NCBI GenBank assembly: GCA_963921275.4
Contig: OZ001293.3
Coordinates: 5,856,001 to 5,920,000, forward strand
Length of the DNA: 64,000 bases
Origin: an uncultured Hormoscilla sp.
Lineage (GTDB): Bacteria > Cyanobacteriota > Cyanobacteriia > Cyanobacteriales > Desertifilaceae
Direction: 5' to 3'
This document shows, piece after piece, positions 1 to 64,000 of the stretch. Within the stretch, counting starts at the first letter, position 1. Each line of letters opens with the position of its first letter. The translations under genes were made by a program, and so were the position numbers. The notes under the pieces were generated by a model. The model searched no databases, had not been told where the DNA came from, and saw only the letters and a program-made list of their open reading frames with translations.

Positions 1-341
1 GGGGCAAGACCCCCGTAGCAGACTTATTTAGGGACATCAAAGAGGGCGTATATGCCCGCAATTGGTTGGGGGGTATGACCAATGGAGAGATGTTTACCTT
101 TAGTGCCGGAGAAGCTTGGATGATTCGCAATGGTCAAATTGCTGAACCCGTGCAGGATGTGACTCTTTCCGGGAATGTGTTTAGCACTTTGGCCGATATC
201 GAAGCAATTGGTGATGATTTTTACTGGGATGAATCTGGTGGTTGTGGCAAAGGCGGTCAAGGTGGTTTGCCCGTAGGTTGTGGCGGACCCAGTTTAAGAA
301 TTAGAAATGTAGTTGTTGGTGGTGAAACTAGTGACCAATGA
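1..341 (+). CDS. tldD: TldD/PmbA family metalloprotease, C-terminal part (runs off the window start)
   Basis: Frame open from position 3; TldD C-terminal motifs GGCGKGGQGGLPVGCGGPSLRI. Confidence 0.85.
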   Translation, partial: GKTPVADLFRDIKEGVYARNWLGGMTNGEMFTFSAGEAWMIRNGQIAEPVQDVTLSGNVFSTLADIEAIGDDFYWDESGGCGKGGQGGLPVGCGGPSLRIRNVVVGGETSDQ

Positions 342-571
342 CCAGTGACCCTATCCCTCGTCAATGTAGTTCGTAGTTCGTAGTTCGTAGTTCGTAGTTA
401 TCGATAACATAAACCATCGAGCGGGCAATACTTTCATGCTCTGATTTGTAGCAAGGGATATGGATAAAATTGTGACGGCCCATTGAATAATCGCGCTCAC
501 CGAGAGGTATTGTATCCCTCGTTCCCTGTCTCTGGCAGGGAACGCGATCGGGAGGATCTGCCTCCTGTAAG

Positions 572-630
572 GATAAGCACTAAAGTGCTTACTACGAACC
601 CCGTAAGCACTTTAGTGCTTACTACGAACC
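572..630. repeat. REP-like palindromes (AAGCACTWWAGTGCTTACTACGAAC family)
   Basis: Two tandem hairpin units at the cobM 3' end; same family at 44543-44601 and 53060-53226. Confidence 0.75.
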
Positions 631-1410
631 CCGAAATAGGTGAGAATGTTCGGGATGGTAGAGGCGCGATCGCCCCCCTTCTCGCTTCAAAGCAGGACTA
701 ACCAGATAAAGCGTAGTCCGAATCAGATTTTCCCGCTGGGTAACAGCAGCCATTTCCGCCAAGGGCACCACCCATATTTTTTCATCTTGCCAACCCAAAC
801 GGTAACAAATTGCCACAGGAGTATCCCCTGAATAATGTTGCATCAACTTTTCTTGCGCAGCTTCCACGTGACGCGCACTCAAATAAAGACACAAACTCGC
901 CTTATGTGCAGCTAGGGATGCCAACTCTTCCGAGGGAGGTACACCCGAAGCACGGCCACTAATGCGAGTCAGAATAATTGTTTGCACCAATTCTGGTACA
1001 GTCAGCTCAACGGAGAGTTTCGCTGCTGCTAACTGGAAAGCACTAATTCCTGGGATAATCTCAAAGGCAATATCTGCCTCTGCTAGGGCTTGCATTTGCT
1101 CGTGCAGCGCACTGTAAAGACTAAGATCCCCAGAATGCAGGCGCACAACCGATCGCTGCTGCCGCACTCGTTCAATCATTACTGGTAAAATCTCTTCGAG
1201 AGTCTGATTTCCAGTACGAATAACCTCCGCATCAGCACGGACATTCCGCAAAATTTGCCTCGGCACCAGAGAGTTCGCAAATAAAATTACATCCGCGATC
1301 GCCATAATTTTTTCAGCCTTAACAGTCAGTAAATCGGGGTCTCCAGGACCTGCCCCCACAAAATATACTGCTGGTTCTAGATAATTTTCTTGCAATTGCC
1401 AAATCCCCAA
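622..1410 (-). CDS. cobM: precorrin-4 C11-methyltransferase
   Basis: VYFVGAGPGDPDLLTVKA, RLHSGDLSLYSA, RSRLYHPEHSHLFR; true start may be a few codons downstream. Confidence 0.9.
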   Translation of the reverse strand: MGIWQLQENYLEPAVYFVGAGPGDPDLLTVKAEKIMAIADVILFANSLVPRQILRNVRADAEVIRTGNQTLEEILPVMIERVRQQRSVVRLHSGDLSLYSALHEQMQALAEADIAFEIIPGISAFQLAAAKLSVELTVPELVQTIILTRISGRASGVPPSEELASLAAHKASLCLYLSARHVEAAQEKLMQHYSGDTPVAICYRLGWQDEKIWVVPLAEMAAVTQRENLIRTTLYLVSPALKREGGRSRLYHPEHSHLFRGS

Positions 1411-1542
1411 TCTTTATAATCAATGCTGGACATGCTCTCTTCCGGAACAGAGCCAGCCTACCGAGTAGCTAACAATGGTAATGCACTCCGATGAAACCCT
1501 GGAGTTCATAACTCCAGGTTCTTTTTGTTTCTATCCCTCCCA

Positions 1543-2916
1543 TCAGATGTACACGCCGTATTCGATTTTATTGAGCAGTTTATCTACCTGTTGAGTTCCT
1601 GCATCGGTGTCCAATAGCTCAAATGGAATTGCCCCTGCCAATGCACGATTGGGTCTTTTCAGCCAGTTTCTTGCTGTATCGGCATTCTCGAATACATCTA
1701 GTGTACTTGCTAAGATACGGGCAATGCGATAGAGTCTGTCTGAAAAGATAGAGTCAAGAGGCTTGTTCTTTTGTTTGCGCCGTTCTAGGGCGTGTCATCA
1801 GTTAAGCCAAACAACAGTAGCAGCCAGGTAGATAGCACCCAAGAAATTCTGAGCCCTCTTATCGTAACGGGTGGCAATGGCTCGATATTGCTTGAGTTTG
1901 GCAAAAAAATTCTCAATCAAATGACGTGCTTTGTATAGATATTTGTCATAACGGCGTTGTTCTTTTCGATTGGATTTAGGCGGAATCACAGGTTCGCATT
2001 GCTGGGCTTCAAGACGTTTCAAAACCCGTTCGTCAGCATCAGAAGCTTTGTCTGCGAGTAACGCATCAGCCTTAATATTATCAAGTAACACATCAGCCCC
2101 TTCCAAATCGTGAGCTTGACCGGCTGTTAAATGAAAACCCATTGGGTTCCCCAATGCGTCACAGGTCGCGTGAATTTTGGTACTCAAACCCCCTTTACGG
2201 CGTCCGATGGCTTGGTCGCAATCTTTTTTTTTTGAGCACCTGCACTATGTTGATGAGCCCTTTATATCGTGGCATCAATCATCGCATATTCGTTATCGGC
2301 ATCGGACGCAAGTACCTTGAATACTCTTTCCCATACCCCGGATTTTGACCACCTACTATGGCGCGTATGAATTACCCTCAAGTCCCCAAATCGCTCGGGT
2401 AAGTCCCGCCAAGGTATCCCAGCTCTATATCGATACAAGACAGCATAGACAAATAAGCGGTTATCCTTAGCTGTCCCCCCCACATAACCCTCCCGACCTG
2501 GCAATAGGTCCCTGATTCTCTCCCACTGGTCATCTCTTAAAGCATAGCGACGCATTTCTCAAATTCTCCTGCTCTAACCTTTACCCTCTTAGATCACACC
2601 AATATATCCTGGTTGTCAACTCAATCATCTTGTTATATATTTTTGGTGGGGACCCATATCGTTAATCTAACTGATGACACGCCCTAGATCCCGATCGCTC
2701 GTTCCCAGGAAAGCTGCAAGTTATGCCTCATAAATGCCGCACTCTTGGGCAACTCGCCCCACAGAGACTATGGGAAACCCCTGACGGATACTGTTAACTA
2801 TCTTCAATTCTGGTGATAAAGCGGTTGGTTCTCTCTGTGGATTTTTTCTCACACCCAATATTTCATAAACTTTATTGTTTCCCGCAGCAACAGTGTTGAC
2901 CTAGGCATCTTGACAT
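1543..2916 (-). pseudogene. Xre/MbcA/ParS-type antitoxin (DUF2384-like) split by IS5
   Basis: Translated by hand: ...IVNSIRQGFP... before the IS; SDRLYRIARI...ARNWLKRPNRALAGAIPFELLDTDAGTQQV...IEYGVYI after it; additional internal stop. Confidence 0.75.
1788..2684 (-). mobile_element. IS5-family element (two-ORF, frameshifting type), copy 1
   Basis: TIR GGGCGTGTCATCAGT at both ends, TA duplication in CTAG; orfA 2262-2555, orfB 1798-2187, A10 slippery run; in-frame stop after DATI. Confidence 0.92.
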
Positions 2917-3318
2917 CCTCTAACTATACAGACAATGTTTTTAGTCGGTTTTAATCAGGTCTTGTACCATTTCCAACTAGCTAGTACCCTCCATAACTCG
3001 TTCCCAGTCTCAGACTGGGAACGAGTGTAAAAAAACCTTTCTCGACAATGTTTTCAGTCGGTATGTCAATTTTAACTCATATCTTGCACCTGTCGCAATA
3101 CCAGCAAGCCAGCAAATCGTCCCAACCGCGATTGACCAAGGCTTCGTCTTCGATGTGTTTAGCAAATTCTGCTAACATAAAATCGCAGGTTTGTCCGACG
3201 CGATCGCGTCCATGGGCGTTCCTATTGTGGATATACCACAGATGCGAGTTCCAGGATCTCCAGAAGTAGCAATTTTGGTTTAAAATGGTATAGCTTAGTA
3301 TTGCGATTGTCCTTGACT

Positions 3319-3872
3319 ATGCAGGCCACAGTTACCACGACAGCGCCAATTCCAGGCAACTACTGGAATTGGCGCGGGCACAAGATATATTATGTACGAG
3401 CAGGAGAACCTGATGGGCAGCGTCCGCCCCTGCTACTGGTGCATGGGTTTGGCGCTTCTACAGATCATTGGCGGAAAAATATCGCCCAACTGTCGGGCGA
3501 GTTCCAGGTTTGGGCGATCGACCTGCTAGGGTTCGGACGTGCCGCCAAAGCTAACATTGCCTACAGTGGCGATTTGTGGCGAGACCAACTGCACGACTTC
3601 ATCACAGAGGTCATCGGTCAAGCTGTTATCTTAGTTGGTAACTCCTTGGGAGAGAAAAGGTGGACGTACTGCTGGAACAGTTAACCAGTCCTCTCCTACT
3701 CCTCTGGGGAGAAGCGGACCCCTGGATCGACTGCAAACAACGCAGTGCGAGGTTTCGCCAACATTATCCTCAATTGACAGAACACTTTCTACGTGCCGGT
3801 CATTGCCCCCATGATGAGGTGCCCGACCAAGTCAATCACCTGATTCGTTCTTGGGCGATCGCCCACCTGTGA
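3319..3872 (+). pseudogene. alpha/beta hydrolase with internal deletion
   Basis: VHGFGAS..HWR and GNSLG in one frame; then jumps to LLLWGEADPW...AGHCPHDE in another; cap region missing. Confidence 0.8.
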
Positions 3873-4169
3873 CTGGCGATCTCCGAGCCGATGTAGGTGG
3901 GGTTTCGGACCTCAACCCCACCTACGGGGCGATCGTCACCTCTTTTAACCGGTTAAAAATAGAGGGCCTGCTGAATTAAGTCCGTTATTCGTTAATCTGC
4001 CAAATTTTTATCAAAACCGCGAAATTATTGATATGTAAGCGTTTCAGAGAATGGTTAGTACATTTTCGGTCCTTCGGTAGAAATAAAATGTAAAAAAATG
4101 TTGCAAGTTGATGAGCAACTATGTTAACTTTAATTACAGAAGGTTGACATTCATGGATAGTTGTTAATC

Positions 4170-4316
4170 ATGGAAAACCAACAAAAAAGCAAGTTTGGCT
4201 TTACCGAGTTCGCGGAAACCTGGAATGGTCGTCTGGCAATGCTGGGATTGACGATCGGCCTGGCCACCGAGTTAATGACCGGTCAAGGCATCTTGTCTCA
4301 ACTGGGTTTGATGTAA
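4170..4316 (+). CDS. hli: high-light inducible protein (HLIP), 48 aa
   Basis: Translated by hand: MENQQKSKFGFTEFAETWNGRLAMLGL...; ExxNGRLAM motif. Confidence 0.92.
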   Translation: MENQQKSKFGFTEFAETWNGRLAMLGLTIGLATELMTGQGILSQLGLM

Positions 4317-4392
4317 GTAAGTGGTTGGTAGTTCTTCTCTACCAACCACTGTCAAGAACTGTATTAGGTTAATATTAATAGGGAGTTGTGAA

Positions 4393-4536
4393 ATGGAAAA
4401 GCAAGAAAGCAAGTTTGGCTTTACTAATTTCACGGAAATTTGGAATGGTCGTCTGGCCATGTTGGGCTTGGCGATCGGCCTGGCCACCGAGTTAATGACC
4501 GGTCAAGGCATCTTGTCTCAACTGGGTCTAATGTAA
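4393..4536 (+). CDS. hli: high-light inducible protein (HLIP), 47 aa, tandem paralogue
   Basis: MEKQESKFGFTNFTEIWNGRLAMLGL...; 3' half nearly identical to the preceding gene. Confidence 0.92.
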   Translation: MEKQESKFGFTNFTEIWNGRLAMLGLAIGLATELMTGQGILSQLGLM

Positions 4537-4749
4537 TCATCAGCCAGAGTCAAAAATTAAATAGTGTTGAGTTTAAGTATGCCTGTGGTAATTTTACCAT
4601 AGGCATTTGTGATGTTGAGGCGTTAATTATTCTCCGAGCAACCCAGAAACCAGGTTTCGCTCCTCTAACCCTTGTTTCTTAACTTTCACAACTAACCCAG
4701 AAATCCGATTTTTAAGTTTCACAAATGATGGGTAAGTGCTATATTAGTC

Positions 4750-4887
4750 GGCACTGGTTCAGCCTGATTAAAAAAATCATATCAATTCCTTGCCAGTCAA
4801 AGGTTTGACCGATTTTTTAACTAATCACCTCAAACCATGATGGTGTAGGGCATTCGAGCTTTCATTTAACTAGACTGAACCAGTGCC
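4750..4887. mobile_element. MITE, 138 bp
   Basis: TIR GGCACTGGTTCAG; 9-bp target duplication ATATTAGTC at 4741-4749 and 4888-4896. Confidence 0.88.
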
Positions 4888-4890
4888 ATA

Positions 4891-5550
4891 TTAGTCAACC
4901 CAACGAAATTGATAGGTAGAGTCAGTTGCGCCCCAGACCTGATTTCCTTGGGCGTCAAAACCCCGGTCTGTGGTATCCATCCCCTCTGAATGGAGTATAA
5001 TCCGATTGGTTATCTTCACGGCACCTCGATAATTGGTGGGACAACCGCCTGGTTGGGTCTCGCCAATGTAGCGATCGCCTTCTGGGGAAAGAAACACGCT
5101 ACAAATAGGATTGCCGATCTCGCTGCTGCTGACAACCCGTTGTGGTTCGGGTCGGTTGCACAAACCCACCAAGTGCGCTGGGGAAGGGGGCTTAAAGGAT
5201 CGAGATTCAACTACAGTATCCGCATTACTGGGGGTAAGGCGCAAAAATCGCTGTCGATAAGGCCGATCGAGCTTTTTCTGTAAGGCTTGTTCTTGATAGA
5301 GAAAAATCGAGTCAGGACTATTAAGTTCGCCATTCTCTGTATGAACTGTAACTTGGCAAGTAGTCATCTTGACGTTGGGGGCTTTGCTATTTGCCGCCGC
5401 CTGGGCCGAAGTATCCATTACTCCTACCAGATGAGTCGCTACTTCGTCAAGGTGACGATCGACGGGCACCGACTGGGTGCAAGCGGTCAAGAGATGAAAG
5501 CAGGTGAGAGCCCCGATCGCCCATCCTGCTAATATACTTTTTTGTCTCAT
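4891..5550 (-). CDS. CpcT/CpeT-family chromophore lyase-like protein
   Basis: FLYQEQAL...PYRQRFLRL, DRGFDAQGNQVWG...YQF. Confidence 0.8.
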   Translation of the reverse strand: MRQKSILAGWAIGALTCFHLLTACTQSVPVDRHLDEVATHLVGVMDTSAQAAANSKAPNVKMTTCQVTVHTENGELNSPDSIFLYQEQALQKKLDRPYRQRFLRLTPSNADTVVESRSFKPPSPAHLVGLCNRPEPQRVVSSSEIGNPICSVFLSPEGDRYIGETQPGGCPTNYRGAVKITNRIILHSEGMDTTDRGFDAQGNQVWGATDSTYQFRWVD

Positions 5551-5643
5551 GCTCCCAAAACAGCCTGATATAGCAGCTTTGATTATCTGGCAAATTGCGC
5601 TTAGATGAAAGTAAGTAATGCTCATCATCACAAGGAACCCGCC

Positions 5644-6525
5644 ATGAACCTTAAAGCTATAGTACGACTGCTAAAAGAGACTGTGCCTGAATGGCAAAAG
5701 GATAAAGTGCCGATATTGGCGGCAGCTTTAGCCTATTATACCGTATTCTCCCTCGCTCCCCTGCTGATTCTCGTCATTGCGATCGCCGGTTTCGCGATCG
5801 GTCAAGAAGCGGCGCAAGAGCGGTTGGTAGGTGAAGTGCAAAACCTGATTGGTGCCGAGGGGGCGGCATCGATCCAAAATCTGATCCAAAATAGCTACCA
5901 ACCCAAATCTGGTATCCTGCCCAGCATTCTGGCGATCGCCACTCTGCTCTTCGGGGCCACGTCGGCCTTTGCCCAGCTGAAAGAAGCACTGAATATCATC
6001 TGGCATGTCGAACCGCAACAGCAACGGGGGGGCATCATTGGCTTTATCTTAACCCGTGTTTTCTCCTTTCTCATGGTGCTGTCGATTGGCATTTTACTGT
6101 TGCTGTCCCTGGTACTCAGTGCCGTGTTGACAGGAATTAGTAACTGGTTAGAACATTGGCTGATTATACCAGCTTTTGTCTGGCAACTCGGCGATCTGAC
6201 GATTTCCTTCGGGTTGGTAACCCTGCTATTTGCTCTGATATATCGCTTCTTGCCAGATGTTAAAATTGCCTGGAGCGATGTGTGGATCGGATCTGCCATC
6301 ACTTCGCTGCTGTTTACTCTGGGCAAGAGGGCGATCGCCCTATATCTAGGCCGTAGCACTGTCGGGTCTGCCTATGGTGCCGCTGGTTCTTTCGTCATCA
6401 TCCTGCTATGGGTTTTTTATTCTGCTCAAATTCTCCTGTTTGGCGCAGAATTTACCCAAGTTTGGGCAAACATCTATGGTTCTAGGATTCGATATAGCAG
6501 CAGACGGAGAAAGAACGCTCGATGA
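5644..6525 (+). CDS. YihY/BrkB family membrane protein
   Basis: LAAALAYYTVFSLAPLL, YGAAGSFVIILLWVFYSAQILLFGAEF. Confidence 0.9.
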   Translation: MNLKAIVRLLKETVPEWQKDKVPILAAALAYYTVFSLAPLLILVIAIAGFAIGQEAAQERLVGEVQNLIGAEGAASIQNLIQNSYQPKSGILPSILAIATLLFGATSAFAQLKEALNIIWHVEPQQQRGGIIGFILTRVFSFLMVLSIGILLLLSLVLSAVLTGISNWLEHWLIIPAFVWQLGDLTISFGLVTLLFALIYRFLPDVKIAWSDVWIGSAITSLLFTLGKRAIALYLGRSTVGSAYGAAGSFVIILLWVFYSAQILLFGAEFTQVWANIYGSRIRYSSRRRKNAR

Positions 6526-6592
6526 AAAACTCTTGCAGTTTGGCGATGTAGTGGTAAAATCGGCTATTGTCCTTGGATTCTAGAGTAAACGA

Positions 6593-7231
6593 ATGGCAAT
6601 TTATTTAGACTCGGCCTCAGTTAGGGAAGCAGAAACAGCCGTAGAAATGGGATGGATTAAAGGTATTACCACAAATCCAACGCTGTTGGCAAAAAGCGGT
6701 TTACCACCAGGAACAACCCTACAAAAATTAGCGGAAATTAGCCCCGGTATGCTTTATTATCAACTCACGGCCTCTGATTTAGAAGAGATGCTAGTAGAAG
6801 GGCGGGCAGCTTATCATATGATTGGGGAGAAAACCATGTTGAAGATTCCGGCAACTGCCATGGGTTTTCAGGCGGTGGCCCGTCTGTCACCGGAAATTCC
6901 CTGTGCGGTGACGGCGATTTATAGCCCCGCACAGGCCCTAGTGGCACGGGAGGCGGGGGCAAAAGAGGCGATCGCCTATGTGAACCGGGCCACGCGACTG
7001 TTGGGTGATGGTTTGGCATTGGTGCGGGAGATGGCAACTGTTCTCAAAGATAGCAAAACAGAAATTCTAGCAGCAAGTATCAAATCCCCAGAAGAAGCAG
7101 TAGCAGCATTGCAAGCAGGGGCGGATCATTTAACAGTACCCTTGAGTTTATTGCAGGAGATGACGACCCACAAGTTATCCGAGGAAACTGTGGCTGATTT
7201 TGCTGAAAATGGACGGGGAATCTTAGGATGA
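6593..7231 (+). CDS. transaldolase / fructose-6-phosphate aldolase family protein
   Basis: IYLDSA, GITTNPTLL, LKIPAT, ILAASIK. Confidence 0.88.
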   Translation: MAIYLDSASVREAETAVEMGWIKGITTNPTLLAKSGLPPGTTLQKLAEISPGMLYYQLTASDLEEMLVEGRAAYHMIGEKTMLKIPATAMGFQAVARLSPEIPCAVTAIYSPAQALVAREAGAKEAIAYVNRATRLLGDGLALVREMATVLKDSKTEILAASIKSPEEAVAALQAGADHLTVPLSLLQEMTTHKLSEETVADFAENGRGILG

Positions 7232-7694
7232 TAATGGAGAATAACGAATTATTAATTGCTGTTCGTTAAGTCTCACGGCCAGCAAGGGGTTGAAACCCCC
7301 GCTTAATGTGTCCTCTTGTTGGAGGAAGGGAACAGGCAACAGGCAACAGGGGCGACAGCGACGGCGGGGGGATCCAGCAGAGCCGAACAACATCTCCTGA
7401 TGCCCCTTGGTGGTGCTCCCCCAAAGCTTGGATGCGCCCGTCGCCATAACCCTCCTCCGGTTAAAGCCGTCCGCGAAAAGCTCAAGTCAACGAAGCGTGG
7501 ATTAAACGCTTTCTATATAAGGTTTTCAGTCTGTTTTCAACCGACTTCAGCTAAAAGCCTTAGGGTTTGAACCCTCGGTGTATCGTGGGTAGTGCGAGTA
7601 GCGCTCCCACGATACACCGAAGGCGGCCATGAGGCTAATCTCCAATGGTGCAAGATCTCAGTTTTAACCGACTTGTTGAGAATGCCACAAGATA

Positions 7695-8567
7695 TCAATT
7701 TATCTGTGAACCCGTATTTTTATTGGACGCGGAGACAACATCTGGAAGAGGGCGACGCCGCAAGTAAAGCCAACTTAAACCGGCCACACCTAGCCCTATC
7801 GCCAGCAAACTGACAACTTGAGCAATGCGCAAAGATCCCAGCATCAGACTATCAGTGCGCAAGCCCTCAATCCAGAAGCGACCCAAGCTGTAGGATATCA
7901 TGTAAACTAAAAACAACGTCCCCAGTTTCAGACGCGGCTTTCCCCGCAAACCCCGAAAGAATAAAGTCAGCAGTAACCCAAACACCATCAAATTCCACAG
8001 GGACTCATACAGAAAAGTGGGATGGAAATATTCAAAATCAATATATTCCAGGGGACGGAGATCGGGAGGAATAAACAGTTTCCAGGGCAAGTCCGTCGGG
8101 CCTCCGAAAGCTTCTGAGTTGAAAAAATTACCCCAACGCCCGATCGCCTGACCGAGAATTAAAGAAGGAGCGACCAGATCCGCCAATTGCCAAAAGGGAA
8201 TGCGATTTAGGCGGGCAAAAATCAACGAAGCAATTATCCCCCCGATAATAGCTCCGTGAATCGCAATGCCACCCTTCCAAATAGCAATGATATCCCCAGG
8301 GTGCTCAGCATAGTTTTGCCACTGGAACAGCACGTAGTAAATGCGGGCGCAGGGAATAGCGCCAATCACCAGCCAAACAGCCAAATCCCCTAGCAGTTCT
8401 GGGTCAACCTGGCGGCGCGATGCCAGATACTGGGACAGAAATAGCCCAATCAACACAGCTGAGGCAATCAACAGACCGTACCAACGCAGCACAAATGGCC
8501 CCAACTTCAGGATCTCAGAACCTGGAGAGGTAAATGTGAAAGACAGAATAGAAGTATTTAGTATCAT
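7695..8567 (-). CDS. lgt: prolipoprotein diacylglyceryl transferase
   Basis: [36 protein letters not shown]. Confidence 0.95.
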
Positions 8568-8603
8568 TTGGGGAAGGACAATCACCAACAACCATCATTG
8601 CAC

Positions 8604-9659
8604 ATGTCTACTATCCCCATTGTTGCTCATCGGACCCTGGAAACTGACAGAGAGCCACTGTTGGGCGCGTCTTTAGATGAATTGACAGCTTGGGTGCAGC
8701 ACCAGGGGCAACCGGCTTATCGGGGACGGCAACTACACCAGTGGATTTATCAACAGGGGGCGCGTACCCTCCTAGACATCTCAGTTTTCCCCAAGCAATG
8801 GCGGGAAACCCTGGCAGATTTCCCCATTGGGCGTTCCACTATTGGCCACCGAGTACAAGCACCCGACGGCACCATCAAGTATCTCCTGCAACTGGCAGAT
8901 GGTCAAATTATCGAAACCGTTGGCATCCCCACCGACAAGCGCCTCACCGTCTGCGTCTCTTCCCAGGTGGGCTGTCCGATGGCCTGCGACTTTTGCGCTA
9001 CGGGTAAGGGAGGCTGGCAGCGAAATCTGAAAAGTCATGAAATTATCGACCAGGTCTTGACTGTCCAAGAGGACTTTCAGCGACGAGTCAGCAATATCGT
9101 CTTTATGGGTATGGGGGAACCTTTGCTAAATATGGATAACCTGCTAGCTGCTGTCAGGTCACTTAACGAAGATGTGGGCATCGGACAGCGGTTAATGACC
9201 ATCTCCACCGTGGGTATTCCCGGACGTATCCGCGCCCTCGCTGCTGAGAAACTGCAAGCTACCCTCGCCGTTAGCCTCCACGCCTCTAACCAACAGCTAA
9301 GGGAACGTCTTATTCCCAGTGCGAAACCCTATGGTTTAGAACAGCTATTAGCAGAATGCCGGGAATACGTGCAGCAAACCAACCGTAGAGTCACCTTTGA
9401 ATATATCCTGCTAGCTGGGGTGAATGACTTGCCCGCACATGCCGAAGAACTCGCCCGACATCTGCGGGGGTTCCAAACTCACGTCAATCTGATTCCCTAC
9501 AATCCGATTGGCGACGCCGATTACCAGCGTCCGGGGCGTCGCCGAATTCGCGCTTTTGTTAAGGTATTGACAGAGCAACATATTGCGGTGAGCGTGCGCT
9601 ATTCCCGGGGACTAGCAGCTGAGGCCGCTTGCGGTCAGCTGCTAGTCTCTCAGATTTAG
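8604..9659 (+). CDS. rlmN: 23S rRNA m2A2503 radical-SAM methyltransferase
   Basis: [31 protein letters not shown]. Confidence 0.95.
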
Positions 9660-9838
9660 CCACCCCAGTATATACCGGGAGCGTAAGCCTCTACCACTTT
9701 ACCCGTCAGAGAGCAGGTAATCATCAGGTAGTCACAGACTGGGCATTCCGTCCGAGTCTGCCGGTTGTTGGTCAGATAGTTGCGTTCAGCATGGGAACCG
9801 CAGTTGGGGCATCGAATTGCTTGTGTTGTCTGCATTTT
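9656..9838 (-). CDS. small conserved cyanobacterial zinc-ribbon protein
   Basis: CPNC...[23 protein letters not shown]. Confidence 0.75.
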
Positions 9839-10019
9839 ATTATCACTCGCTTTTACTATGGTGGTCAAAAAAGTTATCGATGCGATTGATTAACATTCAT
9901 CAAAAATAGTTAACAAAACGGAACTCCAACTCGCCAATTCCCGGAGAATCAGTGAGTAGAGACTCGGGCGAGGTTATTTTGACATTATATGCTTTTCCTG
10001 CATGGTTTGCCATCACTGC

Positions 10020-10062
10020 ACATCCTGGGGATCGCTTTTATAGTCAGCGATCCCCAGGATGT
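10020..10062. other. 17-bp perfect inverted repeat (hairpin) in a divergent intergenic region
   Basis: ACATCCTGGGGATCGCT-N9-AGCGATCCCCAGGATGT. Confidence 0.7.
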
Positions 10063-10525
10063 TAATTCCCGCTGCCTGCGGGGGTTTGCGCCATTTTCCC
10101 CCGTGAGAGCGGGCCTCCTATTCCCTTATTTCTGGGCCAAGTTAACATAAAAATTTGGATATCTTTACATAAATTTATATATAATTGTAGAGGTTGGCTA
10201 AACTGGAAACACCGCCTCGGCAGATATCAATTATAATTAGCTAGTCGATAGAATTTGATCTAAATCCCCGAGCGAGAAATAAGCGCGATATGCTGCGCAG
10301 TCCAACGGGGACCGGGTGCTCTACAACGCAATGGCCTTGGTTTTCGGGTTTTATGGGGATAGCCGGAAACTCCCTGCCCCCAGCGAGTTGACCAATTATT
10401 CTATCTCAAATCTAAAATTGCTATAACAGAACCGGCGAATATCTAGTGCGCCGCGATCGAAAAGTATTCTAGATTACAAAAAAACAGTTTTTAATTAGAG
10501 AAGCTAATCATCTGACTGCATCACC

Positions 10526-13090
10526 ATGAACTGTCATAGTCAAAATACCCCCAGCATTAGCGAAGTGTCGGAGAGTCCCTTTTTCACCCTGTCGTCGGAG
10601 CTGCTGTGCATTGCCGGTGGAGATGGTTATTTCCGGGAACTCAACCCAGTCTGGGAAAAAACATTTGGTTTTACCAACTCTCAACTGCAAGCTAGTCCTT
10701 ACACCGAATTTATCCACTCCGAAGACCGAAAGGCCACTATTGAGGCGATCGTCTCTCTGTCAACGGGATCTCAGACAAGCTGTTTTGAGCATCGCTTTCG
10801 CTGTCAAGATGGTTCCTATAAGTGGTTGTCCTGGAAAGCATTGCCCTTACAGAGGGATTTTGGTATGCTCACGCCCACGACATCACCTCCTGCAAGCAAG
10901 CAGAAGCAAAATATCGCAGCATCTACGAAAACGGCGTCGAAGGGATCTTCCAAACCACGCCCGACGGACATTATATCAGGGCTAATCCCGCCCTCGCTCG
11001 TATCTACGGCTACGCCTCAAGCTCCCAAATGCTCGAGGCCTTAACTGACATCGAGCATCAACTATATGTTGACTCCAACCGCAGGACCGAATTTCGTCGC
11101 TTGCTACAAGAAAACGATATTGTCTCGGACTTTGAATCAGAAGTTTACTGCCAAGATGGCAGCATAATTTGGATTTCCGAAAACGCCCGCAGCGTCCGAG
11201 ACGAAGAGGGCAACCTGCTTTACTACGAGGGTTTCGTTGAAAATATCACAGAGCGCAAACAAGCGGAAGCCGAACTAGAACAGTCCCTTTCCCTATTGCG
11301 TGCCACCCTAGAATCAACAGTTAATGGCATTCTGGCAGTTGATTTAGAGGGCAAGGCGATCCCCTACAACCAAAAGTTTACCGAGATGTGGGACATCCCC
11401 TCTGAGATTCTGAATCAGCAGTCCGTGGGCGACAGACTCAGGTTGATGATGGCACGAGTAAAAGACCCCCAAGCCTTTATTGCCAAGGTCAACTCATTGT
11501 ATGACAACCCAGAAGCAGAAGGCTACGACATCCTGGAATTAATAGACGGCTCCATCATCGAGCGCTACTCCCTACCCCAGCGGATCGGAGCCAAAATAGT
11601 GGATCGCGTATCCAGCTTTTGGGACATCACCGAACGGCAAAAAATCGAGCGCATGAAAAACGAATTTGTCTCAATGGTGAGTCACGAACTGAGAACCCCC
11701 CTGACTTCGATTCGCGCTTCCCTGAGTCTGATTGTCGGTGGTGTCGCTAGCGAAATTCCCCCCCAGGCAAAAGCCCTAGTGGAGATTGGTTATAAAAATA
11801 GCGAACGCCTGGTGCTGCTGATTAACGACATTCTGGATATCGAAAAGATTGAATCGGGCAAAATGGACTTCTCTCTGGAGCCGGTTAAACTTATACCTTT
11901 AGTAGAACAGGCAATTGAAGCGAATATTGCTTATGGTGAACAGTTTGGCGTCAAGTTTAAGTTACATAATGATTTAAGCAATGTCAAGGTATTGGTAGAT
12001 AGCGATCGCCTGATGCAAGTGCTCACCAACCTCCTGTCTAACGCCGCCAAATTCTCCCCTCAGAGGGAAACAGTAGCGATCGCCGTTTCTCGTGAAGATC
12101 GAAAGATCCGAGTGGAAGTACGCGATCGAGGCCCGGGCATCCCAGAAGCGTTCCGACCGAAGATTTTCCAGAAATTCGCCCAAGCTGACTCTTCAGATAC
12201 CCGTCAGAAAGGAGGCACTGGCTTAGGCTTAAGCATTAGTAAAGCGATTATAAAAAAACTCGGCGGACAGATAGGCTTTGAAACCGACACAGGTGCAGGC
12301 ACAACCCTATACTTCCTCCTAACTGAATGGCAGCAACTGCCGCCCCTTGAAGACCAGCGCCCAGATCCAGCACCGCTGCGCATCCTGATCTGCGAAAACG
12401 ATCGCGACACGGCCAAGCTGCTGAGCCTGATGCTGTCCCAAGGGGGCTTTGACACCGACATCGCCTACAGTGGAATGGAGGCCAAGCAGCTACTGGCGCA
12501 ACCGGACACCATCCCCTACGCGGCCATGACCATAGATTTAGCGATGCCAGACACTGACGGAATTTCCTTGATCCGCGAGTTGCGCCAACATGAGAATTTC
12601 CGTCACCTGCCGATCGTAGTTGTTTCGGCCAAAGCACAACAGGAGGTTTGCCGTCATCGACTGGCTAGATAAGCCCATAGATCAAGGGCGTCTGATCGCA
12701 GCAGTGAAGCAAGCAGCCCTGCACAGAGCAGATAGCAAGCCCCGCATTCTCCATATTGAGGACGATGCGGACGTGTTGCAAGTAGTCTCAGTCATCTTGG
12801 GTGATGTGGCAGATATTAGTCATGCAGTCAATCTTCAAGATGCTCAACAACAGCTAGCCACCCAAACCTTTGACCTAGTAATTCTCGACTTGGAGTTGCC
12901 CGACGGTTCTGGGTGGGAATTACTGCCCCAGCTGAAGTGCCAGTCGAAATCGCCAGTGCCGGTTGTGGTGTTCTCGGCCCAAGATGTCGGTCAGGAAACG
13001 GCCCGCAAAGTGGCAGCTACATTGGTGAAATCTCGCACATCCAATCAGGACCTACTTGATACAATTAAATCTTTGATCGCTAACGGCTAA
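10526..13090 (+). pseudogene. multi-PAS hybrid histidine kinase with two receiver domains, frameshifted near 10840 and 12650
   Basis: PAS motifs; H-box VSHELRTPL; N, G1 and G2 boxes; REC domains continue in other frames. Confidence 0.82.
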
Positions 13091-13187
13091 TGGTTAATAG
13101 CGCAGCGTGTTCCCAGACGTTGCCTGGAAACGAGGCTAATGGCAATCAACAATGTACAATTTAAAATTTATAATTTACAATGAACAA

Positions 13188-13574
13188 ATGAAACCATTAA
13201 CCAGGATTATCTTTGTAGAAGATGACCCAGATATTCAAGTCGTAGCGCGTCTTGGCTTGGAAGCAGTCGGAGGTTTCACTGTCAAATTATGCAGTTCAGG
13301 ATCCGAAGCAATTGCTACGGCACCGGACTTTGCCCCCGACCTAATTCTGCTAGATGTGATGATGCCCGGGATGGATGGTCTCAGTACGCTCAAAGCCCTG
13401 CGGGAGATGCCAAAACCTGTGGCTACGCCGGTGATGATCCTGAGCGCGAAGGTCCAAACCCATGAAGTGGCACATTACAAAGAGTTAGGAGTATTGGATA
13501 TGATTTCCAAGCCTTTTGATCCGATGACTCTGCCAGCAACTATTCTTAATATATGGGCACAACATTATGGTTAG
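13188..13574 (+). CDS. single-domain response regulator
   Basis: VEDDPDI, PDLILLDVMMPGMDG, KPFDP. Confidence 0.88.
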   Translation: MKPLTRIIFVEDDPDIQVVARLGLEAVGGFTVKLCSSGSEAIATAPDFAPDLILLDVMMPGMDGLSTLKALREMPKPVATPVMILSAKVQTHEVAHYKELGVLDMISKPFDPMTLPATILNIWAQHYG

Positions 13575-14267
13575 TTCACCTGATTGCGTTCGCGAACAAT
13601 TGAAGATCCTGCAAAAAGATTATCAGCAGCAATTGCCTAGTCAAATTGGGCAGATTTCAGAAATATGGCAGAAGCTGGTGCGCAGGCAGGGTCAAGTAGA
13701 TGACTGGGAAAAGCTTCATTGCCTGATCCACAGAATGGTAGGCAGCGGTGCAACTTTTGGGATGAGTCAATTAAGCGATACGGCCCGTATAATTGAAGGC
13801 TACATTACGGACATGATGGCAATGAAGTCCCATCCAACAGCTGCGCAACAGGCACTAATTAATACGGTTTTGGATGAATTAAAACAGGTGGCGATCGGGC
13901 CTTATTGGCAGGTAATAGGAGGGATAGAAGAACGGCATATTTCGGAAAAAATACAGCCAGTTAAAAAGATATTTCTTGAATGAAGAATACAAAGAAAAGA
14001 TAAATAGCAAAAAATTAATTTTTCTGATAGAAGATGACCAATGTCGGGCAAATGACTTGGCAGTGCATCCGCTCTGGTTTTGCTAAAGTTCGCCAACTTG
14101 CCCAGGACAACCATGAGTTTTCCGTCACCTTTAGCTGTGGCGTCGCTGCTTTTCCCGAATACGGTGATGCTAATATCCTTAATGAAGCCGCAGATAAGGC
14201 CTTGTATCAAGCCAAACTCAGTGGAGGCAATCAGTTGGCCGAAGCCTCGCGATCGGGTTGTTCGTAG
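13567..14267 (+). pseudogene. Hpt-domain / diguanylate cyclase gene with internal deletion
   Basis: Hpt (IHRMVGSGATFG) at 13567-13983; only the GGDEF C-terminus (VTFSCGVA...ADKALYQAK.SGGNQ) at 14034-14267. Confidence 0.7.
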
Positions 14268-14413
14268 TTGCCAATGGAAAATGGCAAGTAGTCAGTTGTT
14301 AGTTGTTAGTTGTTAGTTGTTAGTAGCCAATGGAAAATGGCGAATGGACATGAATAAATAATAAATAATTAACAATTGCTCAATTAACAATTGCTCAATT
14401 AACAATTGCTCAA

Positions 14414-15301
14414 TTAACTTCTTCTTTCAGCCTGAGTTAATGCTACCTTACTGTTTTGGCGATAATGCACCGTTCGGTCTTGAGCAATTTCATATTTTTC
14501 ATGTTCGGGTGGGACAGAACCCATTAGATCCGAGGCACGTTGCCACTGAGCCGCTAAATCCAACCACTCAGCCGAAGTGTTAGCTGTTTGACCGTCAGCG
14601 GCAGCTTTTTGGGCAATGCGTACTGCTTGTACAAAAGGCTCTACAGATACTGGAGGTGGAGGAGAAACTGTGGGCGTGACTGTAGGTGGGGTAGCAGCTG
14701 GGAGATTCTCTGTTGATGACTGGGCTGGTGCTGGTTGTGTCTGGGCTTGTGTAGTGTCTAGGAATTTAATTCTCAACCAATAGTACACAATCAAGCTAGC
14801 GACCAGTAAGAATAAAAAGGTGAAACTGGAACCCTGCATCAAAGCACTCCGGGACTCTCGCCGATCCCGAACCAACTGGGAGGGGGGCTTAACCCGAGAA
14901 GCTGGCTTACTCCTGGGTTTGTATTCTGAAGTTGCTAGCCGTTTGAAGATGTTCGGCTGAGTCAAGGTAATTTTTTGAGACCACAGGAGTTGATGGGGAT
15001 TTTGGCTAATTTCTTCGAGCCAGAGCAACTGCTGTTCTTGCACTAGCCGGCTGTTGATGTTAACGCTACGGATATTTCGCGGCTTAATTGACTCCAGAAT
15101 CTGCCGGATGCGATCAACCACTAGAGATTGTTCCAGTTGCTTTATCTGGGCTGCTTCGCACAAAATTTGTAAGACACCACTGGCAAATATCGCTCTGGTT
15201 CTAATCCCAGTGCTTGCCAGTTTGTCGTTTAATAATTGAATGATGGCCGAAACGCTACCCTGGCGAGCTTGAGCCAGGATGTCATCTATCGGATCTACCA
15301 T
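14414..15301 (-). CDS. conserved cyanobacterial membrane-anchored hypothetical protein
   Basis: Long ORF starting QARQGSVSAIIQLLN; one TM segment, Pro-rich linker, helical C-terminus. Confidence 0.7.
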   Translation of the reverse strand: MVDPIDDILAQARQGSVSAIIQLLNDKLASTGIRTRAIFASGVLQILCEAAQIKQLEQSLVVDRIRQILESIKPRNIRSVNINSRLVQEQQLLWLEEISQNPHQLLWSQKITLTQPNIFKRLATSEYKPRSKPASRVKPPSQLVRDRRESRSALMQGSSFTFLFLLVASLIVYYWLRIKFLDTTQAQTQPAPAQSSTENLPAATPPTVTPTVSPPPPVSVEPFVQAVRIAQKAAADGQTANTSAEWLDLAAQWQRASDLMGSVPPEHEKYEIAQDRTVHYRQNSKVALTQAERRS

Positions 15302-15362
15302 GTTCAGTTCGCGCATTAATTTTCTAGTGGACTGCTGCTGGCCTACCATAACTATCTTATCT

Positions 15363-16469
15363 TCAAGCATGTTGCTCAGCAGAGGTTGTGGCTTCCTGAA
15401 TGCACCTTTCGGGAAAAGTCGGCAAGCTTTGACACCAATCCAAAACACGATTCCATGCCCACCAGCAATCGGGGTCTTGGGCTTGACGCTGACAGGCTGC
15501 ACTACTAATATAGCCAACATGACCGCCGTGGGAAGTCAACACCAACTTGATCGCCCGATTGCCTGCACAGGCAGCTTGCAAGTCGGGCACAATGGTGGGG
15601 TCAAACATGGGATCGTCGGCAGCGTAGATGATCAGAGTCGGTTTTTGCAGATGAAGCAACAGATACAGAGGACTACTAGCCTGATAATAATCTTCGACAG
15701 ATGCAAAGCCTAATCCCTCAATCACGAACTCCCGATCGAACCCCCAAACACTATTAACACGTGCGATCTCCTCTGGATCTATTGACTCTGGGTGAGCAGC
15801 GTGGATCTGCCAAGCTAGTTTTTTCAGAGAGCGGGCGATCGTCTTTTCTAAATACTTGTCCCAAGGATCTTGAACTAGATAGGAAAGGGAACGATTGGAA
15901 TCTAGGTTGGGACAAATCACCGCTGCTCTACCTATTTCTGACTCTTCGATCCCGATATCGGGCCCCCATGTTGCCAGAGTTTGTCCTGCTTTGACCGCCC
16001 ATAATGCTAGTTGTCCCCCCAGAGAGAAGCTTGTAAACCAGAATGGTGCAGGACTTCCCATTGCCTTTGCCTGGGCAGCGATGCGGACAAAATCTTCCCC
16101 CTCATACAAACCATCTGAGGTTAAGGTACCAGACAATTGGGCGGTCCTGCCGTGAGCACGCCAATCAAATAGTACCACTGCATAGCCCCTCGCAAATGCC
16201 TTGCGCCCCAGCAGTTGCATATTCCATTGGTTTTCCAGGGATCCTGTAATTCCATAGGTGGCAATAATTGTACTATGAGCGTTTTCTGGGATGGCAACCA
16301 GACCAAAAATCGGCACTCCGCTAGCACCGACAAAGATTTTCTCTTGGTAAAAGGGTTCCAGCGCAGTAGTAGTCCTCTACCAATGACGGCTTACCCAACT
16401 AGCGGTGTAGATGGTCATTAATAGACCATTTCTCAGCAACCAAGGTGGATTGTATACCAGACGGCTCAT
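15363..16469 (-). pseudogene. YheT-family alpha/beta hydrolase with an in-frame stop near the N-terminus
   Basis: MSRLVYNPPWLLRNG...HW*RTT continues in frame into ORF 15363-16316 (SFSLGG, ADDPMF, GGHVGY). Confidence 0.75.
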
Positions 16470-16985
16470 GATGACTGATGCTTAAGAATGTCTTTAGATA
16501 TTTTTACATCACTATGTTTATTTCTGCCGCTCCTCTACCGTTACTACCTCAAGCTGGCGATCGCTCGTCGCGATTATAGGTCATCTCCGACCTGTAGTCT
16601 GTCTCGTTATAGCACGAGCATAATCACTGAAACCCGATCGCGCATAGGCAGCCCGTAGCGCTTGCCTGGCGCACGTCATGTTTATCCCACCGTCACACCT
16701 GCTGCACCCATTCCCTGATGCCGCTTTTTGCTCTGGCTACTTCAGGACAACTTCGAGTCGATCGAGGCTAAATTTCATATTTATTTAACGAGCTCCTAAC
16801 AAATTAGCGAAAATTTGCTTATAATCTGTATAGCAATCTTATGATATCTCAAACTATCCTTATTAATCCTTAACAATCAGGATATTTGACTAAGATTGTC
16901 TCGAACATGGAATCGATCGGATTACTGCTCTAGTTCAGGTCGATTCCTCTGCAACTGACGATCGCGCCAAAGGACTAGGTGTAAA

Positions 16986-17732
16986 ATGATGCCCAGAATA
17001 CTGATAATAGAGGACGATCCAGCAATTTCAGAATTAGTAGCAGTAAATCTGGAAATGGCTGGATATGACGTGAGCCAAGCGCTGGATGGCATCAAAGGCC
17101 AGGCTCTGGCCCTACAGTTGATGCCAGATATGATTGTCTTAGACCTGATGCTACCCAAGGTAGATGGTTTCACAATCTGCCAACGCCTGCGTCGGGACGA
17201 GAGGACTGCGGATATTCCCGTTTTGATGTTGAGTGCCCTCGGTCAAACCCAAAATAAAGTGGAAGGGTTTAATGCCGGTGCCGATGATTACCTGACCAAG
17301 CCCTTTGAAATCGAAGAAATGCTGGCGAGGGTGCGGGCCTTGCTTAGACGCACTGACCGCATTCCCCAAGCAGCTAAGCATAGCGAAATCTTGAACTATG
17401 GCCCCCTTACCCTGGTGCCAGAACGATTTGAGGTGATTTGGTTCGATCGCACGATTAAACTGACGCACCTGGAGTTCGATCTGCTACACTGCTTACTCCA
17501 GCGTCACGGCCAGACGGTCTCTCCCAGCGACATCCTCAAGGAAGTTTGGGGTTATGACCCCGATGATGATATTGAGACGATCCGGGTGCATATTCGGCAT
17601 TTAAGAACGAAGCTGGAACCGGACCCCCGCCATCCCCGTTACATCAAGACTGTCTATGGAGCCGGTTATTGCCTGGAGTTGCCGAGCACTAGAAACTTGA
17701 CTCAGGTTGTGGCCACATCGGTATCAGCTTGA
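16986..17732 (+). CDS. rpaA: OmpR-family response regulator RpaA
   Basis: [26 protein letters not shown]...[38 protein letters not shown]. Confidence 0.92.
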
Positions 17733-17795
17733 CCAGCTAGGGGTAGTTTTTTGTTAAACTATCCCTTTGTAGGATATCTATCAAAGGTAAATGCC

Positions 17796-18275
17796 TTGCT
17801 AGACGAACAAGCTAAAAAAACAATGCTGCGGAAGATTCCCCACGGACTCTATATCTGTGGGGTATGCGATGGTGAGGAAGTCAATGGCTTCACTGCTAGC
17901 TGGGTGATGCAGGCTTCCTTTAAGCCGCCCCTGGTGGTAAATTGCGTGAAGCAAGATTCCAAATCCCATGCCATGATTAAATCTAGTGGTGTATTTGCTC
18001 TCAGCTTTCTGGAAGCGGGAAAAAAGGACTTGGCCCAGCAATTCTTCAAGCCCCAGAGCCGTGTCGGTAACAAGTTTGCCGAGGTGGAGTTATATCAGGG
18101 AGAAACTGGCTGCCCAATTATCCGTGATTCTCTGGGATATGTTGAGTGTAAGGTAGTGGGTGCGGTAGAACAGGGCGACCATACTGTCTATGTTGGTGAG
18201 GTGATTGCTGCGGTCATCCACAAAGAGGGTGAACCTCTCATACTGGAAGATACTGGCTGGAATTACGGCGGTTAA
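17796..18275 (+). CDS. flavin reductase family protein
   Basis: NGFTASWVMQASFKPPL, GDHTVYVGEV, TGWNYGG. Confidence 0.88.
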   Translation: MLDEQAKKTMLRKIPHGLYICGVCDGEEVNGFTASWVMQASFKPPLVVNCVKQDSKSHAMIKSSGVFALSFLEAGKKDLAQQFFKPQSRVGNKFAEVELYQGETGCPIIRDSLGYVECKVVGAVEQGDHTVYVGEVIAAVIHKEGEPLILEDTGWNYGG

Positions 18276-18350
18276 GGTATGATGGCTAATGGTTCATGGT
18301 TGATGGCATGAACTATTAGCAATGAAAAGTTAGTATAAAGTAAGTGAACT

Positions 18351-18701
18351 ATGCCTTTGATTAAAGTTCAAACTTCGGCCCCGGCCCCGGAAAAAACAGC
18401 GGTTCAGGGAATCCTGCAAGTGCTTTCGGCTAAGTTGGCACAGCATTTGAGTAAACCTGAATCTTACGTCGTGACGGCTTTTGAACCAGATGTGGGCATG
18501 ACTTTTGCTGGGACTTTAGAACCGGTCTGCTATATCGAGATTAAAAATGTCGGCGGCATGAGTCCAGCTCAAACTAAGTCCATGAGTCAGGATTTTTGCC
18601 AGGTGATTTCTGAAAAGCTGGGCGTCCCCCCAAATCGCACTTATATTGAGTTCGCAGGTGCCCAAGGATCGATGTGGGGCTGGAATGCTTCTACTTTTTA
18701 G
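18351..18701 (+). CDS. MIF / phenylpyruvate tautomerase family protein
   Basis: N-terminal Pro (MPLIKVQT), KPESYV, MWGWNASTF. Confidence 0.9.
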   Translation: MPLIKVQTSAPAPEKTAVQGILQVLSAKLAQHLSKPESYVVTAFEPDVGMTFAGTLEPVCYIEIKNVGGMSPAQTKSMSQDFCQVISEKLGVPPNRTYIEFAGAQGSMWGWNASTF

Positions 18702-18966
18702 TAGGCTAGGGTGCATCTCAAGACAAGAATGATGCACTCACAAACTACTACAGGCGTTGCAAAACGACACCGATGATAAGAGTTGCTAATTGCTAATTGT
18801 CAATGGTAAATTTAAATAGTCATTAGTAGTCATAAATAGATATATTTACTTTTAGCAATTAACAATTAGCAAGAGCGCAATTTTCAACAATTGACTGAAG
18901 CACATCCCCGATTGGGTGCAACTACTATAAACTAGGAAAGCAAACTAGTAAAGACTTAGCGGACAG

Positions 18967-19185
18967 ATGATTGAATCAGAAATACTGGAAAAACTGCAAG
19001 AAACATCAATACTAGATCGCATCCGAATTATTGAAGCAATTCTGCGCTCTCTCAAGAATGATATGCGTAAGGCTTCGGAACAACAGATATTACCTGGGCA
19101 GTATCCCCTCCGAGGAAAAGTGATTCGCTATGACGATCCCTATGAACCGGCGGTAGCCGCAGAAGACTGGGAGGCACGAACATGA
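18967..19185 (+). CDS. putative antitoxin upstream of the PIN toxin
   Basis: 72 aa; ATGA overlap with the PIN ORF. Confidence 0.55.
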   Translation: MIESEILEKLQETSILDRIRIIEAILRSLKNDMRKASEQQILPGQYPLRGKVIRYDDPYEPAVAAEDWEART

Positions 19186-19480
19186 TCGTTCTAGATACTC
19201 ATATCTGGATTTGGTGGGTTGATGAGAATCCTCAACTGTCTCCCCAAAACCGGGAGATAATTCAAGCCCATCAAGCAAGCGGTCTAGGAATCAGCATCAT
19301 TTCTTGCTGGGAAATTGCCAAATCAGTCGAGAAAAATAAACTAAATTTACAGTGTTCTGTAGAAGAATGGCTCGAACTTGCCTTAAATTACCCTAATATT
19401 CAATTGCTGGAATTAAGCATCCCAATTATCCTTCAATCTATTCGACTATCTGGATTTAATGCCGATCCAGCAGACCAGAA
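19182..19480 (+). pseudogene. VapC/PIN toxin truncated after DPADQ
   Basis: IVLDTHIWIWW, SIISCWEIA, DPAD; then runs into antisense NACHT sequence. Confidence 0.72.
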
Positions 19481-22108
19481 TCTAACTGTCCGTAAGCAGT
19501 CAAGATCCGACTCAAATCCAAATCTAAATTCAGATGAGCATGCACAAGCTAGCACCAACCCACTCACTTGCTGTTTATTTTCTATCTATACCCGTTCACT
19601 AGTCAGTGTCAAGAAAAATGCCCGCACAGCTGCCTGGGATAAGGCGTAAGTCTGCGACTTCTGTCCTACCCATTCCAGAAACTGCTGCAATTTTTGCTCC
19701 CCACTCACCAGGGCCTGAATTTTTTCCCTGATTAACTCCAGCAATTTATCTGCACTTGGCAGCATTTCCGCAGTTAGCAAGAACACCTCCCGCCAACGAG
19801 GTTCACTAATCTGTTCGACTAGCTGCGTCAGTTTTTCCGGGTTATTGACAATTTCTCTACTGATTAAATACTCTTGGAATGTTAGGTGAGAGAAGGAATA
19901 AATTCCCCGCGCCTGTTCCACTAAGATGCCTATCTGTTTAAATAATTTTCAAATTCCTGCATGTCCATCTCCTAGACAATAAAATGGAGCCAAAAGTTTC
20001 TGACAATTTACCCAATCAATCAAAGCTTGCTCTTCTTGAAAAAATGCTCCGCAATATATCCCACTGACTGCTTTATAATCTTTCCATTCACAAGCTTGTC
20101 CTTTTTCTTCTGTTCTAATCCTTGCTTTTCCTCCATGCGACTTCTTTCACTCCCAATACTGATGTTGGCAACTCAAAATCCTGCCTTTGAACTAATCTAT
20201 GTAATGTACTATGACTAATTTTTATTCCCGTGAGCTCTGCAGCTTTTTGATAAGATTCATTCGCACAAATTAACATAGCATTTTTCTCCATTTTGGGACT
20301 GGATTTCACATGAGACTTCAAAATAATTAGCTTGTCGATTGGTGATCGATATCTTTCCCACAATGTCAATTGACGTTTTTTGCCTGTTTTTATCCCCGTA
20401 TTCAATAATTTGTGAGTTCTGGACCCACTCTGCAGAAAATCTCGCAGTTCAATTTCTAAATCTTCAAAATTTTCCAAGTTTGGAAAATTTTAACCAGTAG
20501 AGCCAAATTTGTTTTTGTCTATACATTCGTCAATTTCAAATTCCTCCATATCAAAAAGTTGTTCTGGGTTCATAGCAGCAAGAAAATAACTTCAATTTCA
20601 ATCTATCATAGATAATGTATAAATATCCAAAAGACTGCAAGTTTTTATTATATAAATATCGAAGACTCATAATAGATATTTATCTATGATGAGTCACAGA
20701 TGCAAAAGTGAGATGCACCCATCGATTTTAATACCTGTTCGCTTTCCCGTTGTAAAACTTCTGGTTCTGTTGCGGCATCGGGTAAGGTCCGCAAGTACTC
20801 GGCAATATACTGCTCAATCTTACTTTGTTCAAATAAATATTCCCCCCGCTTGAATGTTTTAGAAGCTAACTGATACAGCAGCTTCAGCTTGCGGGGCAAA
20901 AGCAAGTTCCCATAAACATCATAGCGATCAATTCCCCTGGATTCATCCCAGCGCACCAGCAAAATATCCAGTCCTTGTTGATAAAGCTTCGCCCGTAATA
21001 CTGGAAAATCACCTTGGTAATAAAAAACCATGCAAGTCAGATTCAGCAATATCGGCGTTCCTGCCAGTTCTCGTATTTGCCAGTTTTCTGGTAACTGTAA
21101 CTGTTCCATAAACTGAGTTGTCAATGCCGCTTCTGGACTCTGCTTGGCGACTGTCACAAACCACCTTTGCACGAATATTTGCTCCCTCGTAAAGTCTGCT
21201 ATCTCTATTTCTGTAAAGTCGGGAAAGCGATATTTATAGGCTGCGGGACGACAGCTAATAATTATGTTATTTTGGTAATATCTTTCTGTAAATTTGCGAA
21301 TTTGCTTGATTACTTCTGCTTGCTCCTCTTGGGGCACTTCATCTAACCCATCCAGTAACAGCAGCACTCTTCCTGAGTCCAGCAATTGCTCAACGTCCTG
21401 GTCAGATATGCCACAGGTTGACAATTCTCTCTTTATATGGTACTCAAGACTAAAGTTGCCTTCATCTCTGGCATCTTCGGCAAAGTTTTTCAGCTTGATA
21501 AACATCGGGACTTTGTTGGAGAGAAATTCACCCCGATTGCAGAGTAGAGCAATAGCTTGCAAAAAGGTGCTTTTTCCCGCTCCAGGTTTCCCCAGCATTA
21601 CCACAAAGCTGTATTTTTCTACTGCTTCCAGTCCGCCGATGCGTTCGCTGTAGCCCCTGCTTGTGCCAACACTGTCAAACTCACCCTGTTGGAACTCAGC
21701 AATATCTAACCATCGCAGATTACTAATTTCTTCGGTGATGTTAGCATCCACGTAAATCTCATCTAATTCTACAGGACGGGAAATATCTAGCATCCGCAGA
21801 GTGTCGCATTGGTGTTGGATCAGGGGCGCGGGCTCTCGACGCACCTTTTGGACTAAATCATCTATTTCTGCTGATGCATCTACTTCTGGAGGCAGGGCAA
21901 TTTCTTCGGCAGTCAAGTCTAGGGCAAAACAGATTTCTATGAACACATGTCGGTCAACTGGTCTACCCGTGAAAAACTTCCAAATCGGTTGCCGAGATTC
22001 TACACCCGCAGCGCTTGCCAGATATTCCTGCGTCCATCCCTTGCGCTGAAATGCCCGCTTCGCTTTGAGGATGCCCTCTGCTAATGCATGGATCGATCGC
22101 TTTGCCAT
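19480..22108 (-). pseudogene. HTH-NACHT NTPase interrupted by an IS remnant
   Basis: GKPGAGKST, LLLLDGLDEV; continuation LVEQARGIYSFSHLTFQEY at 19921 after the insertion. Confidence 0.85.
19930..20720 (-). mobile_element. ISKra4-like transposase remnant
   Basis: ANESYQKAAELTGIKISHSTLHRLVQRQ; end motif GGGTGCATCTCA at 20720. Confidence 0.65.
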
Positions 22109-22256
22109 AGACTCTCCCTTTAAACTCCTCTTCTCCTGTTTTACTATCTTCTCCCTTTTCATCAGTATGATTACGCAATCTTAAACTGTTTTCAATTCCT
22201 TCTTCAAAATTACCAAACCAATTGATAATAAAATTCTCAGTTTTTTATTTATGCTA

Positions 22257-23268
22257 ACCTAAGTTGCGACCTATTAAAAAAAATATGAATTACCCACTTA
22301 GACTTTACAGATATTTGGGATATTTCGTAGCTTTTGATACAAAATTATATTTTTTTTGTGCTAGACGGCGGGTTGGCTGTTTATAGGTTATAATGTACTA
22401 AAATAATAGTTAATTGCTGGGGGATGTAGATGATGGAAGATATGATTACAACAATTTTTGTTCTTTGTGACGAGCTACTAAAAGCGTTAAATATAAAAGA
22501 AGATCCACAAGTAAAAATGAACAATGCCGAAGTGATGACAGTCGGATTAGTTGCTGCATATTTTTTCGGAGGACACCACGATCGCTCTTGTCAATTTATG
22601 GTCCAACACAAGTATATAAAAAATCTGTTAAGTAAAAGTAGGTTCAATCGTCGATTACACAATATTGACGAACCAATTTGGATGTTTTTCTTCCAAGTTA
22701 TAGCTCAAACATTTAAAGAGCTCAATCCGGGTCAAAAATATATTCTTGATAGTTTCCCGGTGCCAGTATGTGATAATATTAGGATTGATAGATGCCAAAT
22801 TTATAACAAGGAAGAATATCGAGGGTATATTGCTAGTAAAAAACGTTATTTTTATGGATTAAGAGTTCATATGTTGGTAAACAAAAATGGAAAGCCAATA
22901 GAATTTTATCTAGATCCTGGTAGTTATAATGATGTTAAAGTTTTGCAATCTTTTGGCTTTGACTTACCATCAAATTAAATAGTTTATGGAGATAAAGCTT
23001 ATAATGATTATCAATTAGAGGATTTACTAAAAGAGTCGTCAAGTATAATGTTAAAACCTTTGCGAAAAAAGAACTCAAAAAGAAAAGAATATTCTTGTTT
23101 TGAATATATACAAAAAGTAACAAGAAAACAAGTTGAAACCTGTTTTAGTCGAATCACCAATTTGTTTCCCAAGTCAATTCATGCTGTTACATCTAAGGGA
23201 TTAGAGTTGAAAATAATTCTCTTTATCATAGCTTTTTGTATCCAATTTTTATAGGTCGCAACTTGAGT
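22257..23268 (+). mobile_element. IS982-family element, transposase frameshifted
   Basis: TIR ACCTAAGTTGCGACCTAT / ATAGGTCGCAACTTGAGT; 7-bp TSD TATGCTA; DSFPVPVC, GYIASKKRYFYG. Confidence 0.88.
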
Positions 23269-23349
23269 TATGCTAATTAAATGCACAACAGCTTAAGGAC
23301 AAGGACTAGGCAATCTTGCAAAAAAATATTGCAATTCGCAATTCGCAAT

Positions 23350-23919
23350 TCACCAATAATGAAAGATACTATCATAAAAGTGGAAGCGGGCAAACCCCAA
23401 AAATTGGCCGTGAACTTTCTCACCTGAGGGAAAAGCCGTGACGCCAAACATATATATACCACTATTACGAAGATTCTGGACTGGCCGCAAACGAATCGTT
23501 AATGTTGTTCCCGGAGGTACTGGTGGTGAGAAGGTGACGGAAATTGTCCGCGCCTTTCTATCTCTGGTTACTGCTTTTAGTGCGAACTCTCGTCCCTGAC
23601 TCCGGGAAGTCCCCTCAAAGGCCCTACTCTCCTCTAAATAGAATCGCGGAAATTCCCATCCCAATCTCTGATGTATTATTACTCTTTGCAGTGGTTCATC
23701 CGCGTTTTCTGGCAGACTGATGGTGAAGTAGTAAGTTGCGCCCCACATTCTGGCCCCGTTGTTAGTAGTTGCGGCCCTCACCAGGCGCGGTGGTTGGACA
23801 AAATAGACTTTGCCATCCCTCAAGGTCACTCCAGAAACTGGCAGCACTGCTACTGCCCCGATAACTACCGGTACAGCAATAGCTATCCCTAATTGCGATA
23901 AAAGTTTACAGTTCTTCAT
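23350..23919 (-). CDS. DUF2808 family protein
   Basis: Signal peptide, YYFTISLP, FSPPVPPG, YMFGVTAFP..GQFLG. Confidence 0.8.
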   Translation of the reverse strand: MKNCKLLSQLGIAIAVPVVIGAVAVLPVSGVTLRDGKVYFVQPPRLVRAATTNNGARMWGATYYFTISLPENADEPLQRVIIHQRLGWEFPRFYLEESRAFEGTSRSQGREFALKAVTRDRKARTISVTFSPPVPPGTTLTIRLRPVQNLRNSGIYMFGVTAFPSGEKVHGQFLGFARFHFYDSIFHYW

Positions 23920-24042
23920 ATTTTGTCCCTTGAAACCTCGTAAATCCGTTATTGAAGGCCCTGTTGTTTAAAAAATGTTGCATCAGCGACGCATCCTCTC
24001 TGTAATCGGCTAAAACAGAAAAGGAATGTGGAGGCAAATGAT

Positions 24043-24552
24043 ATGACTACTATTTCTAATCTTGACCTAAAAAGCCCCAAGTGGCAAACGATCGTCCTTT
24101 TCACCTTGGGCTTCTGGCTGAGTAGCTGCCTGGTTTTGGATTTCGTGATTATGCCCAGTATGTATACAGCGGGTATGATGAGTACACCGGGATTTGCCAC
24201 AGCTGGCTATTCGATGTTCTGGCTATTTAATCGCATCGAGTTACTCTGTGCAGCTTTGGCACTGACAGGTTTGCTAGTTATAAGTATAACTACTCAGATA
24301 TCGCCAAGCAAAAGCCGCACTGCTATTATCCTATCTGTACTACTTTTGGCTGTTGCCTTGATTGATACCTACAGTTTGACCCCTCAGATGAGTGCTATGG
24401 GACTGGATCTGAATCTGTTTGAACCGGCTGAGGGTCTTCCGGCTGGGATGATGCAGATGCAGTTCGGTTATTGGACATTGGAACTGTTGAAACTAGTGGC
24501 TTGCGGCAGGATACTTAATTTGTGCTATCCCGGTCAGATGCAAGAGTCGTAA
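24043..24552 (+). CDS. DUF4149/TMEM205-like membrane protein
   Basis: FTLGFWLS..LVLDFVIMP, FNRIELLCAA, LTPQMSA. Confidence 0.7.
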   Translation: MTTISNLDLKSPKWQTIVLFTLGFWLSSCLVLDFVIMPSMYTAGMMSTPGFATAGYSMFWLFNRIELLCAALALTGLLVISITTQISPSKSRTAIILSVLLLAVALIDTYSLTPQMSAMGLDLNLFEPAEGLPAGMMQMQFGYWTLELLKLVACGRILNLCYPGQMQES

Positions 24553-24832
24553 GAAAATAAGTTTTCTTTGATTAAGAAATCTTATTTTCTCATTCCCAGG
24601 TTCTACCTGGGAACGGGTCTTCTGAGGCTCCCGCCGACCATAAGCGCATCCGTGCAAAGTCAAGTCTGGAATATGTTTAATAAAACGGTAAGCTGTCGCG
24701 CATCTAAACTGCATATTGGGGCTTAGGGTAAAATCGAAGCAACCGGAGACCCATAAGCGTTTCAGCCAGAACAGTCATTTTGGACTATGCAATTTGAATG
24801 CATCACAGTTTATTATTTATGACTGGAGGCAG

Positions 24833-24880
24833 AGCCTTCAGAGCGCGTTCCCTGCCAGAGACAGGGAACGAGGGAACGAG
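24833..24880. repeat. REP-like CTCGTTCCC-N-GGGAACG / GGCTCTGCCTCC family
   Basis: Related copies at about 517-545, 2997-3025, 13105-13135, 24590-24630 and 63020-63092. Confidence 0.65.
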
Positions 24881-24895
24881 GGAATTAGCAATTGC

Positions 24896-25959
24896 TCAAT
24901 TTTCTATTTCCCGGTTGAACCGGATCATTTCCCACGGTCGCCCGCCATACACCCCTTCGATCTGCTGCTGGCAACAGGCGATCGCGAAGTCGTTTAATTC
25001 TTCCGCTTCAATACCATACAAGTGACCAAACACATCTGCTTGTACCCGACAGAAGCGAGGGGGATCGGGATAGTGCGATTCCTTTAGTGTAAACCGACTT
25101 GACACAAGTCAAGAAGCGGGACCACTAGCAGGGTTCCATTAGCCCTGACAACTTATAGATGATGGTGGTGAAAGTCCACCCCTCCAGGTGCTCTCGTGAC
25201 AGCACTCTCCCGACGGTAGCGATGGCATCAATCCGTAAAGCGGGAATGAAAGGCGCACTGACTGGCAGCCTAAACCGGTTAACGTCGAGCAAGTAGTCAT
25301 GATGAGCGAAAGCAAAGACTCATAAATGTCGTCATTGCTGACCAGCGAAAAGGCTGAGACGCTGGCCCAAAAGGTAAAGGATAATGGCCATTGGCGGATT
25401 GTCCCCCGACCAATAAGCACCGGCAACAAACCCGGCATAAAGAGTCCATCTAATATTATAAGTAGAGAAAACGAAGTCGTAATCCCTACTTATGTATATG
25501 ACTTCTGGTTTTTCGCGCCAGGAGCGTGCGTCTAGTACGCATGATGTTTGTTCAGTAAACCCCATTTACAAGGAGGACAATATATGATATCCGGCTAGGC
25601 CGGGCCACCAACGTTGGCTACTACGTCAAGTCACAAGATAGATGTGTGAATATTCCTATTCACACATCTATCTTATTAGCCGTATCCATGACAAGGATGG
25701 CATTACTGAGGAGCCGGATGAGGTGAAAGTCTCACGTCCGGTTTTGAAGACGAGTCGGGGAGGTGACTCCCTGGCTTAGTTTAATTATCTGACATTCTCT
25801 GGTAGAGTGGTCGAAGTTAACGCACCAGCCATCATCACCCACCAGAGACAGATATAGTTCTAACTCTTCTGGTGATAAATACTCTTCTAGGTCTGGCCGA
25901 TCGGCTGGATCCAGCTGGCAGCAGGCTCCACATTGTTTTACGCAACGCCAAGTTCCCAT
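24896..25959 (-). pseudogene. YkgJ-family cysteine-cluster protein split by an antisense group II intron
   Basis: CVKQCGACC...CQI (25959-25786) joins in frame to YPDPPRFCRV...IACC (25072-24896) when 25073-25785 is removed. Confidence 0.88.
25073..25785 (+). mobile_element. ORF-less group II (IIB-type) intron, deletion derivative of the family at 26626-28998
   Basis: 5' GTGCGATT; domain V GAGCCGGATGAGGTGAAAGTCTCACGTCCGGTTT; 3' GCTTAGTTTAAT; colinear with the RT-coding intron. Confidence 0.92.
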
Positions 25960-26244
25960 CTTCTGTTAGTTGTTAGTGGGCAGTAGTTAGAGGACAGTAG
26001 TTAGTGGTCAGTTGTCAATGCAAGAATTTTGAATTTTGAATTTTGAATTGTCAGGAGGCCCTACCTATTATCGTACCACAGATATTTATTTTGTCAATTA
26101 TTTAGCTCGCCAGTCACCGACAAAAGTTGCGCCGGAAGCAGGAAGATAAAGTTTTGTAAAGTTTATGAGCAGCTTTGGGGCGATCGCTCAGTATAATGAG
26201 AAATTGGATTTTGGTTCGATCTGTGGGTTAATCAGGAAGGAACA

Positions 26245-26376
26245 ATGGACTTGATCGCAAATATATTCAGCAACATTAATTTTGAATTAATCGCCCAACT
26301 GACCATGTTAGCGCTGGTGGTCGTCTCGGGACCGGTAGTCATCGTTCTCCTGGCGGCACGAGAGGGTGACATGTAG
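26245..26376 (+). CDS. psb30: photosystem II reaction centre protein Psb30/Ycf12
   Basis: Translated by hand: [53 protein letters not shown] upstream. Confidence 0.9.
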
Positions 26377-26625
26377 TCGGGAGTATGTCAGTTGTCAGTT
26401 GTCAGTTGTCAGCACTGTCCCCGTCCAGAGCTAATTCTGTCGAGGAGCAAAAATACTTATTTACAAAGTTGACATGCTCCCGATGTAGTCGCTGTGTCCC
26501 TTGACACGCATGAGAAGATAGTATCTCATGCGTGTTAAGGGACACAGGTTGATGGTTGATGGTTGATGGTCCGCCTGCCCCAACTGTAGGGTGGGCACTG
26601 CCGGACACCCCCGTTCAGGGTTTAT

Positions 26626-28998
26626 GTGCGATTCGTTTAGTGTAAACCACCGGCGATCCTGCTGGCGGGACCACTAGCAGGGTTTCATTAGCCCTGACAA
26701 CTTACAGATGATGGTGGTGAAAGTCCACCCCTCCAGGTGCAGGAGTGACAGCACTTCCCCTACGGTAGAGATGGCATCAATCCGTAAAGCGGGGATGAAA
26801 GGCGCTCTAACTGGCAGCCTACACCGGTTATCGCCGAGCAAGTAGCCATGATGAGCATAAAGCGAAGGTTTGCAGCGTCGTGACGAACAACCAGTGAAAT
26901 AAGGCTGACACACTGGCCCAAAAGGGAAAGGATAATGGTCACTGGCGGATATATTCCTGACCAGTAAGCACTGACAATAAACCCGGCGTAAGGAACCCAT
27001 CTAAAGTTACAAATAATCATCGGTAGGAACGAAGTAAACCAGGTATACACTCTCTACCACCGGTCGATAGGTAAAGTAGCCACCAAAGGCGTAACCTCTG
27101 TTTTCATCAGACAGGTCATACCTGGGAAAGATTTCGTGGAGAAGCAAACGCCTGCCCGTAATGAGCAGGATACGCTGACGCCCTCACGGTAATGTCAAAT
27201 GTCAAGCGGTGAGTAGCAAATGATACGTCATAGGCACGGCACTGAGCCGATGAATGAATGGAAGGATATCCCCTGGCGAAAGCTAGAGCGGGTAGTCTTT
27301 AAGCTGCAAAAGCGGATTTACAGAGCGGCACAACGTGGCGATAAGCGAATGGTTCGCAGACTCCAGAGGTTATTGGCAAGCTCCCAGGCCGCAAAAAAGC
27401 TAGCGGTACGTCAGGTAACACAAGATAACCAGGGAAAGAAGACCGCCGGTGTGGACGGTGTGAAAGCACTGACCCCAAAGCAACGATTGGAACTGGTAGG
27501 ACAAATAGGAATCTTGGGAAGGGCAAAACCCGCACGACGGGTATGGATACCTAAACCAGGAAGAACAGAAAAACGTCCATTGGGAATACCAACGATACAT
27601 GACCGCGCGACACAAGGGCTGCTGAAGATAGTACTAGAGCCCGAATGGGAAGCATACTTTGAGTGCAACTCATACGGATTCAGGCCAGGGAGAGGATGCC
27701 ACGACGCGATCGAAGCAATAATCACCAGCATCAACCAAAAACCCAAATGGGTATTAGATGCGGACATTGCGAAATGCTTCGATAGAATCAACCACAGAGC
27801 GCTAATGGAAAAACTGAATACAACATCACCAATCCGTAAACAAATACGGGCATGGCTAAAAGCCGGAGTGATAGACAAAGGATACTGGCACCCCACTGAT
27901 GAGGGCACCCCCCAAGGTGGAGTGATATCGCCATTACTGGCCAACATAGCCTTACACGGGCTTGAGGAAAGGATAATGGAAATGGCAAAAACACAAAGAG
28001 AAAAGCAAAGGTTGACAGTAGTCAGATATGCAGATGACTTTGTGGTAATGCACAACGACAAGGAAAAGGTGGAAGAAGCGCAAAAGGTTGTAGCGGAGTG
28101 GTTAAAGGGGGTTGGACTAGAGCTAAAACCAGAAAAAACCCGAATAAGTCATACGCTATACGGAGAAAAACTGGGGTTCGATTTCCTGGGAATCAACGTA
28201 AGACAATATGAGGTAAGTAAAAACAGAAGCGGGAAAAATCCACACGGTAAAGCCCTAGGTTTCAAAACCTTGACAAGGCCAAGTGACAAGTCCATAAAGA
28301 AGCATAAAGAAAGGCTGTCGGAAGTGATAGCCAGCCATAAAGCGGCACCCCAAGAAGCGCTAATAGGAAAGCTCAACCCAATAATACGGGGATGGGCGAA
28401 TTACTTCAGAACGGGGGCAAGCAAGGAGACCTACTCCGAAATGGACAACTACTTATGGAACACCCTATGGCAGTGGGCAAAAAGAAGACACCCGAACAAA
28501 TCCGGGAACTGGATAGCCAAAAAGTACTGGTTGAACAACCAAGCGAAAGAATGGCGATTCGGGAACGGAGAAATCAAACTAATGAAACACACAAGTGTGA
28601 AAATAGTAAGACATGTAAAGGTGAAAGGAAAAGCGAGCCCATACGACGGGAACCTCACATACTGGAGTACCAGACTAGGCAGAAACCCAGAAATACCTAA
28701 CAGAGTGGCAAAGTTGCTCAAAAGGCAAAAGGGAAAATGCCAGCAATGCGGGCTTACATTTAAGGACGGAGACAAGTGGGAAGTTGACCATGTCAAACCT
28801 CTAACACTAGGAGGCAAAGACCAATACGACAACCTACAACTACTACACAAACATTGCCACAACCGAAAAACTGCCAACGATGGCAGTAATAGCCGTACCC
28901 ATGACAAGGGTGGCGTTACTGAGGAGCCGGATGAGATGAAAGTCTCACGTCCGGTTCTGAAGACGAGTCGGAGGGGTGACTCTCTGGCTTAGTTTAAT
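26626..28998 (+). mobile_element. complete group II intron (chloroplast-like, IIB-type)
   Basis: 5' GTGCGATTCGTTTAG; domain V GAGCCGGATGAGATGAAAGTCTCACGTCCGGTTC; domain VI ends GCTTAGTTTAAT; IEP in domain IV. Confidence 0.95.
27220..28992 (+). CDS. ltrA: group II intron reverse transcriptase/maturase with HNH endonuclease
   Basis: GKKTAGVDG, RPLGIPT, SYGFRPGR, GTPQGGVISPLLANI, YADD, GWANYF, CQQC...VDH..NLQLLHKHCH. Confidence 0.95.
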   Translation: MIRHRHGTEPMNEWKDIPWRKLERVVFKLQKRIYRAAQRGDKRMVRRLQRLLASSQAAKKLAVRQVTQDNQGKKTAGVDGVKALTPKQRLELVGQIGILGRAKPARRVWIPKPGRTEKRPLGIPTIHDRATQGLLKIVLEPEWEAYFECNSYGFRPGRGCHDAIEAIITSINQKPKWVLDADIAKCFDRINHRALMEKLNTTSPIRKQIRAWLKAGVIDKGYWHPTDEGTPQGGVISPLLANIALHGLEERIMEMAKTQREKQRLTVVRYADDFVVMHNDKEKVEEAQKVVAEWLKGVGLELKPEKTRISHTLYGEKLGFDFLGINVRQYEVSKNRSGKNPHGKALGFKTLTRPSDKSIKKHKERLSEVIASHKAAPQEALIGKLNPIIRGWANYFRTGASKETYSEMDNYLWNTLWQWAKRRHPNKSGNWIAKKYWLNNQAKEWRFGNGEIKLMKHTSVKIVRHVKVKGKASPYDGNLTYWSTRLGRNPEIPNRVAKLLKRQKGKCQQCGLTFKDGDKWEVDHVKPLTLGGKDQYDNLQLLHKHCHNRKTANDGSNSRTHDKGGVTEEPDEMKVSRPVLKTSRRGDSLA

Positions 28999-29027
28999 TA
29001 CCATACAATTGTCAATTAGCCATCAAC

Positions 29028-29869
29028 GGTAGTGATAAACATGTAGTGATGGCACAACTAACCCGACAAGCATTTGTTGTAATCATGCACAAAATACCAA
29101 ATCGCGTGATTTTCTTCTTAGAGAATGATAATGTTTTCCGAACCAAGCGACTAATTCTTTGCCTCGTTGTTTAATCTTTCAATATGATTAGTTTTTCCAG
29201 TTTCTTTGCCTACCGCAATAGTAACGCTTTTTCTGTATTGTTATATGCTTCCCAAAAAGTAAAAAACTGCGTCGATAAACAGGGTAAATATTTCCACAAT
29301 TTTTTTGCTGATTCACGACTGCGATCGCCCAACTCCTACAATTTCTCTTGTTTTTGTATCAAGTGCCAACCAAATGTTTGTTTTCTTTATTCCTAAGACT
29401 ACATTTCATCACATGTCAATTTTCCTTTGGGCTTGTCTGAAACCTTTATCTCACGGCAGATTTTTTATTAACGCCAGGTTTGTGAAACCTTTACTCGACG
29501 CCTATTCTTTCAAGTAATAGCTCATCTATATTCTTTTTCTTTTCGGACGATACCTGCTGTCGGGTTTTCAATTTATTGCCGATTTTTTACATATTTTTGC
29601 TTTTTATTATGAGTACTACCATTTTTTACTGTTCGCTCACAATTACAATAAGGGCAATTGGGTCGCGACCCCAAAGATGATGATGTGTTCATAAGTCTAT
29701 ACTCGCTTTTGACTAATAACATAAGAGCATTTTTCTGATGAGCTATACATGAGAATATTTTATCATTGCTATCAATTTGGCTAAGATAAAGAGCTGTTAT
29801 ATCATTCCTAAGAAAAGTAAGGATTAGTAGAGGGATGGAATGTTCTATCACTACATATTTATCACTACC
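29028..29869 (-). mobile_element. IS1-family element, degenerate
   Basis: TIR GGTAGTGATAAAYATGTAGTGAT; 9-bp TSD GCCATCAAC; InsA-like CPYCNC..VKNG and InsB-like fragments with stops. Confidence 0.85.
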
Positions 29870-29880
29870 GCCATCAACAA

Positions 29881-32425
29881 TTAGCTGTCACCGGGTAGTC
29901 GGACGCCGATTAATTCGAGTTCGACGCTGCAGTTGCCATTATAATTATTTTCTCGCAGTTTGTAGGCAATGTCAACTTGGGCTGGTAAGGGAAAGTATTC
30001 TCCCCATCGCCAGGCGATCGCCTCTCGGATCTTAGTTCCCAATCCTGTCTCCTGCCCTAAGGTTAACTTCAGATGACTTTTGCTGACAATTTTTTGTTTA
30101 AAGACCCGGACGTTGGAGGTCCAAAATATCGGGGCCGAGTTTTCTATGCCGCAAGGATGCAGGGCATCTATTTGCTGATACAATTCTAGATTAATTTGAT
30201 GAAAGCTGGCTGGGCTGTCAATCTTGACCAAGGGTCTTAAATGTTCGGGTTGCAAGCAGCTGTAAGCAAATTCTCGCAGGCGAGTTTGAAAGGCTTCTAG
30301 ATGTTCGGCCCGCAGAGAAAAGCCCCCCGCTGCTTGGTGTCCGCCATATTTTCCCAATAAATTATCGCAGTATTGTAAAGCCTGAAAGACATGAAATTCC
30401 GGAATTCCTCTGGCAGAACCACGCAAGTGAGAGTCAGTTTCATAGGTGCCGAGAAAGACGGGGACGCCGTAACGTTCTACGAGGCGGGAGGCGACTATCC
30501 CAATTACTCCATGATGCCATTGGGGTTGGACAATGACTAAGACTCTCTCTTGTTGGCAGTTAATTTGGTTCTCGGCACACCAGGCGATCGCCTCCTGTTC
30601 AATTTGGGCGCACATTTCCTGACGCTTCTTGTTCAGTTGTTCGCATTGCCTTGCCCTTTCCCTTGCTATCCCTTTGTCAGTTGTGGTCAGCAGTTCGATC
30701 GCGATCTGGGGGTCCGCCAGACGCCCGACGGCATTGATCCTCGGCCCCAGGCGAAAGCCAATATCTTCGGGTCTTAGGGAGTGCTGCTGATTGACTCCAG
30801 AAACGCCGATTAAGGCTTGCACTCCCGTAAGCTGGGATTGGGATAGATGTTGCAATCCCCGTTTCAGCCAGCGGCGGTTGACTCCTGTTAAGGGCGCTAA
30901 GTCGGCAATGGTTCCGAGGGTGAATAGTTCCAGGGATGTTTTGTATAGTCCGTCCTCTTTTCCTAGCTGCTGGGCTAGTGTTACGGCTAAGATGTAGGCG
31001 ATACCCACTCCCGCTAGTCCCCGATAGGGCGATGCTGCTGATATTAACTTGGGGTTGAGTATGGCATTGGCAGGGGGTAGTTGGGGTGGGATGTCGTGAT
31101 GGTCGGTGATAATTACTTTTATACCAATCTCACGGGCTCTCTGGACGGGTTCGACGGCGCTAATGCCGTTGTCTACTGTTAAAATTAGCTTTACGCCTTG
31201 GGTGTGGAATTCTTCCACAATGCGGTTGTTGATGCCGTAGCCTTCCTTCATGCGGCTGGGTATGGCATAATCTACTCTTGCCCCTAGGTATCTTAAGGCC
31301 CGCAGCAGCAAGGCGGTGCTGGTCATGCCGTCCGCGTCGTAGTCCCCGCAAATGGCGATCGCCTCAGTAGAGGCGATCGCCTCTTGCAGCAGTTCTATAC
31401 TCAAAGCTAAATCTGGGAACTCCTCTAGAGGATGAGGCAACAGGAGTGAGTCGGGGTCGAGCTGGAGATCGCTCTCCAACCCTCCCATTCGGAACCGGAC
31501 ATGCGACTTTCACCGCATCCGGCTACTGGGTAGTAGGCTGTTGTCATCAGTAGAATTACTATGGATTACTCCCGTTGTTCCTCATCTTACACAATTTCGC
31601 CCCTTTATCTTTCGATTCAGCCGACCTCTTAGACAGTTTTGGCCTCTTTCAAAGCCTTCACCCGGGATTGCGGCATTTTTAGGGCTACTTTCAATCTAAG
31701 ACTTCCTACTATCACCGACCCACGTCAGCATATCCGTAAGAGTTACCCCAGGCATTAGCTTCTTGGGCCATCTTTCCCCTCGTGGCTTGCGCTTTACATC
31801 TAACTTGTCCAAATGAGGACAGCTCACGGGAGGTTACTTCGTTCCCTGATATCATTTCACGATACCTTTAGGCTCCTACTCTACCCCGGTAGCTTTTCGA
31901 GTACGATGTTAGTCACAGATTAAAACTAACACTAGCTACATTCCCTTTTGGGCCAGCGTAATAGCCTTATTCCGCTGGTTTTAGTTTACGAGGCTTACAT
32001 AGATTTGCTTGCTCTAGCCTTGGGTATCTTTCCTAGCGGAGTCACCGGCTTAGGCTGCCAGTTATCCTGCATTTGAGTCCTCGCTTGGCACCACGGCGAT
32101 GTTGCTCCGTAGCACTGAGGACCGGTGTCACCCCCGTACCTGGGGGAGGGGAATTTAACCCCCATGATGATCAGAGTTATCTGGCTAATGGAACCAGACC
32201 CGACTTTCACCATTACTGGTTTACGCCGGAACGAATCGCACAATCTGGATCTAAATATACTTTGGCTTCTGCTGGCGTCTGAATGCCGCGATTAATCAGC
32301 ACTTGGGCTAGCAGGGGTGGGAGTCCCGTTGCTTGGGCTAACTGGTGGATCTTGCTTGGCAAGATCGGATATATGTGCCATCGCTGGTTGGGGAGGTGAA
32401 ATGATCTGCTGTCTTTTACATGCAT
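29881..32425 (-). CDS. recJ: single-stranded DNA exonuclease RecJ, two exons (32425-32242 and 31448-29881), 583 aa after splicing
   Basis: Exon 1 ...LLAQVLINRGI...VYLDPD-T plus exon 2 CA-LLLPHPLEEFPDL; GDYDADG, TDHH, GPRINAVGR, GGH motifs. Confidence 0.9.
31449..32241 (-). mobile_element. ORF-less group II intron in recJ (793 nt)
   Basis: 5' GTGCGATTCGTTCCGG; intact domain V; domain VI ends CTCGACCCCGACT; EBS1 AATCTG (31916-31921) pairs with exon end CAGATT. Confidence 0.93.
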
Positions 32426-32628
32426 CGAAGCTTCCTCAAATTTACAGTTTACCACTAATTGCTAATTGCTAATTGTTCATTGCTAATTGCTAATGGACAT
32501 GAATATGAGTTTTTGCTTCCCTAAGGATCCCTCACCCTTTAGGATTCTGTTGGCGAAGGTCGGGGATTACCCCCTGGTCAGCAGCTCCAACTGCTGACCG
32601 CATGAGGTCCTAGACTAGTAAAAGGAGA

Positions 32629-33320
32629 GGCTCTTCTCAATCTAGTATGCTAGATTGAGGCTAAAAGCACCAGGAAAGGAGACTACGCAAGCGAAAATTT
32701 TCCAGATTTCTGAATCCATATCCCTTACGTTTGATTAACTTGAGACGGTTATTTATTCCTGACACAGTCCCTTGAGTTTTCCCCGATTCATTATCACCTA
32801 CAATTTCTCCGAACCATCTAATAATTGTCTTCACACGAGAAAATCCTCTCTTGCCTCTAGGATCCAATCGAGGATTTGTAAGGTAGGATTTTCCGACTTT
32901 TTGGACCTCTCATATATGTAGCTGATCCTCGGTACATTTTTCCCAATTTGGGAATTTTTTCTTGAATTTATTTCAGCTTAATTTCTTATTTTTTTTTTAA
33001 GCTTTCTTAATTTTTATGAGCTTTATTTTTATTTAATACTGATGATATTTATTTTTTTTCTGACTTTAAGTTTTTTAGCTTCATTCTTGATTTGTTTTCG
33101 ACAATTATCTAGCTCTTCATTTACTTGCTTAGTCAGGTGAAAATGGTCAGCTATAACTTCAGTATTAGGCATCAATTCTTCCACTAAACTTTGATACGGT
33201 TTCCACATACTCACTTCTTCAATACCATTCAACACCTCGGGACCCCATGATAGCAAGAATTCTCGCAGATATTCTTGTCGCCGAGACTTCACTATTTCCA
33301 GAAGTTTGATCGCCATACTA
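32629..33320 (-). mobile_element. ISL3-family remnant
   Basis: End GGCTCTT; GINNRLKLIKRKGYGFRNLENFR and VIADHFH fragments. Confidence 0.78.
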
Positions 33321-33520
33321 GGCTCTCTGCTACAAAAGCCTATTGCTGCACCCAAACTTGTCGCAGAATTTCTACCCTATCCAGCCCTTGTAACTTTTGA
33401 GTAGTTGCCCAGTTATAAATAGCCTCTAAAATTAAGTGTCCGTCTGCACCAATGGCTAGGGCTAATTCCTCTTGTTCTTTTTCTCTATGGCTGCGCCACG
33501 CTGCGCGATTGGGTAATCGA
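33321..33520 (-). mobile_element. IS1182-like transposase fragment
   Basis: YRLP...LAIGADGHLIL...VEILRQVWVQQ. Confidence 0.55.
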
Positions 33521-34514
33521 TATTGCATTACGCAAATACATTAGGACATTCTCGAAAGGCAGCATCAATGCAGTCTTGGAAATTCTCAAATTCCTTTATC
33601 CTTTGTTTCATCCAATTCTTGAGAACAAACCACCAATGCTCTCTTTTATTAAGATCGGGAGAAGAGGTTGGTAAGTATAACAGCTCGCATCCAGCCGACT
33701 CAATTAGTTCCCTAACGAATATTGACTTATGAAAACTTGCATTTTCAATAATAACTACATTTCCCTCCTCAAGTTGAGAGATTAAACAGAATTCTACCCA
33801 AAATTCAAATAAATCCTTGTTACAACCTCCACTAAATACTAAAGGAGCAAAGACCTTATCTTCTCTCTGCGCCGCTATCCAACTGACTCTCTCGGTTCGT
33901 TTTCCGGATTTTATTGCGTAAAATCTTTCTCCTCGGATCGCAGTAATCATAGGGGTATTCTTCTCTGTTATCTATTCCTGCGATGTCTCCGGAGAGCGCT
34001 AATCGCACTACTCCTGAGACATCGCCTCATCAACGTATATTCTCTTATTTTTTTCGAGATTATCTAGTTTTCGCAAAAACTCTTGACGTTTTTCTTCATC
34101 TCTTTCCCGATATCCATAGGTCTTTTTTTTTCTGCTTATCCCTAACCAAAGCATGGTTCTACTAATATTTGGTTGCGTAACACAATATGGCCATCTCTTT
34201 TTGAGTTTTATCTCCATGCTCCTTTCTAAACGCACGAAACTTTTCTTGATTGTTGATTTTGGGTTGAGGATCTTTGCGACTGGCTGTTTTAGCCTGAAAA
34301 TTTCCAGTCTCAGCCTCTCTTTTCAACCAAAGGTCCAGAGTCTTCCTGCTAATATTGAGTTTTCGACATATGTTTGTTTTTCGTTCACCTCGTTTATAAG
34401 CTTCGATTGCCTTTTTCCGAAAATCATAGCTGTAAGGGGCCGGCATTATTATTCTCCTCGAATCGGTCTTCTTGTTTTACATTATACGTCCTAAGCTGCT
34501 TTGGTAGTGCTATA
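33521..34514 (-). mobile_element. IS630-family element, degenerate
   Basis: Imperfect TIRs bounded by TA; MPAPYSYDFRKK, YVDEA, NASFH, LYLPTSSPDLN. Confidence 0.85.
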
Positions 34515-34996
34515 TAAGAACTACTTTCTCCTGAGATTTCCTACTATCACCGACCTACGTCTGCGTATCCTAGGCATTACCCCAGACATTTGCTTCTTAG
34601 GCCATGCCTCCCCACCTGGACATACGCTTCACATCTGGTTGGTCCCTAGGGACAGTACCACGGGGGTTACTTCGTTCCCAAACGTCATATCTCGATGTCT
34701 TTAGGTCTCCTCTCTAAGCTGGCAGTTGTTTGTGTACAAAACTAATGAAAGCTAAGCATCAGTCCTAACTGCTTGCACTTTTGTGCCCGGTGTATCAGCC
34801 TTATTTCACCGGTTTTTTCTTACGACCCTTACAAGGATTTGCCTGTTCTAACCATGGACATCTTTCCTAGCGGCGTTACCTCCTCAGGGCTGGAAGCTAT
34901 CCTACATTTACCCTCGCTCAGCACCATGGTGATGTTGCTCCACAGCACCGATTTTTCCGGAACGGTGGGCCAATGTCACCCCTGTACATGGGGGAA

Positions 34997-37755
34997 ATTA
35001 GGGGTCGAGCTGGGAATCGCTCCCCAACCCTCCCATTCGGAACCTAAAGAGCGACTTTCATCGCACACGGCTACTGGGTATCAGGCCCGTTGTCATAGGT
35101 AGCCTTACTGGGGATTACTCCTGTTGGCCCTTACTACTTGTGATTTAGCCCCTTTCCTGGTTAACCAGTAACTCATTCCTCGATTACATTTGTAACGGGC
35201 TTATGATCTTTTGGGTTTACTCTCACCAGTAGTATCCTGATATCACCGACCCGCGTCTGCATATCCTGAGCATTACCCCAGGCTTTAGCTTCTCGGGCCA
35301 TCTCTCCCTTCATGCCTTGCGCTTCACATCTGACTGGTCCAGTAGGACAGAACACGAAGGGTTACTTCGTTCCCTGGTATCATTTCACGATGCCTTTAGG
35401 CCCCTACTTTTCCCCGGCAGTTATTTGGGTACAATGTTAGCCAATTCCCTAACTAACACTAACTGCATTAACTTTTGTTCCAGCGCATTAAGCCTTATTT
35501 CGCTGGTTGGGTTTAACGAGGTTTACATAGGTTCGCCTGTTCTAGCCATGGACATCATCGAGCGCGTCCTCACCGGTAAGGGCTACCAGTTATCCTACAT
35601 TTGAGTTCTCGCTTAGCACCACGACGATGTTATTTCGCAGCACCTCCAACCGGTGTTACCCCCGTACCTGGGGCTATGCCTTACTCACATATTTCTTAAC
35701 AATTGTAGCAACAGTCACGATTGGCAAATATGAGTCTATTGTTTTTTCAATAAAACCTATATATTATCAATAAGCCCGCCATTGAATTGAATATCTGGTG
35801 AAGAGTCAGCTCCTTTTTTGTTTGAGCACAAGTCTTTTGAGTAATTGTACCAGTTCACCACAAGAAATTCTTCTATAAAGTTGTGAACTGGCACGGTTCA
35901 TTCAGTTCTACTTCCGGCGCTCAATTGTCAGATAAGGACCGGACTATTGACGACCGTCCGGGCGAGAGAGCGAATTTACACTTATGGAGTTAAACATACT
36001 TTTTCATATTTTGGGACAGAGGCGAATCTAGAGAATCGCTTGAGCTAGAATTCAAGTATCAGCTATGTCATGCAAGCGTCGTAACCCTTGCCAAATAGTT
36101 TTCACCCCTGGTTCACCATCCCGTTTTCGTCCTAAAAAACCACCTAATTTAGCAATCCAATGAATACAAGTCTTTATTGTTGGCGTCGCCTCTAGTGGTG
36201 TCAAAGTTTTATTTATCGTGCAGTAAAGAGCTTGCTACTCATGGGTTTCTAAAATACTATCTGCTGGGGCCTCCGGGTTGTAACGAGCTTCATAAGTAAG
36301 CCACAATAATCGCCATGCCACGATTGTATAAGTGGCTAAAGCCCTTTCAATGCGATCTGCTGTTTCTAGTTGTAGTTGTTCTTTTCGACAACCACTTTTT
36401 AGGACATAATGATAACGTTCAATTAACCAACGATAGCTATACCAACGCAGGCACCACGTCATCAAAGCCAGTAATCGTCAGCGTCGTTAACAACAACCAG
36501 CTAACCCGGTCAACTCCAGAAGGTGGATGCTCTTCTTCTGCCAGAATTACTTGTATTTTAATTGGCTTTAATGATTTGTAGTGAATATGTGTTTTGGGTG
36601 GTTGAATCTCTACCGAAGTGCTACCCAGGGTTAAGGTTGCTTCGCGAGCCTTTCTCTCGGGATTTTTTGATAATTCTATCGTCACAACTCCTACGGGAGA
36701 AACTTTGTAGATAGCTGATTCTAATTTCTCTACTTCCTCTGAATCAACTGATTTTACAGAACGGTTCTAATAAGCGCGAATTAGAAGCATGCTCTGAATT
36801 CTCAGAGCGAGGCAAGGCCAAAAAATCATAAATATCTGCCTCCCGATCCGCCACTGTCACCACTGTAACATCTGATGGTATCACTGCTTCCGTTGCCGAT
36901 AGCGAGTCCAGCCACCGCTGGCTTTCTTTATCTTTTGTTTCTATGAATCTGTCGAGAATGCTTCTTGCCAATATCAGAAATATCCCGTGCCCTGCTGATT
37001 TAACACTCAAGGGCGGTACTCCTGTCCCACTGGTACAAAAAACCGAGTGAACTTTTAGTTCTCGACTGGTTCTACAATTCCATTTGCCCCATTCCTTTTT
37101 TACTGGGATGGTGCGTAAAATTTAGTTCGGTGGTGTCCTGAATTGCTAAAATCGTTTCATGTTGTTTGACTCGGGAGAGCGTACTTTGTTGGTGGCAATC
37201 GCGAATCGCTTCCGCTTGAATCTGTGGATTTGCCCAAAAGTCATTTGTGCTTGGGTCCCTGCCCAATCTCCACAAGCTTGTGGTACCGTAGCATTGGGTT
37301 GTTCTGCTAAATCTGATACAATTTTTACCAGTATGAATGTGGCGACGGCGATCGCCCAAATCAGCAGATTTTAGTTCTTCTGCGGCCCAAGACTTCATAT
37401 TTTTCTGTCCATGGATAATTTTTGCTCTTCGTGCTCTCTACAATATTAGCAACGCCAGAAGCAAGAGTCGTTTTATTTAATCATTATTTTACTTTTTAGC
37501 ACTGGCGAGGGTTCCGACAGCGCGTAGCGCATTTCGTATCGGACTATATATTAACTTAGTGGAAGTATATTGTTAACTTTTTTGAAGCAATTGTACTCAA
37601 ATCAAGACGGTGTAAGGATTTCAGATTGTTAAGAAATATGTGAGTAAAGCATAGGTACCTGGGGAGGGGGAATTAAACCCCCATGATTACCAGAGTTCCT
37701 AGTTTCCTAGGCCAGCGTTCCGTATATGACTACGTTAGGCTGGAACTCATCGCAC
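34997..37755 (-). mobile_element. inner ORF-less group II intron (768 nt once the IS4 and one TSD copy are removed)
   Basis: 5' GTGCGATGAGTTCC; 3' CTCGACCCCTAAT; EBS1 GGGAAT (35444-35449) pairs with flank ATTCCC. Confidence 0.88.
35674..37654 (-). mobile_element. IS4-family (Tn5/IS50-like) element, fragmented transposase
   Basis: About 30-bp TIR CTATGCYTTACTCACATATTTCTTAACAAT; 10-bp TSD GTACCTGGGG; QDTTEL, KESQRW, ADREADIY, YSYRWLIERYHYVLKSG. Confidence 0.92.
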
Positions 37756-38105
37756 GGGAATCTAACCCTCATAACGTCTGAGTTGTGGGTTGCCCCACCC
37801 GACTTTCCTGATTTCTCAGTTACGCCGGAACGAATCGCACTAACTTCCATAAAATAGCCGGGCGGGAAACTCCTAAAGCCGCTGCTGCTCGACGATAGTC
37901 ATCGGGAACGCTTTGAAACCCTTCTTGGGTAGATCGAATCAAAATCGGGAGTACCATACAGGCGAGGGTTAGCCCTCCTGAAAGAATCGAAAAACCCATC
38001 CCGAGGGTTTTACAAAAGAAGGCATTGCCAAATAATCCGAAGACAATTGAAGGAGTACCGGCTAATAGATTTAGACTCTGACTTACCCACCGCCCGAACC
38101 AACTA

Positions 38106-38684
38106 GACTTCTCCAAAATATAAATTTTGGCTATAATAAACTTTGAAAATTTAATTTAGTGTCAATAAGTATGAGTTTAGATTTAAACTAGACAGTTTCA
38201 ATGTTTCAATTGGTAAATTAACAAATGCTTTTGAGCAGCTAGTTTATAAGCTCAATATTATTGAGCTTCAAAGCGCAAGTCCGTTGGCTGAAAGGCAATC
38301 ACAGTGCGGTATCCCCCCTTTTGTGCGAGTTCGGTATCCCCTGGGTAGTGCGACTAGCGCTCCCAGGGGATACCGAAAGCTCCCGGGGGATACCGCCAAA
38401 GTTTCAGCTTTTTTCATAGCTCTCGCAGGTTAGAAGGGAGTACATCAGGAGTGAGTCAGTTATTGCTCCAAGTTGTAACCGAGAACTAATTTTCGTGTCA
38501 ATTTTAGGCATATTAGAATCTGGGTATTGCTCTGAAAAATTTGAGCTTAATTAATTCTACTTAGGGGCGCTTTTTTAACAGGAAATCCATCAAACCCTTA
38601 TGATTTCGTACAGGTAACATATGTGAGAATGTGAGGTGGGGCTTGAAACTCATAGCTAGCAAGGGTTTCATTCTCGGAGAGGTC
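38106..38684. mobile_element. non-coding MITE in pstA (579 bp)
   Basis: TIR GACYTCTCC bounded by TA; removal rejoins the pstA frame (…KES(S)WFGRW). Confidence 0.75.
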
Positions 38685-38877
38685 TACTTTCTTTCACGGT
38701 AAATTCGGCCAATAAAATTGCCGTCCCCAATCGCTACCGTCATACAAACTCCCAGAATTAATCCCGTTGATACCAGAATGGGGGCAATTCCTCCCCCGCG
38801 ACCGGCTATCGGGTGATAAATTACCAATTTACCAGACTCCATCCCTGCCAGAATATATCGCTCAACAGCCACAATAA

Positions 38878-39113
38878 CCTACATTTTGCACTACAAAATG
38901 TAGGATGTAATGATTACAAGAGCTTGGTGATGAAAGCGAACCTAAAAGCTCATATCCGTATAAATATTTATACGTTATGTTCGACAAATTGCCAGGCGGT
39001 GTCTCCGGAGGGGACACCGATATATTACGTATTACAAAATGTCGTGCAATGGCAATCGTATCGAGTAATTACATATTACTTATCATATTACAATTTGTCG
39101 TACGGAATATGGG
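38878..39113. mobile_element. MITE in pstA (236 bp), IS1634-like ends
   Basis: Imperfect TIR CCTACATTTTGCAC / GTACGGAATATGGG; direct repeat ACAATAA on both sides. Confidence 0.78.
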
Positions 39114-39200
39114 ACAATAATATTCCACTCACTCCCAGGACCACTGCCCAAATTAAACCGGTGGCGATCGCCTCTTTTTGATTAAGCTTAAACCTTACCT

Positions 39201-39380
39201 CAGTCATAAATATGTCCTCGATTTATCACTTCGGCGATCGCCACCAGCAGCAGCACCATTGCCATTAATATCAGACCGCTGACAAATAAAGCCCCCTGAT
39301 GATTTCCCATAGCATATGCCATTTCTAGAGCAATATTTGCCGTCAAGGTCCGCACCGGTGCAAAAATATTGTTAGGGATT
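39201..39380 (-). pseudogene. pstC: PstC permease C-terminal remnant
   Basis: APVRTLTANIALEMAYAMGNHQGALFVSGLIL; stop overlaps the pstA start. Confidence 0.75.
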
Positions 39381-39437
39381 TTCCGTTTGAAAAGACTTGT
39401 CTAGTTTGCGATCGGCGCAAAGTTTTTGAATGAAAAC

Positions 39438-39551
39438 GGCGTTGCACTTCGGACGGGATGATAGACATAGTTGCAAATAGTTTTAAACCTAGACTACAAG
39501 CGACTTTCAGTTATGTGCAAAAAGAGTATCATCCCCAAAATGTGCAACGCC
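39438..39551. mobile_element. MITE, about 115 bp
   Basis: TIR GGCGTTGCAC...GGGATGA / TCATCCC...GTGCAACGCC; GAAAA(C) on both flanks. Confidence 0.65.
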
Positions 39552-39980
39552 TGGAAAACGTCTGATGGAGCTGACGACCATGAGATCCTTGCAGTTTAAG
39601 GATTTCTCCTTTTTGAGTATGATTTTGAGTATTTTGAATATGACGAAGACCTGAGAAATTATACTTATCTTGCCGCCGCGCAGATCTAGGCGATACGCCG
39701 AGCATAGAGGGAGCTAAGTACATACGCGCAGTTGCAGTACGTCACTTTTCAGTATCTAGAGTATATAAAGGGTCATAACCAGCGATCACTATCGTCACCT
39801 CGCAGCTGCTCGCCTCAGCACTGGCTTCACCTCATGCCCGATCGCCTTCGCCACCATGTTGCACTCTTCAGGTGTACAGAGTTGCTGTGTCCCTTGACAG
39901 GCATGAGACGATAGTATCTCATGACGTACAGCTGGTTGCTGTGTCTGGGGAACGGTACTTTTTTCTTCTGTGGGTAGCTA

Positions 39981-40877
39981 GGGCGTGTCATCAGTTAAGC
40001 CAAACAACAGTAGCAGCCAGGTAGATAGCACCCAAGAAATTCTGAGCCCTCTTATCGTAACGGGTGGCAATGGCTCGATATTGCTTGAGTTTGGCAAAAA
40101 AATTCTCAATCAAATGACGTGCTTTGTATAGATATTTGTCATAACGGCGTTGTTCTTTTCGATTGGATTTAGGCGGAATCACAGGTTCGCATTGCTGGGC
40201 TTCAAGACGTTTCAAAACCCGTTCGTCAGCATCAGAAGCTTTGTCTGCGAGTAACGCATCAGCCTTAATATTATCAAGTAACACATCAGCCCCTTCCAAA
40301 TCGTGAGCTTGACCGGCTGTTAAATGAAAACCCGTTGGGTTCCCCAATGCGTCACAGGTCGCGTGAATTTTGGTACTCAAACCCCCTTTACGGCGTCCGA
40401 TGGCTTGGTCGCAATCTTTTTTTTTTGAGCACCTGCACTATGTTGATGAGCCCTTTATATCGTGGCATCAATCATCGCATATTCGTTATCGGCATCGGAC
40501 GCAAGTACCTTGAATACTCTTTCCCATACCCCGGATTTTGACCACCTACTATGGCGCGTATGAATTACCCTCAAGTCCCCAAATCGCTCGGGTAAGTCCC
40601 GCCAAGGTATCCCAGCTCTATATCGATACAAGACAGCATAGACAAATAAGCGGTTATCCTTAGCTGTCCCCCCCACATAACCCTCCCGACCTGGCAATAG
40701 GTCCCTGATTCTCTCTCACTGGTCATCTCTTAAAGCATAGCGACGCATTTCTCAAATTCTCCTGCTCTAACCTTTACCCTCTTAGATCACACCAATATAT
40801 CCTGGTTGTCAACTCAATCATCTGGTTATATATTTTTGGTGGGGACCCATATCGTTAATCTAACTGATGACACGCCC
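39981..40877 (-). mobile_element. IS5-family element, copy 2
   Basis: 897 bp, nearly identical to 1788-2684; extra nonsense codon in orfA. Confidence 0.92.
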
Positions 40878-40998
40878 TAGCTAGGTTTACCAACGATGTA
40901 AAGTTCTGACTTGCTACGGGTTAATGCTACGTACAGCAAGTTGTCTTCCTGCTCTTCCTGCCAAGGCTTGATGTTTCGCCAAGACATAGGCATGTCCC

Positions 40999-41126
40999 CA
41001 GGGCAAACGCATCTTATTTTTGAAACGCTTACAGGACAAGGGTTTGAGCATCTAGAGTATTTATACTTATATAATTCCAGAATGCTTACTGGGAAAGGCT
41101 TCCAGGATTTAGATGCGTTTTCCCTG
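40999..41126. mobile_element. ISAs1-type MITE (128 bp)
   Basis: TIR CAGGGMAAACGCATCT; 10-bp TSD GGCATGTCCC. Confidence 0.85.
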
Positions 41127-41863
41127 GGCATGTCCCCAGTCTTGTACAGGAAAATGCCATCGGCCTCCAATCCCTTGGCCCGATGGCACGTACATTTGCT
41201 CAATTCCAACTGGACAGCATTTAAGTCTTGGCATTCATCGACTAAGACGAACTCATAGGAATTGAAAGATCTATTTAGTCTTAACTCCCATTTGACGGGA
41301 AGCCATATCATGTCGGTAAAGTCAAAGCTTCTCTTGCGATTCGCCAAACCTTCTCCCACGGACAAGACAGAGGCGACCGCCTCGGCTACACGGCCAAAAT
41401 CCCAAATATCAGCAAGCTCACTCCGGACTGCAAATGCTCATCACTGAATACTCCGTCGGCTTTAAGTTAGTCAACCTGACAAGGTCTACCAACTTAAAGA
41501 AGTCCCCAGCCTTGTCTAGAGCCCCTTCAAGTTCAGCGAGTTGGCCACGGACTATCAACCCCAAGTTTTTGCTAATGTCTTTGTACTTGCTTGAATCGAG
41601 CAAGCTCCTGGGATTTCGGATCGACAGATGGGAGCGTAGTAACGACCACCCGGCGATGTCTCCTGTGTGCCGTTCGCTTCGCGTGGCGCAGCCATGTCCC
41701 CTGGGACAAGAGCACAAAGGAGATATCGAAGCTGTGAAGAGTGCTGATGCTCTTGGTCCACTGTGGACCCAAGCTAGAGATTAACTGATTCGCGTTGGCT
41801 TTCCCGAATACAATAATCTTAATGTTGCGGGGCTTAATGCCATCAGCCTCTAAAGCTTGGGCT

Positions 41864-42766
41864 GGTCGGGGTCGAGCTGTCCCTCACGGGACAACCCTCC
41901 CATTCGGAACCTGAAGAGCGACTTTCACCGCACACGGCTACTGGTTGATAAGCTGTTGTCATAAGCAGGATTACTCTGGGTTACCCCCTTTGTCCCTCGT
42001 CCCATGAAATTTTGCCCCTTATGGTCAGTCGATGAACCGTTAACTACCTAACTCCGGAAGGTTTGCGGGGGTGAACCAGTAAACCATTAAGTTTGCTCTT
42101 TACTTACATCTCCCCTGTATTTGGGGCCCTGAGTTTTTACCCGGTTAGGATTTAATCCACCATTAATCCCTAGGATTTCTCCTGGTTTATTACATTCAAA
42201 AGCTACTTTTTCCCAGAACATCTTACCATATCCGTCCGACGTCAGCTTATCCACAGGTATTACCCTGGGCTTTTGCTTCTTAGGACATCCCTCCCCTCGT
42301 GGCTTGCGTTTTACATCTAACTGGTCCAAATGAGGACAGCCCACAAGAGGTTACTTCGTTCCCTGGTATCATTTCACGATGCTTTTAGGTTCCTACTATC
42401 CTCCGGGAGTTCTTCGAGCACGATGCTAGCCAGATGATACAACTAGCACTAACTACCATTTCCCTTTTGGGCCAGCGTATTAGCCTTATTCCGCTGGTTT
42501 AAAGTAACGAAGTTTACACAGGTTCGCTTGTTCTAACCATGAGCATCTAACAAGCGCGGTGTCACCGGCTTAGGCTGCCAGCTATCCTACATTTAAGTCC
42601 TTGCTTCGCACCACAGCGATGTGACTCTATAGCACTAAGGACCGGTAGTACCCTCGACCCCCGTAGCTGAGGAGAGGGAATTTAACCCCCATGATAACCA
42701 GAGTTTCTGGCAAATGAAACCAGACAGACTTTCACCGTTACCGATTTACGCCTGAACGAATCGCAC
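41864..42766 (-). mobile_element. ORF-less group II intron in the helicase gene (903 nt)
   Basis: 5' GTGCGATTCGTTCAGG; 3' CTCGACCCCGACC; removal gives LKM-V-AQALEADG; EBS1 ATCATC pairs with exon end GATGGT. Confidence 0.9.
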
Positions 42767-43015
42767 ACCATCTTCAAGGTTGTTGACTTCCCGCTGCCTG
42801 CAACCGCATTGCAACAAGCGCTACCCGACCCAAAGCGGGCCCATGAGATTATGGTTTTCTGGTATTTTGACGCTTTCCAGAAAGCCACCTCACTTCTTTT
42901 TATTATACTGTAGGCAAATCGTCATTTGAGTAGGGTGGGCAATGCCCATCTTACCATATTACCCTGTGCTAATCTGTAATTAACACTAATGTCACGGGAA
43001 AAATATAAAATTGCT

Positions 43016-43682
43016 ATGCATTACTCAACCCTAGCTACGCGCCACCCAGCTAATACCCTACCCCAATGGCAACCCGCCACCTGGTCGGAATATTTAGCAG
43101 ATCGTGACGAGCCGAATTTGGAGAGAGTTAAGCTGTTTTTTAATGAAGGATATCTTTTAATCGAAATGGGAGCAGAAGGAATTAATCACGCGATCGTCTG
43201 TAACTTATTTCCGATCCTGTTTTTTCTCTGGTTCAGTCGCACTCCCGAGCAGAGGTTTAAATGTATGGGGCGCTGTCAACTGGAAAAGCTAAACCAACAA
43301 GCAGCAGCACCAGACCAAGTTCTCTATATTGGAGAAGGTGCTCCTAGCTATTCAAAAGGAACCACGTCGTATCGACTTGAGAAAATGGCGGGTTCCCGAT
43401 CTGGTGGGAGAAATTACTGATACTACTTTAGCAACTGACTTGCAAGAGAAAAAGCAGCTTTATGCCGAGCTGAAAATTCCTGAATATTGGGTGAGTGATG
43501 TTAAGAAAAAACAGGTGTTAGCGTTTCGCTTGCACTCTGATGGCAAGTATCAGCCCTGCGAATATTCTGTAGCCCTTGAGGGTTTGCCAATCTCTTTGTT
43601 AGAGGATACTTTAGAACAGTTAAGTCAGGGAGATCATGTGAGTGCGGCTCTCTGGTTCTCTCAACGGATCGTTAATCTGTAA
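43016..43682 (+). pseudogene. Uma2-family endonuclease, frameshifted near 43350
   Basis: EMGAEGINH, PDQVLY, then PDLVGEI...KKQLY...IPEYWV in another frame. Confidence 0.8.
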
Positions 43683-43937
43683 TTTATGCTTTTATCCTGG
43701 AGACCGCTTACGGGAAAACTACCACCCATTTCCTCCCTGCTGTTGGAGATACGCTCTATCCTGATGGGGCCGATCTCCCTATTGCTGCTGCTACTGCTCT
43801 GGCAATGGGAGGCTAAGCAATACACTAGCGTGATACAGATAAAGGGTTCTAGGGTTGTTGACAATTTTTTACACTCGGAAAATAATTATGTCCTACTAAA
43901 TACTGAGAAGCATTGGGCCCAAGCAATATTTACCGCA

Positions 43938-44180
43938 GGAGTAGCTCAGTCATTCCGTGGAGTAACTCAGTCATTCCTTGGAATGCTGAGTTACTCCGTG
44001 GAGGGAGTGAGTTATTAAGGTGGAGGGAGTCCCTATTAAGGTGGAGGGAGTCCCTATTAAGGTGGAGGGAGTCCCTATTAAGGTGGAGGGAGTCCCTTAT
44101 TCCGTGGAGGAAGTTACTCCGAAGGTAGAGAGAGGCACTCCAAACGGAGGAAATGAGTTATTCCGTGGAGGGAGTCATTT
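43938..44180. repeat. degenerate 21-bp tandem array
   Basis: GGAGTAACTCAGTCATTCC-like units and three exact GGAGGGAGTCCCTATTAAGGT units. Confidence 0.8.
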
Positions 44181-45760
44181 GGCCTTCGGAGCCAATACTT
44201 GTTGGTTTTGCACTCAAGGAACAGTTTTAACAACAGGATTTCAAGCATTTCAGCTTTCCCGAATACAAAGATCGCGGACAATACCTCTTGGTATTGGGGT
44301 CGGGGTAAGGACAACAGTTGTTGTAGCGGGTTCCGTTGGTGTCGGGGTGATGTCGGGAAAAAGGCGATCGCCTGTCCTCTGCTAGGCCATCCGCAGCCGC
44401 CAAGGCCGAGAGCAACCGGATATCGTATAGTCTGGGGGGTCTCACTCTATATTAACCCCCCGGAAAAATTTTTCACCAGATTTGCGAAAAAAAATCTTCC
44501 TTCTCGCCAAACGTATATAGAAAGGCAGGCAAAACTATATTCACGGTTCGTAGTAAGCACTGAAGTGCTTAACGGTTCGTAGTAAGCACTTCAGTGCTTA
44601 ACTCGCCCAGGAGCCGATAGCGCCGGTACTTGGCAGATGGCCATTTCTCCAGGTTCGGCTTCTTTGTGCTTTGGCTTGCTCAACTTAGATGCCAAAGCAG
44701 AAGCTGCTTCATTGTTATAGCACTTCTGGTGATTAGTGTGATATACTGTCGGAGATTGCTAGCCGGACGAAGCTTGTTGCGAGGCACGGCCTTCGCAGCG
44801 GCCCGCACCGACAGGCTACCGGTCCTGCGCGTGCTCGCGACGCCGGAATGCGCTCTTCATCTGCCGCTGCGCTAGCGGGGGGGGTAACTCTATGAAAGCA
44901 TAAGTTACTCGTTAGTCTCCCCCCCCTCGCTCCGGACTTCTAGGCGATTGTGTTGTACCACATTAATGCCGAGATTCGCTATATAATGGGATTCAACAGC
45001 GTGGCATCGTGGTCAACTTGTCGATCCGCTTCGCCAAGAGATGTCAGATTTTCTCAATGAGTTTGATGGTGGAGATCCCTTTAGCAGTACTTACATCTCC
45101 AGCAAGACTCCAGGGGAGTTTGCCACCCATATGGTATCTTATAGCAGTGTGAGGTCTGATATCCGACTCCTGTTCTATGCCTCACTGGAAAGCTAAGCAG
45201 AAATACACAATACCAAGGAAGAAACCCAATGTTATAAAATGAAACATGGCGGCTACTGCTACTATGGCACCGTCAGCAAAAATCCCCCACCGGGCATGGT
45301 GTCCCAGTAGTGGCTAACCAATGGAAAGAATTGACCGAGACAAGGGACGTGATTGTTTGTTTTGAAACTCAACCCTGAGAAATCCCATCTGAAGCGGAGA
45401 ACGTGATGATTTTCCGGCCTATTGGGCGATCGCCACCATCGAGGAGCAAAGAATCCAGAAACTCAGGGACACCTTGCTAGCCCCAGGGTCAGCGGACTTC
45501 TGGCATGCAAAGGCAATCGCCGACTTTCTTAGCAAAGGTGCTAAATGGCAAAGTTTCCCAGACTGCCCAAGCCCTAATTACTTGGTATTACTCCGAGAAA
45601 GAATGCATTGGCACAGTCTAGTAGAGACTAATATTTGGGCGATCCACTAGCGCACTATCGCCCCTTATCCACGGAGGTAACAAAAATTGAACTAAAAACC
45701 AATATCCTGATCGTACTGTGGTATAAACATACAATCCTTTGGATTGCTCCGTCTATCAAC

Positions 45761-46474
45761 ATGTTTGAGAATAACCCGAATCTCAGCAGCGCATGGCGTA
45801 GTTTAGTTGAGGATGGTGACATCGAAACACATTCTAACATGACAGCTGAGTTAACGGTTCAAGGCAAGGAAACACTTCGCAACAGCTTACCAAAGCCTGG
45901 TGCTAAGGATTACTGGGAAGACCCACAAATCGCCGGATTAATGCGCGACCCGCCTGAGACTTTTCTCGAAATTGTGAGGATCTTAGTAGCGTGGTATTAT
46001 TCCGACGACCCGTCCCAAGTATTACAAGCATCAGAAGAGCAATTTGATCGAAAACTCCCAAGTCTGCTCATAGCATGGAATCAGTGGATGGCAAATAAAA
46101 AAATACATCCCGGTATCATCGGCGGCATATTTGACCCGATCATGGACAGCAACGGCAAATGGCGCGAAAACTGTAGTTTACTTGAGGCAAATGGTGATAT
46201 AAAACTACATCCTGAAAGCGGGGGCCTTGTGGTAGTTGAGTTAACAGCTCAAGGCATGGAAACACTCTACAACAGCTTACCGGAGCCTGGTGCTAAGGAT
46301 TACTGGGAAAACCCACGGATCACCGAATTCGTGCGCATATCTATAATACAAAAAGCCCCGGGTCTCATAGTGGCTCTAGCAAAGTGGTATTACGACGGGC
46401 CCCGCATTAAACACATGTTACAGCAGCCCAACGACATTGCAATCCCAATAATCCCCTCCGATAACGATGATTAG
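45761..46474 (+). CDS. hypothetical protein with an internal duplication
   Basis: ELTxQGxETLxNSLPxPGAKDYWExP and LxxWYY occur twice. Confidence 0.55.
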   Translation: MFENNPNLSSAWRSLVEDGDIETHSNMTAELTVQGKETLRNSLPKPGAKDYWEDPQIAGLMRDPPETFLEIVRILVAWYYSDDPSQVLQASEEQFDRKLPSLLIAWNQWMANKKIHPGIIGGIFDPIMDSNGKWRENCSLLEANGDIKLHPESGGLVVVELTAQGMETLYNSLPEPGAKDYWENPRITEFVRISIIQKAPGLIVALAKWYYDGPRIKHMLQQPNDIAIPIIPSDNDD

Positions 46475-46489
46475 TACGGAATAACACCC

Positions 46490-46687
46490 ATGGCGATCGC
46501 ACCAACGCGATCGCCCCAAATATCAATGGAGGAAACCAAAATGATTGATGACAAAATCGCCGCACTACTTCTACTGTGGCAGTGTCAGAGGCTTAAATAC
46601 TCCTTGGATGAATTACTAGCAGGTGAGATCGAAGATGGCGAGGAAGAAATATATTGGGGCAAGCCAGAAGGAGAAGAAGTGTGGTAA
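46490..46687 (+). pseudogene. MazE-like antitoxin remnant
   Basis: C-terminus KYSLDELLAG...WGKPEGEEVW; N-terminal AbrB part not recognisable. Confidence 0.6.
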
Positions 46688-47022
46688 ACTATATTCCCAA
46701 ACTAGGTGACTTTATTCGCCTTAACTTTGACCCCCAGGCAGGACATAAGCAGATGGGGCTTCGCCCTGGGCTTGTTGTCAGTCAGGATAAATTTAACCGC
46801 AAAATGGGATTTGTTTTTATTTGCCCTATCAGCAATAAAAAACGTAAAAACCCGTTTTACTTTACCATTCTCGATGGGTAAGCGGTGACAGGTGTAATTA
46901 TGGCTAACTAGATGCGATCTCTTGACGAGCGCGCTAGACAGGCAAGTTTTATTAGTGAATGTCCAGAAGGTTTACTTGAAGAAGTGCTAAAACGGATTAA
47001 GCCGATTTTATTTGATTCTTAG
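46681..47022 (+). pseudogene. mazF: MazF/PemK toxin with two in-frame stops
   Basis: YIPKLGDFIRLNFDPQAGHKQMGLRPGLVVS...CPIS; stops near 46880 and 46910. Confidence 0.8.
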
Positions 47023-47255
47023 GCAGGGATTTATGCCGTTTCCGTCCAGACGCACCTAGGGCGGGACGCTTTCATCTTACCTGACGGGGCGATCGCCAGT
47101 AACCACGTACCAGGCCGACGGACGGACAGGCGAGACAAGTCCTACGCTGACAGGCGAGACAAGTCCTACGCTGACAATTTTGGGATTGCTCGCGCTGGGG
47201 TGTACTCTAGATCGAGTCACTCTATTTACTGCTCTTACCAAAGGCACGACGCGAT

Positions 47256-48218
47256 ATGACAGTCTCCAGTCCTCCCCGTACCATACGCATCGGTTCCCGC
47301 AAAAGCCAGCTAGCTTTGATCCAAACTAACTGGGTGCAAGCACGCTTTGTCGAAAAGTTCCCCGATCGCACCTTTGAAATCCACACCATGAGCACCCAGG
47401 GTGATAAGATTCTGGATGTGGCCCTATCCAAGATTGGCGATAAGGGACTGTTCACCAAGGAACTGGAACTAGGAATGCTGCACGATCGGACGGATCTGGC
47501 GGTGCATTCCCTCAAGGATCTGCCGACTAACTTGCCAGAGGGGTTAGTCTTGGGATGCGTCACGGAACGGGAAGATCCCGCTGATGCCCTGGTTGTCCGT
47601 GCCCAGCATCAAGATAAGCAACTGGATACTCTGCCCCCTGGAACTGTAATTGGCACATCTTCCCTGCGCCGCCTGGCACAGTTGCGCCATCATTATCCCC
47701 ATCTGGAATTTAAGGATGTCCGGGGTAATCTCAATACCAGACTGGCCAAGCTAGATGCCGGGGAGTACGACGCCCTGATCCTGGCAGTGGCCGGTTTGCA
47801 ACGCCTGGGTATGGCCGATCGCATTCATCAAGCAATTCCAGCGTCCGTTTCTCTCCATGCCGTGGGACAAGGTGCTTTGGGCATAGAATGTCGCGCTGAT
47901 GACACCGAAGTGCTAGATTTGCTCCAAGCAATCTCTCATACTCCTACCACCCAACGCTGCTATGCCGAACGGGCCTTCCTGCGATCGCTGGAAGGGGGTT
48001 GCCAAGTCCCGATCGGGGTGAATACGACCATAGATGGGGATAAACTGACCTTGACTGGTATGGTGGCCAGTCTTGACGGTCAGCGCTTAGTCAAAGATAG
48101 TATTACAGGTTCGGCTAATAATCCCGAACAGTTGGGACTCGATCTGGCAGAACGCCTGCGCGAGATGGGCGCACAAGATATTTTAGCTGAAATCTTAGCT
48201 GAAGTCCAACGAGATTAA
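47256..48218 (+). CDS. hemC: hydroxymethylbilane synthase
   Basis: [37 protein letters not shown]. Confidence 0.96.
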
Positions 48219-48258
48219 CAGATCCACCCCATTGACCATCATTGACAATAGATAGCTG

Positions 48259-49680
48259 ATGAGAATTCTGTTTGTTGCTGCTGAAGCAGCCCCGATCGCT
48301 AAGGTAGGCGGTATGGGGGATGTAGTGGGTGCCTTACCCAAAGTGTTGAGAAAAATGGGGCATGATGTCCGCATCTTCATGCCTTACTATGGCTTTTTGC
48401 CCGATAAAATGGAAATCCCCCAAGACTCTGTCTGGTGGGGGTTTGCCATGTTTGAAAACTTCGGAGTTTACGAGACGGTGTTACCCGGAACTGACGTCCC
48501 CTTATACCTGTTTGGACATTTGTCTTTCTCGGGTCGGAACATCTACTACGGGGAAGATGAAGGTTGGCGGTTTACTCTGTTTGCTAATGGTGCCGCAGAG
48601 TTTGCCTGGAATTACTGGAAACCGCAAATTATTCACTGCCATGACTGGCACGCGGGGATGTTGCCAGTATGGATGCACCAATCTCCAGATATCAGCAGCG
48701 TGTTCACGATTCACAATTTAGCCTATCAAGGACCGTGGCGTTGGTATTTGGATCGGATTACTTGGTGTCCCTGGTACATGCAGGGTCATAATACCATGGC
48801 AGCAGCAGTGCAGTTTGCCGATCGGGTAACGACAGTGTCTCCGACCTACGCCCAGCAAATCAAAACGGTAGAATATGGGGAAAAGCTGGAGGGTTTGCTA
48901 TCTTTTATCAGCGGCAAAACCGTGGGTATCCTCAATGGCATCGATACGGAAAGCTATGACCCGGCCACCGACAAGTATATTCGGAAAAACTTTACAGCTG
49001 ATACGATAGAAAAGCGTGCCGCTAATAAGATTTCCCTGCAAGAAGAAGTCGGTATGGAGGTAAACAAGGGCACCTTTTTGATGGGTATGGTGACCCGGTT
49101 GGTGGAACAAAAGGGCATAGACTTGACCATTCAAATCCTCGATCGGTTTATGGCCTACACTGATGCTCAGTTCGTGCTGCTGGGGACGGGCGATCGCTAT
49201 TATGAAACCCAAATGTGGGAGATGGCATCCCGTTATCGGGGGCGGATGTCGGTGCAACTGCTTTATAATGATGCCCTGGCCCGCCGCATTTATGCAGGTT
49301 GCGATGCTTTCTTGATGCCTTCGCGCTTTGAACCCTGCGGGATCAGCCAAATGCTAGCCATGCGCTACGGTTGCGTTCCCATTGTACGACGCACGGGGGG
49401 CTTAGTCGATACGGTCTCCCACAATATCCCGGATCTAGAAATCGGTACGGGTTATTGCTTCGATCGCTACGAACCCTTGGACCTATTTACCTGTATGGTC
49501 AGGGCTAGCGAAGCTTTCCGGTTTAAGGCGGAATGGCAGAAACTACAGCAGCGGGGGATGCGGCAGAACTTCAGTTGGGATCTTTCCGCGAAAGAGTACA
49601 TTAAAATGTACCGAGAAGTTATCGGTCTGCCGCCGGAAGAGGAAGAAACTCAACCAGAGTTAGCTACTGCTACATCCTGA
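48259..49680 (+). CDS. glgA: glycogen synthase
   Basis: [23 protein letters not shown]. Confidence 0.96.
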
Positions 49681-49748
49681 TAGATTGTCGGGTGGGCTGC
49701 GGCCCACCTGACAGTTGCATCTAATCATGTAAAATGGGGAAAGCGGCT

Positions 49749-50360
49749 ATGATTCAATCCCTGCAAAAAACCCTAACCTTTGAGGAATTTCTGGAATGCT
49801 ATCCAGAAGATGGGAGATGCTACGAACTTATTGATGGAGAGGTTGTCGAAATGCGACCGAAGGGTGACCATGAGGACATATCAAGTACCATTACTCGCAA
49901 ACTCGATCGGGAAATAGAACGCTTGCACCGTCCTTTTTCTATTCCTAAAACCTGCTGCATTAAGCCTGAAAGTGATATTGATGGGTATGTGCCAGATGTA
50001 ATTGTGCTCGATCGCCGGCAACTTCCGTTAGAACCCCTGTGGAAAAAAGCTTCGACCATTACAAAGGGTAGTTCTGCTTGTTTAGTGGTAGAGGTAGTTA
50101 GCACAAATTGGCAGGATGATTATGCTAAAAAGTTGGAAGATTATGAGAGATTACTAATTCCAGAATATTGGATTGTGGATTATCTAGCATTGGGCGGTCG
50201 GCGATATATTGGATATCCTAAGCAGCCGACAGTTAGCATTTACTCTCTGGTGGGTGAATCCTATCAATTGCAACAATTTAGAGAAAAAGAAAAAATGGTG
50301 TCGGCAATATTTCCAGAATTAAACTTGCCGGCGGAGGCGCTTTTAACGGTGCCTTATTAA
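49749..50360 (+). CDS. Uma2-family endonuclease
   Basis: YELIDG, PDVIVL, VVEVVSTNWQDDY, IPEYWIVD. Confidence 0.88.
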   Translation: MIQSLQKTLTFEEFLECYPEDGRCYELIDGEVVEMRPKGDHEDISSTITRKLDREIERLHRPFSIPKTCCIKPESDIDGYVPDVIVLDRRQLPLEPLWKKASTITKGSSACLVVEVVSTNWQDDYAKKLEDYERLLIPEYWIVDYLALGGRRYIGYPKQPTVSIYSLVGESYQLQQFREKEKMVSAIFPELNLPAEALLTVPY

Positions 50361-50534
50361 TAGTTTACTGTAGGTTGGGTTTCGTGCCTCAACCCAACCT
50401 CTAGCCGATCGCAATGCAACAAGCAGAAGCGTCCTGGACTTTCCCTGACTAAAGCAGGAAACAAGAGACAGATTCGCGATCTTGTGCTAGAATTAAACAT
50501 GTAAACGCGATCGCATTGGGTAGCGGCAGAAACA

Positions 50535-53068
<2,534 letters not shown>

Positions 53069-53226
53069 TAAAGACTTTAGTCTTTGCGGGGGCCCGTTCG
53101 TAGTAAAAACTTTAGTCTTTATCTCCCCAGGTTCGTAGTAAAGACTTTAGTCTTTGCCTTTCAAACTCGCGGATGAGGACTGAAGTCCTCACTACGAACA
53201 TCGGATGAGGACTTCAGTCCTCACTA

Positions 53227-53565
53227 GGGTGTGTCATTAATTAAGCCAGATGACCGTAGCAGCCAAATAAATCGCACCCAGAAAGTTCTGAGAACGCTGA
53301 TCGTAGCGGGTCGCGAGCGCTCGATACTGCTTGAGTTTGGCAAAGAAATTCGAGGGTTAGATGGCGCGCTTGGTACAAGTATTTGTCATACTCCCGAGGG
53401 TTGGTTCCATTGCGCTTGGGAGGAATCACCGCCGTTTTTCCCTATCGACTGAAACGGGTATGAACTACTCTAAAATCGCCAAATCTTTCGGGTAAGTCCG
53501 CCAGGGGATACCAGGTAGCGATACAACACCGCTTCAACAAATAGTCGGTTATCTTTTGCAGTAAC
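53227..53565 (-). mobile_element. degenerate IS5-family relic
   Basis: End GGGTGTGTCATTAATT; IPPKRN..YDKYLYQARH and DLPERFGDFRVVHTRFSR fragments. Confidence 0.72.
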
Positions 53566-53837
53566 TCCCAATGAAATAGCCCTGGGGTCTCATAGTCCAA
53601 AGAACTGTTAGTTAGCAGTTGGTCCCCTACTATGGTGAAGGCGTTGTTGCCGGAGACTAACTGGTAAGTAAAGGGATCTCCCAGGTTGGGGTCGGCCCAA
53701 GCCTGCCAGAAAGTCCCCACGAATACGACAATGCTGCTGTTACTGAGCTCTAGGTCGGTAGGAGAGGAGTGCTCTGAAAATCGCTCACGTAAATCTTTGA
53801 AATCCCCTGCAGGGTAGCCAGGGTTTCCCCTTCAAAA

Positions 53838-56297
53838 TTAATCATAGACGATCGTCAAATCTTCGAAACTCAAACCTCCTGCTAGCTCGATCTTGTCCGT
53901 ACCCTCTTGAAAGCCTATGATAATATCCCGGCCCATGTCCGGCTCCAGAACAAAAATATTGGCCTCTGATCCTTCGTAGAGGCGATCGTTTCCATTTCCG
54001 CCGATGAGAAAGTCGTTCCCATTTCCGCCGTAGAGGCGATCGTTTCCATTTCCGCCGATGAGAAAGTCGTTCCCATTTCCTCCGTAGAGGCGATCGTTTC
54101 CATCTCCACCAATAAAACAGTCGTCCCCCTCCTCTCCGTAGAGGCGATCGTTTCCATCTCCGCCGATGAGAAAGTCGTTCTCATTTTCTCCGTAGAGGCG
54201 ATCGTTTCCGCCGATGAGAGTCTCGTCCCCTTCTTTCCCCTGTAGCCAGTCATTCTGACCATCCTGACAGACAATCTTCAAGACATCCGAAACATCGTTG
54301 ACGTTAATAGTAAAGACCTCCGAGTAACTGGCCCCAGCAGCGTCGATAGTTTGGACGCAGATGCTGTAACTCGACTTGGTCTCAAAGTCTAAAGAACTGT
54401 TAATTAGCAGTTGGTCCCCTGCTATGGTGAAGGCGTCGTTATCATCGTCACCAACGCCTGAGACTAACTGGTAGGTAAAGGTATCTCCAACGTCGGGGTC
54501 GCTAGTTCCGAAAGTCCCCACTACAGTATTGACTGGGGAGTTCTCATTGATGCTGCTGTTGCTAAGAAACAGGTCGGTAGGAGAGGAGTTCAATGCTTCA
54601 TCCTTGACGTTAATAGTAAAGACCTCCGAGTAACTGGCCCCAGCAGCGTCGATAGTTTGGACGCGGATGCTGTAACTCGATTTGGTCTCAAAGTCCAAAG
54701 AACTGTTAATTAGCAGTCGGTTCTCTTCTATGGTGAAGGCGTCGTTATCGTCGCCACCAATGCCGGAAACTAACTGGTAGGTAAAGCTATCTCCTGAGTC
54801 GGGGTCGGTAGTGGAGAAAGTCCCCACGCGGCTACCCAATGCGGAGTTTTCATTAATACTGCTGTTGCTGAGTTCGAGGTCGGTAGGAGAGGAGTTCTCT
54901 ACAACATCGTTCACTTGAATCGTGAAGGCCTCCGAGTAACTGGCCCCAGCAGCGTCGGTAGTCTGGACGCGGATGCTGTAACTCGATTTGGTCTCAAAGT
55001 CCAAAGAACTGTTAATTAGCAGTCGGTTCTCTTCTATGGTGAAGGCGTCGTTATCATCGGCACCAACGCCGGAGACTAACTGGTAGGTAAAGCTATCTCC
55101 TGAGTCGGGGTCGGTAGTGGAGAAAGTCCCCACGCGGCTACCCAATGCGGAGTTTTCATTAATACTGCTGTTGCTGAGTTCGAGGTCGGTAGGAGAGGAG
55201 TTCTCTACAACATCGTTCACTTGAATCGTGAAGGCCTCCGAGTAACTGGCCCCAGCAGCGTCGGTAGTCTGGACGCGGATGCTGTAACTCGATTTGGTTT
55301 CAAAGTCCAAAGAACTGTTAATTAGCAGTCGGTTCTCTTCTATGGTAAAGGCGTCGTTATCGTCGCCACCAACACCGGAGACTAACTGGTAGGTAAAGCT
55401 ATCTCCTGAGTCGGGGTCGGTAGTGGAGAAAGTCCCCACGACTGCACCCTCAGCGGAGTTTTCATTAATACTGCTGTTGCTGAGTTCGAGGTCGGTAGGA
55501 GACTCGGCAACATCGTTGACGTTAATAGTCAAGGTCTCCGAGTAACTGTTATTAGTAGAGTCGGTAGTCTGGACGCGGATGCTGTAACTCGATTTGGTCT
55601 CAAAGTCCAAGGAACTGTTAGTTAGCAGTGAGTTCCCTTCTATGGTGAAGGCGTCGTTATCATTGACACCAGCGCCTGAGACTAACTGGTAGGTAAAGGA
55701 ATCTCCACTGTCGGGGTCGGTAGTGGAGAAAGTCCCCACGACTGCACCCTCAGCGGAGTTTTCATTAATACTGCTGTTGCTGAGTTCGAGGTCGGTAGGA
55801 GACTCGGCAACATCGTTGACGTTAATAGTCAAGGTCTCCGAGTAACTGTTCCTAGCAGAGTCGGTAGTCTGGACGCGGATGCTGTAACTCGATTTGGTCT
55901 CAAAGTCCGGGGAAATTTTAATTAGCAGTTGGTCCCCTACTATGGTGAAGGCGGCGTTATCATAGTCAAGAGCATCGTCACCAAGGATGGAGACTAACTG
56001 GTAGGTAAAGGTATCTCCAACGTCGGGGTCGGTAGTGGAGAAAGTTCCCACGACAGTATTGACTGGGGAGTTTTCATCGATGCTGCTGTTGCTGAGTTCG
56101 AGGTCGGTAGGAGGGGAGTTCTCTACAACAATGTCAAAGGTATCTCCCCTTCGATTTCCCGCTTGGTCGATGGCGGTTACCGTTACGGTAAAGATGCCTC
56201 CGGTAGCAGGGATACCGCTGATAACTCCCTGAGAGTTGATGGTTAAGCCCTCTGGTAAACCGGTAGCTGTGTAGTTATTGATGTTGTCAGCTAATAA
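53838..56297 (-). pseudogene. 5'-truncated cadherin-repeat / RTX calcium-binding surface protein
   Basis: Frame open upstream of 56051 (He_PIG-like [13 protein letters not shown]) with no start; six cadherin-like repeats (PTDLEL...LDFETK); GGxGNDxL nonapeptides; extra cadherin fragment at 53575-53770. Confidence 0.82.
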
Positions 56298-56437
56298 CGG
56301 GTGCGGCTCCGAATTTTTTGATCAATTTTCGACTCTGGTCGGTAGCGGGCGCTCCCTCCCCAGCGGGGGGAGCAATTTGCCCCCGGGGGGCTGGAGGGGC
56401 TCTTCTTGCCAACGGGCGCAAGACCACACTCCCGATC

Positions 56438-56705
56438 TTACTCCGGCCAAGGAGGTGCTTACTCCGGCCAAGGAGGTGCTTACTCCGGCCAAGGAGGTGC
56501 TTACTCTGGCCAAGGAGTTACTCAACTGCCCTTCGGTAATCTTGTCTCACGCCAAAGCAAAAGGTTGTGACGCCACCGAATGACTCTCGTACTTGGTGGA
56601 ATGATTCAGTTACTCCTGGAAATGAATAGTTACTCCTGGAAATGACTGATTTTTCCAATAACTGAGTCACTCCCTGGAGTGACTCAGTTATTCCCGGATA
56701 AAATA
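56438..56705. repeat. degenerate 21-bp tandem array
   Basis: TTACTCCGGCCAAGGAGGTGC x3 plus degenerate units related to 43938-44180. Confidence 0.78.
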
Positions 56706-56789
56706 TCTCTATTGTTAAGGGGCGTGAGCGCAGGCTGCGACCTTGGAGGCCAAGGCCATTTAGGGAGAAAGCCCGGAGTCGGCTGAGAT

Positions 56790-57331
56790 GTCTAAGGGGC
56801 GCACTACTCGTATTGCCGCTAACCCCCCACAATATCGGTCGCCCCAATAGCACTGCTTTTGCCCCTAATGCTAACGCTTTTAACACATCTGTTGAAACCA
56901 TTGGTATGTGTTCCCGGGGTAGTGCGAGTAGCGCTGGGGACACATGGGGTTTGCTGTCTGACGCTAGCAACTGCTTCTAAACTTTTGGTCGCCATCGTAC
57001 TCAATATCACGCTTCCTAACTTGGCCGCTGCTTTCGCCGTGGCCATTTCTCCTTCCTTTGCGGCCAGGCATTGAAAAGCCATTGGCGCGATCGCGATCGG
57101 CAGAGGCCAAGCTTGACCGAGAATAGTTGTACTTAAATCTCGGTGACTGACATCTACTAACATGCGCGGACGGAGTTTGTATCGTTCAAATGCGGCACGG
57201 TTGTCTTGCAGAGTAATTTCGTCTCCAGCACCGCTAGCGTAGTAGTCTAGGGCCATTTGAGATAACTGCCCGGCGGCCAATGTTTGATACTCGAATAGAT
57301 TGATCAGTTTCGTGCTATTAGTCTTGGTCAT
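56790..57331 (-). pseudogene. FMN-dependent alpha-hydroxy acid (glycolate/lactate) oxidase with a large internal deletion
   Basis: DYYASGAGDEITL, LRPRML, IAPMA, then DVLKALALGAKAVLLGRPILWG in another frame. Confidence 0.82.
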
Positions 57332-57430
57332 TGGGTGAGAATGAAAATATAATTTTATTGCCCATAGTACCGCAGTTGTGTTAAAATGGTTTCATCGAGA
57401 CCAAACTGATGCCCTAACCAGGAGAAAACC

Positions 57431-57721
57431 ATGACTTTAACAGAGTTCGCCCAACTGCCCCAAAATCCCTCTTCCCTACCTCCGGCGCTGCAAGCTTTGT
57501 GGTACGATCGACAAGGGAACTGGGACAAAGCTCATGAAATCGTGCAAGATGCCAACGATCTTGACAGTGCCTGGGTTCATGCCTACTTGCATCGTCAAGA
57601 AGAAGACCTGAATAATGCTCGTTACTGGTATCATCGCAGCAGACAGCCATTCTTTACCTCTGACCTCAAGTCCGAATGGGAACATATTGCCAGCCACTTG
57701 CTTTTGAGAATTGAAAATTGA
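57431..57721 (+). CDS. conserved hypothetical protein
   Basis: LQALWYD..GNWDKAHEIVQ...AWVHAYLHR..NARYWY; RBS AGGAGA. Confidence 0.75.
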   Translation: MTLTEFAQLPQNPSSLPPALQALWYDRQGNWDKAHEIVQDANDLDSAWVHAYLHRQEEDLNNARYWYHRSRQPFFTSDLKSEWEHIASHLLLRIEN

Positions 57722-57842
57722 GAATTGAGAATTGAAAATTGAGAAAAGTAGATTTATTTATTCATGTCCATTCGCAATTTTCCTTTGTCCATTCGCAATT
57801 TTCCCTTGTCTATTCGCTTTTGTCTATTCGCCATTGTCCATT

Positions 57843-59021
57843 ATGACCTTAAAACATATAAAGATTATCGGGCATCGTGGAGCCAGTGGCTACCTGCCCG
57901 AAAATACCCTAGCTGCTTTTTCTTTAGCGATCGAGATGGGTGCTAACGCGATCGAACTCGACATTGTCCCCACAAAAGAGAGGGAATTAATAGCCCGTCA
58001 CGAAAACGACATCACCCACACTACCAATATATCACATCTGACTGAATTTAGCGATCGCCTGACCGTCAAAAGCATCAACGGCCAAGAAATAACAGGCTGG
58101 TTTACAGAAGATTTCACTTTAGCAGAAATCAAAACCCTCACAGCGAAAGCACCTCCCGATCGCCAACTTGGGTACAATTTAAAGCCTGCGCAGGCAGGCT
58201 TTGTAACTGTAGCCCCACCCTTTAGGGTTGGGGCTCCCGATCGCCAACTTGGGTACAATTTAAAGCCTGCGCAGGCAGGCTTTGTAACTGTAGCCCCACC
58301 CTTTAGGGTTGGGGCTCCCGATCGCCAACTTGGGTACAATTTAAAGCCTGCGCAGGCAGGCTTTGTAACTGTAGCCCCACCCTTTAGGGTTGGGGCGGCG
58401 GCGGTGGGGGCGGAGGTGGGGGCGGTAGTGCCGACATTACAGGAAGTTATCGATCTAGTCAAGCATCAAAGGACAGCTGCCGGGCGGGCGATCGGGCTTT
58501 ACATAGAAATCAAGCATTCTACCTATTTTAGAACAATGGGGCTGCCAATCGAAGAGCCTTTAGTAGAAATATTGGAAAAGAATGGATACAGGACAGCGGA
58601 TGCCCCGATTTTTCGCGCAGCGATCGCGATCGAATCCTTTGAAAGCGAGAGCCTCAAACACCTGCATCAACTTACCCAAGTACCTCTCGTGCAGCTGCGC
58701 CAGGACTTGACATCAGCATCAGAATTAGCTAATATAGCCGAGTATGCTGTAGGATTAGCAGCCTACAAACGTTTAATTGTCCCCACTGACGAACGGGGAC
58801 ATCTGTTAGCGCCTACCTCATTAATTCAGGATGCCCATCAAGTTAATCTAAAGGTGTATAGCTGGACATTTAGAAATGAAAAAATCTATCTCGCCCCCGA
58901 GTACAAAGGTAACCCACAAGCAGAATACGAGCAATTCCTGCTCTTAGGATTAGATGGAGTGTTTAGCGACTTCCCAGATACCGCAGTCTCAGTGCGCGAT
59001 CGGTTCCATCCTTCGCAGTAA
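57843..59021 (+). CDS. glpQ: glycerophosphodiester phosphodiesterase with an in-frame 3 x 27-aa insertion
   Basis: IIGHRGASGYLPENT, IELD, YIEIK, DGVFSDFP. Confidence 0.85.
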   Translation: MTLKHIKIIGHRGASGYLPENTLAAFSLAIEMGANAIELDIVPTKERELIARHENDITHTTNISHLTEFSDRLTVKSINGQEITGWFTEDFTLAEIKTLTAKAPPDRQLGYNLKPAQAGFVTVAPPFRVGAPDRQLGYNLKPAQAGFVTVAPPFRVGAPDRQLGYNLKPAQAGFVTVAPPFRVGAAAVGAEVGAVVPTLQEVIDLVKHQRTAAGRAIGLYIEIKHSTYFRTMGLPIEEPLVEILEKNGYRTADAPIFRAAIAIESFESESLKHLHQLTQVPLVQLRQDLTSASELANIAEYAVGLAAYKRLIVPTDERGHLLAPTSLIQDAHQVNLKVYSWTFRNEKIYLAPEYKGNPQAEYEQFLLLGLDGVFSDFPDTAVSVRDRFHPSQ

Positions 59022-59067
59022 AATGCTTGTAATTAGCCATCCGCCATTCACTATTCGCAATTAGCAT

Positions 59068-59640
59068 TCACTTGCCCATATTGCGCTTCATTTGTTCTAG
59101 TTCGTCATCCATTTCCCATTGGCGAAACTTCTCCAGTAAAGGATCTGCTTTGCTATCAAAACTATAACTTTTGTTCCAACCTGGCAGTGTTTGCTTCTGA
59201 GATGTTTTGGCCCGATGACGTTCCGCTTCCACCTGAGTAGCTTTAACTCGCACTTCTTTCAAGCGTTCCTTAATTTTACGATAAAGAACCTTCGCTTGTT
59301 CGATGCGTTCTTTGCACCCTTGCATCTTACCCCACAGTTGATTTCCTTGACGTAGCAGGGCCGCTTCCCTTTCTGCCGCTGCTTCGGCCAAATCTAACCT
59401 TCCTTTCTCCCGCGCCTTATTTACCCAGTTATGCCAGCGCTGGATTTCTTGAGCTGTAGTCAGTATCTCATCCTGCAATTTCTTTTCTTGCTTTTGTAAA
59501 TCGGCAATCAATCGCAAGGTATCTTCGTCTTGCTGTTGCAATTGTTCTTCTAAGATTGATAGCTCTAAATGCGGATTCTTACTGAGAAAATCATCTAATC
59601 TGTTCTCAAAAAAACGGCTGAAATCTTCAAATATGCCCAC
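59068..59640 (-). CDS. PspA-like coiled-coil protein (TIGR04376-type)
   Basis: FEDFSRFFENRLDDFL.KNPHLEL, REAALLRQGNQLWG, WEMDDELEQMK. Confidence 0.78.
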   Translation of the reverse strand: MGIFEDFSRFFENRLDDFLSKNPHLELSILEEQLQQQDEDTLRLIADLQKQEKKLQDEILTTAQEIQRWHNWVNKAREKGRLDLAEAAAEREAALLRQGNQLWGKMQGCKERIEQAKVLYRKIKERLKEVRVKATQVEAERHRAKTSQKQTLPGWNKSYSFDSKADPLLEKFRQWEMDDELEQMKRNMGK

Positions 59641-59732
59641 TTTTACAACTCCTATAATAACCGACCCGGGCAGGCGGATCGCCCGTCCTACGTTCCGACC
59701 CGGGCAGGCGATCCGCCCTACAGGCTACGCTA

Positions 59733-60982
59733 TCATAACTTCTGTCCTACATAGATTGAGCGCAGTTGGCCATTTCTCCCCACGATCGCCTCTTGTTGTG
59801 AGATATTCACTAATGTCCAGCCACTCTCTCCAATATTGTCTCCCACTCGGAAGGAATGGGTCACTCCATCAATATCAAATAAGACCGTAGACCGATCGCC
59901 CAATTCTAGAATTCCTACCAGAGTCTGAGTAGCATTTGATGTCACTGGTGGCGGGTCGGGCGCCACTGGGGTAAGTAAGGATATGGGCGCGATCGCGGTT
60001 GGTCCGGACGGCAGCGGGACTATATTCGATAATGGGGGCGGGGGTGGTAGCACCGCTACATCCGATGATGAGGGAGGGGGATGTAGGGGTAGGGGAGATG
60101 GCTGCGATCGCGTCCAGCGCGCGATGCAGGCCGCAGGGGCTGAATATAGACTCTTTCCAGCACTGTCGGCAGCCAGTTAAGCCCTGAAAACTGCCTGTTG
60201 GTCGCTAATTCAGGAGAGATTTTATTAGTCTTAGCCGGAGGACCTGGCAGAGTCGCGACTTGTTGGCGCTGCCGTGCGTTTTGGTCGATCGCGTAGCGTG
60301 CGCGCAGCGCAATCGATGCCAGAGTTTGCTGCATATATTGCGCGAACCGGGCATCGGCATCGGCTTCGATCCGTGCCTGTATCTCTTCCCTGGACGGACC
60401 CACAACATCTCTACCCGATACAAACAAACTCTGCCACCCTTGCCCCTCTATTACTCCCGGTCTCGCCAGCCATAATAACAATGGTACCCCCAGGCAGGTC
60501 GAGACTAGCAGCAACAGTAGCTTCCTCACCGACCGATCGATGTCTCCGGAGACATCGCCTACTGGTTTTGCCGTTCTGCTTTCCGAGGTACTGCTGTTTT
60601 CCTCACCAGCGATCGGCCTGTCTATTGCGGATGTAGAAGTAACCCTTTCTATTTCCCCACTGCTTTTTATTTCCTCAGTCAACGCCGACTCTTCTGCTGG
60701 CGTCCTTTGTACAACTAGCGGTTCGACTTCCCTCACCGCAAGTGACTCTTGGGGGGAATGGGGCGCTAGTGGCAGGCCGATGGACTGCATATCCATCGGC
60801 TGCAAATATAGGTATTCTGGTTGTACTGGCTCTTTATGAAGGGCTGTGCCGCCATTTAGCACCCGATCGATGTCTTCAAATAGATCTTCCATCAACCGAT
60901 CGGCCTCTGCTTCCATCGACCAGGGTTCCAGGGGGAGGGCCAGTGTGGGCTTCTGGTGGTTATCGTTGGCATCTTCAAGCAT
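59733..60982 (-). pseudogene. conserved cyanobacterial Pro-rich membrane protein, frameshifted near 60150
   Basis: WSMEAEADRLMEDLF, TM segment, VLERVYI; C-terminus LVGILELGDRS..FDIDG in another frame. Confidence 0.65.
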
Positions 60983-61088
60983 AGATGACTTATTCTAGTC
61001 TAGGACTGCTGTCTATTGTATATTTTCGATAGCAGAAGATAATTCCCATACCAATCTGCCCTAGACTTTAGCATCTGACAACTGTCTT

Positions 61089-62996
61089 TCACGCCATTGC
61101 TAGCTGGCGAGAACGCATCTCCAGATACACCAGCAAAGCGTTAATATCAGCGGGGTTAACCCCACCCATGTGGGACGCTTGACCGATGGTGAGGGGTTTT
61201 ACCCGAGCCAGTTTTTCTCGGGACTCCTTCGAGAGTGTCTCTATTGCCATGTAATCTAGGTCTGCCGGTAGCTTCCGGTTCGCGGCCCTGACAATTTGGT
61301 CGATCTGATTTTGCTGACGCTGGATGTAACCTGCGTATTTGATGTCTATTTCTGCTACTTCTTTTTCCGCTAACACCAGTTGGGAGTTCCCCAGTCCATA
61401 GCGCTCTAGGTCATCGTAGTGGATGCCCGATCGCCTGAGCAACTCTGCCAGAGTAATAGAACCTTTGATTTTTTGTTGGGTATCGGCGGCTATTTTCTGC
61501 CCCACTGGATCCTGTTCTTTCAGCCGCGTTCCCTGTAAACGTTCCTTCTCGGCGGCTATCTTAGCATACTTGCTCGTAAATAACGAGTAGCGCCGATCGT
61601 CTATTAAACCCACGTCTCTTCCCCGAGGCGTCATCCGCAGATCCGCATTATCCGATCGCAGCAGCAAGCGATACTCTGAACGGGAAGTCAGCATCCGGTA
61701 GGGTTCCCGCAAATCTTTAGTACAGAGGTCGTCTATTAAAGTGCCAATATAACTGGTTTCTCGGGGGAAGACTAACATCTCTTGACCTCGGACCAACTGC
61801 ACCGCATTTATGCCCGCTACAATACCTTGGGCCGCCGCTTCTTCATAACCCGTGGTGCCGTTTATCTGTCCCGCACAGAATAACCCCGAAATCTTCTTAG
61901 TCATCAGAGTCGGATAGCACTGAGTTGCGGGCAGATAGTCATATTCTACTGCATAGGCGGGACGCAGCATGATGCAATTTTCCAAACCCGGCAGACTGCG
62001 CAGCAAATGCAACTGCAAATTTTCTGGCAACCCGGTGGAAAATCCCTGAATATAGAGTTCGGGAATATCTCTCCCTTCCGGTTCGATAAATATCTGATGG
62101 GACTGCTTATCAGCAAAACGGACTATTTTATCTTCAATGCTAGGACAATAGCGCGGTCCCTTAGCATCTACCCAACCCCCATAAACTGGAGACAAATGCA
62201 GATTTTCCCTAATTAAGCGATGAGTTTCGGCAGTCGTCCGGGTAATATAGCAGTGCATTTGTTCCCGTTCTACCCAGACTTCCGGGTCAAAGCTGAACCA
62301 CCGCACTTCGGGATCTCCCGGTTGGGGTTGTATCTTGCTGTAGTCAACAGAACACTTATCCACCCGGGCGGGCGTTCCTGTTTTCAGGCGTCCCGTTTCA
62401 AAACCTAATTGGTTGAGAGTTTCTGTCAGACCTACTGCTGCAAATTCTCCCGCCCGGCCTGCGACCATGGACTTATTTCCCACCCATATCTTACCACCCA
62501 GGAAGGTGCCCGTGGTCAGAATAACTGCCTGACATTGGAATGCCACCTCGAAGTATGTCTGGACCCCTATTATATCATCATTTGCACCCAGCACTAAGTC
62601 CGTGACCATTGCTTCGCGAACTGTCAAATTTGTTTGGTTCTCGACTATGCGCTTCATTACTGCTGAGTATTCCCGCTTGTCCGTTTGGGCCCGTAACGCC
62701 CAGACTGCTGGTCCCCGAGAAGAGTTCAGTACCCGCTTTTGCAGGTAGGTGCGATCGGCCATTTTGCCAATTTCCCCTCCCAGGGCATCCACCTCATGAG
62801 TAAGTTGAGATTTTGCGGGTGCGCCTACCGCTGGGTTACAGGGTTGCCAAGCTATTTTATCCAGGTTGAGTGTTAGTAGGAGGGTACGACAACCCAGGCG
62901 GGCGGAAGCGAGGGCCGCTTCGCAGCCTGCATGTCCCGCACCGACTACAATGATGTCAAAAGCGTCTTGGAATTCTACTGGCCCGTTCATGGTCAT
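61089..62996 (-). CDS. mnmG: tRNA uridine-34 carboxymethylaminomethyl modification enzyme
   Basis: [40 protein letters not shown]. Confidence 0.97.
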
Positions 62997-63214
62997 TGGT
63001 AATCTTGATTATTATATTTCTCGTTCCCAGTCTCTGGCTGGGAACGGCCTATGGCTGCGCCACGCTGCGCGATGGGGAGGCTCTGCCTCCAGCTTTTATA
63101 ATTATAGCTGCTATAATTATATTCGTCCAGCAACCTCGCTCTGCCCGACAATCTGCCAAGGGCCGATCGGGGGACAGGTGCAGGTAAGATAAAAGGAAGT
63201 TGTTATGACAAAGA

Positions 63215-63598
63215 GGACCAGTCAGATGTGAAGCGCAAGCTACGAGCGGGAAAGATGGCCCAAGAAGCTAAAGCCTAGGGTAATGCCTAGGATACGCCGA
63301 CGTGGGTCGGTGATAGTAGGAAGTCTTGGGTAAAAGTAGCTCTAAACGCTATAAGCCCATCGCCAGAGGTGATGAGGAATGGGCGGTGTCTTCCGCATGC
63401 TCTTGTCCTGAAGGACAAGAGCATGCGGAAGACGCCGGGTGAAAAGGAGCCAAATTACATGAGACAAGGGACAAGGGGAGTAATCCCGAAGTTACCTGCC
63501 CATGACAAGGGCCTATTACCCAGTAGCCTCCTGCGGTAAAGAGAGTCCGGTTCCGCTCTTGGAGGGTCGGGAGGCGACAATGCGGCTCGGGCCCGACT
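63215..63598 (+). mobile_element. 5'-truncated relic of the ORF-less group II intron family
   Basis: Shares AAAGATGGCCCAAGAAGCTAA, GACGTGGGTCGGTGATAGTAGGAAGTCTT and ATGACAA..CCCAGTAGCC with the recJ intron; decayed domains V/VI ending CCCGACT. Confidence 0.8.
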
Positions 63599-63726
63599 TA
63601 TATATAGACAAAATCAAGGGTTTCAGCCTTTTTTATCGTTCCTAAATGTATGCCGAAATACATTTTACACTACAAACCCAGAAGAGCCCCTAATAGCATA
63701 GGTTTCCAGAACGGAGCACTGTCCAG

Positions 63727-63941
63727 CTGAGACAAAAATATCTCAAAATTATAGGTAATAACCCTCATGCCGAATCTAGCACAATCGATTAATGTATATT
63801 GTAGTCGAAGGACAGGTTCCTAGACCAAAATACTGAGACAAAAATATCTCAAAATCATAGGTAATAACTCTTATACCGAATCTAGCACAATCGATTAATG
63901 TATATTGTAGTCGAAGGACAGGTTCCTAGACCAAAATACTG
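63727..63941. repeat. 106-bp tandem duplication
   Basis: Units start at 63727 and 63833 (CTGAGACAAAAATATCTC...) with few substitutions. Confidence 0.85.
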
Positions 63942-64000
63942 GAACTAGGAAAGAATCCCTGTCTCAGCGATGTAAGAGAAAGAGGAGTAGTACCCCCTAT

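Follow-up and report, generated by a model that had tools for sequence, protein, structure and literature searches.

A window of 64,000 nucleotides from an uncultured Hormoscilla sp. (assembly GCA_963921275.4, contig OZ001293.3, positions 5,856,001 to 5,920,000) holds several related group II introns that encode no protein, each at a different site, which raises the question of whether they form one family and what moves them.

An ORF-less intron family in the window

We confirmed that four elements and a relic of the window belong to a single ORF-less group IIB intron family, termed family A (Table 1). The original prediction had placed them on one scaffold, and its coordinates hold, with a pairwise identity of the four introns of 66-77% over aligned columns and a common GTGCG start. 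Its inventory overlooked a further ORF-less intron on the forward strand, and its length range of about 770-900 nt for complete introns fits the recJ (793 nt) and helicase (903 nt) copies directly and the inner intron of the twintron (about 770 nt) only once a 1981-nt IS is subtracted. Upon searching Rfam, as had been proposed, RF00029 scored the recJ copy (46.4 bits); the helicase and inner introns retain the AGC triad but escape this model because their domain V is mispaired, and over domains I-IV no Rfam model matches the family A copies of the window. The recJ intron is the only canonical one among the four.

Table 1. Coordinates of the introns, guide elements and associated features in the window
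Feature	Position	Strand	Description
ORF-less intron	25073..25785	+	Deletion derivative of family B, not A; RT C-terminal remnant
Family B intron	26626..28998	+	RT-bearing; ORF 27220-28992 with RVT_N, RVT_1, GIIM, HNH
recJ 3' exon	29881..31448	-	TIGR00644, 479 bits, above cut-off
recJ intron	31449..32241	-	Complete ORF-less group IIB, family A; 793 nt; canonical D5
recJ EBS3	31881	-	G, pairs +1 C; covariation and window mapping
recJ EBS1	31916..31921	-	Pairs -1..-6; blind covariation and window mapping
recJ EBS2a and EBS2	31981..31987	-	EBS2a 31987 pairs -14; EBS2 31985-31981 pairs -9..-13
DDE_3 element	~33521-34516		Cuts outer intron in early D4
Outer intron, remainder	34516..34996 (start approximate)	-	EBS1 TAGCTT 6/6, EBS2 4/5
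Inner intron of twintron	34997..37755	-	EBS1 GGGAAT, EBS2 AACCC; D5 mispaired (TCTTTA)
IS in inner intron	35674..37654	-	1981 nt, 30-bp inverted ends, 10-bp target duplication
Outer intron, 5' part	37756..37840	-	In pstA-like pseudogene
Helicase intron	41864..42766	-	903 nt, full-length family A; host a fragmented UvrD-type helicase gene
Relic	63205..63598	+	Family A, 5'-truncated (D2-D6); D5 decayed, no branch A

The recJ intron runs from GTGCG to CCCCGACT. An empty allele, CCAGATT/CACTCC, is present in four of four congeners and fixes the 793-nt boundaries, showing that the intron ends first proposed were correct. Exact removal of the intron restores the reading frame (spliced ORF of 71+522 aa), and the 3' exon is 98-99% identical to the intron-free alleles of three congeners and 89% to that of the fourth. 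Its EBS1, AATCTG, pairs at 6/6 positions and EBS2 at 4/5, with EBS2a and EBS3 also paired. Two hairpins appear at about nt 13-62 in both the MFE and centroid folds of this single copy, in agreement with the mark of subgroup IIB2, namely additional stem-loops, usually two, at the 5' side of the domain I basal loop (PMC8643678).

Among the remaining copies, the helicase intron pairs at 6/6 EBS1 positions and 1/5 EBS2 positions, its D5 carries a mispaired TCTTCA variant, and no empty allele was found for it in congeners. The inner intron (EBS1 6/6, EBS2 5/5) is inserted at nt 85 of the outer one, and its sub-lineage homes to family A's own domain I, with 13 of 14 starts following the scaffold's target sequence. 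The IS that it carries, without a Pfam match, is presumably IS4-like, and we take the DDE_3 element that interrupts the outer intron to be of IS630 type. Most of D4 and the whole of D5-D6 are missing from the outer intron; the 5' junction of the pstA empty allele matches, with a +1 C that pairs with the EBS3 G in three of three congeners, and no pstA 3' exon was found in the genome. This is a truncated intron in a dead gene. As originally noted, each hexamer pairs with its own flank, at 6/6 positions in all four introns when G-U is allowed; its placement in a hairpin loop stands in local folds of the recJ, helicase and pstA copies but not of the inner intron, where the MFE fold pairs part of it.

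Copy number and lack of a reverse transcriptase

Next, we examined the whole genome, which contains about 340-400 copies of family A. The census comprised 504 D5/D6 matches, divided into 397 of family A, 86 of family B and 21 others, with a strict pattern count of 340 for family A; group II introns (~500) thereby occupy at least 6.5% of the chromosome. The 316 full-length family A copies fall into 55 clusters and display, among 310 copies, 45 distinct EBS1 hexamers and 49 EBS1+EBS2 specificities. The two largest lineages are bursts of 143 (cluster 0) and 72 copies (cluster 1). In cluster 0, 67 of the 143 copies match the consensus exactly, and the spread of near-identical copies over 124 distinct sites indicates recent activity. 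A nested child was present inside 38 of the 504 elements. Insertions of family A in long ORFs are more often sense (at least 72) than antisense (42; p=0.006), and the interrupted genes include eno (junctions at 1800238-1801136 of the contig), prfC (2134479-2135329), zwf (6446752-6447684) and recJ, with copies of canonical D5 in some single-copy core genes. Of 314 full-length copies, 33 have an abnormal D5, among them the helicase intron and every one of the 16 copies in one multi-site cluster, and the state of D5 shows no link with sense insertion in genes (8/31 mispaired versus 64/236 canonical).

We observe no RT-coding member of family A across the 6.9-Mb contig. Among 93 RT C-terminal matches, 85 lie directly before a family B end and five before other intron types, the remaining three being 1.8-66 kb away from a family A end. 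Genome-wide, none of the 19 over-long family A elements overlaps an RT, the longest stretch of the family without a stop is 123 codons, and tblastn detected an RT remnant in one of 55 representatives. At 5173 kb an RT fragment of unrelated type precedes a family A copy, with no RT-coding member at that locus, and among the matches listed an RT lay inside a family A element at none of 12 loci in named genomes. The census, the missing RT and the 45 EBS1 types bear out the earlier proposal of a non-autonomous lineage whose guide loops vary on a constant scaffold.

Guide-target pairing across copies

We then compared guides with flanks in a blind covariation scan that ranked 20,050 column-by-flank pairs. 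EBS1 (-1..-6), EBS2 (-9..-13), -14 and +1 made up the 13 highest, with an excess of 0.31-0.58 against 0.21 for the next best (sd 0.034), so that the scan recovered EBS1, EBS2, EBS3 and the EBS2a pair. EBS1 forms 4.36 Watson-Crick pairs compared with 1.68 +/- 0.17 in 2000 flank permutations, and EBS2a pairing is 0.74 versus 0.34 when permuted (permuted maximum 0.54), with EBS2a paired in 61% of all family A copies. Copies whose guides match their flanks no better than chance had been named in advance as the refutation of the retargeting proposal, and this test failed decisively to refute it. In folds of 50 family representatives, 40 leave at least five of the six EBS1 bases unpaired. Exon recognition through EBS1-IBS1, EBS2-IBS2 and EBS3-IBS3 is a trait of subgroup IIB and is found in family A; for delta-delta', another IIB trait, the alignment column chosen consists mostly of gaps.

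The pairing extends to ten family A copies from other genomes that have no EBS1+EBS2 pair in common with this genome, of which all ten pair at EBS1 (at least 5/6), nine at EBS2 (at least 4/5), nine at EBS3 and six at EBS2a. Among relatives elsewhere, one in genome G003, 92% identical to the recJ intron, is located downstream of dnaN, and its EBS2, EBS2a and one EBS1 base are altered in a manner that fits this site. In family A the EBS2a base lies two bases upstream of EBS2, is followed by A and pairs with -14, in agreement with the published geometry; the EBS2a-IBS2a pair is required for mobility, not for splicing, and is stabilised by the RT (PMC8643678).

Candidate donors of the reverse transcriptase

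Family B contributes 19 full-length RT ORFs to the genome, one of them in the window, with 6ME0 as its best PDB match (E 2.5e-109). The original prediction assigned this RT to a related but distinct family, which agrees with the recJ intron and family B sharing blastn pieces of only ~40 nt, a distant relation that also speaks against a family B donor. Nevertheless, the family A profile aligns along D1-D4 of 33 of 33 full-length family B RNAs (65-111 bits), compared with at most 47 bits for the other RT intron types tried. The domain IV motif RAGTAR, picked by eye, is present in 36 of 43 family A and 20 of 21 family B sequences.

Evidence on the donors comes from base -15 of the target, for which a rule linking it to RT residue 173 has been published as a correlation, not an experiment. 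Within family B, RTs with Glu173 have G-15 at 12 of 17 sites, compared with 1 of 30 for other residues; Ala173 RTs are encoded at 4097676 and 2406679 of the contig and a Gly173 RT at 4777196. At -15, 28 of 33 family B sites and, in the smaller family A clusters, 90 of 96 have a purine, and the bursts favour A over G (cluster 0: A 84, G 2, n=117; cluster 1: A 38, G 2, n=58), sites within one lineage not being independent. The recJ, helicase and pstA introns all have A-15 targets. Since the window RT carries Glu where Th.e.I3 has residue 173, it is a poor candidate for driving these three. Against the rule, its own intron sits at C-15. Judging from these bases, Ala/Gly173 RTs likely drove both bursts and the three window insertions, and the G-15 lineages were likely served by Glu173 RTs.

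We therefore regard it as highly probable that family A is a protein-free lineage with guides matching its sites, spliced and retrohomed by the separate RTs of family B. A family B RT would be bound in trans by family A RNA, likely via domain IV, and the RNA would be released as a lariat by splicing. The complex would then locate a DNA site through guide pairing and the reading of a purine at -15 by the RT, reverse splice into it and be copied to DNA, and point changes in the guide loops would open new target sets. Directly observed parts of this proposal are the single scaffold, the lack of an RT, guide covariation, exact insertion, the bursts and the self-targeting twintrons. We infer mobilisation in trans, in line with the purine at -15 and with an EBS2a pair that has been kept. 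The copies in recJ, eno, prfC and zwf would have to be spliced out for gene function. None of the public data for the recJ region are listed as RNA, and public contigs aligned to the window (X1-X4) and to eno (X2, X4 and X5) showed no sign of splicing; an eno joint in run X5 was rejected, as this strain is diverged and the joint reads as an empty allele. The burst is not explained by RT supply alone, since congener G002 has 99 RT matches and five strict family A matches.

Alternative explanations

A rival to which we give little probability is that family A was mobilised by an RT-coding member of its own, lost or missing from the assembly, with family B not the donor. The sequence distance between the two families, an assembly completeness rated at 96.7% and a few other RT intron types in the genome leave room for it, but activity recent enough to fill 124 sites has left no such member in the contig or among the 12 named-genome loci in the matches listed, the other RT types align poorly with the family A profile, and family A sites have the same A/G split at -15 as family B RTs impose.

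Similarly improbable, in our estimate, is a stronger reading in which family A would be an RNA-only, SINE-like parasite, long parted from its RT donors, that makes the symbiont depend on shared maturases for core-gene splicing, and whose D5-mispaired sub-lineages, one of which nevertheless reached 13 sites, would splice and move by means of a catalytic domain V that other intron RNAs supply in trans, a stage half-way to a spliceosome in a bacterium.

Spread at the DNA level by duplication, gene conversion or carriage in IS and family B introns, with ribozymes largely dead, appears very unlikely. Some copies are indeed carried in family B introns or repeated genes, as reflected in the 143 copies at 124 sites and in an antisense cluster-0 copy inside 11 of 11 family B elements of ~3.27 kb, and 33 of the 314 full-length copies have a mispaired D5; against this, boundaries are base-exact relative to empty alleles, flanks vary among copies yet fit the guides, the mobility-specific EBS2a pair is retained, and copies with canonical D5 interrupt single-copy genes. 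Finally, assembly or polishing artefacts as the source of the copy number and gene interruptions are largely refuted: fragmented congener assemblies do yield only 0, 5, 10 and 47 strict matches against 340, and the best-matching public datasets may be the source sample itself, but unique flanks with matching guides mean that misassembly cannot be the source, separate public contigs span the recJ 3' junction (in three of four runs by at least 31 letters) and both eno junctions (run X2) without differences, and the recJ and eno empty-allele joints are absent from runs of the same organism label.

Comparison with known systems

The multiplication of group II introns, together with their coming to share a trans-acting splicing apparatus, is the step still open on the way to spliceosomal introns. 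With hundreds of natural guide-target pairs, this genome provides a dataset for targeting rules (EBS2a, residue 173 versus -15) and a map, open to testing, of the RTs that serve each ORF-less lineage; family A also supplies compact natural scaffolds for targetrons. Among 56 genomes of the same family and order but outside the genus, matches did not go beyond short ones. In the open literature, no paper was found that mentions both Hormoscilla and introns, two genome papers of the genus are silent on introns, and the swarm described here was not reported.

The closest parallel, and the standard model in bacteria, is TeI3/TeI4 of Thermosynechococcus elongatus, a IIB1 group of 28 introns in six EBS families, 85-100% identical, whose ORF-less TeI3 was moved in trans by assay (PMC2882425). 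Shared features are ORF-less copies outnumbering RT-bearing ones, EBS divergence to new sites, twintrons, A-15 and EBS2a, and here too ORF-less and related RT-bearing introns coexist in one genome (19 RTs; colinear homology). In T. elongatus, however, simple ORF deletion left clear remnants and few copies lie inside genes (PMC2882425), whereas this genome has 504 D5 matches and 45 EBS1 types, with domain IV remodelled, 5' hairpins of IIB2 type and no fewer than 72 sense long-ORF insertions, and family A does not reach 85-100% identity to an RT-bearing intron.

Trichodesmium erythraeum likewise has ORF-less introns in protein-coding genes and twintrons, but with 17 documented splicing introns, ten of them ORF-less, and no reported burst of hundreds or comparable guide diversity (PMC4649490); its ORF-less introns are spliced with trans-encoded maturases, the dnaN/RIR system being summarised in PMC12584367. 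Arthrospira platensis, also a filamentous cyanobacterium, with an expansion of chloroplast-like (CL-type) introns, has the highest published bacterial count that we found, given as 101 introns (PMC8919778) or, as cited elsewhere, at least 150 (PMC4649490); the 504 D5/D6 matches here exceed this by a factor of 3-5, and one ORF-less family accounts for about four-fifths of them. Overall, the mechanism is already known from Thermosynechococcus, and what is new in this genome is its scale and the distance of the introns from their probable RT donors.

A swarm of ORF-less introns

Using an iterated domain V/VI profile over the genome contigs, we found 504 matches, every one on contig C1, whose 3' ends assign 397 to the protein-free group IIB introns (family A), 86 to the separate RT-bearing introns (family B) and 21 to others; a strict family-A pattern returned 340 copies. 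With nested IS counted and unpaired fragments left out, the 412 elements whose two ends could be paired occupy 448,503 bp, or 6.5% of the chromosome. The intron swarm is real, and the original prediction, a non-autonomous ORF-less lineage with variable guides, is supported, its described elements being present in the window sequence. Another contig, C3, is 31 kb long with 17.6% GC, against 47% for the genome, and is likely foreign to this organism.

An RT-coding member of family A was sought genome-wide and none was found, nor did any of 19 over-long family-A elements overlap an RT, in agreement with the claimed ORF-less character. The genome holds 93 RVT_1 matches and 42 RT-like ORFs of at least 400 aa, including 19 full-length family-B RT ORFs. 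A family-B end directly follows 85 of the 93 RT C-terminal matches and an end of another type follows 5; the remaining 3 are 1.8-66 kb away from a family-A end.

Upon clustering 316 family-A copies (650-1010 nt) at 95% identity, we obtained 55 clusters, the largest with 143, 72, 16, 8 and 5 members. In the largest, cluster 0, 67 of the 143 copies match the consensus exactly yet 124 distinct sites are occupied, indicating a recent burst. G>A and C>T make up most deviations from consensus in clusters 0 and 1, and tandem GG>AA and CC>TT changes recur, a pattern typical of UV damage.

Full-length matches occurred in all four congener genomes and were confined to the genus; a further 56 genomes from its family and order yielded short matches only. 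The 12 named records with the family-A pattern, among the matches listed, are all Hormoscilla, described in the available text of PMC6520454 as an uncultured sponge symbiont; the host genome studied here probably belongs to that genus too. Strict counts were 0, 5, 10 and 47 in congeners G001-G004, three of these four assemblies being fragmented, versus 340 here. G002, a 6-contig assembly, has 99 RT matches but only those 5 strict copies, a balance opposite to this genome, and the burst is therefore lineage-specific. Additionally, public contigs, possibly from the source sample, span the recJ and eno junctions without differences, which argues against misassembly.

Guide sequences match their insertion sites

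In a blind scan of alignment columns at least 70% occupied against flank positions -20 to +5 (20,050 pairs from 55 representatives), the 13 highest-scoring pairs comprised six consecutive columns against -1 to -6 (EBS1), five against -9 to -13 (EBS2), a single column against +1 (EBS3) and another, lying two bases upstream of EBS2, against -14 (EBS2a). Their excess pairing was 0.31-0.58, with the next value at 0.21 (sd 0.034). Where guides were ungapped (50 of 55 representatives), Watson-Crick pairing of EBS1, EBS2, EBS2a and EBS3 was 4.36/6, 3.64/5, 0.74 and 0.84, versus permuted values of 1.68, 1.54, 0.34 and 0.35, so that genome-wide guides fit their flanks better than chance, as had been proposed (0 of 2000 permutations reached the observed values, the guide columns having been picked from the same data). 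Copies from other genomes matter for this reason: among ten complete ones (9 further 3' ends with no 5' end in reach were excluded), EBS1 paired at 5/6 or more in 10, EBS2 at 4/5 or more in 9, EBS3 in 9 and EBS2a in 6.

Variable guide loops on one scaffold were likewise evident, with 45 EBS1 and 49 EBS1+EBS2 sequences among 310 of the 316 copies. The recJ intron has a 92% relative in G003, located downstream of dnaN, that differs in EBS2 (ACTAA to CCGTA), in EBS2a (A to G) and in the first EBS1 base (A to C), and these altered bases fit its new site. As expected for gamma-gamma', the strongest covariation partner of the final intron base is the purine that precedes GA in the D2/D3 joiner (0.91 vs 0.49), with other columns close behind.

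Window introns, host genes and abnormal domain V

Coordinates of window features
Feature	Position	Strand	Description
DDE_Tnp_1 insertion sequences	1785-2687; 39978-40880		99.7% identical
Extra ORF-less intron	25073-25785	plus	713 nt, family-B derivative, RT C-terminal remnant
recJ intron	31449-32241	minus	793 nt, family A
Candidate branch A, family-A example	31449-31457		A-CCCC-GACT, 9 nt from 3' end
Outer twintron intron	ends ~34516		abuts DDE_3 element
Inner twintron intron	34997-37755		domain V mispaired, same kind as helicase intron
D5 replacements CTCTTCA/CTCTTTA	35040-35075; 41905-41940	minus	also genome-wide
pst region upstream of twintron	38100-39300		two extra insertions vs congeners, frameshifted
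Helicase intron	41864-42766		within fragmented UvrD-type gene
Tandem units	53586-56130		~300 bp each, within 737-aa ORF
Other tandem repeats	58153-58396; 63727-63941		81-bp triplication, 106-bp duplication
Relic	to 63598	plus	without domain I and branch A

The four window elements share 66-77% pairwise identity over aligned columns. Of the four, the recJ intron alone is canonical. The Rfam group II model RF00029 scored the recJ intron and no other window family-A element. Local folds placed the EBS1 hexamer in a hairpin loop, as predicted, in the recJ, helicase and pstA introns, but partly paired in the inner copy; across the family, at least 5/6 bases were unpaired in 40 of 50 representatives. 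Removal of the recJ intron restores the reading frame, its 3' exon matches the RecJ model (479 bits), and the allele is uninterrupted, CCAGATT/CACTCC, in each of the four congeners searched. In the helicase intron EBS2 pairs 1/5 and domain V is mispaired, and the inner intron is interrupted by a 1981-nt IS, presumably IS4-like, with a 10-bp duplication. Compared with congeners, the pstA-like host gene carries additional insertions, and its 3' exon was not found in the genome; this copy looks dead. The helicase and pst remnants contain many short repeated elements. The candidate branch A of family A lies one nt further from the 3' end than that of family B (A-GTTT-AAT), a family with a few other ORF-less forms across the genome.

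At 80 of the 299 top-level family-A insertions a sense ORF of at least 150 aa is restored, at 50 an antisense ORF and at 8 one of each; the rate for random positions is 33% per strand. Both orientations fall under this background, antisense further (72 sense vs 42 antisense, p=0.006), the result anticipated if splicing rescues part of the insertions. The interrupted genes include eno, prfC, gltB, zwf, ectB-like and metH (6 of 8 loci outside the window received a name). At an E-value cut-off of 1e-30, no second copy of eno, prfC or zwf was found; the introns in these genes combine a canonical D5 with good guides. recJ has a paralogue at 32%. A self-targeting sub-lineage aims at the family's own domain I, with 13 of 14 starts following the site, the window inner intron included.

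Abnormal D5 occurs in 33 of 314 full-length copies across 13 of 55 clusters, including all 16 copies of cluster 2, at 13 sites, and the TCTTCA form is also present in G004. Identical multi-base replacements recur in unrelated clusters; besides the D5 forms tabulated, these are TAAAGAG (reverse complement of CTCTTTA) in deleted D5, GCTCTTGG after D5 and TTCC replacing the GAAA loop, which points to modules being exchanged among copies or to patching from a template.

Candidate RT donors

The available text of PMC8643678 describes the EBS2a-IBS2a (-14) pair as RT-stabilised, essential for mobility and dispensable for splicing, undetected in organellar ORF-less introns and retained in trans-mobilised Thermosynechococcus ones; its presence in family A argues for RT-driven insertion into DNA. 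Splicing and mobilisation in trans are inferred for family A.

The same source reports that RT residue 173 correlates with the base at target position -15, A accompanying Ser or Ala and G accompanying Glu. Locating this residue by alignment to 6ME0, we found in family B G-15 at 12 of 17 unique sites of Glu173 RTs versus 1 of 30 for other residues, and A-15 at 20 of 26 sites of Ala or Gly173 RTs (p about 1e-6, overstated since relatives are not independent), and the rule holds in this family here. Family-A sites bear a matching footprint: base -15 was A at 84 and G at 2 of 117 cluster 0 sites, A at 38 and G at 2 of 58 cluster 1 sites, and G at 45, A at 41 and T at 6 of 92 sites of smaller clusters. 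Both RT classes may have served family A, with Ala/Gly173 RTs probably driving the two bursts. The window RT (27220-28992) carries Glu173, whereas base -15 is A at the recJ, helicase and pstA sites and G at the inner site, making it an unlikely driver of the first three; counter to this reading, its own site has C-15. One Ala173 family-B intron (C1:1056960-1061068 and related elements), in which RT codon 463 holds a cluster-0 copy in antisense, is present at 8 sites or more, in most cases together with a cluster-1 copy in domain I; the composite seems to have moved along with these passengers although its endonuclease domain is cut.

Family A is colinear with domains I-IV of all 33 full-length family-B RNAs (65-111 bits, with the other RT-bearing intron types compared reaching no more than 47 bits) and retains the ATGACAA tract that encodes the RT C-terminal HDK in family B, so its ancestor was B-like, though an old one.

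Comparison with known systems

Family A has group IIB features and IIB2-type 5' hairpins. In the sources as available, a review describes bacterial ORF-less introns as rare (PMC4424553), the highest published counts are 101 introns (PMC8919778) and at least 150 for Arthrospira (as cited in PMC4649490), and a general maturase is summarised for Trichodesmium (PMC12584367); the literature open without subscription contained no report of this swarm. Novel aspects are the size of the swarm, the variety of its guides, how far it lies from the RT donors, an RT footprint that can be read and the mobility of lineages with mispaired D5. Family A works like the Thermosynechococcus TeI3/TeI4 system, for which the accessible part of PMC2882425 counts 28 introns and six EBS families, with trans-mobilisation proven. 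The near-identity to an RT-bearing intron seen in ORF-less TeI introns is absent from family A.
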